From: Neomoorella thermoacetica
GTDB taxonomy: Bacteria; Bacillota; DSM-521; Neomoorellales; Neomoorellaceae
Direction of reading: 5' to 3'
Assembly (NCBI RefSeq): GCF_001267405.1
Contig: NZ_CP012369.1
Location: forward strand, 2,180,402 to 2,212,401
Length of the DNA: 32,000 nucleotides
Part shown: positions 1 to 32,000 of the stretch, piece by piece
Numbering within the stretch: the stretch's first letter is position 1
How the letters are laid out: each line of letters opens with the position of its first letter
Program-made: the position numbers and the translations under genes
The notes under the pieces: model-generated
What the model saw: only the letters and a program-made list of their open reading frames with translations
Told to the model about the DNA's origin: nothing
Databases searched by the model: none

Positions 1-224
1 GCCAGGCCCTCCAGCTTGCTCCTGGCTTTTCCCCGGGGAAGTTTGCTGATCCATTTAAAATAGGCCTCTTTATCCATAGCCATAATGGATGCCAGGCAAT
101 CAACAACTCCTATATGGTGGCCAATAGCCAGGGCATAGTACTCCAGCTGCTGAACCTCAGCCGGAACGTCCTTTTCATCCACAAATCTCTTACATAGCTT
201 ATAAAATTCGACCCTACCCGGCAT
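1..224 (-). CDS. hycH: HycH/HyfJ-like formate hydrogenlyase maturation protein (3' end cut by window edge)
   Basis: Absent from the ORF track because it runs off the window. The ATG at 224-222 overlaps the stop of the upstream small-subunit gene by 11 nt. Hand translation: MPGRVEFYKLCKRFVDEKDVPAEVQQLEYYALAIGHHIGVVDCLASIMAMDKEAYFKWISKLPRGKARSKLEGL... The YYxLAIGHHxGVxDCL block matches my recollection of E. coli HycH. Its position after the small subunit matches hyc/hyf operons. Confidence 0.7.
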   Translation of the reverse strand, partial: MPGRVEFYKLCKRFVDEKDVPAEVQQLEYYALAIGHHIGVVDCLASIMAMDKEAYFKWISKLPRGKARSKLEGL

Positions 225-984
225 GATGGCCCGCCTTCTCCGTCTTACCTAAATAGTCCAGATAAATTTTATGCAGGCTCAAATAAACTTCAGCCAGCCG
301 TGAATCCTTCTCCTGCTTTACCAGCTCTTTAATTTTCTGGTCGACCGCCAGGGGATCCTCGCGTACGAACTGGAGGTATTTCTCGGTTATACGCCGGCCA
401 TGGAGGTAACCGCTTAAACGACGGGCCTCCCTCTCGATATCTCTGGCCAGGTCGGGAGAAACTCCCGCATATTGCGACGTGATCCGGGCCACCTCCTTTT
501 CTGTGTATTGTTCACCCTTCATTTTTTGTTGAAGTAGATCCAGGGCCAGGCCCAAACCGTAGATCGTTGCCCCGGGAGTTGGAGGACAGCCGGGGATATA
601 TACATCCACAGGAAAGATACTCCCGGTCCCACCCCATACAGAGTAACAATCGTGAAAGATACCGCCGCTGCAGCCACACGTTCCGTAAGCCACTACTATC
701 TTGGGATCAGGTGCCGCCTGATACGCCCGAATGGCCGGCAAACGCATGGCCCTGGTCATGGGGCCGGTAAAAAGGAGGATATCGGCATGCCGTGGGGAGG
801 CTACTACCTTGAACCCCAGCCTTTCCGGGTCATAAACAGGTGAGATAGTGGCGAAAATTTCAATCTCGCACCCGTTGCAACCGCCACAATCCACCCGGTA
901 CACGTAGACGGAGCGTTTAATGACATTTTTTAGCTTCGCCTTCAGCTCGGCCAGCTTTACTTCCTGTTCCATCCTATTGTCCAC
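214..984 (-). CDS. hyfI: [NiFe] hydrogenase small subunit, group 4 (HycG/HyfI, NuoB-like)
   Basis: 256 aa. Carries the NuoB-type 4Fe-4S ligands CGGCNGCEIE ... GTCGCSGG ... PGCPP. The C-terminal extension with REARRLSGYxxGRxI resembles E. coli HycG. Overlaps the upstream gene by 11 nt. Confidence 0.94.
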   Translation of the reverse strand: MDNRMEQEVKLAELKAKLKNVIKRSVYVYRVDCGGCNGCEIEIFATISPVYDPERLGFKVVASPRHADILLFTGPMTRAMRLPAIRAYQAAPDPKIVVAYGTCGCSGGIFHDCYSVWGGTGSIFPVDVYIPGCPPTPGATIYGLGLALDLLQQKMKGEQYTEKEVARITSQYAGVSPDLARDIEREARRLSGYLHGRRITEKYLQFVREDPLAVDQKIKELVKQEKDSRLAEVYLSLHKIYLDYLGKTEKAGHHAG

Positions 985-1528
985 CTCCCTGCACCCTGTC
1001 CCTAGAACCGGTGGCTTCAGCTACGCTCACCGCCGCCTGCCGGCGCCGGCACTGCGGGCATTTTTCCAGAAGCTGCCTCCAGCCCTGCCGGTCGCCTTCC
1101 GGTAATCCTGACTGCTCCAGGGTAGACATTACATATTCCAGCTCGCGCGAAGGGGCAAAGTATTCACCACAACAGCTACACTTGCGAAGTTGAACTTCAG
1201 CCCGGTAGTAGAGGTCTTCCTTGCTGGCAACGGCCAGTTCAAACTCGGTTGTAAGGGCTATTGCCCCTGTGGGACAGACTTCCTCACAGCGGCCGCAAAA
1301 AATACAGCGACCGTAAAAGATATTCCACGTCTTCGTGCCCTGCTTAAGATCATACTCCATAGTAATGGCATTGGGCGGGCAGGCAGTAGCACAGGCACCG
1401 CACGCTATACACCTGTCAAAGTTATATTCCGGTTTACCGCGAAAGCCAGGAGCCACTTCTACTGGCTTAAAGGGATACTCAACCGTGGCTTCCCCGACCT
1501 GCAGTGCTTTTTTAAGCAGTTTTAGCAT
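974..1528 (-). CDS. hyfH: 2x[4Fe-4S] ferredoxin-type subunit (HycF/HyfH, NuoI-like)
   Basis: 184 aa. Has two CxxCxxCxxxCP motifs (CIACGACATACP, CIFCGRCEEVCP) plus a C-terminal CSCCG...CPQC. Confidence 0.92.
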   Translation of the reverse strand: MLKLLKKALQVGEATVEYPFKPVEVAPGFRGKPEYNFDRCIACGACATACPPNAITMEYDLKQGTKTWNIFYGRCIFCGRCEEVCPTGAIALTTEFELAVASKEDLYYRAEVQLRKCSCCGEYFAPSRELEYVMSTLEQSGLPEGDRQGWRQLLEKCPQCRRRQAAVSVAEATGSRDRVQGGGQ

Positions 1529-1566
1529 TCATATATCCCCCTTCTTCCGCCAGTATATCAACGAGG

Positions 1567-3297
1567 CTAAAATTTAAGCGGCGAGTATTTTCTTTCCCGG
1601 CAGTAACGCTCCAGTTCTTTGTATTCAATCGTTCTCGCCTTCTTTTTACGCACATCGACCATAGTGACCCTTTCGGTGCAGGAATAGCAGGGATCGATGC
1701 TGGCCACAATCAGGGGGGCATCAGACACGGTGTTGCCTCTAAACATATACCGTAACGCCGGCCAGTTATTGTAGGTGGCAGCCCGTACCCGCCAGCGATA
1801 AAGTTTCTGGTTGTTGCCCGTCATCAGCCAGTGGACATTTTCTCCCCTCGGGGCTTCAGTATATCCCAACGCGAAGGTATGCGGTTTATACGCAAACCCT
1901 TCCGTGAGAACCGGGCCGGGGGGCATTTCGGTCAAGCACCTCTCGATTATATTGAAGGACTCATACAGCTCTGCTGCCCGGACCAGTTCCCTGGAAAGTA
2001 CGTCGCAACCGTCCTTGGAAATGACCTCCCAGGATACCCGGTCGTAAGCGCCGTAGGGGTGGTCCGCTCTGGTATCACGGGCGTACCCGGAACCCCGCAT
2101 ATTAGGACCAACCGGGCTGAAGTCACGGGCTACCTGGCGTTCCAGGCGGCCTACCCCCTGGGTCCGCGAGATGAAGTTGGGGGTGTTTATCAGGATATCA
2201 AGTAGTTCATCCAGTTCGGTCCGGATCTCCGCAATCAGCCGTAAGACCTGGTCCCGCTCTTCTTTGAAAATATCCCGGCGAACGCCGCCAATCAGGTTTA
2301 TTCCATAGGTTTTCCGGCCCCCGGTAAGAATCTCGGCCATCTGCATGGCCTTCTCCCGTACCCGGAAGAAATGCATGAAACCCGAATCGAAACCCACCAG
2401 ATGGGCCCCCAGCCCCAGATTCAAGAGGTGGCTGTGCAACCTCTCCACTTCTAGCAAAATGGTGCGGATATACTGAGCCCGCGGCGGCACCTCAATTCCG
2501 TTGGCCGTTTCCACCGCCGCAGCATACGCCACACTGTGGGCGTAGCCGCAGATGCCGCAAATCCGCTCGGCCAGGAAGGTAATTTGGTCGTAATCCATAC
2601 GGTTTTCGGCCAGTTTCTCCATACCCCGGTGTACATAAAAGAGCCGGTAGTCAGCATCCACGATGTACTCCCCGTCAACAAAGAGGCGGAAATGTCCGGG
2701 TTCATCGGAGGTGATGTGGAGGGGTCCCAGTGGAACTTCCACAATTCCCTCCCCTTCGACTTCGATAAAATTGTAGTTCTCCTCAACAGGTTCCGGGCGG
2801 TACCGGTAATCCATGGCGTCTTTTCGCAACGGATGCAAGTTGTCCGGCCAATCATCAGGCAAGACCAGCCTCCGCGCATCTGGGATTCCCACCGGTTCCA
2901 GGCCGAACATGTCCCGCACTTCCCGCTCATACCACACCGCCGCCGGCACCCGGGGAGTTACCGATGGAAATTGCGGCTCTTTCTCGGGTACCAGGGCTTT
3001 GACGGTTATCCAGGTGTTCTCCCTTTTGTTGCTGTTCCCTTCCATGGACAAGACATAATAGAGGGCGAAACAACCGTTAAGCTCGCGCTCGTCGTTACCG
3101 AGCATGGTGGATAGCCAGCCATTATGACGATAATATAGCTCTTCCACGATGCCGGGAAGGTCGTTAAGTTTCACTGTCACAGTAATCTGGTCTGGAGCCT
3201 GGGAGCTTTCCTCCAGGATCGCCCCCGGGAATTTCGACCGCAAATCTTTTATATATTTTTGTGCCCGCTTGGACTCAGAACCCTGTCCCATCTTCAT
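1567..3297 (-). CDS. hyfG: [NiFe] hydrogenase large subunit, group 4 (HycE/HyfG, NuoC-NuoD fusion)
   Basis: 576 aa. N-terminal Ni-binding motif RICGICGYAHS and C-terminal DPCYSCTER motif. A roughly 30-aa tail follows (VTMVDVRKKK...), typical of a protease-cleaved extension. Confidence 0.96.
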   Translation of the reverse strand: MKMGQGSESKRAQKYIKDLRSKFPGAILEESSQAPDQITVTVKLNDLPGIVEELYYRHNGWLSTMLGNDERELNGCFALYYVLSMEGNSNKRENTWITVKALVPEKEPQFPSVTPRVPAAVWYEREVRDMFGLEPVGIPDARRLVLPDDWPDNLHPLRKDAMDYRYRPEPVEENYNFIEVEGEGIVEVPLGPLHITSDEPGHFRLFVDGEYIVDADYRLFYVHRGMEKLAENRMDYDQITFLAERICGICGYAHSVAYAAAVETANGIEVPPRAQYIRTILLEVERLHSHLLNLGLGAHLVGFDSGFMHFFRVREKAMQMAEILTGGRKTYGINLIGGVRRDIFKEERDQVLRLIAEIRTELDELLDILINTPNFISRTQGVGRLERQVARDFSPVGPNMRGSGYARDTRADHPYGAYDRVSWEVISKDGCDVLSRELVRAAELYESFNIIERCLTEMPPGPVLTEGFAYKPHTFALGYTEAPRGENVHWLMTGNNQKLYRWRVRAATYNNWPALRYMFRGNTVSDAPLIVASIDPCYSCTERVTMVDVRKKKARTIEYKELERYCRERKYSPLKF

Positions 3298-3383
3298 CTA
3301 CCTCCCGATATAATTTCCCCCAAAAAACTGCCAAATCAATCTTCAAGGGCATCTCAGCCGTTTTGGTCATGATAAATGTTCCC

Positions 3384-4826
3384 CTATCCCAGGAATACCA
3401 GGGCGATATACTGAGAGATTAGCGTCATAACCACGAGCAACAGGAGTACTATTTTCATTGACAGGGGGAGAGTAATCGCGCCGGCAACTGTCTCTGAAGG
3501 TTTACCCATTACACAGGTACCGAACCACCGCAAAAGCCAGGCAAAACTCCCGACTGACTCAACAACCGCCACCAGGACGAGCAGGAGCACGATGGGATGG
3601 TTTTTCGCCGCCTCAAAGCCGCCTACGAAAATGCTAAACTTGCTAAAGAAGAGGTTAAAAGGCGGCGTTCCTCCAACAGCAAGAGCAGCGGCAGCAAAAC
3701 TAACACCCACCAGCGGCATTTTGCTCAATATCCCGCGCAGCTGAGGTAGCATCCGGGTACCGGTTGTATAGCTGAGGGCCCCTGCCACGAGGAAGAACAG
3801 TCCCTTGGCAAAGGCATGGTTGAAAATGTGGGCCACTGCCCCTTTGTAGGCCATGGACGAACCGAAAACCGAAATGGACAGGGCAAGAAATATATATGAA
3901 AGCTGAGCTATCGTAGAATAGGCCAGCAGTTTTTTCATATCCTGCTGGGGGAAATACATTGCAAAGCCGTACGCCAGGGTAACTATTGCCATAATCCCAC
4001 CGATGTAGCCGATGACCTGGGGTACACTTCCTGCTGATAACAGGGTCCGGGCAAAAATATAGGCCCCGACCTTCACCATTGATGCTGCATGTAAATAGGC
4101 GCTGACAGGTGTAGGTGCAACCATAGCGTCAGGAAGCCATGAATGAAGAGGTAACTGGGCCGACTTGCCCCAGGAGGCAACAAGTATACCCAGGAATACT
4201 ACAACCTTGGCTGTATCCTTCAATCCAGCGAGGGCCGCCAGCTCAAAACTGCCACTGTTAATGAATAAATAGATGGCCGCCACATACAGACCAATAGAAG
4301 CCACGTGGGTTATTATAAGGGCCTTGAGGGCCGCCCGGCGTGCTGCTGATGTGTCATAAAATCCTATCAGACCCCATGAGCAAACACCGGTTAGCTCAAA
4401 AAACACCAGCAGCCCGATTATTGTGGAAGAAAATACCAGCCCCGCCATGGAACCGATAAAGAGCAGCAAAAAAGCGTAATATCTCTTGGTGCCACCGTGA
4501 ACAGGGTGTTCCTTATTGCTGGTGGTCATATACCCCAGGGAATAAACACAGACCAGCAGGCCCATAAAGATTACGGCAAAACCGATCAGGACACTGACCT
4601 TGTCGATTGTAACGCCGAGTACCTGCATGCCGCCAAACTGTAACAACCCCTGGGTGATGCTGGCTCCTCCCGCCCGGGTAAAATCAATCATTAGAAGCAG
4701 GCTACTGGCAAAAGTCAGGAAAGCAAACAGCGGGCTTATTCTCTTTACATAGCTGCCTGGCATGATTACAGCCAAGACGCTTCCCAGTATGGGGATTAAA
4801 ATGCTTGCTACGGCATATTCTACCAT
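3384..4826 (-). CDS. Antiporter-like membrane subunit (NuoM/NuoN/HyfD-HyfF family)
   Basis: 480 aa, polytopic and hydrophobic. Conserved block WLPDAMVAPTPVSAYLHAA is typical of the NuoL/M/N-Mrp family. Size is close to E. coli HyfD. Confidence 0.88.
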   Translation of the reverse strand: MVEYAVASILIPILGSVLAVIMPGSYVKRISPLFAFLTFASSLLLMIDFTRAGGASITQGLLQFGGMQVLGVTIDKVSVLIGFAVIFMGLLVCVYSLGYMTTSNKEHPVHGGTKRYYAFLLLFIGSMAGLVFSSTIIGLLVFFELTGVCSWGLIGFYDTSAARRAALKALIITHVASIGLYVAAIYLFINSGSFELAALAGLKDTAKVVVFLGILVASWGKSAQLPLHSWLPDAMVAPTPVSAYLHAASMVKVGAYIFARTLLSAGSVPQVIGYIGGIMAIVTLAYGFAMYFPQQDMKKLLAYSTIAQLSYIFLALSISVFGSSMAYKGAVAHIFNHAFAKGLFFLVAGALSYTTGTRMLPQLRGILSKMPLVGVSFAAAALAVGGTPPFNLFFSKFSIFVGGFEAAKNHPIVLLLVLVAVVESVGSFAWLLRWFGTCVMGKPSETVAGAITLPLSMKIVLLLLVVMTLISQYIALVFLG

Positions 4827-4831
4827 ATTTA

Positions 4832-6319
4832 TTACCTCGCTCCCAGGACAACGTTAACTGCACTCTGCAGCAATTGATTCAACGGTGCAGGTATATATAT
4901 CCCCAATCCGGCCATCAGCAGGAACAGAATCCCAAAAGGCAGCAGGGTCAGCCACCCGACCTCACCCCGGGATAGACCTTCCGGAGGGGAACCGAAAACC
5001 GAACCGCTTATCAGGATAACTAGCGCGGCAAAAACAATCACCAGGGCGATAAGCAACAGTATCATCGGCCAGAGATAGCCACCCTTGAGCCCGGCCGTCA
5101 GGGTCATAAACTCACTGACGAAGATATTGAGGGGTGGTGAACCTGCTACTGTCAGGAGCCCTGCCATGAACATCAACCCGGTAAAGGGAGCCACCTTAAG
5201 CAGACCCCGGATTTTCTGGGAATCCCTGGTGCCATACTTAATAACAACATTTCCTGAGGCACAAAACAAAAGGGACTTGGTAATACTATGATTGATGGCA
5301 TGAAGAAGGGCAGCAAATATACCCAGAGCACCGCCCACGCCCAAACCTGTAGTGATGATACCGATATGCTCGACACTGCTGTAAGCCAGTTTCCTCTTGA
5401 TATCGTTTTGCACCAGTATAAAGAAGGCCGCTACGCATACAGAGAGAAGACCGAAAATAAGGAGTAGGGTTTGGGGGAAGCTCCTCCCTAGAACCTGTAA
5501 GGCAATGGCATAGTATCTTATTATCGCAAACAGGGCACACTTTAGCAGCACACCCGACAGCATGGCACTGGCAGGGCTCGGGGCCTCGCTGTGGGCATCG
5601 GGCAGCCAGGTATGCATAGGAAACAGGCCGGCCTTGGTGCCGAAACCGAGTAAAATAAACACAAAGGCCAGTTTCATTACCTGCGGATCAAGGCTATGGG
5701 CCATCCCCGCTATCTCCGTCCACAGCATCGCCCGGTGAGCATCTTGCAATATGGTAAAGGCATCGGAATAAGTCAGGATAGTTCCGTATAAAGCAAAGGC
5801 CAGGCCAACACTACAAATCAGGACGTACTTCCAGGCACCTTCAGCCGAAGTCTTGTACTTGTAAAACCCGACCAAAAAGGCCGAGCCCAAGGTGGTTGCT
5901 TCAACCGCAGCCCACATAATGGCAATATTGTTCGATATAGCGGACAGAAGCATGGTGAACAAAAATATATGAAAGAAACCGTAATAAGAGCAGACGCTCC
6001 TCTCATCTGCTTCACCATGTTCTAGATCGTGTCGCAGGTATCCTATAGAGTAAAATCCATCTAGAAATCCCAGTACCCCAATAATAAGGACCAGAATCGC
6101 CGTCAGGCTGTCTGCATAGAGCATTTGATTAAGAGCAAAGAGCGTTTGACCCCTTAAAACGCTGCGTACCAGCAACAAAGAGAGAAAAGCTACGATAGTT
6201 ATCCCCGCAAGGTGCAAAAGCTCTACAATACGGCGCGACCTTATACCAAAAGCCAGCACGGCTATTCCTAGCGGTACCGCGGGCAAGTAGAATAAAATAT
6301 TCTCCCCCACTCCTATCAC
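4832..6319 (-). CDS. Antiporter-like membrane subunit (NuoM/NuoN/HyfF family)
   Basis: 495 aa with a GTG start at 6319. Contains the block HTWLPDAHSEAPSPASAMLSGVLLK. Lies directly after the hyfE-like gene, as HyfF does in E. coli. Confidence 0.88.
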   Translation of the reverse strand: MIGVGENILFYLPAVPLGIAVLAFGIRSRRIVELLHLAGITIVAFLSLLLVRSVLRGQTLFALNQMLYADSLTAILVLIIGVLGFLDGFYSIGYLRHDLEHGEADERSVCSYYGFFHIFLFTMLLSAISNNIAIMWAAVEATTLGSAFLVGFYKYKTSAEGAWKYVLICSVGLAFALYGTILTYSDAFTILQDAHRAMLWTEIAGMAHSLDPQVMKLAFVFILLGFGTKAGLFPMHTWLPDAHSEAPSPASAMLSGVLLKCALFAIIRYYAIALQVLGRSFPQTLLLIFGLLSVCVAAFFILVQNDIKRKLAYSSVEHIGIITTGLGVGGALGIFAALLHAINHSITKSLLFCASGNVVIKYGTRDSQKIRGLLKVAPFTGLMFMAGLLTVAGSPPLNIFVSEFMTLTAGLKGGYLWPMILLLIALVIVFAALVILISGSVFGSPPEGLSRGEVGWLTLLPFGILFLLMAGLGIYIPAPLNQLLQSAVNVVLGAR

Positions 6320-6997
6320 CTAACCCTTTAATAATGTAAGTTTATCCGTGTCCAGGGTGTTGAAGGCTTTAAAGAGTCTCCTGGCAATAATCGTCAAGAT
6401 AATCACGGCAAAAACAGCGTCAGTCAGGATACCTATCTCCACTGTTTCAGGCGCGTTATAGGCCATGATTGCAAGGGTCAAATGGGATCCGTTCTCCATC
6501 AGGCAGTAGCCCAAAATCTGCTTGAGCGCATTCTTCCTGGCAAGTATACAGAGAACGCCGAGTAAAAAATGAGCTAACGAAACTGCCAGGGCAACCTTCA
6601 ATTTCAGTATGGCCTGGACCTGGAAAGGTTCTACTATAACAAAAGATAAAGCAACCATACACGCCGCCAGAAAAACAGACGTTGCTGTTGTGAGGGCCAG
6701 CCCGGTTTCCTCCTGGTCTCCTACCTTTTTAATAGTCCTGAGTATTAGGTATGGCACCAGGAAGGTCTTGGTGATGAGTGCCGTAATCGACCAGATGTAC
6801 AATGGTTCGGCATGCATAAATACCGCCAGGGACAGAAAAATCGCCACCAGAACCAGGGACTGGATGCTGTACATATATGCTGCCATCCGGAGCTTCCTGG
6901 TTTCCACCACCAGCATCGAGGTCAGGATGAGCAGTACAGCCAGGGTATTGACTACACTAGTGCCGGACACTACCTTATCCCCTCCACTCTTAAACAT
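6320..6997 (-). CDS. hyfE: Hydrogenase-4 membrane component E (HyfE-like)
   Basis: 225 aa. VVNTLAVLLILTSMLVV...YSIQSLVLV resembles the E. coli HyfE N-terminus. An alternative GTG start at 6970 follows GGAGGGG and would give 216 aa. Confidence 0.85.
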   Translation of the reverse strand: MFKSGGDKVVSGTSVVNTLAVLLILTSMLVVETRKLRMAAYMYSIQSLVLVAIFLSLAVFMHAEPLYIWSITALITKTFLVPYLILRTIKKVGDQEETGLALTTATSVFLAACMVALSFVIVEPFQVQAILKLKVALAVSLAHFLLGVLCILARKNALKQILGYCLMENGSHLTLAIMAYNAPETVEIGILTDAVFAVIILTIIARRLFKAFNTLDTDKLTLLKG

Positions 6998-7931
6998 TGA
7001 CCAGGTAGAAAACGAAGGACAGCAGGGCTATACCGAAAGCCAGCCAGGTCACTTCAGGGGCCTTATAAATAATCAACCTGGCCGAGCTGTTTTCCATCAA
7101 CGCAGCGATCACGTAAAAACCAGTAACCTTCAATAAAAAGGCAGCCGCAGACACCAGGAGAGAGGAAGTGCTAACCGCCGCGGCGCTCCCAAAGGGGAAG
7201 AAGACGGCGAGAAACAGGGCGATTACCACAACCTGCTTCATGCTCAAACTCCACTTCAAGATGGCCAGGGAGCGCCCGGAATACTCCGTGAGGGGGCCTT
7301 CCTGAAGCTCCTGTTCTGCTTCCGCCAGGTCAAACGGCAGCTTGCCGGTCTCGATGAAAGTGGCGACAGCAAAGGCCAGCATGCCAAGCCAGACTGCCGG
7401 TCTATAGTATGATATCGAACCGAACGCCACCTTCTGGCTGATGGCTCCCAGATCGGTCGAGCCGGTCAGAAGGGCAAGCACGAATAACACCAAAATAATG
7501 GTAGGTTCCACCAGAATGGCCAGCACCATCTCCCGGCTGGCTCCTATGCCGGCGAACCCGCTACCGGAATCCAGACCTGCGACGGCAAAAAAGAAGCGCA
7601 ACAGGGCGAACAGGTAAACAACCGCGATCAAATCACCGGCCATTCCCAGGGGCGACTGAAGAGTTAAAATCGGGATCACCATGGCAATGAGCAACGTGGT
7701 TGCCATCACTACATAGGGGGTAAAACGAAAAACCCAGCTGGCCTGTGCGGGGACCACCTCTTGCCGTTTTATGAGCTTAAAAATATCCCGGTAGTCCTGA
7801 AAAATACTGGCCCCTTTCCTGGAATGCAGCCTTGCCCTTAAGACACGGGTAAGGCCCGCGAAAAGAGGTGCTACCAGCAGGACTAACAGGGCCTGCATCA
7901 GGCCGACGAGGAACAATTTGATACCGGGCAT
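6990..7931 (-). CDS. hyfC: NuoH-like membrane subunit (HycD/HyfC)
   Basis: 313 aa, polytopic. Has the NuoH/HycD-like motif PFDLAEAEQELQEGPLTEYSG. Confidence 0.9.
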   Translation of the reverse strand: MPGIKLFLVGLMQALLVLLVAPLFAGLTRVLRARLHSRKGASIFQDYRDIFKLIKRQEVVPAQASWVFRFTPYVVMATTLLIAMVIPILTLQSPLGMAGDLIAVVYLFALLRFFFAVAGLDSGSGFAGIGASREMVLAILVEPTIILVLFVLALLTGSTDLGAISQKVAFGSISYYRPAVWLGMLAFAVATFIETGKLPFDLAEAEQELQEGPLTEYSGRSLAILKWSLSMKQVVVIALFLAVFFPFGSAAAVSTSSLLVSAAAFLLKVTGFYVIAALMENSSARLIIYKAPEVTWLAFGIALLSFVFYLVNV

Positions 7932-7943
7932 TTCTTTCTCCTC

Positions 7944-9968
7944 CTATCTAACCGTCGCTAATAACAGGACTACGAGGGTTATGATTATATAGAGACAATA
8001 TAGCCTGACGTTCCCTATCTGGAAGGCCTGCAATTTTTTACCCAGATATACCGTGCCCCGTGCCAGAGGAGCGTAAATGTAACGTTCCCACAACGATTCT
8101 ACACTGGCGATGTAGACCACTGCTCCTTTGAAATACGATGCAACGGTATAGCCAGGTCCATCGAGGGTGGTCCTGAGCGAATAAACCGGCCGAAAAAGTA
8201 CGCGCAACGGCTGAGCAAAGGCAGTTGCGGTATAGGCCATCCGCGGTGAATACTTGTATCCACATGCCCACGGCTCAGCATCGATACGCCGTCCGGCCTG
8301 GAAACCACCTTGGATCCCGATAATTAACAAGGGTAACGTAGCAAGACCAACGAGGAGAATGGCGATGAGCGGTGTGGAGAGCATGGCCTGCATGCTGTTT
8401 GCAGGAAATACCAGCAAACCGTCGCTTACCTGGACCGCAGTAATGGCTAATAATGCCGAAGCCACCTTTCCAATATAAGGAGCAACAACCGGTGCACCCA
8501 CACCGAGGATAATGCAGCTAATTGCCAGAATTGCCATCCCGGCAAGCATCGGTATGGGAACCTCCCTGGCCTCACGGGCATGCCCGCTGCGACAGGGACC
8601 GCCAAAAGTAACCCCATATGCCTTCACAAAACACATCGCCGCCAGCGCGCCCGTCAGGGCTAACATAACAACAAACAGGGGCGCAAACACTCTCACAGCC
8701 AGGATGCTGCTGGTGCTCGCAATAAACAACGACTGGTAGGTAAACCACTCACTGACAAATCCGTTGAGGGGAGGGATGGCTGAGATGGCTACAGCACCAA
8801 CCAGAAAAGCGAGTGCCGTCCAGGGCATGCGCCTGGCCAGTCCGCCAAGTTCCTCCATATGTTTCGTATGGGTTCGATATATTACCGAACCTGCCCCAAG
8901 AAAGAGCAAGCCTTTAAAGACGGCATGGTTTAACAAGTGGTAGAGGCCTGCCAGGATCCCGAGTACTCCTAAAACAGGCTGGCCGGCAGCGATGCCGATC
9001 ATGCCGGCGCCGGCTCCCATCAATATAATCCCAACGTTTTCAACACTGTGATAGGCCAGCAGCCGCTTTATATCGTGCTCCCCCAGGGCGTAGAGAACAC
9101 CCAGAACTGCTGAAATCGCTCCGGAGGCCAGGACAATAAATCCCCACCACCAAACAGAAGCCCCCAGGAAATCGACACTGACCCTGAGAATACCATAGAT
9201 AGCGGTTTTAATCATGACACCCGACATGAGAGCGGAAGCGTTGGACGGAGCAGCCGGGTGAGCCTTCGGCAGCCAGATATGGAGCGGAATAATACCGGCC
9301 TTGGCCCCGAATCCCAGGAAAGCTAGCAGGAAGATCAAGCTCTTTGTAAACACCGGGAGGTTCGCCCCACGGAAGGAAGCGAAATCGAAGGTACCTGTAT
9401 AGACAAAGAATAAGATAAAAGCCAGCATAATCAAAGCCGTTCCCGCGTGGGCCATAAAAAGATAGATGAACCCGGCCTTGACAGCTTCACTGTCTTCCTG
9501 ATCAAAGCTAACCAGGAAATAAGAGGCCAGCGTCATCAGTTCCCAGAAAATTAGAAAATAAAAAGCATTCCCACTAATGACCACTAATACCATAGAGGCA
9601 ATAAAGAGGTTATTGAAAAAACCCATAACCCCTGCGCCTTTACCGGTATACTCATCCAGGTACGAGAGGGAATATAGAGCCGTAGCCCCTGTCAGAAGGG
9701 AAATAACCAGTAACATAAAGGCAGAGAGGGGATCAACCTTTATAATAAACTTGGCAAAGGGTATAAACCCCGCCGCTTCCCAGGTAAAAGCTGCTCCGCC
9801 GGCAAGTACCTGGACGGCCGAGGCCATCCCGGTACCTGCTGCTGCAAGGGCACTTATACCTGAAGCATAGTTGGCAATTTTACCGGCCCGATTAAGAGCC
9901 AGGGAGGCAAGGGCTCCGGCAACGTACAAGAGCACAGAGAGTAGCAGAAGCTGTTGCGTAAGCATCAA
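7944..9968 (-). CDS. hyfB: NuoL-like antiporter-type membrane subunit (HycC/HyfB)
   Basis: 674 aa (E. coli HyfB is about 672 aa). Contains HIWLPKAHPAAPSNASALMSGVMIK. Its start overlaps the hyfA stop (ATGA-type overlap). Confidence 0.9.
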   Translation of the reverse strand: MMLTQQLLLLSVLLYVAGALASLALNRAGKIANYASGISALAAAGTGMASAVQVLAGGAAFTWEAAGFIPFAKFIIKVDPLSAFMLLVISLLTGATALYSLSYLDEYTGKGAGVMGFFNNLFIASMVLVVISGNAFYFLIFWELMTLASYFLVSFDQEDSEAVKAGFIYLFMAHAGTALIMLAFILFFVYTGTFDFASFRGANLPVFTKSLIFLLAFLGFGAKAGIIPLHIWLPKAHPAAPSNASALMSGVMIKTAIYGILRVSVDFLGASVWWWGFIVLASGAISAVLGVLYALGEHDIKRLLAYHSVENVGIILMGAGAGMIGIAAGQPVLGVLGILAGLYHLLNHAVFKGLLFLGAGSVIYRTHTKHMEELGGLARRMPWTALAFLVGAVAISAIPPLNGFVSEWFTYQSLFIASTSSILAVRVFAPLFVVMLALTGALAAMCFVKAYGVTFGGPCRSGHAREAREVPIPMLAGMAILAISCIILGVGAPVVAPYIGKVASALLAITAVQVSDGLLVFPANSMQAMLSTPLIAILLVGLATLPLLIIGIQGGFQAGRRIDAEPWACGYKYSPRMAYTATAFAQPLRVLFRPVYSLRTTLDGPGYTVASYFKGAVVYIASVESLWERYIYAPLARGTVYLGKKLQAFQIGNVRLYCLYIIITLVVLLLATVR

Positions 9969-10534
9969 CTTTTTCTCCCTTCTGCTAAGATGGAGGTCAC
10001 GCCCACAATACTGGTACGCCTCTTTAACTTGCTCAGCCGTTCAATTTCTTCACCTTCAACGAGACGCAAAGCTCGCGTCGGACAAACTCTTACACAGGCG
10101 GGACCCTCAGCATCGAAATAACAGAGATCACACTTGGTAGCAATGGTTTTCTGCCCTGTAGCCCCGGCCAGTAGAGGTATCAAATAAGAGTTCAGCAGAC
10201 CATCTTTTTCGACCGAGGGAGCCGGTGTCCCCTGAATGTCGATGCAGCCAAAAGGGCAGACCAGGGCACACATCTTGCAACCGATACAGAGGCCCTCATT
10301 TAAATAAACCATCTGGTTCTTAATTTCAATAGCCTTAACAGGACATACCCTGGCGCAGGGAGCGTCCTCGCAATGGCGGCACTGGACGGGCATGGTACCA
10401 TCCGGGGTGTGGGTAACAAACAGTCTCGGGAAGGGTTGTAGCCCCTGCTTGTTATGGGCAAGAGCGCATCCTGCCATACAGGTATAACAACCCAAGCAAC
10501 GTTCGGGATCGGCAATTACAAAACGGTTAGGCAT
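9965..10534 (-). CDS. hyfA: Multi-[4Fe-4S] electron-transfer subunit (HycB/HyfA)
   Basis: 189 aa. MPNRFVIADPERCLGCYTCMAGC...CRHCEDAPCARVCP...CIGCKMCALVCP...CDLCYFDAEGPACVRVCP is near-collinear with my recollection of E. coli HycB. Overlaps the fdhF stop by 8 nt. Confidence 0.93.
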   Translation of the reverse strand: MPNRFVIADPERCLGCYTCMAGCALAHNKQGLQPFPRLFVTHTPDGTMPVQCRHCEDAPCARVCPVKAIEIKNQMVYLNEGLCIGCKMCALVCPFGCIDIQGTPAPSVEKDGLLNSYLIPLLAGATGQKTIATKCDLCYFDAEGPACVRVCPTRALRLVEGEEIERLSKLKRRTSIVGVTSILAEGRKS

Positions 10535-12767
10535 CGACCCTTCCTCCCTCCCCTATTACCGTTTTTGGTACGTTAGCTTTTTCCAGATCAACGAGGTATT
10601 TGGCCTTCTTCTCTAGATAAATAGCTCGGGCTTCTTCCGGTGATATTTTATCCATCCTGGCAGCCGCCAACTTAAACTCGGGCGTAGAGCAAATAGCATC
10701 ATTGGCTGTATTGGTCAATTCATTACAGCAGGCTTCCCAGTAATGGAAGGTCATAAAAATAGTCCCCTCGGGTACCCGCTCGGTCACCCATGCCCGTACT
10801 GCCACATAGCCTCGCCTGGTGGATACCTTGACAAAGTCGCCGTCGTTGATGCCCATTTTCCTGGCATCCTGGGGATTGATCTCCACCAATTCGTTAGGTC
10901 CAATTTGGTCAAGGAGCCATGATTTACGGGTCATAGTACCCGTATGATAATGATATACTCGCCTGCCGTTGGTCAGGATAAAAGGATATTCCTCGTCAGG
11001 CAACTCGGCAATAGTGCCAACAATGACCTGATTGCCAGCTTTTGCCTTCTCCTTCGACGCGCCATTGGAGGCTTTCGCATAGAATATTACTGGATAAAGC
11101 CGTGCTTTACCGGACGGTGTGAGGAATTTACCTCCCTCGTAAAGGATGGGCGTTCCTGGATGTTCCTCCTGCGGGCAGGGCCAGGTAATGCCCCGGACAC
11201 TCTCCAGACGGGCGTAGCTTATGCCGCCGAACTTCTCCGGCACCAGGCGTCTTACCTCATCCCAGATTTCCTGGGAATTACTGTAATTTAATCCCATATA
11301 CCCCATTTTCTGAGCTAACATTCCAAAGATTTGCCAGTCCGGTCGTGCCTCGCCGGGTAGGTCCACCGCTTTACGTACCCGCTGCACCCTGCGCTCGGTA
11401 TTGGTGAAAGTGCCGTCCTTTTCCGCCCAGGAAGCAGCCGGCAGTACCACATCCGCCAGGCGGGCGGTCTCTGTGAGGAAAATATCCTGTACGACCAGGA
11501 GGTCGAGATGCTCCAGGGCATGACGCAGGTGGTCACTATCGGGATCGCTCATTATAGGATTCTCACCAAAGATATACAGGGCCCGGATCTTTCCCTCTAA
11601 TATGGCCTCCGGGACTTCCGGGATCCGGATACCCGGCTTGGAGGGCAACTTCACCTTCCACTCTTTTTCAAAGCGGCGCCGCCACTCTTCCCGGGTGACG
11701 TTAAGGTAACCGGGGAGAACATCTGGTAATCCGCCCATATCACAGGCGCCCTGGACGTTATTCTGACCCCTGAGGGGGCACACGCCGGTGCCGGGACGTC
11801 CCAGATTGCCTGTGACTACGGCCAGGTTAGAAAGGGAGACTACGTTACCCGTACCGTGGCTAAACTGCGTAACGCCCATGCAGTACAAAATCATTGCTGC
11901 CTGGGCGCGACCGTAAAGGCGCGCCGCCTCAATCAGGTCCCTTTGAGGAATTCCGGTAAGCTCCTCCACATAAGCCGGGGTGTACTGTTCCACTGCCCGC
12001 ACCAGTTCGTCGAGGCCCTCGGCGTGTTTCTGGATAAAGTCCTTTTTAACCAGCCCCTCTTTTATAATGAGATGGAGCATGCCGTTGATAAGGGGAATAT
12101 TATAACCGACAGGTACCCTGAGCCAAATATCGGCTTTGTTGGCCATTTCTGTCAGACGCGGATCGGCTACAATGAGCTTTGCCCCACGCTCCTTGGCTTT
12201 TAGGACATGCCTGGCCACCAGGGGATGGCATTCAGCAGTATTGGAACCTATGATAAAAATAACATCCGAGTAAGTGCTTATTTCGGCGATAGAGTTGGTC
12301 ATTGCCCCGCTGCCCAGTGTCATCGCCAGACCGGCGACAGTAGGCGCGTGTCAGAGGCGGGCACAATGATCGATATTATTGGTACCCATTACCGCCCTGG
12401 TAAACTTCTGGGCGGCATAATTGTCCTCATTGGTGGCTCGCGCCGAAGTAAACAGGGCAAAAGCATCCGGACCGGACTCTTCTTTAATCTTTTTAAGGCG
12501 GCTGACAACATACTCCAGCGCTTCATCCCAGGAAACCGCAACAAATCCGCCGTCTTTCTTTATTAAAGGAGCAGTCAGGCGCCGGGAATCCTGAACGTAC
12601 TGGTAACCATAATAGCCCTTTACACAGAGCTCACCTTCACTCACTGGATGGAGACGGTCCGGAGCGACGCCGGTAATTTTGCCATCCTGAACGGTAAGGT
12701 TCAGGCCGCAGCCAGTGCCGCAGTATGGACATACTGTCAATACCTGTTCTGGCTCCACTTTTTTCAT
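10527..12767 (-). CDS. fdhF: Formate dehydrogenase H catalytic subunit, selenocysteine-containing (Mo/W-bis-PGD), 746 aa with in-frame UGA at 12353-12351
   Basis: Track ORFs 12351..12767 and 10527..12323 are in the same frame and are separated only by TGA. Read-through gives ...[30 protein letters not shown]..., which matches the FdhF Sec context CARV-U-HGPSVAGL. The N-terminus has the 4Fe-4S motif CPYCGTGCG...CVKG. AGGAGG lies 7 nt before the ATG. Confidence 0.93.
12322..12353 (-). promoter_or_regulatory. UGA codon plus candidate bacterial SECIS hairpin
   Basis: The minus-strand RNA reads UGA CAC GCG CCU ACU GUCGCC-GGUCU-GGCGAU. This gives a 6-bp stem (12338-12333 with 12327-12322) and a GGUCU loop starting 12 nt after the UGA. 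The loop resembles the E. coli fdhF SECIS apical loop. Confidence 0.7.
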
Positions 12768-12794
12768 CGAGCAACCTCCTAATAATTCTTATGA

Positions 12795-12862
12795 ACTCCA
12801 CGGGAAAGAGCCGCGGTATTGTTAATCCCTTATTCCTTGACCCCCCGCGTTGAGCCCGGAGT
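12795..12862 (-). promoter_or_regulatory. Intercistronic stem-loop between focA and fdhF
   Basis: In the minus-strand RNA, ACUCCGGG (12862-12855) pairs with CCCGUGGAGU (12804-12795), with a 2-nt bulge. An inner GCGG/CCGC helix is also possible. The element sits about 15 nt upstream of the fdhF AGGAGG. Confidence 0.45.
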
Positions 12863-12981
12863 AGGCTAGATACATAGACCTAAAGATGTATAGACATATT
12901 AGGGTTAGATATCAGGTGTTATGCTTGTCAGACCAGTTAGACTGAATGGGGCTGCCTACTATGATTGCAACGGTGATTAAT

Positions 12982-13887
12982 TTAAGCGGCTTTGGAAAAC
13001 CTCACAGAACGTTCTTTTTCTGCTTTTAAATAAACATACCAGTATACCGTTCCAACAAATAAACCCGCGCCAACGATATTACCCAGAGTTACCGGGATGA
13101 GGTTGTTCACAAAGAATGTTTCCCACGTCGCCTTTAAGACGGGAGCCTGGGTGGCGATACCTTGCGCAGTATGCGTAAAGGCTACATAGGCGGGATTGTT
13201 ACCGACAAAAATACCGAGAGGTATGAAAAACATGTTGGCCACCGAGTGCTCAAAGCCCACAGCCACGAAGGCCATAATCGGCCACCACATGGCATAAATC
13301 TTGCCAGCAATGTCGTTGGCGCTGAAGGCCATCCAAACGGCCAGGGCAACCAACCAATTGCAGCCAACTCCTCGCCAGAAAGCTTCCCACCAGTTCAATG
13401 CGGTTTTGGCATTAGCAAGATTAACTATAAATGCCGCCCAGGGCATTTTGGCCACTACATCTCCGGTCTTAACAGGTTCCAGAGTCAACCCCGTCATGTA
13501 CGCAAGGAAAAAGGCAACAAAAATAGACCCGATGAAATTACCCAGGTAGGCAAGAACCCAGTTCTTGAAAACACCATTAACTCCAATTTTCCTTTCCAGC
13601 AAGGCTAAAGGTTGAGTCATGAAGTTACCGGTAGCGAGCTCTGCCCCAGCGATAATGACCATCATCAGGCCAACCGGGAAAACGCCGGCAAAAATAAGTT
13701 TTTGCAGGCTGCCCCACACTTCATTAGGGACTGCACCGCTTACGCGAACGGCAAGTAATCCTCCCAGGGCAATATAGGCTCCTGCCAGAAAGCCAAGGAC
13801 CAGGGTTTTGTTAACAGGCAAAGCGGCTTTCTTTACTCCTGCTTGAACTATATCCATAGCTACTTCTTTTGGTAGTTTGAAGGCCAT
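12982..13887 (-). CDS. focA: Formate/nitrite transporter family channel (FocA-like)
   Basis: 301 aa, six or more hydrophobic segments. Has FNT-like blocks such as GAELATGNF and FEHSVANMFF. First gene of the fdhF-hyf string. Confidence 0.92.
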   Translation of the reverse strand: MAFKLPKEVAMDIVQAGVKKAALPVNKTLVLGFLAGAYIALGGLLAVRVSGAVPNEVWGSLQKLIFAGVFPVGLMMVIIAGAELATGNFMTQPLALLERKIGVNGVFKNWVLAYLGNFIGSIFVAFFLAYMTGLTLEPVKTGDVVAKMPWAAFIVNLANAKTALNWWEAFWRGVGCNWLVALAVWMAFSANDIAGKIYAMWWPIMAFVAVGFEHSVANMFFIPLGIFVGNNPAYVAFTHTAQGIATQAPVLKATWETFFVNNLIPVTLGNIVGAGLFVGTVYWYVYLKAEKERSVRFSKAA

Positions 13888-13995
13888 TGAGCTTTATTTC
13901 CTCCCGCAAAGCAAGTTTGAATTAGTCCTGCGTGTTTAGTTCATGACCCTGAGCTATGACTTATGTTGCAGCCGTTTATCGGGGCGGAGCGGAGA

Positions 13996-14112
13996 CCCTT
14001 GACATGAATAATGCCCGTGTTAACCTTCTCTGGTCTGGCAAGGGGCAGCAAGCAAAACCGGCCGCCACTTTCCCACCCATAGATACACGGACATGAGGCC
14101 CCATGTCAAGGG
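13996..14112 (-). promoter_or_regulatory. Nested inverted repeats in the focA 5' leader (candidate structured RNA)
   Basis: An 11-nt perfect inverted repeat has arms CCCTTGACATG (13996-14006) and CATGTCAAGGG (14102-14112). It encloses a second pair, CCGTGT (14015-14020) with ACACGG (14085-14090), and a third, GGCAGC (14044-14049) with GCCGCC (14061-14066, one G-U pair). Confidence 0.4.
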
Positions 14113-14281
14113 AGGCTACAATATAATAGCAAAAAATATTTCTTTCACGTTATCCGTTTCGCGTAAAATTGCTTTAATCCATTTTATTAAGTCGCACCCA
14201 AGCGACACATCCTCCGCGACCCCATTTTCCCGCATATTATCTAAGTAGCCAAGCCCTGTCACCCTCCTCGTACATTACATT

Positions 14282-14346
14282 CATTATTTATTATAACATA
14301 TTTCGACTTCATACAACATATTTCATGATTTATTATAGCATATTTC
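14282..14346. repeat. AT-rich direct repeats (two 23-nt copies plus a half copy)
   Basis: CATTATTTATTATAACATATTTC (14282-14304) and CATGATTTATTATAGCATATTTC (14324-14346) share 21/23 positions at a 42-bp offset. The core AACATATTTC recurs at 14315-14324. Confidence 0.8.
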
Positions 14347-14631
14347 CATGGATTCCGGTACAAAAACCACCTAAAAACCTCAAAAAACGACATCACGAAG
14401 ATGGAAAGAGATACAAAGAGCAACATCAACCAACATTTAAGTTTCACGGTGATAAACAGGTTATAGTTGCTATTGGGTGAATTTTAAATTTAGAAGTCTT
14501 AAGCACCTACACTACCGTATCAAGGTAACCTGCGCAGCTACAGGGATGGTCTTAAAAAGGCCTCCGTTGCCTTCTCGAGGTCATAACGCCCAGAATTCTT
14601 CCTTGACAGGTAACGGGAAGGGGATTAAACT

Positions 14632-14645
14632 ATATATGCATATAT
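14632..14645. promoter_or_regulatory. Perfect 14-bp palindrome ATATATGCATATAT upstream of arsR-family gene (candidate operator)
   Basis: Read directly from the sequence. Lies 25 bp upstream of the TTG start at 14670 and just before the AAAGGAGGAG ribosome-binding site. Confidence 0.5.
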
Positions 14646-14669
14646 TCTAATATAAAAGGAGGAGCAACC

Positions 14670-14993
14670 TTGGCTGAAAGGATATATAGTATGAAAGCGG
14701 AGTTTTTTAAAGCCCTGGCCCACCCGACCAGGGTGAAGATCCTGGAGCAACTCCGCCAGGGGGAAAAGTGCGTCTGCGAGTTTATAGAGGACCTGGACCT
14801 GGAGCAACCCAATATTTCCCAACATCTGGCCGTTTTGCGCAAGCAGGACATCGTCGTCTCCCGCAAAGAGGGGTTAAAGGTCCTTTACCGGGTGAAGCAT
14901 CCGGAGATCTTCCAGGTACTGGACCTGGTGGGGACTATCCTTACCCAGGAAATAGCTTCGACCATGGCGGAGTTGCAGAAGAATAGCCATTAA
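14670..14993 (+). CDS. ArsR/SmtB-family metalloregulator
   Basis: 107 aa. Winged-HTH block HPTRVKILEQL...EKCVCEFIEDLDLEQPNISQHLAVLRKQDIV contains the CVC motif. TTG start sits 7 nt after GGAGG. An alternative ATG is at 14691. Confidence 0.9.
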   Translation: MAERIYSMKAEFFKALAHPTRVKILEQLRQGEKCVCEFIEDLDLEQPNISQHLAVLRKQDIVVSRKEGLKVLYRVKHPEIFQVLDLVGTILTQEIASTMAELQKNSH

Positions 14994-15010
14994 AGAGGGG
15001 AAGAAAGATT

Positions 15011-15964
15011 ATGCTCAAGGCCCTGGCGGATTATATTGTCTACCGCCTTTTCAATCTGGCCCACGGCACCAGGCTGGCCGAGGCCCTGAATTTCTTTATC
15101 TACGATTCGGTCAAAATCTTTATCATGCTGGCCGTGATTATCTTTATCGTGTCCGTTATCCGCAGCTTTTTCCCGCCGGAAAGGACGCGGGCCATCTTGA
15201 GCCGCAGGCATGAGTATGTGGGTAACATCCTGGCTTCCCTTCTGGGGATCGTCACCCCCTTTTGTTCCTGTTCAGCAGTGCCGGTCTTCATCGGCTTCGT
15301 GGAATCCGGGGTACCCCTGGGGGTTACCTTCTCCTTTTTGATCTCGTCACCCATGGTAAACGAGGTGGCCCTGGTCATGCTGTGGGGGATGTTTGGCTGG
15401 AAGATAGCCCTTATCTATATTGCCAGCGGCCTGGCGGTGGCCATAGCCGGGGGCCTGGTCATCGGCCGCCTGCACCTGGAACGCGAGGTTGAAGATTATG
15501 TCTACGAAATTAAGCTGGGGGAAACGGCGACTTTAGCCACCTTAACCTGGCAGGACCGGGTCAACTATGCCCGGGGGTACGTGAAAGAGATCCTGAAGCG
15601 GGTCTGGCTTTTTGTCCTCATCGGCATTGGCATCGGTGGCTTTATCCACGGTTACGCGCCGGAAACGCTGCTGCTGCGCTATGCCGGCCCCGGTAACCTC
15701 CTGGCCGTACCGGTGGCCGTGGCCATAGGGGTGCCTTTATATTCCAACGCCGCCGGCACCATCCCCATTGTCCAGGCCCTGATGGAAAAGGGTATGTCCC
15801 TGGGAACAGTCCTGGCCTTCATGATGTCCGTTACCGCCCTGTCCCTGCCGGAGATGATAATCCTGCGCAAGGTTTTAAAACGGCGGCTGATTGCTATTTT
15901 TATCGGGATTATAACAGTAGCTATCATGCTGGTAGGTTATTTGTTTAATATTATCCTGGGATAA
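15011..15964 (+). CDS. DUF318/ArsP-type permease (PF03773-like)
   Basis: 317 aa, polytopic, with the Cys-pair motif GIVTPFCSCSAVPVF. Lies 17 nt downstream of the ArsR gene, which is the typical arsR-permease pairing. Confidence 0.85.
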   Translation: MLKALADYIVYRLFNLAHGTRLAEALNFFIYDSVKIFIMLAVIIFIVSVIRSFFPPERTRAILSRRHEYVGNILASLLGIVTPFCSCSAVPVFIGFVESGVPLGVTFSFLISSPMVNEVALVMLWGMFGWKIALIYIASGLAVAIAGGLVIGRLHLEREVEDYVYEIKLGETATLATLTWQDRVNYARGYVKEILKRVWLFVLIGIGIGGFIHGYAPETLLLRYAGPGNLLAVPVAVAIGVPLYSNAAGTIPIVQALMEKGMSLGTVLAFMMSVTALSLPEMIILRKVLKRRLIAIFIGIITVAIMLVGYLFNIILG

Positions 15965-15990
15965 ATGGGTTCCGTTACTGAAGGCTGCCC

Positions 15991-16473
15991 TCAGTCTTCT
16001 ACAAAATAGCGCATACTCTCTTTTTTTAGTTCGGCGGTACTGTAAAGGAGCCGGTAGTTGTAGTGGCCGATGGCGTTCGCCAGCCGCCGGGCCAGCACCT
16101 CACACTGCTGGCGGTTGTAGCCATGGACCACGGCATAGAGATTGTAAGGCCACTCCGGCCGGGTTTGCCGCTGGTAACAATGGGTGACCTCCCGGAAAGA
16201 GGCCAGTTTCCGACCGGCAGCGGCAACCTCGGCCTCCGGCACCTGCCAGACGATCATGGCATTGGCCACCAGGCCTGCTTTACGGTGGCGCAGGGCGGCG
16301 CCGAAACGGCGCATGATACCTTCCCGCTGGAGGGCCTTCAGGCGGGCCAGCAGTTCTTCCTCCTTAAGGCCCAGCTCCCGGGCCGCCCGGCGGAAGGGGT
16401 AGGGCTCCAGGGGCAGGTCTCCCTGGAAGATGCGGACAATATTTTTTTCCACTTCAGAGAGCTGGCGCGGCAT
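15991..16473 (-). CDS. AsnC/Lrp-like siroheme decarboxylase subunit (AhbA/AhbB, NirD/L/G/H family)
   Basis: 160 aa. IVRIFQGDLPLEPYPFRRAARELGLKEEELLARLKALQREGIMRRFGA is an Lrp-type HTH followed by a ligand domain. It is a paralog of the adjacent gene, as expected for the AhbA/AhbB pair. Confidence 0.8.
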   Translation of the reverse strand: MPRQLSEVEKNIVRIFQGDLPLEPYPFRRAARELGLKEEELLARLKALQREGIMRRFGAALRHRKAGLVANAMIVWQVPEAEVAAAGRKLASFREVTHCYQRQTRPEWPYNLYAVVHGYNRQQCEVLARRLANAIGHYNYRLLYSTAELKKESMRYFVED

Positions 16474-16475
16474 TT

Positions 16476-16934
16476 TTAATCCTCAGCCTCCAGGTCAAAA
16501 TTGACGCGAATCTTAAAGGGGCGTTCGGCCGGGAGTTCCAGGAGCTCGGTTATACCGGTACGTTCTTTAATGGCCCTGATAACATTTTCCAGGTGCCGGC
16601 GGTCGGGGCCAATCAGGGTAAACCACATGTTATAGTCATGTTCCCGGAGATAGTTGTGGGTGACGCCGGGGAAGGAATTGACCACCGCTGCCACTTCTTC
16701 CAGGCGGCCGGGTGGCACCTTGAGGGCACAGAGGGTGCTGGTATAGCCCAGCTGGCGGAGTTCGAAGACGCCGCCCAGGCGGCGAATAATGCCCTCGGTT
16801 TTTAGCTTTCTAATCTTCCGGATAACCTCGTCCTCGCTGAGGCCCAGGCGGCACCCGATCTCCTGGTAGGGACGCGCCACCAGGGGGAATTCTTTCTGAA
16901 TGAGGTTGAGGAGCCGGCGGTCGAGTTGGTCCAA
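16476..16934 (-). CDS. AsnC/Lrp-like siroheme decarboxylase subunit (AhbA/AhbB family)
   Basis: The track ORF extends to 16994, but TTG at 16934 lies 6 nt after GGAGGA and gives MDQLDRRLLNLIQKEFPLVARPYQEIG..., which aligns with the start of its paralog. Confidence 0.78.
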   Translation of the reverse strand: MDQLDRRLLNLIQKEFPLVARPYQEIGCRLGLSEDEVIRKIRKLKTEGIIRRLGGVFELRQLGYTSTLCALKVPPGRLEEVAAVVNSFPGVTHNYLREHDYNMWFTLIGPDRRHLENVIRAIKERTGITELLELPAERPFKIRVNFDLEAED

Positions 16935-17214
16935 CAGGATTCCTCCACAAATGATAATACTACGGATTATTGATGGTTTATTCGCGACCAGCATTAAAAA
17001 ATCCTTTTAGGAAATATCCGGGGCAGGATTTTATCCGGACCCGGACCGGGCCGGCCATAAAGGGATAACACCCCTTCCCGGCGAGATAACTGATAACAGG
17101 GGCATCTTGCCGGTCGTTATTTACTGCCAGCCGCCAGTCAGGAAACTATTAGCCCCGTTTTGCAGGATTCCGGCGGCTGAATGTGGAATTTTAATTCTGA
17201 GGGGAGGAAGGGCC

Positions 17215-17295
17215 TTGCCCGCTGCCGGTTACCCGCAGCAGACTACCCCCGCCCGGATTTTCGGGTACCGGGTAACCGGGGCTGTAAGCCCGTAA
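17215..17295 (+). CDS. Candidate 26-aa upstream ORF (leader peptide) coupled to resB
   Basis: GGAGGA (17203-17208) lies 6 nt before TTG at 17215. Translation: MPAAGYPQQTTPARIFGYRVTGAVSP. The TAA at 17293-17295 sits 1 nt before the resB ATG, and resB has no Shine-Dalgarno sequence of its own. Confidence 0.3.
   Translation: MPAAGYPQQTTPARIFGYRVTGAVSP
17225..17279 (+). repeat. 11-bp perfect inverted repeat CCGGTTACCCG / CGGGTAACCGG enclosing an inner hairpin
   Basis: The arms are at 17225-17235 and 17269-17279. The inner hairpin is CCCG-GATTTT-CGGG at 17252-17265. All of this lies inside the candidate uORF and ends 18 nt before the resB ATG. Confidence 0.75.
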
Positions 17296-17296
17296 A

Positions 17297-18625
17297 ATGC
17301 CGTCAACCAACCTGTCTGGTATCATCCGGAAAGTCTGGCAGGGCCTGATCTCTATGCGCCTGGCCCTCGTGCTCCTGCTGGTTATGGCCGGGGTCGCGGT
17401 CCTGGAGACCATTATCCCCCAGGGGAATCCCCCGGCCTTCTACCAGTATGCCTATGGGCCGTGGCGTGCCGGGATTATCCGCTTCTTCCAGCTGGATAAG
17501 GTCTACCGGTCCTGGATATTTTTGGGTCTGACCTTTCTCCTGACGGCCAGCCTCCTGGCCTGCGTCGTGAACCGGTGGAACCCCTTGTGGCGCCAGGTTA
17601 CTACCTTTCATTATCGTTGCCGGGAAGATGATTATACCGGCGCACCCGCCGGTGCCAGTGGCTTTTCTACCCGGAGCGCCGGGGAAACGGTAGCCTCCCT
17701 GGTGGCCGGCTGCCGGCGGCGGCACTACCGGGTCTTTACCTCGGAGGAGGAAGGCAGGTTTTATCTATACGCCGACCGGGGCCGTTTCGGGGTCCTGGGT
17801 TCTTTGCTTACCCACCTCAGCGTGGTGCTTATTGTTGCCGGCGGCCTCTACAGCGGCCTGGCGGGGTATCGAGGTTATGTAAACATCCCCGCCGGTGCTA
17901 CGGTGCCAATACCCCGGGCCGGTTTTGCCGTCCGCCTGGATGATTTTCGGATTGATTATTACAGTGACGGTTTAACCCCCAGGCAGTATTATAGCACCCT
18001 AACAGTCATCGAGGGCGGGCGGGAGGTCGAGGGCCGGGTTATTGCCGTCAATGCACCCCTGACCTATAAGGGAGTCACCCTTTACCAGGCCAGCTACGGC
18101 TGGGTCATAGATGGGGTACTTGTAAACCGGGGACAAACGACCAGGTTCGCGCTCCCGGACCGGCAGACCATAAGCCTGGCGGGAGACCTGCGCTTGAAAC
18201 CTATCTTTTACCCCGACTACACCGTCGACCCTGCCGGCCACCCCGGCAGTAAGAGCCCCCGGCCCGTTAACCCCCGGGTGGGCTATATTCTGATGCAGGG
18301 TACCAGGGTGGCTAATTATAGTGTGACCAGACTGGGCGAACCGGTGTCCCTCGGGGACGGCCTTGAGGTTACCTTTACCGGCTACCGCCAGTATACGGGT
18401 TTAAAAATTGCCCATGACCCGGGCATTCCCGTTGTTTATACCGGAGCAGCCCTGCTGTTGCTGGGACTTTTCCTAGTGTTTTACATGCGGAGGCGGCAGA
18501 TATGGGCCCTGGCTATCCCCGCCGATGGCGGTTGTCATGTTTCGCTCGCCGGGGCCGCTCCCCGCTCACAGGCACGCCTGGAAACAGATATCAAGGAGTT
18601 GCTGGCGGAAGCAACCGGCCGGTAA
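17297..18625 (+). CDS. resB: Cytochrome c biogenesis protein ResB/CcsB (System II)
   Basis: 442 aa. N-terminal TM region with LLLVMAGVAVLETIIPQG, a large soluble middle domain and a C-terminal TM segment. Followed by ccsA. Confidence 0.88.
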   Translation: MPSTNLSGIIRKVWQGLISMRLALVLLLVMAGVAVLETIIPQGNPPAFYQYAYGPWRAGIIRFFQLDKVYRSWIFLGLTFLLTASLLACVVNRWNPLWRQVTTFHYRCREDDYTGAPAGASGFSTRSAGETVASLVAGCRRRHYRVFTSEEEGRFYLYADRGRFGVLGSLLTHLSVVLIVAGGLYSGLAGYRGYVNIPAGATVPIPRAGFAVRLDDFRIDYYSDGLTPRQYYSTLTVIEGGREVEGRVIAVNAPLTYKGVTLYQASYGWVIDGVLVNRGQTTRFALPDRQTISLAGDLRLKPIFYPDYTVDPAGHPGSKSPRPVNPRVGYILMQGTRVANYSVTRLGEPVSLGDGLEVTFTGYRQYTGLKIAHDPGIPVVYTGAALLLLGLFLVFYMRRRQIWALAIPADGGCHVSLAGAAPRSQARLETDIKELLAEATGR

Positions 18626-18693
18626 ATCCCGGCTGAGGTACATAAAAAGACGGGCTGGCTTAGATTAACACCAGAGAAAACAGAGGGGGGCCA

Positions 18694-19527
18694 GTGATGG
18701 TCAGTACCTGGGAAAACCTTTTTTTCATCCCGGCGGTGATTTTATACCTCCTGGGCACGGTCCTTTATTTTATCGCCCTCACCCGACGCCGGGAAACAAC
18801 CGGCCGCCTGGCCTTTCTCGTGACGGCTGCCGCCTTTGCCCTGCATACCATGGCCCTGGTCGCCCGGACCATCGCCGCCGGGCGGCTGCCCTCCAGTAAT
18901 ATGTATGAGTTCACTTCCCTCTTTGCCTGGGGTGTAGCCCTGGTCTTTCTGGTTGTCGAAAGGCTCTACGCCATTAAAGCCCTGGGGGCCTTTGTTCTCC
19001 CCCTTATCTTCGCTCTCCTGGGTTATGCCGCCGTTCTCCCCCGGGAGATCAGGCCCCTGGTGCCGGCCCTGCAGAGTTACTGGCTGCAGATCCACGTTTT
19101 GACAGCCATCCTGGCCTATGGTGGTTTCGGTATCTCCTTCGGGTTGGCTATCATGTATCTTATTAAAGAACGCAAGGAAACGGCCGGGAATTTTTCCAGC
19201 CGCCTCTACCAGTTGCTACCTGATCTAAAGATCCTGGATGAGCTGATCTACGGGGCCATAGCCTTCGCCTTTCCCTTTATGACCCTGGTCCTCATTACCG
19301 GGGCCGTCTGGGCGGAGCGGGCCTGGGGGAGTTACTGGAGCTGGGACCCAAAGGAGACCTGGGCCCTGATCACCTGGCTCATCTATGCCGTTTACCTCCA
19401 TGCCCGCTTAACCTATGGCTGGAAGGGACACCGGGCGGCCTGGATGGCGGTTATCGGCTTCCTGGCGGTCCTCTTCACCTACTTTGGCGTCAACCTCTTC
19501 CTGTCAGGTTTGCACAGTTACGTTTAG
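18694..19527 (+). CDS. ccsA: Cytochrome c-type biogenesis protein CcsA/ResC (heme-handling W-rich motif)
   Basis: 277 aa, polytopic, with the WWD-type motif WGSYWSWDPKETWALITW. The ATG at 18697 is an equally likely start. Confidence 0.92.
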   Translation: MMVSTWENLFFIPAVILYLLGTVLYFIALTRRRETTGRLAFLVTAAAFALHTMALVARTIAAGRLPSSNMYEFTSLFAWGVALVFLVVERLYAIKALGAFVLPLIFALLGYAAVLPREIRPLVPALQSYWLQIHVLTAILAYGGFGISFGLAIMYLIKERKETAGNFSSRLYQLLPDLKILDELIYGAIAFAFPFMTLVLITGAVWAERAWGSYWSWDPKETWALITWLIYAVYLHARLTYGWKGHRAAWMAVIGFLAVLFTYFGVNLFLSGLHSYV

Positions 19528-19614
19528 GGCGATCTCCGGTTCCCCTTAAAAGACGCGGCCGGAGGGCGTTTAAGCTATAATCAACTGATTGGGACCAAGG
19601 GGGTATCAGTCATC

Positions 19615-19890
19615 ATGATTGCCTGTCAATTGTCCCTCTATCCCCTGGGAACCCCGGCCTATACGCCGGTGATCAAGGAAGCCATGGCGGTGCTGGAGCA
19701 GTGCGGGGTGGAAATAGAGGTCAACGCCATGGGCACTATTATCCGCGGTGAGGAGGAAGCCGTCTGGCGGGCGGCCAGGCAACTCTTCCAGGTAGCGGCA
19801 GGCCGGGGCGAAGCAGTCCTGGTAATGACCGTGTCCAACCGCTGCGGCTGCAAAGTGGCAAACAAAAAAGCCCCAGCAAGGGGCTCCTAA
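19615..19890 (+). CDS. MTH1187/YkoF-family (DUF77) small protein
   Basis: 91 aa. MIACQLSLYPLGTPAYTPVIKEAMAVLEQCGVEIEVNAMGTIIRGEEEAVW fits the family pattern (S.YPLG ... GT.IEG). The C-terminus looks shorter than in typical members. Confidence 0.75.
   Translation: MIACQLSLYPLGTPAYTPVIKEAMAVLEQCGVEIEVNAMGTIIRGEEEAVWRAARQLFQVAAGRGEAVLVMTVSNRCGCKVANKKAPARGS
19860..19885 (-). terminator. Rho-independent terminator for the minus strand
   Basis: The minus-strand RNA reads AGCCCC-UUGCU-GGGGCU followed by UUUUUGUUU. It starts 2 nt after the TAG of the small minus-strand ORF and lies inside the 3' end of the plus-strand MTH1187-like gene. Confidence 0.7.
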
Positions 19891-20036
19891 ACAGGCTTGC
19901 CATCCTCCCGGCAGCACCTGTCTAAAAGGGCGTCCATAAACTCGAGGGCCAGGTCTTCCTCGGATTCGATATTCTGCCAGGCGGCGGGGTTATCCTTGCT
20001 TTTCTCCTCGCCCCTGGCTTTTTTACGTCCAGGCAC
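19887..20036 (-). CDS. Unannotated small protein (49 aa from GTG 20036, or 57 aa from ATG 20060)
   Basis: Below the track's length cutoff. GGAGG (20048-20044) lies 7 nt before GTG. Translation: (M)PGRKKARGEEKSKDNPAAWQNIESEEDLALEFMDALLDRCCREDGKPV. An intrinsic terminator follows immediately. Confidence 0.5.
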   Translation of the reverse strand: MPGRKKARGEEKSKDNPAAWQNIESEEDLALEFMDALLDRCCREDGKPV

Positions 20037-20150
20037 AGGACCACCTCCGGAAAATAGCATGCCTTAAATACTGGTTTTCTATGTGACTCGCCTGGTAAAA
20101 CTAAGCCGGAAGTTGAATCTGGCCAGCGGGGCCGAACGGGTATTTTCTCC

Positions 20151-20179
20151 TTGACGGCACGGAAGACAGGTAATATAAT
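20151..20179 (+). promoter_or_regulatory. Sigma-A-type promoter of cadC-cadA
   Basis: TTGACG (20151-20156), a 17-nt spacer, then TATAAT (20174-20179). Confidence 0.6.
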
Positions 20180-20183
20180 ACGT

Positions 20184-20199
20184 TTAAACAATTGCTTAA
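20184..20199. promoter_or_regulatory. Imperfect palindrome TTAAACAATTGCTTAA (candidate CadC operator)
   Basis: 14 of 16 positions are symmetric around CAATTG. Located immediately downstream of the -10 element. Confidence 0.4.
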
Positions 20200-20225
20200 T
20201 CGTATTTTATGATAGGGTGATAGCT

Positions 20226-20579
20226 ATGCCGGAAGCGAACCATGATCTATGTGATACCTTTTGTCCCTCCGGAGGGGCGGAGGGGCTGCGGGAGAAGGTG
20301 GTGGAGGTCGCCGGGCTGTCGGAAATCTTCAAGGTGCTGGGGGATGAAACCAGGACCAAGATCCTTTACCTGCTCTCCTTCCGGGAATTGTGCGTCTGCG
20401 ATATAGCCACCATCTTAGACATGAGTTTACCGGCCATTTCTCACCACCTGCGGCTGCTAAAAGCCCTGCGCCTGGTCAAGTACCGCCGGGACGGCAAGAT
20501 GGTCTATTACTCCCTCGACGACGAGCATATCGTCCACCTGATCCGCGAGGCCCAGGAACACTTTGCCGAGTACAGATAA
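20226..20579 (+). CDS. cadC: CadC-like ArsR/SmtB metalloregulator
   Basis: 117 aa from the ATG at 20226. The N-terminal arm has Cys residues (CDTFC), followed by ELCVCDIATILDMSLPAISHHLRLLKALRLV. The track start at 20151 coincides with the -35 hexamer, so I rejected it. Confidence 0.88.
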   Translation: MPEANHDLCDTFCPSGGAEGLREKVVEVAGLSEIFKVLGDETRTKILYLLSFRELCVCDIATILDMSLPAISHHLRLLKALRLVKYRRDGKMVYYSLDDEHIVHLIREAQEHFAEYR

Positions 20580-20625
20580 ACTAAAAACGCGGACATAAAT
20601 TAAAGAAGGACGGGAGTTGAAAGTT

Positions 20626-22728
20626 ATGCGTTACAAACTGGCCGGCCTGGACTGCGCCGGCTGTGCCGCCAGGCTGGAACAGGAATTGCGCCGGGTTAAA
20701 GGTCTGGAAAAAGCAACCATTAACTTTGCCGCTCGGAGCCTGGACCTACCCCCGGAGATGCTGCCGGCAGCCCGGGAGGTTATTGCTCGGGTGGAACCGG
20801 AAGTACGGTTAATTGAAACGGACGGGGATGAGACCAGGGAGGAAAATGAGAAAGCCAGGAGAAACCTCTATCGCATCATAATTGCTACGTTACTCCTGGT
20901 GCCGGGACTTATTTTTAATGAACGGCTCCACCGTACCCCCTATTTCTGGGCGGAATATGCCGTCCTTCTGGCAGCCTATTTCCTGGTAGGCTGGCCGGTG
21001 ATACGGACGGTCCTGAGGAACCTGGCCCGGGGCCAATTCTTCGACGAAACCTTTTTGATGACCGTGGCTACCGCCGGGGCCATTGCCATCCACCAGTTGC
21101 CCGAAGCGGTGGGGGTCATGCTTTTCTACGCCGTAGGTGAATATTTCCAGGAACGGGCCGTCAATCGTTCCCGCTGTTCTATCGCCGCCCTGCTGGATAT
21201 CCGGCCGCAATACGCCAACCTGAAACTGAACGGGGAAACCAAACGGGTACGGCCGGAAGAGGTGGAGGTAGGACAGGCTATTGTCATCAAGCCGGGCGAA
21301 AGAGTGCCCCTGGACGGCGAGGTGGTGGACGGCGTTTCCTTTGTCGACACTTCGGCCCTGACAGGGGAAGCTGTCCCCCGCAAGGTGGAAAAGGGTGAGC
21401 CAATCCTGGCCGGGATGATCAACGGTCATGGTCTTTTAACGGTCAGGGTGACCAGGCCCTTCGAGGAATCCTCGGTGGCCCGCATCCTGGAGCTGGTGGA
21501 AAACGCTGCGACACGTAAAGCCCCGACGGAGCAATTCATCACCGCCTTTTCCCGTTACTACACCCCGGCGGTAGTTCTGGGAGCCCTGGCCCTGGCCGTA
21601 ATCCCTCCCCTGGTCCTGCCTGAGGCCGCTTTTTCAACGTGGATCTACCGCGCCCTGGTGCTGCTGGTTATCTCCTGCCCCTGTGCCCTGGTGGTTTCAA
21701 TTCCCTTGGGGTACTTCGGTGGTATTGGCAGCGCTTCCCGCCGGGGCATCCTGGTCAAGGGTGCCAGTTTCCTGGACGCCCTTCCGGCTTTGCATACCGT
21801 CGTTTTTGATAAAACGGGAACCCTGACCAGGGGCGTCTTCCGGGTCAGCCGGGTAGTTCCTTACAACGGCTTTACGCCAGAGGAACTCCTGTACACAGCC
21901 GCCGCTGCCGAACTCTATTCCAATCATCCCATTGCCCAATCCATCCGGGAGGCCTGGGGCAGCGAGATCTCTCCCGACCAGGTAAAAGACTACCATGAAA
22001 TCCCCGGCCACGGCATCAGGGCCGTGGTCAAGGGGAGACAGGTCCTGGCTGGGAACGACCGCCTGCTACACCGGGAAGGGATTGTCCATGAGGTGTGCAG
22101 CGTGGAAGGAACCGGCGTTCACGTCGTCATTGACGGGACCTTTGCCGGCTACATCGTCATTGCCGACGAGGTGAAGCCCGATGCCGGTGAGGCCGTTGCC
22201 CGGCTCAAGGAATTAGGGGTAAAGAGAATAGTGATGCTTACCGGCGATGAGGAGGCCGTGGCCCGCCGGGTTGCCAGGGACCTGGGTATAGACGCTTACT
22301 TTGCGGAATTGTTACCGGAGGATAAAGTGGCAAAGGTGGAAGAGCTGGAGGCCAGCCTCCCCGACCGCCGCCGGCAGAAGCTGGCTTTTGTGGGTGACGG
22401 TATCAACGATGCCCCGGTTATTACCCGGGCCGACGTGGGAGTGGCCATGGGCGGCCTGGGGAGCGATGCCGCCATTGAAGCTGCCGACGTGGTTCTCATG
22501 GAGGACGCACCCTCCAGGCTGGCCGACGCTATCGAGATCGCCAGGTATACCGGCCTTATCGTCAGGCAGAACGTGGTCCTGGCCCTGAGTATCAAGGCCT
22601 TCTTCCTGATCCTGGGGGTCTTGGGCGTGGCGACAATCTGGGAAGCCGTGTTCGCCGATGTAGGCGTGGCCCTGGCAGCCATCTTCAACGCCAGCAGGAC
22701 CCTGCGCTATCGACCCTCAACATTATAA
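20626..22728 (+). CDS. cadA: P1B-type heavy-metal-translocating ATPase (Cd/Zn/Pb-type, CadA/ZntA-like)
   Basis: Has the N-terminal HMA motif GLDCAGCAARLE, the TM6 motif SCPCALVVSIP, DKTGTLT, SNHPIA and GDGINDAP. The alternative TTG start at 20617 is the one used in the track. Confidence 0.93.
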   Translation: MRYKLAGLDCAGCAARLEQELRRVKGLEKATINFAARSLDLPPEMLPAAREVIARVEPEVRLIETDGDETREENEKARRNLYRIIIATLLLVPGLIFNERLHRTPYFWAEYAVLLAAYFLVGWPVIRTVLRNLARGQFFDETFLMTVATAGAIAIHQLPEAVGVMLFYAVGEYFQERAVNRSRCSIAALLDIRPQYANLKLNGETKRVRPEEVEVGQAIVIKPGERVPLDGEVVDGVSFVDTSALTGEAVPRKVEKGEPILAGMINGHGLLTVRVTRPFEESSVARILELVENAATRKAPTEQFITAFSRYYTPAVVLGALALAVIPPLVLPEAAFSTWIYRALVLLVISCPCALVVSIPLGYFGGIGSASRRGILVKGASFLDALPALHTVVFDKTGTLTRGVFRVSRVVPYNGFTPEELLYTAAAAELYSNHPIAQSIREAWGSEISPDQVKDYHEIPGHGIRAVVKGRQVLAGNDRLLHREGIVHEVCSVEGTGVHVVIDGTFAGYIVIADEVKPDAGEAVARLKELGVKRIVMLTGDEEAVARRVARDLGIDAYFAELLPEDKVAKVEELEASLPDRRRQKLAFVGDGINDAPVITRADVGVAMGGLGSDAAIEAADVVLMEDAPSRLADAIEIARYTGLIVRQNVVLALSIKAFFLILGVLGVATIWEAVFADVGVALAAIFNASRTLRYRPSTL

Positions 22729-22864
22729 TTAACTCCTACTAATCCTTTCTTTAAAAAATACCGGCCTGTTAATTTTTCCATTAATGGTGCCGCCTGAGGC
22801 CATCTGTTTGTTGTACAGGTAGTCCCGGGGGCGATTATGTGCTACAATAGACCTGGTGATTGCC

Positions 22865-23623
22865 ATGCCAACCAGCACCTACCAGAGAGATTACGAAGTG
22901 CGCTATTATGAAACTAATTTTTTGCTTGAGGCCTCACCAGTAACTATTCTGGGTTACCTGGAAGAAACAGCCACTTTACATTCAGAAACAGCAGGCATAG
23001 GGATTAATAAGTTAAAAGCTGCCGGCCGGGGCTGGGTTGTCTATCGCTATCACCTGCAGATGGAGCGCTATCCCCGCTGGCGGGAACATATCACCATAAC
23101 CACCTGGGTGGAGAATTTCCAGCGCTGCTTCGCCCACCGTGACTTTTATATCCACGACGCCGGGGGAAACCTCATTGGCCGGGCCGCATCGGTCTGGGTC
23201 TTCCTGGATATACACAAAAAGAAACCCCTGCGCATACCACCACAGGTAACCGGAGCCTACGGCCTTTACCCGGAAGTAGCCGTCCCCGGCGTCTTCACCG
23301 ACCTGCCGTCCCTGGAAAAACCGGCGACAGCCGGGGAATTCACCGTCCGGATGGCCGACCTGGATACTAATCATCATGCCAATAACAAGAGGTATATCGG
23401 CTGGATCCTGGAGGGTGTCCCCCTGGAGGTCCACCGGACGGCCTTCCCGGCTACCATTGAAGTCTTATATAAAAAAGATGCCCGCTACGGTGAGCATATC
23501 CACTGCGAATGCCAGGAAATACCGGCCGTAGAGGGCGACAGGTGTTACCTCCACCGTCTCTCCTGTCCTGAAAGGGATCTGGAGCTGACCCTGGCCCGGA
23601 CCACCTGGCGGAAACGGCGTTAG
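22865..23623 (+). CDS. Acyl-ACP thioesterase family protein
   Basis: About 252 aa. YEVRYYETNF...GWVVYRYHLQMERYPRW...ITTWV and DLDTNHHANNKRYIGW fit the double hot-dog acyl-ACP thioesterase pattern. An alternative GTG start is at 22856. Confidence 0.8.
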   Translation: MPTSTYQRDYEVRYYETNFLLEASPVTILGYLEETATLHSETAGIGINKLKAAGRGWVVYRYHLQMERYPRWREHITITTWVENFQRCFAHRDFYIHDAGGNLIGRAASVWVFLDIHKKKPLRIPPQVTGAYGLYPEVAVPGVFTDLPSLEKPATAGEFTVRMADLDTNHHANNKRYIGWILEGVPLEVHRTAFPATIEVLYKKDARYGEHIHCECQEIPAVEGDRCYLHRLSCPERDLELTLARTTWRKRR

Positions 23624-23837
23624 CCGTCTGCACGGAGTGAGGGGGCAAGGGACATGGGTGCCGACCTGGAGTTAAGGCTGGTCCACGATGGCCAGCGATG
23701 GCCGATGGCAAGCTCACTGCCAGCGACCGCACCCACGGCGAGTTGAAGCAAAACTTAAAAAAGCCCTGGCCCGCAGCGGCGCCTACCTGGAACGTTTAAT
23801 GGCCATTGATACTGCCGGCATCTTCGTCTAAAAATAC

Positions 23838-23876
23838 AGCCCTGCAGCAACCCCAAAGCTGCAGGGCTTTTATTAT
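23838..23876 (+). terminator. Strong hairpin terminator
   Basis: AGCCCTGCAGC-aaccccaaa-GCTGCAGGGCT forms an 11-bp stem (23838-23868), followed by TTTATTAT. It sits between convergent transcription units. Confidence 0.65.
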
Positions 23877-23955
23877 ACTGTTATTTCCAGACGGGCGTTA
23901 AACGACTCCCTGCCAGCCGAGCTCGGTCCGCCACCCGGTGGACGAAGCCCGGTCC

Positions 23956-24444
23956 CTATCGGCCCCAGTGGGTGATATTATGTTCGTAATAAAGAAGGGG
24001 TTTTTTATCACTGTTGACCTGGGCCGCTACCACCTGGCCGGTAATAATGATATGATCGCCGCTCTGGAAGCGATTACTCACTTTACACTCCAGGTTGGCC
24101 AGGGCGTCTTTCACCCCCGGTGTGGTAACTACCGCCGACGGCACGGTAGCCAGGCCCAGTTCCTTGATTTTATCGACGTCTCTGCCTGAATGGCTACCGC
24201 AGAAGACGGCGATTTTCTCCTGATCATCAGCCAGAATGGAGAGGACAAACTCTCCGGCGGCATCCAGGAGTTCCAGCACGTAGCGGTTGGGGTGAAGGGC
24301 CACCATTACCTGGGGCGGGTTGGACGACTCCTGGCTAAACCAGGCCACAGTGGTCAGATCGTGCTTTTCCCCCTGTTTCACCCCTACCAGGCCGCAAGGG
24401 CAGGTGATCTTGCCCAGGGCGCGGGAAATTTCGGCAGTGCTCAT
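23956..24444 (-). CDS. Flavin reductase-like FMN-binding domain protein
   Basis: 162 aa from the ATG at 24444, which lies 8 nt after AAAGGAG (the track uses an upstream TTG at 24462). The pattern LTTVAWFSQESSNPPQVMVAL...FVLSIL...ANLECKV fits the PF01613-like fold. Confidence 0.75.
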   Translation of the reverse strand: MSTAEISRALGKITCPCGLVGVKQGEKHDLTTVAWFSQESSNPPQVMVALHPNRYVLELLDAAGEFVLSILADDQEKIAVFCGSHSGRDVDKIKELGLATVPSAVVTTPGVKDALANLECKVSNRFQSGDHIIITGQVVAAQVNSDKKPLLYYEHNITHWGR

Positions 24445-24746
24445 GAAACCAACTCCTTTCAAATAGCTTCGCTTTTATTATACCCCATTTTCCACCACAA
24501 CATCATGGGATGGACTGCAAAACAGGTTGCCGGTACCTCCGTCGTATTTGCCCCGCCAAAGGCCGTGCAGGCAAATGACTACGGTAAAGGTGTTAGTTAC
24601 CGGGGAACTAGAAACATATGTGACGGCCGCTCATTGATGGCCCATTCGTCTTTAAACAGCATAGTAATCACATCAGGTGTTCGACCATACTGCTAATTCG
24701 ATACCGGTAGAGGATGAAAACGGCAGAGGAATAACATGGCAATATA

Positions 24747-24775
24747 TTGAAAGGTAGTCTCGCCGGCGCTATAAT
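24747..24775 (+). promoter_or_regulatory. Sigma-A-type promoter of the toxin-antitoxin operon
   Basis: TTGAAA (24747-24752), a 17-nt spacer, then TATAAT (24770-24775). GGAGG lies 8 nt before the ATG at 24798. Confidence 0.6.
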
Positions 24776-24797
24776 ATGACCACATGGAGGTGGAAAA

Positions 24798-25067
24798 ATG
24801 GAACAGATCGGTATTAGAAAGATGAAGGCATCCATGAGCCAGTATATCAAGCGAGTTAAAGAAGGGGAAACCCTGATTATTACCGTTCGTGGCCGTCCTG
24901 TGGCCAGGCTGGTGCCGATAGAAAATAAACTACCCTCCGGTATTACTACCATGTTAGATAAAGGCCTGGCATCGTGGGCTGGCGGCAAGCCACTAGGAAC
25001 CAAACAATATTTGCCAATTAAAAAAGGCTTTTCCATTGCCCAAATAGTAGAGGAAGATCGCCGGTGA
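24798..25067 (+). CDS. Type II antitoxin, Phd/YefM family
   Basis: 89 aa. IGIRKMKASMSQYIKRVKEGETLIITVRGRPVARLVPIE is the classic Phd/YefM N-terminal domain. Its stop overlaps the toxin start (GTGA). Confidence 0.88.
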   Translation: MEQIGIRKMKASMSQYIKRVKEGETLIITVRGRPVARLVPIENKLPSGITTMLDKGLASWAGGKPLGTKQYLPIKKGFSIAQIVEEDRR

Positions 25068-25507
25068 TATCTTACCTTGATACCAGCGCCCTGGTGAAGC
25101 TGTATATTTATGAGGAAGGCACCCCGGAGGTCAAAGAACTCGCGGCCAATTCCCTCATTGTGGCTACCTGTAAAATTGCCTACGCTGAAGCAAGAGCCGC
25201 CCTGGCCCGCGGTCACCGGGAAAGAGCTCTCGATGATGCAGTATATACCCAAGCCGTTACAGCTCTCAAGGATGATTGGCGTAATTACTTCGCCATAGAA
25301 GTATCCGACGCCTTGATAGATAAGGCCGGAGAGTTAGCAGAACGGCATCAACTGCGTGGTTTTGATGCCGTTCATTTGGCAGCAGTATTGATGTTAAAGC
25401 AACAGGTAAAGGATAATATAACCGTAGCTTGCTGGGATAAAAAGTTCTGGCAGGCCTTGAAGGCCAATAACTTTACCTTATTACCAGAGGAGCTTCCCGG
25501 CGCCTGA
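25064..25507 (+). CDS. vapC: Type II toxin, PIN-domain VapC
   Basis: 147 aa. Acidic PIN residues appear in YLDTSALV, EARA, FDAVHLA and CWDKKF. There is a 4-nt overlap with the antitoxin gene. Confidence 0.88.
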   Translation: MISYLDTSALVKLYIYEEGTPEVKELAANSLIVATCKIAYAEARAALARGHRERALDDAVYTQAVTALKDDWRNYFAIEVSDALIDKAGELAERHQLRGFDAVHLAAVLMLKQQVKDNITVACWDKKFWQALKANNFTLLPEELPGA

Positions 25508-25536
25508 CCTTTGCCCGGTCGACATCTCAATGGAGC

Positions 25537-25587
25537 AGGTCCGGGGGGTAGCCAGGCTCCGATTTCCCGAGACCTCATAACTTTTTT
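25537..25587 (+). terminator. Candidate terminator after vapC
   Basis: AGGTCCGGG (25537-25545) pairs imperfectly with CCCGAGACCT (25566-25575). CTTTTTT follows at 25581-25587. Confidence 0.4.
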
Positions 25588-25595
25588 AGCTTTCT

Positions 25596-26660
25596 CTATC
25601 CCCCTACGCCGTAATATCGCCGCTGGAAACCCAGGGCGACGTTCACCAGGCCGATCATCACTGGCACCTCAATTAAGGGCCCGATGACCGCTGCGAAGGC
25701 CTGGCCGGAATTAATGCCGAAGACGGCCACGGCCACGGCGATGGCCAGCTCAAAATTATTGCTGGCGGCCGTAAAGGAGAGGGTCGTGGTTTGCTCGTAG
25801 TTGACCCCCAGGCGCATGCTGACGAAAAATGAAATGAGAAACATAATAACAAAGTAGCAGATCAGGGGTACAGCGATCCTGACTACATCCATGGGTAACG
25901 AAACGATATACTGGCCTTTCAGGGAAAACATGACCACAATAGTAAATAGCAGGGCGATTAAAGCCAGGGGGCTGATTTTGGGGACAAAGGTTTTCTCATA
26001 CCATTCTTTGCCCCTGGCCGGTATGAGGGTAAAACGGGTAAACACCCCGGCCAGGAAGGGGATGCCCAGGTAGATGGCCACGCTGGTGGCCACCTCGCCG
26101 ATAGAAACGTGGACTTTCATTCCTTGAAAACCCAGCCAGGAAGGTAGCAGGGTGATGAAAATATAGGCGTAAATTGAATAAAAGATAACCTGGAAGATGG
26201 AGTTCAAGGCCACCAGGGCGGCGGCGTACTCGGCGTCGCCCCGGGCCAGGCTGTTCCAGATGATGACCATGGCGATGCAGCGCGCCAGGCCGATTAAAAT
26301 GAGGCCGGCCATGTATTCCGGATAATTGTGCAAAAAGAGAATGGCCAGGACAAACATCAGGATGGGACCGATAATCCAGTTCTGGATAAGGGATAAGGCC
26401 ATAACTTTGCCGTTGCGGAATACCTTGCCCAGTTCCTCGTACTTGACCTTGGCCAGGGGCGGGTACATCATGACGATAAGGCCGATGGCGATGGGGATGG
26501 AAGTTGTGCCCACAGACATTTTATTCAGAGCATCCGCTACCCCGGGCACCATATAACCCAGGCCCACGCCCAGGGCCATGGCCAGGAAGATCCACAGGGT
26601 CAAAAAGCGATCCAGGAGGGATAACCTGGCCACGGGTTGATAATTATTTACTGGTGCCAT
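25596..26660 (-). CDS. acr3: ACR3-family arsenite efflux transporter
   Basis: 354 aa, about 10 TM segments. The N-terminus [24 protein letters not shown] and the overall pattern are typical of ACR3/ArsB(Acr3). Located downstream of arsR. Confidence 0.9.
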
Positions 26661-26749
26661 TAACTGAAATCCTCCTTCTTATCCTTTCTTTGCTACGTTA
26701 GTACGAAAATAGCCCTATTTTCATAAACGCGCCCTAACAGTTGCCGTCT

Positions 26750-27139
26750 TTACTTATACCTCTTCCGGGGCGGGCGGCAGGCAACCTTGGGGTTTTCCAG
26801 GAGCTGCTGCAGCTTATCGTAGTCGGCAGTAAACTCTTTCTTTTCCGCCAGGGGTACATCCAGGTAGGCCAGCCAGCTCTGAAGGACCGCGGCCAGTTTT
26901 TCTTTTTTCAAGTGGTAAAATACCCACTGGCTCACTTTTTCCTCCCAGACCAGGTCCGCTTCCTTCAGGACCCGCAGGTGCTGGGAGATAGCTGGCTGGG
27001 TGATGCCCAAAATCTCTTCCAGCTCGCAGACGCACAGTTCCTGTTCGGCCAGCAGGGCGATAATCCGCAGCCGCAAATGCTGGCCCAGGGCTTTAAAAGC
27101 CTTTTCCCACTCCTTCAATGTCACCCCCTTCACCTCCAT
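26750..27139 (-). CDS. arsR: ArsR-family arsenite-responsive repressor
   Basis: 129 aa. LRLRIIALLAEQELCVCELEEILGITQPAISQHLRVLKEADLV carries the As(III)-type CVC motif. A GTG at codon 6 follows GGAGGTG and may be the true start. Confidence 0.9.
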   Translation of the reverse strand: MEVKGVTLKEWEKAFKALGQHLRLRIIALLAEQELCVCELEEILGITQPAISQHLRVLKEADLVWEEKVSQWVFYHLKKEKLAAVLQSWLAYLDVPLAEKKEFTADYDKLQQLLENPKVACRPPRKRYK

Positions 27140-27157
27140 ATATAAGTAATTAATTAT

Positions 27158-27185
27158 ATTATATTAAAATTAAAGGCTTTGTCAA
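27158..27185 (-). promoter_or_regulatory. Candidate promoter of arsR-acr3
   Basis: On the minus strand: TTGACA (27185-27180), a 16-nt spacer, then TATAAT (27163-27158). It lies only about 18 nt upstream of the annotated ATG. Confidence 0.5.
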
Positions 27186-27233
27186 GAAAATTCAAGGGGG
27201 CCGCCGTAAGTTTTGCCGGTTGACCAATACCCC

Positions 27234-27262
27234 TTGACACAGGCATTGACCGGTAGTATCAT
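27234..27262 (+). promoter_or_regulatory. Near-consensus sigma-A promoter of the small Cys/His-rich gene
   Basis: TTGACA (27234-27239), a 17-nt spacer, then TATCAT (27257-27262). Confidence 0.65.
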
Positions 27263-27263
27263 G

Positions 27264-27304
27264 TAATTAGCCTATATATGTTAACGACATATATAGGCTA
27301 ATTA
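27264..27304. promoter_or_regulatory. Perfect palindrome with 18-bp arms and a 5-bp spacer at the transcription start (candidate PadR operator)
   Basis: TAATTAGCCTATATATGT-TAACG-ACATATATAGGCTAATTA begins 2 bp after the -10 hexamer. The inner core ATGT...ACAT is the core of known PadR-family operators. Confidence 0.6.
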
Positions 27305-27324
27305 AAAAGGAGGGGAAAAGGAAA

Positions 27325-27537
27325 ATGTGTAGCTCTGCCACTTACAGTCATAACCGTTGCCATGCTTGGGGCCCGCAGGGGGGAGGCTGCTGCCACAATC
27401 ATCACGCCGGCGGCTTCCGCCGCCACTTTTTAACCGCCGCGGAGAAAAAAGACCGGCTGGAAGAGTATCTCAAGGAACTGCAGGCCGAAGTAAAAGCCGT
27501 GGAGGAAAGGCTGAAGGAACTGGGTGAAGGGGCTTAA
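27325..27537 (+). CDS. Small Cys/His-rich protein with C-terminal coiled coil (DUF5320-like)
   Basis: 70 aa. The N-terminus is MCSSATYSHNRCHAWGPQGGGCCHNHHAGG. The C-terminus is AAEKKDRLEEYLKELQAEVKAVEERLKELGE. AGGAGG lies upstream. Confidence 0.7.
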   Translation: MCSSATYSHNRCHAWGPQGGGCCHNHHAGGFRRHFLTAAEKKDRLEEYLKELQAEVKAVEERLKELGEGA

Positions 27538-27944
27538 TACCCCTTCGCCACATCCGTGTCGTGCCCGCTAAAAAGTTTTTCATATCGCGCCAGGAAAGTT
27601 TCCAGGGCGGCTTTATTGCGCCGGATGGTCACCGCCCAGTCATGGAGGTAATCTACCCCTTCCGGGGTTATCTCATACCGGCGCCGGGCCGGTCCCGGGC
27701 CGCCGGTCGACCAGTGGGACCGTACCAGGCCGTCTTCCTCCAGGCGGCGTAAGTTGCGGTAAACAGCCCCGGCATCAGGGACGCCTTCCCATAATCCCAG
27801 CCGGTTCATGCTTTCCATCAGCTCGTAACCGTGGGTGGATTTCTCATAGAGCAGCAACAATAAGCAGGGCTGCAAAAAGCCTTCCATGCGGGCGCCGCGA
27901 CAGTCGCAGCGACTGTGATGCCCGCCGGACCCATGACCGCACAT
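27534..27944 (-). CDS. PadR-family transcriptional regulator with Cys/His-rich N-terminal extension
   Basis: 136 aa. PCLLLLLYEKSTHGYELMESM...GAVYRNLRRLEEDGLV is a PadR winged HTH. It is preceded by MCGHGSGGHHSRCDCRG. GGGAGTG lies 5 nt before the first ATG, which supports translation of the extension. Confidence 0.85.
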   Translation of the reverse strand: MCGHGSGGHHSRCDCRGARMEGFLQPCLLLLLYEKSTHGYELMESMNRLGLWEGVPDAGAVYRNLRRLEEDGLVRSHWSTGGPGPARRRYEITPEGVDYLHDWAVTIRRNKAALETFLARYEKLFSGHDTDVAKGY

Positions 27945-28055
27945 GGGCTCACTCCCTATCTGCTAATTACATATGTGTGTTAATATACAGTAATAGGATA
28001 AACCAATAATTCCATCCCGTCAACAAGACGCTATAACCCCTAAAGGAGAGATGCC

Positions 28056-28538
28056 ATGTTTACCCTGCTTCTTTACCTGCTGGCCTTGAGCGGGCTGTTA
28101 ATTTCTTTCGGGAAAGACCGGCATAAAACCCGGCTGGCTTTAATCAAGGGGTGGAAGGCCTTTACCAACATCTTGCCTGACTTTGCTGTCGTCCTGGCCT
28201 TGATAGGGATTATGTTGACCCACCTGTCACCTCATACCATTGCCGCCCTGGTGGGCAAAAACAGCGGCTTCCCGGGCATGCTGGCAAGCTCCATAGTTGG
28301 CTCCATCACCCTCATACCCGGTTTTGTTGCCTTCCCCTTGGCCAAATCCCTGTTGGACCGAGGGGCAGGTATCATGCAAATGGCCGTCTTTGTTTCGACC
28401 CTGATGATGGTGGGGGTTGTAACCGCTCCCCTGGAAAGCAGGTATTTCGGTAAAAAAGAAACTATCCTCCGCAATTCTTTGAGCTATGTATTTTCCTTTA
28501 TCGTGGCTATTATCATCGGGATGGTGGTGGGAGCGTGA
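28056..28538 (+). CDS. Split DUF318-type permease, N-terminal-half subunit
   Basis: 160 aa, hydrophobic. Aligns by eye to the N-half of the 15011..15964 permease (SIVGSITLIPGFVAFPL against GIVTPFCSCSAVPVFIGF), but without the Cys pair. Confidence 0.8.
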   Translation: MFTLLLYLLALSGLLISFGKDRHKTRLALIKGWKAFTNILPDFAVVLALIGIMLTHLSPHTIAALVGKNSGFPGMLASSIVGSITLIPGFVAFPLAKSLLDRGAGIMQMAVFVSTLMMVGVVTAPLESRYFGKKETILRNSLSYVFSFIVAIIIGMVVGA

Positions 28539-29077
28539 ACTTACTTAACTTAATTAAGACTTACCATTACTTTTTACTAATTATCTTCTTTGATGTGGTA
28601 ATAACCGTCTTTTATCCCGGCACAGGCTTAGCAATTTTTAAATACACCGCCGGTAACTTTGCCGAAATGCTCTCCATTATCCCGCCGATTTTTCTTCTCC
28701 TGGGCCTCTTAGATGTCTGGGTACCGCGGGAAACGATTATCCGCTACTTGGGTGAAGGATCCGGCTTAGAGGGCATTGTCCTAAGCATAGTACTGGGGGC
28801 GGCCGCCGCCGGGCCACTCTACGGCGCCTTCCCGGTGGCCGCCGTCATGGCGAAGAAAGGCACCAAATACAGCAACATTATTATTTTCCTCTGTTCCTGG
28901 TCGACTTTAAAAATCCCCATGTTCCTGTTTGAAATGTCAGCCCTGGGCATAAAGTTCGCCCTAACCCGCTGGCTGGTCAATATCCCCGGGATACTGGCGA
29001 TTGCTTATATTATCGACCGCCTCATCGGAGAGGAAAACAAAGCGGAATTCTACCGGCGGCAGATGGCAAATCTATAA
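28535..29077 (+). CDS. Split DUF318-type permease, C-terminal-half subunit
   Basis: 180 aa with a GTGA overlap with the preceding ORF. RETIIRYLGEGSGLEGIVLSIVLGAAAAGPLYGAFPVAAVMAKKG parallels ETLLLRYAGPGNLLAVPVAVAIGVPLYSNAAGTIPIVQALMEKG in the full-length paralog. Confidence 0.8.
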   Translation: MNLLNLIKTYHYFLLIIFFDVVITVFYPGTGLAIFKYTAGNFAEMLSIIPPIFLLLGLLDVWVPRETIIRYLGEGSGLEGIVLSIVLGAAAAGPLYGAFPVAAVMAKKGTKYSNIIIFLCSWSTLKIPMFLFEMSALGIKFALTRWLVNIPGILAIAYIIDRLIGEENKAEFYRRQMANL

Positions 29078-29081
29078 CGGC

Positions 29082-29597
29082 TTACCCCAGCATCCCCTGC
29101 AGGGCGTTGAAGCGTTCACTATTTTCCTCCTCCGCCAGGGGCGGGCAATCCGCCAGAGTGTTTTCACCGCTCAGCAATCTGGCGGCAAAAGCCAGGCAGG
29201 TCAACTGGCCGCATCGGCGGCAGTTAGTCCCGGGCAGCCATTTGTATATTTTGAGCGCTGTGGGCCTATCCTTTTTGGCGAAGGAAGGCTGGATTTCCTT
29301 TTGCCGCCGGTGGGTATCGTTGATTAAATCCTTGAGCCAATCCAGCACCTGGAGGGCGTCCGTCATATTGACCGCTTTGGCCATGGTAAGCTTGCGGGGG
29401 TAAAGGGTAATTAAGCGGAATTCTTTCAAAAAGGTCAAGTTTTTAGTGTAATGGTTATATACGGCATTTTTAATCACGGTATTGAGGTAAGGTAATAACT
29501 CCTCAATATCCTGGCTCAAAACCGCCTGCAGGCGGATCTTTTCCGCATCGGCCAGGCAGGTTTCCACTTTGGTGACGTCAATCATTTCCAGAAACAC
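29082..29597 (-). CDS. Fe-S-binding protein with a C-terminal PF04060-type domain (RnfB/AcsC N-terminal-like) and an unknown N-domain
   Basis: 171 aa. YKWLPGTNCRRCGQLTCLAFAARLLSGENTLADCPPL matches the LPxTNCGxCGxxTCxAFA...C motif. GTG start lies 8 nt after GGGAGG. Confidence 0.75.
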   Translation of the reverse strand: MFLEMIDVTKVETCLADAEKIRLQAVLSQDIEELLPYLNTVIKNAVYNHYTKNLTFLKEFRLITLYPRKLTMAKAVNMTDALQVLDWLKDLINDTHRRQKEIQPSFAKKDRPTALKIYKWLPGTNCRRCGQLTCLAFAARLLSGENTLADCPPLAEEENSERFNALQGMLG

Positions 29598-29695
29598 GGG
29601 TGCCGCCTCCCATATTTCTAATATTGCCTAAATCCTGCACCATAAGAAATGGAAAGAAATGCTCGGGCCTTATGATAACAAGTACTCTCAATACT

Positions 29696-30847
29696 TCAGC
29701 TTGTTAATTCTACAATTTCCCTTACCGCCGTTAAAAAGGCGTCTATCTCTTCCGTGGTATTAAAATAACTTACGCTGGCCCGCACCGTTCCCCGCTCCAG
29801 AGTGCTTATGGTTTTATGGGCCAGAGGCGCGCAGTGCAGGCCCACCCGGACCATAATTTCGTGGCCCTCGTCCAGGGCGTAGGCTACCTCTTCCGGGGCC
29901 AGTTCTTTAATGTTAAAGGAAACCACGCCCACCTTGGGTGCCGTTTCCCTCGGACCATAGACGGTCACCGCAGGTAACTCTTCCAGCCCGGCCAGCATCC
30001 TGGCCGTCAGAACCTCCTCGTGGGAACGGATCCGGCTGATCCCCTGGTTGAGGACATATTCCACAGCGGCTTTAAGGCCGGCAATGCCGACAACATTCAG
30101 CGTCCCGGCCTCGAAGCGATCCGGCAGGCCCTCAGGCATGTACTCCAGGCGGGACACCGAACCGGTACCCCCTTCCTTCAGGGGACGCAGATCGAAACCG
30201 GGACGTATATAGAGGCCGCCGGTACCCATGGGTCCGAGCAGGCCTTTGTGACCGGTAAAGGCCAGGAAATCGATATCCAGTTCCTGGACATCTATGGGAT
30301 ATACTCCGGCTGTCTGGGCGGTGTCCAGCAGGACAGGCACCTCGTGCCGGTGGGCTGCGGCAGTAATTGCCTGCACCGGCATCACCGTTCCCGTAACATT
30401 GGAGGCATGGGTGCAGGCCAGCAGGCGCGTTTCCTTACGGAAGGCCGCATCCAGCTCTGGCAGTAGCAGTTCGCCGTCTTCCCGGCAGGGCACCACGGTA
30501 ATGCTTATCCCGCGCTCCTTCTCCAGGGTTTTCAAACAGCGCCAGACGGCATTATGTTCCATAGCCGTAGTAATGACATGATCGCCGGGGTTCAACCAGC
30601 CCTTGAGGGCCAGGTTGATGGCCTCAGTGGCATTGGCGGTAAAAACGATGCGGGTGGCGTCATTAATGTTAAATAACTTCCCCAGTAGCCGCCGGCACTG
30701 GAAGACTATCTCTTCCGCCGCCAGGGCGCGTCGGTAGCCGCCCCTGCCGGCGCTGGCTCCTATATTCTTCATAAAATGCTCCATGGCCTGCCAGACCGCC
30801 GGCGGCTTGGGAAAGGTAGTGGCGGCGTTATCCAGGTAAATGGCCAC
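29696..30847 (-). CDS. Class V aminotransferase-fold PLP enzyme (cysteine desulfurase / selenocysteine lyase-like)
   Basis: 383 aa. The PLP-lysine context is FTGHKGLLGPMGTGGLYI and the active-site Cys context is RVGLHCAP. GTG start follows GGGGTG. Confidence 0.88.
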   Translation of the reverse strand: MAIYLDNAATTFPKPPAVWQAMEHFMKNIGASAGRGGYRRALAAEEIVFQCRRLLGKLFNINDATRIVFTANATEAINLALKGWLNPGDHVITTAMEHNAVWRCLKTLEKERGISITVVPCREDGELLLPELDAAFRKETRLLACTHASNVTGTVMPVQAITAAAHRHEVPVLLDTAQTAGVYPIDVQELDIDFLAFTGHKGLLGPMGTGGLYIRPGFDLRPLKEGGTGSVSRLEYMPEGLPDRFEAGTLNVVGIAGLKAAVEYVLNQGISRIRSHEEVLTARMLAGLEELPAVTVYGPRETAPKVGVVSFNIKELAPEEVAYALDEGHEIMVRVGLHCAPLAHKTISTLERGTVRASVSYFNTTEEIDAFLTAVREIVELTS

Positions 30848-30950
30848 TATTTACACCCCCTACCAGGGCATTCTTATTCGGCCTCAACTTTTTTCCGGAA
30901 TCTGATAAGGGGGGGATAACTTACTATCCTCCCTGTCCGACCCCGGACAA

Positions 30951-31283
30951 CTAAGCAAGAATATTTCCTACTTCTTTTATTATCTCCTCGCAGGGAATAT
31001 CACCGGCATAGCGGGGCGTGCCGTCGACCACCACCAGGGGCGCCGGGTAAGGGCCGTTAGTAAGGGCCCGCAGCTCTGACGGCACCTGATCCCGGGGTAC
31101 TGCCCGGAGGTCGATGTAAACAGCCTCCGCCTGCCCGGCGAACTTTTCCTCAAGCTGCTGCTGCAACTCGCCAACCTGCTTTTTAATCGCCGCCGTGGTC
31201 ATGGCCGCACCGCCGCCACAACCGCAACCGCAGCCACCCCCGCTACTCGGGTAATCATAAATCTCCACCTTAACTTTAGCCAT
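30951..31283 (-). CDS. Small thioredoxin-fold-like protein (ArsD/YuzD-like layout) with GGGCGCGCGGG motif
   Basis: 110 aa. KVKVEIYDYPSSGGGCGCGCGGGA ... AVYIDL ... PLVVVDGTPRYAGDIP has the beta-Cys loop-helix ... VDG layout of ArsD/YuzD-type proteins. GGAGGA lies 7 nt before the ATG, which is 3 nt after the upstream stop. Confidence 0.65.
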   Translation of the reverse strand: MAKVKVEIYDYPSSGGGCGCGCGGGAAMTTAAIKKQVGELQQQLEEKFAGQAEAVYIDLRAVPRDQVPSELRALTNGPYPAPLVVVDGTPRYAGDIPCEEIIKEVGNILA

Positions 31284-31286
31284 TGT

Positions 31287-31706
31287 TTACTCCTCCCGGT
31301 TAATTTTATCGACTTGCTCCAAGATAGCTGCCGCCACCTGGTCGACCATGGCTTTTTGCTCCGCTGTAAGCTCCCCGGTAGATAACGTCCCCTCGCCGAG
31401 CTTTTCCCCGGCACTGAAGTCCGTAACCACCACCTTGCCGCTTACCGGCCCGCTCAGGGCTTCGGTGGCCTTTAAAGCGCAACATTTTTCGCACCCGTCG
31501 ATGGTTATCGTGGGATAATCACGGGCGAAGTTGCGCTCTTCCTCGCCACCGGCCATAAACAGAGGCAGGCAAATAGTTACGAAATTATAGCCCGGCCTGA
31601 TGGACCGCAGCACCTTCTGGGTGGCCAGGCGGGAAATGGTCCCCCCGGGGCAGGCCTCGCCGCTGCAGGAAATCAGGCCGATGGATAATTTTCCTTCTTC
31701 ACTCAT
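31287..31706 (-). CDS. DGC-domain protein (putative zinc/metal-binding, PF08859-like)
   Basis: 139 aa. Contains SCSGEAC ... TICLP ... ITIDGCEKCCA (the DGC motif). GGAGGAG ribosome-binding site. Confidence 0.8.
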   Translation of the reverse strand: MSEEGKLSIGLISCSGEACPGGTISRLATQKVLRSIRPGYNFVTICLPLFMAGGEEERNFARDYPTITIDGCEKCCALKATEALSGPVSGKVVVTDFSAGEKLGEGTLSTGELTAEQKAMVDQVAAAILEQVDKINREE

Positions 31707-31729
31707 GCTTTCTCCTCCCCAACAGGCGT

Positions 31730-32000
31730 TTATTGCTCCTCTCCGGCGTCATACCAGCGATCGACTTTACCGGCCAGGTCGGCAGCCAGCTCGTCGGCAA
31801 TCTGCCACCCTGCCGCCGTCAGATGGGCGGCCGTGCCGGCATCGACGCCCCGGTGGTTGCGAAAAGCGTCCACGGCGCGGATCATTTCCACCACCCGGCC
31901 GCCGGCGTGCTCGACATTCTTGGCCGCGCAGAGCTTCGGGCAGCCGTCCACGGTAATGCACCTGGCGCCGGCGATCTCCTTCCTGGCCTCATTGTCGCCA
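31730..32000 (-). CDS. Second DGC-domain protein (5' end outside window)
   Basis: The frame stays open to the window edge: ...GDNEARKEIAGARCITVDGCPKLCAAKNVEHAGGRVVEMI... The track's 'M' at 31951 is an internal GTG. Confidence 0.7.
   Translation of the reverse strand, partial: GDNEARKEIAGARCITVDGCPKLCAAKNVEHAGGRVVEMIRAVDAFRNHRGVDAGTAAHLTAAGWQIADELAADLAGKVDRWYDAGEEQ

Follow-up and report, generated by a model that had tools for sequence, protein, structure and literature searches.

Why should a repressor and a small coiled-coil protein, encoded on opposite strands and running into each other, both begin with a tail rich in cysteine and histidine, and why should a perfect palindrome sit immediately behind the promoter of the smaller gene? 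These are the questions posed by a short locus within the 32,000-nucleotide stretch of the Neomoorella thermoacetica (hereafter Moorella) chromosome analysed here, which we call the window. A preliminary description had suggested a metal- or redox-sensing variant of the PadR repressors that might control a neighbouring permease. That interpretation is supported in part. Comparison with related loci adds weight to the family assignment, the operator, the tags and the tendency of the two genes to occur together; the portions dealing with sensing and control stay conditional. The padR gene, the small gene and the palindrome probably form a widespread but undescribed switch, and the reading we favour, with moderate confidence, is that the repressor responds to a metal or metalloid, the small protein is a helper that binds the metal, and an exporter completes the locus.

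Organization of the locus

The features on which the argument turns are as follows.

26750-27139, minus strand: arsR, divergent, beside the small-gene intergenic region that holds the palindrome
27234-27262, plus strand: small-gene promoter, TTGACA-17-TATCAT (consensus scan, 11/12 matches)
27264-27304, no strand: 41-bp perfect palindrome (18-5-18), arms 27264-27281 and 27287-27304, 18/18 complementary
27275-27293, no strand: 19-bp palindrome core TATATGT-TAACG-ACATATA, the predicted operator
27308-27315, plus strand: Shine-Dalgarno sequence AGGAGGGG of the small gene (read from the sequence; kept in orthologs)
27325-27537, plus strand: small gene, 70 aa, N terminus MCSSATYSHNRCHAWGPQGGGCCHNHH (ORF list)
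27534-27944, minus strand: padR, 136 aa, N terminus MCGHGSGGHHSRCDCRG (ORF list)
27957-27975, no strand: degenerate operator-like site, CATATGT-AATTA-GCAGATA on the padR strand, three mismatches to the core
27995-28023, minus strand: padR promoter, TTGACG-17-TATCCT (consensus scan, 9/12; kept in orthologs)
28056-29077, plus strand: split ArsP_1-type permease pair, 160 and 180 aa (Pfam PF03773 at 1.7e-5 and 1.5e-11)

Both genes, the promoter, the palindrome and the stop overlap all lie where the preliminary description had placed them, and its account of the small-gene promoter as near-consensus is accurate; eight Moorella-clade orthologs share the -35 box without change, along with part of the -10 box. 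The two genes are convergent, and their stop codons do share the TTAA at 27534-27537. Since the stops overlap and no terminator separates the genes in Moorella, transcription from the induced small gene would continue across padR in the antisense direction.

A short PadR with a cysteine arm

The 136-aa protein is a true PadR of subfamily-2 (PadR-s2), a winged helix-turn-helix followed by a single C-terminal helix. Two lines of evidence bear out the original assignment. The protein matches the PF03551 profile over residues 28-101 at 61.4 bits, against a cut-off of 27 (E 8.5e-17), and its AF2 model has the PadR-s2 fold, with helices at 21-34, 39-49 and 58-70, wing strands at 74-79 and 87-92, and one helix at 94-129. 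Confidence in the core is good (pLDDT 80-98); residues 1-18 are disordered. The nearest solved sequences are all PadR proteins, the closest being PDB 2esh (TM0937, 7.7e-20). PadR proteins contact DNA through a conserved set of two tyrosines and a basic residue (PMC5728393). Among 38 diverse homologs Y40, Y62, R63 and R66 are invariant and R88 nearly so, and Y40, Y62 and R88 fall at the expected places (the start of helix 2, the recognition helix and the wing), as judged by position rather than by residue alignment to Bacillus subtilis PadR.

Ahead of this fold comes an 18-residue arm of the form M-C...His-rich...C-x-C, with Cys2, Cys13 and Cys15 accompanied by His4, His9 and His10. In the same 38 homologs C2 and C15 are nearly invariant, and the P26-C27 pair, whose cysteine lies in helix 1, is invariant. 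Of 77 related loci about 70 carry the M-C...C-x-C arm, as do most of 101 database homologs, with variable His/Gly-rich linkers that include runs of up to eight histidines. The Cys/His tags that the preliminary description reported on both proteins are family traits, and one finding it named as fatal to its own proposal, absence of the tags from orthologs, is the opposite of what we see. Members of the tagged PadR clade belong to anaerobic Bacillota, with some in Bacteroidota, Chloroflexota and Deltaproteobacteria.

A DUF5320-like partner

The small protein has a Cys/His-rich disordered tail (residues 1 to about 30), an FxRxF motif and a leucine-zipper helix (residues 38-68). AF2 predicts the helix at pLDDT above 90 and gives residues 1-23 values below 50; a 4-3 hydrophobic repeat (L45, L49, L52, V56, V59, L63, L66) can be read directly from the sequence. 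The suggested link to DUF5320 survives in a qualified form. By profile comparison this is a divergent, DUF5320-like protein: it scores 16.7 bits against PF17253, under the curated cut-off of 27, and 19 of 25 members of its family match the C-terminal half of the profile (about 49-99; E up to 0.05, best 4e-5). Close homologs carry the DUF5320 name in NCBI and UniRef. What the protein does not have is the Gly-rich, GDGTGP-type N-terminal half of DUF5320, and the Cys/His-rich tail stands in its place. A canonical copy is encoded in the same genome (86.5 bits in the genome search, 87.2 bits by hmmscan); it has the Gly-rich half (MPRGDRTGPWGLGP...) and adjoins two NifX-like genes, not a PadR. The small-protein family comprises 1120 representative clusters. 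DUF5320 has only incidental mentions in the literature we searched.

Do the tag and the small gene occur together? The survey of homologs that the preliminary description proposed answers yes: the small gene lies near 32 of 70 tagged padR genes and near none of seven untagged ones. The pairing occurs in every orientation, convergent in Moorella, as padR>small operons in Peptococcaceae, Syntrophaceticus and Dethiobacteria, and in the order small>perm>perm>padR in Desulfofundulus.

So close an association invites the idea that the small protein, instead of being a buffer or chaperone, regulates PadR by docking on it as a co-repressor or anti-repressor, perhaps with one metal site shared between the two tails. 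The two tails are laid out alike, each with M-C followed by a variable His/Gly linker and a Cys cluster beside a helix; the genes are tightly linked and in some loci translationally coupled or overlapping; and there is a weak profile alignment of the small-protein family to NfeR, the Escherichia coli PadR-family protein to which we return below, over its tail and RRQRFF segment. That alignment, a 27-column hhalign match between the small-protein family and the NfeR tail at 17% probability, is suggestive and not evidence. Against docking, 38 of the 70 tagged PadRs have no small gene nearby, so PadR works without the small protein, and the composition of the two tails does not covary across 34 pairs: histidine content is uncorrelated (rho -0.01), and the correlation for cysteine (rho 0.25) is not significant. 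We therefore regard a regulatory partnership of this kind as unlikely, and keep to the helper.

The palindrome as a probable operator

The inverted repeat is as first described, 18 of 18 positions pairing around a 5-nt centre, and it fills the space that separates the small gene's -10 box from its ribosome-binding site. Its outer arms, TAATTAGCC/GGCTAATTA, are specific to Moorella. Its 19-bp core is another matter. With one mismatch allowed, the core occurs once in the 2.53-Mb genome, it is kept at the orthologous position in eight Moorella-clade loci, and it turns up in distant phyla too. Such conservation in a single-copy element is more than chance. An origin as a repeat or mobile element was considered and dismissed, because the palindrome is single copy and sits at an orthologous position.

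Across the clade the core reads TATATGy-N5-rCATATA. In 84 loci the DNA immediately upstream of padR or the small gene holds it about 100 times as often as DNA elsewhere, with 43 matches in 38 kb of upstream windows against seven in 676 kb elsewhere, an association that holds partly by construction because most of these loci were retrieved with PadR as the query. The whole-genome site test covered 28 related Moorellia genomes. Of the 18 exact sites in these genomes, 15 have a member of this PadR clade no more than 700 bp away. Within the Moorellaceae the exact site is present in 13 of 22 genomes and the PadR clade in 13 of 22, and they are the same genomes and the same genera. The site persists where there is no arsR and where padR is the sole regulator (loci L009/L035 and L012/L104). 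From this distribution the core is almost certainly the predicted operator of this PadR clade and not an ArsR site, 15 of the 18 exact Moorellia sites adjoining the clade, and the initial proposal of a PadR-associated operator gains accordingly.

The preliminary description was also right about the spacing. PadR-family ATGT/ACAT inverted repeats in the literature stand 8-10 nt apart, and the B. subtilis PadR operator is given as CNTGNA-N6-TNCANG; here the arrangement is ATGT-N5-ACAT, and the 5-nt spacing is kept in 36 unique sites. At the Moorella palindrome the two half-sites are 3 bp closer than in the solved B. subtilis PadR-DNA complex.

Could the palindrome belong instead to the divergent ArsR, as part of an arsR-acr3 unit? 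It does lie in the intergenic region between arsR and the small gene, and TAATTA-rich motifs are found in all three promoter regions. Synteny speaks firmly against it. The arsR promoter (27158-27185) is about 80 bp from the palindrome and faces the opposite direction. In N. stamsii, M. mulderi and a Clostridia MAG the palindrome is upstream of the small gene with a MOT1-type transporter gene, not arsR, as its neighbour, and elsewhere it precedes padR-permease operons that have no arsR nearby. An ArsR operator is highly improbable, and we rejected it: the palindrome tracks PadR.

A more substantial objection is that the palindrome works mainly as RNA, a 5'-terminal stem-loop that stabilizes the small-gene mRNA or gates its ribosome-binding site, with protein binding secondary or absent. 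The predicted transcription start falls within the left arm, and RNA from 27268 would form a 15-bp hairpin (-19.4 kcal/mol, z-score -6.3). The Moorella outer arms covary, 7 of the 18 pairs having changed on both sides among orthologs, and 89.5% of cells are paired against 84% in shuffles, a level that 1 in 500 shuffles reaches. The inner eight pairs, by contrast, are invariant, and the inner 7-8 bp are conserved as sequence, beyond what pairing demands, from Bacillota to an Anaerolineae MAG. Outside Moorella the arms amount to just 7-10 A/T-rich bp, too weak for a conserved structure; the core contains the PadR-family ATGT/ACAT element and follows PadR genome-wide. Perfect symmetry can, besides, be produced by template-switch mutation without selection for structure. 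A mainly RNA function is improbable on balance. Because the outer arms covary, a 5' mRNA hairpin may nonetheless be an added role of what we take to be an operator.

A second, weaker candidate site lies in the padR 5' UTR, directly before the padR Shine-Dalgarno sequence. The block ACATATGTAA.T..CAGATAGG at this position is invariant in six Moorella orthologs, and three orthologs carry copies with two mismatches at the equivalent place. No other extra site of this kind lies near the locus. The scan of the window gave three hits against 0.71 expected, and the padR 5' UTR site taken alone is not significant; one further copy, at 4270, is probably a chance match. The same window scan found no operator copy before the permease pair, the Cys-rich DGC/Fe-S gene string or arsR.

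Cargo and neighbours

Divergent from padR is the split ArsP_1-type permease, whose two ORFs overlap at 28535-28538. Homologous pairs occur in 41 of the 84 loci, usually in padR>perm>perm or small>perm>perm>padR operons, and are the commonest co-operonic cargo. The permease is the likely export component of the module. A scan for sigma-70-like promoters found none before the Moorella pair, which has no recognizable operator ahead of it either. We infer its control by PadR from other taxa, in which padR and both permease genes share one operator-led operon. Other recurrent neighbours are ACR3 (13 loci) and ArsR (11), together with CDF, ChrA, MOT1 and TauE transporters.

The neighbours also bear on what the arm might sense. 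It could respond to redox state, persulfide or oxidants, or house either an Fe-S cluster or a structural switch of the Zn-thiolate type; the repressor would then be released by thiol chemistry and not by metal binding. There are four cysteines per PadR monomer if Cys27 is counted, every host of the module is a strict anaerobe, and several loci have neighbours of a redox type (CoA-disulfide reductase-rhodanese, TauE, hybrid-cluster protein, cysteine desulfurase, DGC and Fe-S-domain proteins). Cys27, however, is invariant in untagged PadR relatives as well, and so is probably structural. Variable His/Gly-rich linkers with runs of up to eight histidines are what one expects of a metal tail and not of a thiol switch; a permease is the most frequent cargo, with ACR3, ArsR, CDF and ChrA as recurrent neighbours; and the one characterized tailed PadR, NfeR, is reported to respond to nickel. 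We consider a thiol switch unlikely. The module probably senses a toxic metal or metalloid.

A proposed mechanism

How might such a metal(loid)-responsive module work? A PadR-s2 dimer would bind the TATATGT-N5-ACATATA core, of which a weaker copy lies in the padR 5' UTR, and so repress transcription. The flexible arm, through Cys2, Cys13-x-Cys15 and the flanking histidines, would capture a thiophilic ligand, most likely a soft metal or metalloid such as As(III)/Sb(III), Zn/Cd, Ni/Co or Cu(I). Bound ligand would order the arm against the DNA-binding domain and release the repressor, a mechanism reported for NfeR, with its Cys/His tail, and for CadC-type ArsR proteins, with their N-terminal arms. 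The derepressed small protein would oligomerize through its leucine zipper, presenting two or three Cys/His-rich tails that may buffer PadR's ligand or hand it over, and the split permease would export it. In Moorella the 18-bp arms probably give the small-gene mRNA a 5'-terminal hairpin as well.

Hints to the ligand diverge. Three thiolates fit As(III); His-rich linkers and CDF neighbours fit Zn, Ni, Co or Cd.

A bolder version makes PadR and the DUF5320-like protein a single two-protein metalloregulator, in which the look-alike tails share one metal site, the small protein acts as a metal-dependent anti- or co-repressor, and in Moorella antisense positive feedback and a hairpin operator sharpen the response into a switch. 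We hold this to be decidedly unlikely. If true, the pair would be a new class of metal(loid) sensor and would give DUF5320 its first function.

Even as a repressor, helper and exporter, the module defines a large clade of short PadRs with a three-cysteine arm, unusual operator spacing, a zipper partner and a recurrent split permease. Should the ligand be identified, acetogens and sulfate reducers would be seen to have a new system of metal(loid) resistance or homeostasis, a compact repressor-operator pair would become usable as a biosensor in thermophilic anaerobes, and the function of DUF5320-type proteins would have a first handle.

Comparison with known systems

The closest precedent is NfeR (YqjI) of E. 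coli, reported as an autoregulated PadR-family repressor of nfeF/yqjH that nickel relieves (PMC7981267). Like the Moorella protein, it places a PadR winged helix-turn-helix after a Cys/His-rich N-terminal extension, and with this precedent the novelty of a metal-sensing PadR that carries a Cys/His tail is smaller than the preliminary description implied. The differences are considerable. The NfeR extension covers residues 1-66 with CC/His repeats, whereas the Moorella arm has 18 residues with three cysteines and three histidines. Identity is 25%, confined to the winged helix-turn-helix, and the proteins differ in length (207 aa against 136 aa). Moorella PadR, which does not have the long C-terminal domain of NfeR, is not its orthologue. 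The cargo is a ferric reductase for NfeR and a permease for the Moorella module, the operators differ, and NfeR has no DUF5320-like partner. NfeR is the sole documented tailed metal-responsive PadR in the literature we searched; literature searches yielded nothing relevant on Cys-tailed PadRs accompanied by a DUF5320 protein or by a split permease, and the first half of a 2024 review on bacterial metal sensing makes no mention of PadR.

In size class and fold the better match is with the PadR subfamily-2 repressors, Lactococcus lactis LmrR, Bacillus cereus bcPadR1/2 and Thermotoga maritima TM0937. Repressors of this subfamily are autoregulated, control adjacent exporter genes and use an ATGT/ACAT inverted repeat, spaced 8-10 nt rather than the 5 nt of the Moorella site. 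LmrR, bcPadR1/2 and TM0937 are without the Cys/His arm and take drugs or peptides as ligands, which bind at the dimer interface. For the small protein the point of comparison is Pfam DUF5320 (PF17253), a family of unknown function with which it has the C-terminal coiled-coil half in common.

Operons that join a repressor, a metallochaperone and an exporter are familiar from copY-copZ-copA and arsR-arsD-arsA/B, and CooJ provides a coiled-coil nickel chaperone with a His tail. Although the families are unrelated and the roles in Moorella hypothetical, the logic of copY-copZ-copA and arsR-arsD-arsA/B is the one proposed here: a thiolate-sensing repressor, a soluble metal-binding helper and efflux.

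Layout of the locus

The locus sits in our stretch of the Moorella/Neomoorella chromosome (G000:C1:2180402-2212401), and everything the preliminary description had listed, two ORFs, overlapping stops, a promoter and a palindrome, turned up in the window.

27234-27262, + strand: small-gene promoter, TTGACA-17-TATCAT, 11/12 consensus positions
27264-27304, both strands: perfect inverted repeat, 18-5-18, arms fully complementary
27325-27537, + strand: small gene, 70-aa ORF, start MCSSATYSHNRCHAWGPQGGGCCHNHH
27534-27944, − strand: padR, 136-aa ORF, start MCGHGSGGHHSRCDCRG
27957-27975, padR strand: weaker operator-like site, CATATGT-AATTA-GCAGATA, 3 mismatches, in the padR 5' UTR

The stop codons of the two genes share one TTAA. 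On the small-gene side the neighbour is a divergent arsR-acr3 pair; on the padR side it is a divergent split ArsP_1-type permease pair, and after that comes a string of Cys-rich DGC/Fe-S genes. The arsR promoter (TTGACA-16-TATAAT, 27185-27158, − strand) matches consensus at 12/12 positions. The arsR ATG at 27139 (−) has no ribosome-binding site; translation probably begins instead at the GTG at 27124 (−), preceded by GGAGG at a distance of 7 nt, and the Neomoorella carbonis ortholog has a frame beginning at the matching V-T-L-K. An A/T-rich stretch, TAATTAATTA, 3' of the arsR -10 box may be the ArsR operator. Within the small-gene coding region, at the tail/helix junction, lies a terminator-like hairpin (GGCGG-CTTC-CGCC then ACTTTTTAA, 27408-27432, +), which may be chance or an attenuating pause.

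Two proteins with cysteine-rich tails

The 136-aa product is a true PadR: it scores 61.4 bits for PF03551, where the cut-off is 27. The best NCBIfam model, a PhaQ-type repressor, scored well under its cut-off. Its nearest solved relative by sequence is Thermotoga maritima TM0937, with other short PadRs next. An AF2 model built on 38 homologs has the subfamily-2 architecture of three helices, a two-stranded wing and a single long C-terminal helix, with residues 1-18 disordered. As a rule the homologs (101 from databases, and those at 84 genomic loci) carry an arm of the form M-C...(variable, often His-rich)...C-x-C, located 5-8 residues ahead of helix 1. C2 and C15 hardly vary, and P26-C27 is invariant. 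The N-terminal tag is indeed kept in orthologs, at 70 of 77 anchorable loci, and where a seemingly untagged homolog begins exactly at the internal Met, its start seems to have been miscalled. A sister group in Syntrophomonadaceae truly lacks the tag; it also lacks the partner gene and the operator. In an Anaerolineae MAG (L011) the arm is Cys-free and His/Arg-rich, as is the partner's tail in the likely real part of that protein; helix-1 QPC has become QPR, and a perfect TATATGT-N5-ACATATA is kept upstream. Less than 3 kb from the module, M. mulderi (L030:1292-1654) and N. sulfitireducens (L031:2387-2749) each carry another, unrelated PadR paralog, which has a CCTP motif following helix 2.

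Close homologs of the 70-aa partner carry the DUF5320 label in NCBI and UniRef, and in Pfam 19 of 25 family members match the C-terminal half only (best E 4e-5); the protein itself reaches 16.7 bits against a cut-off of 27. In the family alignment a hypervariable Cys/His/Gly-rich N-terminus runs from an initial M-C to a CC, CCC or CxC cluster. Next come a conserved motif, FxRxF(L)TxxE, and a near-invariant zipper, LEEYLKELQAExKAVEE. The AF2 model shows a helix at 38-68, predicted with confidence, and a tail that is disordered. Searched with a profile, 1.84 billion representatives yielded 1120 clusters at E <=1e-3 and 182 at <=1e-10. The same genome's canonical DUF5320 (86.5 bits when the genome was searched, 87.2 with hmmscan) shows the Gly-rich GDxTGP N-terminus usual for the family and adjoins two NifX-like genes, with no PadR beside it. 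The small protein, which lacks that Gly-rich half and scores below the cut-off, is therefore a divergent DUF5320 relative, not a typical member. The canonical copy (MPRGDRTGPWGLGP..., G000:C1:1351182-1354517) lies directly upstream of its NifX-like Nitro_FeMo-Co genes, one of whose products ends in a CSHDHEGHEGCEH tail, a second and distinct DUF5320 context within this genome.

Do the two belong together? With an HMM of the small family run on the PadR loci, we surveyed the co-occurrence that had been suggested and found the small gene near (within a few kb of) 32 of 70 tagged PadR genes versus 0 of 7 untagged ones. In Moorella the two genes converge and their stops overlap; in the second M. 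naiadis copy they diverge. They form padR>small operons (some overlapping) in Peptococcaceae, Syntrophaceticus, Thermacetogenium, Desulfoscipio and Dethiobacteria, whereas Desulfofundulus and Desulfovirgula have the order small>permease>permease>padR. Linkage kept through reshuffling of this kind points to a common function. The His contents of the two tails do not covary. Some Moorella genomes hold two copies of padR, small gene and operator (M. naiadis contig 15, G007 and G010); the second M. naiadis copy has a cation-diffusion-facilitator (CDF) gene downstream of padR.

A putative operator

In orthologous Moorella loci the palindrome is kept between the small-gene -10 box and Shine-Dalgarno, even where the flanking gene is not arsR, and at many loci without the small gene (L009/L035 and L012/L104 among them) the core lies directly upstream of padR-permease operons. 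Allowing <=2 mismatches, TATATGT-N5-ACATATA has 43 occurrences within the 38 kb that make up the upstream windows, versus 7 in the other 676 kb of the 84 loci, a roughly 100-fold enrichment. The consensus of 36 unique sites is TATATG(T/C/A)-N5-ACATATA, often with GGAGG abutting, and at <=1 mismatch the core is single-copy in the N. thermoacetica genome. Independently of PadR-fetched loci, 14 of 28 Moorellia genomes hold exact sites, 18 in total, and 15 of the 18 lie no more than 700 bp from a PadR-clade gene; in Moorellaceae the site-carrying and gene-carrying genomes are identical (13 of 22 each, same genera). This tracking, with the sites whose flanking gene is not arsR, excludes the palindrome as an ArsR site. 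The core is a putative autoregulatory PadR operator, on evidence as strong as comparison gets. The weaker site at 27957-27975 falls within the block of the padR leader that varies least. Two exact sites in related genomes (G005:C3:5669-5687 and G016:C33:148101-148119), with no detected PadR-clade gene adjoining, could be extra regulon members or assembly gaps.

The spacing is unusual, as had been remarked: 5 nt here, against an ATGT/ACAT separation of 8-10 nt reported for LmrR-type and classical PadRs. The site in the published Bacillus subtilis PadR-DNA complex is CNTGNA-N6-TNCANG, and the TG/CA dinucleotides here are 3 bp nearer each other than in that complex. Taking the whole 7-bp arms as half-sites, however, the centre-to-centre distance is again 12 bp, so one PadR dimer could fit the core, with other base contacts.

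Arms of 15-18 bp are confined to the Moorella clade. In an eight-sequence alignment the inner 8 pairs are unvarying and 7 of 18 pairs show two-sided changes (for example GCCTA/TAGGC, GCTTA/TAAGC, GCCCA/TGGGC); 89.5% of cells are paired versus 84% in shuffles, a value reached by 1 of 500. Template-switch mutation could give symmetric arms with no selection needed. Since the outer arms covary and RNA from the predicted small-gene start site folds to -19.4 kcal/mol, the Moorella palindrome probably acts also as a 5'-terminal mRNA hairpin.

Wiring, neighbours and ligand

A scan of the locus found no terminator between the convergent genes, and the padR promoter matches 9/12 consensus positions against the small gene's 11/12. 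On derepression, transcripts of the small gene would extend antisense across padR, which could strengthen induction. For the permease pair itself the window scan gave no recognisable promoter or operator, and the region upstream of the pair overlaps with the promoter of padR; we infer PadR control of the pair in this organism only from synteny elsewhere.

Over the loci as a whole, the split PF03773 pair is the commonest neighbour (41 of 84 loci, mostly co-operonic). ACR3 adjoins at 13 loci and ArsR at 11, recurring in seven non-Moorella loci, by rough estimate far above chance; CDF, ChrA, MOT1-type, TauE and MFS transporters are further neighbours. Genes for DGC-domain and PF04060 Fe-S-domain proteins, of the sort found at 29082-31999, lie beside the module in Desulfofundulus, Peptococcaceae, a Moorellales MAG and Desulfovirgula (L038, L065, L086, L097), so adjacency to a Cys-rich string is not confined to Moorella.

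The three thiolates of the PadR arm would suit As(III) or Sb(III); its linkers, with His runs of up to eight, together with the CDF neighbours, would suit Zn, Cd, Ni or Co. In having an N-terminal Cys beside CxC, the arm recalls the high-affinity nickel site of HypB. We propose a soft metal or metalloid as the ligand, and nothing narrower.

Comparison with known regulators

What stands of the original interpretation is the putative operator, a strong assignment from sequence; control of the Cys-rich cluster is unsupported, and metal or redox sensing by the Cys/His arm is a proposal. The module is real and conserved, an uncharacterised form of a familiar type of regulator, and directly testable. 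A precedent exists in Escherichia coli MG1655 NfeR (YqjI), a PadR (56.6 bits) whose 66-residue N-terminal extension contains 9 Cys and 14 His and which is 25% identical to the padR product across the winged helix-turn-helix. According to PMC7981267, NfeR represses nfeF and excess nickel lifts the repression. Both proteins are PadRs with a Cys/His N-terminal extension, and the NfeR example makes the tailed, metal-responsive PadR a known kind. New here, and found in no paper by our literature searches, are the short PadR-s2 scaffold, the M-C...C-x-C arm, the 5-nt-spaced operator, the DUF5320-like partner and the split permease.

Follow-up and report, generated by a model that had tools for sequence, protein, structure and literature searches.

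The window analyzed here is a stretch of 32,000 nucleotides from the Moorella thermoacetica chromosome; at the end of this stretch, five closely packed genes occupy the minus strand. In the direction of transcription, they encode DGC2 (31730 to beyond 32000; the C-terminal ~90 of 140 aa, its start lying past the window end), DGC1 (31287-31706, 139 aa, PF08859), a (CG)3 protein (30951-31283, 110 aa), a class V PLP enzyme (29696-30847, 383 aa), and an Fe-S protein (29082-29597, 171 aa). The gaps between them are 23, 3, 103, and 98 nt, respectively, and a scan of the two longest revealed no promoter or terminator of note. On the plus strand, the N-terminal (28056-28538, 160 aa, without cysteine) and C-terminal (28535-29077, 180 aa) halves of a split permease converge on this string, the opposing stop codons being 4 nt apart (29077/29082). 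All of these open reading frames, spacings, and convergent stops agree with the original prediction, as do the cysteine motifs it listed (SCSGEAC, DGCEKCC, GCGCGC, GLHCAP, and NCRRCGQLTC...C). Its family calls hold in Pfam/NCBIfam profile searches (PF08859, PF04060, PF00266, and PF03773 for the second permease half). It saw no room for a terminator between the two stops; the 3' end of the Fe-S gene itself, however, contains hairpins resembling terminators of the permease transcript (29102-29117 and 29140-29154).

The window holds only part of the operon, which extends ~1.7 kb past its end, the string described above being genes 4-8 of 8. The complete order is a promoter, p125, a ferredoxin gene, a DGC3-GcvH fusion, DGC2, DGC1, (CG)3, the PLP enzyme, and the Fe-S protein. 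From p125 through (CG)3, the genes overlap or are spaced by at most 23 nt, and a promoter matching the consensus at 12/12 positions lies 63 nt ahead of p125. The five genes first taken as the unit are not the conserved one, which is p125-ferredoxin-DGC:GcvH-DGC2-DGC1 and lies mostly beyond the window. We counted its occurrence among the 80 closest DGC1 loci, out of at least 582 DGC1 relatives, and frequencies in the wider family may differ. Both the order and the spacing of these five genes are preserved in 67/80 loci, which come from Bacillota, Bacteroidota, Acidobacteriota, Armatimonadota, Desulfobacterota, Actinomycetota, and other phyla. The genes for the PLP enzyme, the Fe-S protein, and the split permease are optional. 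A second variant (GcvH-DGC-DGC-OsmC-Lpd-LipA) was found in 11/80 loci, archaea included. The same gene order in dozens of unrelated genomes places the string far beyond chance. The proposal that the genes belong to uncharacterized families and are functionally linked is also supported. No description of the cassette core (lipoyl carrier, three DGC proteins, and two Fe-S proteins) was found in the searchable papers.

In many anaerobic microbes, this core sits beside arsenic-resistance genes. The neighbors among the 80 loci include arsR (59), a small thioredoxin (Thioredoxin_3; 40), dihydrolipoyl dehydrogenase (about 38), acr3 (36), arsP (22), and arsC (21). The soft-metalloid link suggested earlier is therefore borne out, for arsenic specifically, with ars-type genes within 10 kb of 68/78 non-Moorella loci harboring a close DGC1 relative; acr3 or LMWP-type arsC genes occur within 10 kb of only 35/78. 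In at least 24 loci, an arsR gene immediately precedes the cassette in the same orientation, and 20/24 have an As(III)-type CVC/CAC motif. The ArsC genes at cassette loci encode LMWP-type enzymes coupled to thioredoxin, which implies that a disulfide reductant is needed. The arsR cognate to the Moorella cassette is a pseudogene. Strain DSM 21394 retains an intact arsR-arsP upstream of a cassette that is itself decayed and hence dispensable. A PF08859 gene is also part of an As-induced operon of P. mercurii ND132 (preprint 10.1101/2022.10.17.512643). Genes 1-5 are best read as a cassette that is mobile, conserved across many lineages, and under ArsR control, with a lipoylated H-protein-like carrier at its center.

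This carrier is encoded by the DGC-GcvH fusion, the GcvH domain of which passes GcvH models and has a lysine at the position where human and bacterial H-proteins carry the lipoyl-lysine. A dihydrolipoyl dehydrogenase (E3) is encoded directly upstream in about 35-48 of the 80 loci (TIGR01350, 505 bits; cutoff 409), and a lipoate-protein ligase directly downstream in 23/80 (TIGR00545, 422 bits; cutoff 280); variant 2 encodes LipA and has a LipB-like gene. The Moorella cassette has neither E3 nor ligase adjacent to it. The p125 protein, ~70% identical across phyla, matches the N-terminal [4Fe-4S] domain of HdrA (7bkb_A, E 3.9e-4), and the second gene encodes a 2x[4Fe-4S] ferredoxin. Each DGC paralogue has four invariant cysteines, which in DGC1 (PF08859, 63 bits) are Cys14, Cys46, Cys72, and Cys76. 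The AF2 model of DGC1 (pLDDT 89) places them at the C-terminal ends of beta1-3 of an alpha/beta/alpha fold, for which structure comparison revealed no close solved structure. DGC2 scores 24 bits against PF08859 as the window fragment and 47 bits as the full 140-aa protein (L005 9555-9977); its orthologues, found in 79/80 loci, keep the cysteine positions. A C-terminal CxC tail, in which the CxC motif of (CG)3 recurs, is present on 33/80 DGC1 orthologues.

Taking together the operon structure, the conservation and ars context of the cassette, the domain identities, the lipoyl-lysine, and the conserved cysteines, we infer by guilt by association a dithiol relay of lipoyl and Fe-S proteins that is controlled by ArsR and serves arsenic detoxification. 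We favor this reading tentatively, at somewhat less than even confidence, and the biochemical steps of the relay, its substrate, and what the Cys4 sites would bind are all putative. The carrier would first be lipoylated, by the dedicated LplA or LipA/LipB encoded at many loci. Its arm would then be kept reduced by NADH via the upstream-encoded E3, where present; in Moorella, the electrons would probably come from ferredoxin via p125 and the 2x[4Fe-4S] ferredoxin. The dihydrolipoyl arm may dock at the Cys4 sites in the DGC domains. Reducing equivalents or As(III) would then pass from these domains to a flexible acceptor rich in cysteine: the CxC tail in one third of DGC1 orthologues, the separate (CG)3 protein in Moorella. 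From there, the route could lead to thiol-dependent ars proteins (Trx-type ArsC, the small thioredoxin, OsmC) and, for export, to Acr3, ArsP, or the split permease. Several points speak against such a relay: regulators of the ArsR family can also respond to other signals; the four DGC cysteines may hold structural Zn, as guessed in Pfam; acr3 or arsC is near fewer than half of the loci; and Moorella itself has the missing E3 and ligase, the arsR pseudogene, and the decayed cassette of DSM 21394.

Relays of this general kind are known. In the Lpd-DlaT-AhpD-AhpC system of M. tuberculosis and the Lpd-lipoyl protein-Ohr/OsmC peroxidase system, E3 reduces a lipoyl arm that serves a Cys-based acceptor. 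The cassette shares the E3 and the lipoyl arm, and variant-2 operons contain both OsmC and E3. It differs in its uncharacterized DGC acceptors, in the fusion of the H-protein to a DGC domain, and in its arsR/ars setting, and the major variant has no peroxidase but includes HdrA-like and ferredoxin Fe-S proteins. It could accordingly be asked whether a general disulfide- or peroxide-stress system, or lipoyl/Fe-S housekeeping, merely travels with ars genes, either as an Lpd-lipoyl protein-OsmC antioxidant relay or as a spare H-protein/E3 replacing arsenic-poisoned lipoyl enzymes. The OsmC, AhpC-like, and E3 genes of variant 2 and the likeness to the two known relays agree with this. We nevertheless hold it to be improbable, given the arsR genes directly upstream with their As-type motif, the lack of OsmC in the major variant, the absence of gcvT and gcvP among the cassette neighbors seen, and the fact that DGC, p125, and ferredoxin play no part in known relays.

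The proposed dithiol relay also resembles the sHdr-LbpA system of sulfur oxidizers, in which a heterodisulfide-reductase-like complex operates with GcvH-like lipoate-binding proteins and dedicated lipoate ligases. Common to both are a GcvH-like carrier outside glycine cleavage, its own lipoylation enzymes, and Hdr-related Fe-S proteins. Unlike in sHdr-LbpA, HdrA is represented in the cassette by its N-terminal [4Fe-4S] domain alone, the HdrB/C CCG subunits and DsrE/TusA are lacking, and the neighbors are ars genes instead of sulfur-oxidation genes. Some ars operons contain arsT/arsX, a thioredoxin reductase and a thioredoxin; like these, the cassette would furnish an ars island with a dedicated source of electrons for detoxification that depends on thiols, but with lipoyl and Fe-S groups in place of thioredoxin, in a far more elaborate form, and confined to anaerobes.

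The (CG)3 protein bears on another explanation. It is predicted to adopt a thioredoxin fold with GCGCGC where the CXXC motif sits. The single sequence gave zero matches to Pfam/NCBIfam, while the family profile matches 1fo5 (E 3.8e-6) and 1xg8/DUF1462, and ArsD by hhalign with a probability of 74%. The family is rare, with only 33 representative clusters among 1.84e9 proteins, and its members head cassette operons in three loci (L016, L079, and L178), variant-2 operons included. With ArsD, its automatic name in UniProt, it shares the fold and three clustered cysteines after beta1, and it weakly matches the ArsD and DUF1462 profiles; it fails the ArsD Pfam model, has CxCxC and not CC-x4-C, and is tied to DGC/GcvH genes without ArsA. 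The earlier statement that the string contains no known metallochaperone is thus debatable, this protein being distantly ArsD-like, while an ArsA-type partner was indeed not seen.

As(III) is ideally bound by a vicinal dithiol and by Cys3-4 sites. The lipoyl arm, the DGC Cys4, and the CxC tail or (CG)3 might bind As(III)/MAs(III) directly, both shielding cellular lipoyl enzymes as a decoy and handing the metalloid on to Acr3, ArsP, or the split permease in a chaperone chain, with E3, ferredoxin, and p125 merely keeping the thiols reduced. Such capture and delivery would suit the ArsD-like fold and layout of (CG)3, the CxC tails on DGC1, and the exporters alongside, and it would resolve a paradox of the electron relay, since dihydrolipoyl arms rank among the foremost targets of As(III) and one would be out of place in an arsenic response unless binding were its purpose. 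Three distinct DGC paralogues and two Fe-S proteins 70% identical across phyla, however, resemble a catalytic complex more than a sponge; the missing ArsA-type partner is a further difficulty, and the OsmC and Trx-type ArsC neighbors suggest electron delivery. We consider direct capture possible, if rather unlikely.

The PLP enzyme was central to the original prediction of a thiol/persulfide-based module, of which the thiol and metalloid parts are partly supported and the persulfide-centered core is not. The enzyme clearly belongs to the cysteine desulfurase family (EF2568/TIGR01977 clade, PF00266; TIGR01977 488 bits, cutoff 377), retains the lysine of GHK and the cysteine of HCAP, and is matched by SufS/CsdB structures at E 1e-60. 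Compared with SufS/CsdA/SclA, it lacks SufE/SufU/CsdE partners, and its score against the SclA model (399 bits) is under the 525 cutoff. As only 16/80 cassette loci encode it and the sister species M. naiadis lacks it, a persulfide relay is unlikely to be the heart of the system. The prediction was that this enzyme makes persulfide, or selenide from Sec, that DGC and (CG)3 carry the product, for instance to thiolate arsenic or handle selenium, and that the permease exports. Its relatedness to the Sec lyase SclA, the PLP and rhodanese genes in 16/80 and about 11/80 cassette loci, respectively, a homologue of the Fe-S protein (P0042) fused to the putative Se/S-carrier domain PF11823, the unexplained thioarsenical produced by ND132, and the use of selenocysteine by Moorella would all fit. 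Besides the absence of the PLP gene from 80% of cassette loci, gaps of ~100 nt part it from the tightly coupled core, and no similarity was found when DGC was compared with DsrE/TusA-type sulfur carriers; we thus view this scheme as quite improbable.

The Fe-S protein (AF2 model, pLDDT 92) combines an N-domain of TBP-like fold, with a conserved Cys14 and a PYLN motif, and a C-domain with a CX2CX4CX16C [4Fe-4S] motif of the AcsC/RnfB type (PF04060, residues 121-153). Foldseek matched it to 2ycl (44% identity over 54 aa) and to TBP 1mp9 (probability 0.99, rmsd 1.8 over 80 aa). Its C-domain superposes on the N-domain of AcsC of CFeSP, which differs in having corrinoid-binding parts and no TBP-like domain. 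The gene occurs in 7/80 cassette loci. In ars islands, its family is mostly found beside acr3, arsP, thioredoxin, or DsbD genes without DGC or desulfurase; the PLP-FeS pair adjoins the cassette in loci L029, L034, L052, L060, and L154. Within the dithiol relay, both proteins would be optional and would probably supply sulfur or clusters under arsenic stress.

As for the permease, PF03773 is matched by half B (44.5 bits) and, under the 32.3 cutoff, by half A (24.6 bits). Halves A and B align to residues 18-100 and 215-280, respectively, of a full-length ArsP in the same window (15011-15964), the N and C halves of ArsP, so that this is truly a split gene. It belongs to the same superfamily as the methylarsenite efflux permease ArsP and the SO_0444 Cu/Zn exporter. 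Unlike ArsP, it is encoded by two genes, adjoins PadR, and lacks the TPFCSCS cysteine pair, half A having VGSITLIPG in place of TPFCSCSAVP. The split pair, also present in Thermincola, recurs in 12/80 cassette loci, in five of which (L023, L024, L076, L083, and L091) the order is a co-directional arsR-permA-permB-lpd-cassette. This recurrence agrees with the dedicated permease that had been proposed; its own transcription unit on the PadR side and the missing cysteine pair do not. In the relay, it would be a separately transcribed exporter.

This arrangement raises the question of whether the island is a patchwork of cassette, PLP-FeS pair, split permease with PadR, and arsR-acr3 that has no joint function. 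Each module is found alone elsewhere, the content differs between Moorella strains, and the permease is transcribed toward the string. The same modules, however, repeatedly re-associate in unrelated lineages, as in the arsR-permA-permB-lpd-cassette and PLP-FeS plus cassette arrangements, and we regard a mere patchwork as very unlikely.

Beyond the permease, the string is adjoined, as described earlier, by arsR-acr3 and a Cys/His-tagged PadR gene. The acr3 arsenite efflux gene (25596-26660, minus strand; TIGR00832 465 bits, cutoff 283) lies beside arsR (26750-27139, minus strand; ELCVCEL motif), which has a 12/12 consensus promoter at 27185-27158. The PadR-family regulator (27534-27944, minus strand; PF03551, 61 bits), with a Cys/His-rich N-terminus, is divergent from the permease across 111 nt containing the palindrome ACATATGT, and it probably controls permease expression. 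It is paired with a gene for a 70-aa Cys/His-rich coiled-coil protein (27325-27537, plus strand) weakly similar to DUF5320. Just upstream of the latter, a perfect 18-nt inverted repeat (27264-27304; TAATTAGCCTATATATGT N5 ACATATATAGGCTAATTA) is a candidate operator and adjoins an 11/12 sigma-70-like promoter (27234-27262). The same PadR and 70-aa protein gene pair adjoins a CDF transporter in M. naiadis.

All elements of the original prediction, namely its open reading frames, the gaps between them and the opposing stop codons, were recovered at their coordinates. The window lies on the chromosome of Moorella (Neomoorella) thermoacetica, in reversed orientation relative to CP012370.1. The minus-strand string consists of DGC2 (31730 to the window end), DGC1 (31287–31706), a 110-aa protein with a GCGCGC motif, here called (CG)3 (30951–31283), a 383-aa class V PLP enzyme (29696–30847) and a 171-aa Fe-S protein (29082–29597), separated by 23, 3, 103 and 98 nt, respectively. 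It converges on the two overlapping plus-strand genes of a split permease, half A (28056–28538) and half B (28535–29077), with 4 nt between the stop codons. These five minus-strand genes are not the complete unit, as the string extends upstream of the window limit in L005, a locus of the same genome that runs past the window end. There, DGC2 is complete (140 aa) and is preceded by a 290-aa protein in which a third DGC domain (DGC3) is joined to an H-protein (GcvH) domain, a 95-aa ferredoxin with 2x[4Fe-4S] and a 125-aa protein without a Pfam match (p125). From p125 down to (CG)3, neighboring genes overlap or are spaced by at most 23 nt, and a perfect TTGACA-16-TATAAT promoter lies 63 nt ahead of p125; the five genes are therefore genes 4–8 of an eight-gene operon, the remainder of which is cut off by the window. 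No convincing promoter or terminator signal was found in the 103- and 98-nt gaps, and an Rfam search of positions 24000–32000 gave no riboswitch or other RNA match.

When a collection with a single genome for each species was scanned with a DGC1 alignment, at least 582 relatives were revealed, the best 80 of which were analyzed with 10-kb flanks each. The Moorella proteins served as phmmer queries against all ORFs of these best 80 loci, and all neighboring ORFs were clustered without supervision for further families. The order p125-ferredoxin-DGC:GcvH-DGC2-DGC1 was found with near-identical spacing in 67 of the 80, from Bacillota (Clostridia, Negativicutes, and Desulfitobacteriia), Bacteroidota, Acidobacteriota, Armatimonadota, Desulfobacterota, Actinomycetota, and others. 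A second variant, with an unfused GcvH (GcvH-DGC2-DGC1-OsmC-Lpd-LipA), was present in 11/80 loci, from Desulfobacterota, Nitrospirota, Bathyarchaeia, and Methanobacteriota; two metagenome contigs (L016 and L178) have this form too, with a LipB/LplA-like gene last. The minimal core common to both variants is a lipoyl H-protein with DGC2 and DGC1, joined in many loci by dihydrolipoyl dehydrogenase (E3, or Lpd). The latter is encoded directly upstream of p125 (TIGR01350, 505 bits; cutoff 409), and a lipoate-protein ligase (TIGR00545, 422 bits; cutoff 280) directly downstream of DGC1 in 23 of the 80 loci. The whole cassette occurs twice per genome in Lucifera butyrica (L020/L021), Desulfosporosinus sp. 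BRH_c37 (L025/L030), and Eubacterium callanderi (L052/L056). A tblastn search of 72,556 plasmids with p125 and DGC1 gave no match.

The neighboring genes point to arsenic. Among the best 80 loci, we detected arsR in 59, a small Thioredoxin_3 in 40, an E3-like flavoprotein in 38, acr3 in 36, DsbD/CcdA in 31, arsP in 22, LMWP-type (thioredoxin-coupled) arsC in 21, and rhodanese in 11; the clustered families were ars, thioredoxin/DsbD, E3, LplA, OsmC, rhodanese, ABC/FtsX, and HgcAB. Once the two Moorella loci were set aside, at least one ars-type gene was found in 68/78 loci and acr3 or arsC in 35/78. A co-directional arsR lies immediately upstream in 24 loci, and 20 of these 24 encode the CVC/CAC motif that is the mark of As(III)-sensing ArsR. 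The loci are modular arsenic islands. Their best-conserved part is a cassette of lipoyl-carrier, DGC, and Fe-S proteins, which usually comes with dedicated genes for E3 and lipoylation and stands under an ArsR of the As(III) type. A housekeeping role of the cassette is unlikely because of this arsR linkage. A housekeeping Fe-S, thiamine, or tRNA-thiolation route, which the original prediction had named as a possible refutation, found no counterpart, as no Suf, Isc, ThiI, or Mnm was present among the annotated recurrent neighbor families.

In six Bacteroidales genomes (L045, L058, L059, L061, L073, and L093), HgcA (NF040863, 437 bits; cutoff 275; e.g., L059 6246–7277) and an HgcB-like ferredoxin are encoded with the cassette/arsC genes on one side and acr3 on the other, so that genes for mercury methylation lie inside ars islands. 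DUF2703, another uncharacterized Cys-rich domain of ars islands, was found at 11 of the best 80 loci with the cassette and also in the island of Thermincola, where it is fused to zf_CopZ/Fer2_BFD. Upstream of the Moorella operon (L005 4946–6073, minus strand), it forms part of a 375-aa PadR-DUF2703 fusion with the Cys-rich C-terminal tail CCGISPLSKCCK.

In the window, the ArsR carries an ELCVCEL motif, Acr3 matches TIGR00832 with 465 bits, and a PadR gene lies alongside. In this strain, the operon is immediately preceded by a pseudogenized arsR (L005 7628–7800, or ~33.9–34.1 kb in window numbering), which is N-terminally truncated, is interrupted by an in-frame TAG (LAVLR*QDIV) and adjoins fragmented MFS genes; a second, intact arsR-acr3 is found 2 kb off. 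As the operon retains a perfect sigma-70 promoter, it may be constitutively expressed in this strain. Strain DSM 21394 has an undamaged upstream arsR with a canonical arsP behind it, and there it is the cassette that has decayed (L019 9274–10421): p125 is absent, DGC1 is without its N-terminus, and an internal deletion has merged DGC3, GcvH, and DGC2 into a 137-aa chimera. The (CG)3, PLP enzyme, Fe-S protein, and permease genes are intact there. The Moorella copy of the cassette is clearly dispensable, since its regulator is pseudogenized in one strain and the cassette itself has decayed in another.

The sole experimental datum that we found comes from Pseudodesulfovibrio mercurii ND132, in which an operon encoding ArsR5, ArsP, a PF13192 protein, and a PF08859 protein is up-regulated by arsenic (preprint 10.1101/2022.10.17.512643). 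This arsenic-induced operon holds a single DGC gene. Apart from the sentence on ND132, full-text searches, with subscription journals outside their coverage, returned no literature on the cassette or on PF08859.

DGC1, full-length DGC2, and the DGC3 domain match PF08859 with 63.2, 47.4, and 62.8 bits (cutoff 27). Cys14, Cys46, Cys72, and Cys76, the DGC motif included, are invariant across 50 DGC1 homologs, and the same four cysteines are conserved in each of the three paralogs. The predicted model of DGC1 (pLDDT 89) is a three-layer alpha/beta/alpha domain in which Cys14, Cys46, and Cys72 are placed at the C-termini of strands 1–3 and Cys76 begins the next helix, a placement that would be typical of metal or cluster binding; zinc binding is suggested by the PF08859 family description. 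A kinship with a known fold family was rejected: Foldseek found no close solved relative of DGC1, the best being weak flavodoxin-like matches (riboflavin/lumazine synthase and LMW-PTP, TM 0.42–0.48); a profile search against PDB sequences gave no match, nor was a DsrE-type match obtained; and the hhalign probabilities were 5% against the LMWP-ArsC of the same loci and 0.1% against p125. Judged by these comparisons, the DGC proteins cannot be filed under any characterized family.

A C-terminal CxC tail (GCGCGCGPK, GCGCGS, or CGCGCSYKC, for example) or a C-terminal domain starting with CxCS was present in 33 of the 80 best DGC1 orthologs. In Moorella, DGC1 ends without this extension, and the gene of the GCGCGC protein lies 3 nt downstream; the motif thus recurs as a partner of DGC1, in cis or in trans. 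The longer orthologs (~230–260 aa; L063, L067, L071, L078, L087, L089, L094, and L095) carry an extra C-terminal domain of ~90 aa that begins with CxCS-x-P-LPGG and is without a Pfam match.

The (CG)3 family is tiny, with 6 word-index matches and, in a set of 1.84 billion proteins, 33 representative clusters, and was detected at only 3/80 of the best loci. Homologs come first in three operons of the unfused variant (L016, L079, and L178); in L179, a homolog is encoded after arsR-acr3. The family profile matches 1fo5 (E 3.8e-6) and 1xg8/DUF1462, which supports a predicted thioredoxin fold. A relation to ArsD was not borne out by PF06953, which the Moorella protein does not match and which one of 34 family members matches at E 0.023; hhalign aligned the family weakly (prob 74%) with an ArsD sequence. 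The three cysteines, spaced CxCxC and variable within the family, align with the CXXC position of thioredoxins and with the As(III) site of ArsD. No ArsA-type Pfam family was found on the called genes of the Moorella loci.

The GcvH domain of the fusion scores 118.9 bits against NF002270 (cutoff 117) and 117 bits against PF01597. The lysine of its ESAKAV segment aligns with the lipoyl-lysine of human GCSH (ESVKAA) and of bacterial H-proteins, and neither P nor T protein was found among the annotated neighbor families of the best 80 loci; the predicted fusion of an H-protein to a DGC domain is non-canonical. p125 is highly conserved (~70% identity across phyla, 50 invariant columns), and its ortholog profile matches residues ~6–93 of a methanogen HdrA (7bkb_A, E 3.9e-4) with the cysteines aligned, a region that corresponds in the alignment to the N-terminal [4Fe-4S] domain. 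UniProt automatically names it 'HdrA-like'; p125 was rejected as a full HdrA, as only the N-domain is matched and the FAD-binding thioredoxin-reductase-like core and the ferredoxin domains are missing.

In our preferred reading, the lipoyl arm would move back and forth between the DGC pair and a donor of electrons, which would be E3/NADH and, in the major variant, also p125 and the ferredoxin. These two and the flavoprotein encoded upstream look like the separated parts of an HdrA. From the DGC pair, the route would go on to a flexible acceptor with a CxC motif, either the DGC1 tail or (CG)3, from which thiol-dependent ars functions could be supplied. OsmC, encoded in the second variant, is a known lipoyl-dependent peroxidase type. 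Such a cassette would be a variant of lipoyl-protein and Hdr-like thiol relays and of ars-linked reductant supply. Lipoyl dithiols are a classic cellular target of arsenite, so a lipoyl protein in an arsenic response may be either a decoy or a new redox route. In a closely related alternative, the thiols of the cassette would bind As(III) themselves, as decoy and chaperone; with binding as the purpose, the presence of this classic target at the center of the response would be explained.

It was originally predicted that a persulfide- or selenide-generating enzyme and thiolate-rich proteins form a trafficking or detoxification module for a soft metal or metalloid. The family calls behind this prediction (PF08859, PF04060, PF00266, and PF03773) were confirmed. 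The PLP enzyme matches PF00266 and TIGR01977 (487.8 bits; cutoff 377), which places it in the EF2568 clade of the cysteine desulfurase family, and it aligns over its full length with SufS/CsdB structures (E 1e-60). Its translation contains FTGHKGL, with the PLP-binding lysine, and RVGLHCAP, with the catalytic cysteine, as read against the SufS motifs SGHK and HHCA. A class V PLP enzyme was encoded at only 16/80 of the best loci, and the persulfide model is less likely than the lipoyl relay, as it puts an optional accessory at the center. A selenium route was also rejected: the enzyme scores 399.4 bits against the selenocysteine lyase model SclA (NF040779), under the cutoff of 525, and no other pointer to selenium was seen among the annotated families of the best 80 loci.

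The Fe-S protein was found at 7/80 of these loci. PF04060, a 33-residue motif, covers its last third, and the predicted model (pLDDT 92) combines an N-terminal TBP-like domain (Foldseek with TBP 1mp9, prob 0.99, rmsd 1.8 Å over 80 residues) with an AcsC-type [4Fe-4S] domain (Foldseek with AcsC 2ycl, 44% identity over 54 residues). It was rejected as an AcsC/CdhE, since only this domain of ~54 residues is shared, the rest is TBP-like, and the TIM-barrel and corrinoid-binding domains are missing. The pair of PLP enzyme followed by Fe-S protein recurs in Thermincola potens and at L029, L034, L052, L060, and L154; M. naiadis is without it, and (CG)3 there adjoins the permease. A metagenome scan with a narrow alignment of the Fe-S family yielded 39 loci of at least 4 kb that were evaluated, with acr3 at 19, Thioredoxin_3 at 18, arsR at 17, a larger thioredoxin at 15, arsP at 13, DsbD at 12, and the PLP gene and the DGC cassette at only 2 each. 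The family is an ars-island resident in its own right. In candidate division LCP-89 (L014 9001–11985), a homolog directly precedes a CbiMNQO-type Ni/Co uptake operon and not ars genes, so the family may serve metal transporters more generally, beyond ars. The JGI label of a homolog is 'ArsR family metal-binding transcriptional regulator'.

The split permease was present at 12/80 of the best loci. Against PF03773 (cutoff 32.3), half B scores 44.5 bits and half A 24.6, below the cutoff, and the two halves jointly span the fold. Half A corresponds to the N-terminal half and half B to the C-terminal half of the full-length ArsP encoded at 15011–15964 in the same window, so the gene is genuinely split. 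Half A has no cysteine, and its segment VGSITLIPG lies opposite TPFCSCSAVP of ArsP. The cysteine pair of TPFCSCS is reportedly needed for MAs(III) transport by ArsP, and the split permease was rejected as a true ArsP because this pair is missing in the alignment. In several Clostridia (L023, L024, L076, L083, and L091), it lies between arsR and the cassette in the same direction; the Moorella pair is divergent from the Cys/His-tagged PadR. The full-length ArsP (plus strand; ArsP_1, 285 bits), canonical with its TPFCSCSAVP, is encoded 13 kb from the Cys-less split version, and a close copy lies between arsR and the cassette in DSM 21394 (L019 8146–9102). Just upstream of a 70-aa Cys/His-rich gene lies an inverted repeat (27264–27304) whose 18-nt arms match perfectly, are 5 nt apart and contain ATGT/ACAT half-sites, and a related palindrome, ACATATGT, lies in the PadR-permease intergenic region (~27970–27977); both are possible PadR operators.

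A bolder reading, to which we give a rather low probability, is that the cassette constitutes an unrecognized, categorically new oxygen-independent enzyme system of anaerobes that transforms arsenicals. The swinging lipoyl arm would then carry substrate or electrons. E3, p125, and the ferredoxin would make up a flavin/Fe-S module of 'split HdrA-like' build, at which NADH and ferredoxin might be coupled, and DGC1/DGC2 would represent catalytic subunits of a new class, with a Cys4 site that is probably of the Fe-S kind. The reactions in question would be the reduction of pentavalent or methylated arsenicals and the reductive cleavage or thiolation of arsenic species, for which we know of no anaerobic enzyme. 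Arsenic resistance is one of the most thoroughly investigated detoxification systems of bacteria. Here, a five-to-eight-gene cassette under ArsR control turns up in the genomes of hundreds of anaerobes (the species-level collection has at least 582 DGC1-type places), from acetogens, sulfate reducers, gut and sediment Bacteroidales, and Acidobacteriota to archaea. Through it, the DGC family (PF08859), the stand-alone HdrA N-domain protein, and the TBP-fold Fe-S protein would gain a first link to function, and glycine cleavage and sulfur oxidation would be joined by a third known role for H-protein-like lipoyl carriers. The cassette is also relevant to the cycling of arsenic in anaerobic settings such as paddy soils, aquifers, and guts. 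A genomic link between ars and mercury-methylation genes has previously been noted, and the cassette may bear on it as well, as hgcAB is found in the same islands.

Elsewhere in the window, a formate dehydrogenase H-type gene (10527–12767, minus strand) appears as two ORFs joined by an in-frame TGA (12351–12353), which, within CARL-U-HAPTVAGL, marks a selenocysteine codon. This gene heads a formate-hydrogenlyase-like locus with FocA (12982–13887) and a Hyf/complex-I-like [NiFe] hydrogenase operon (214–10534).
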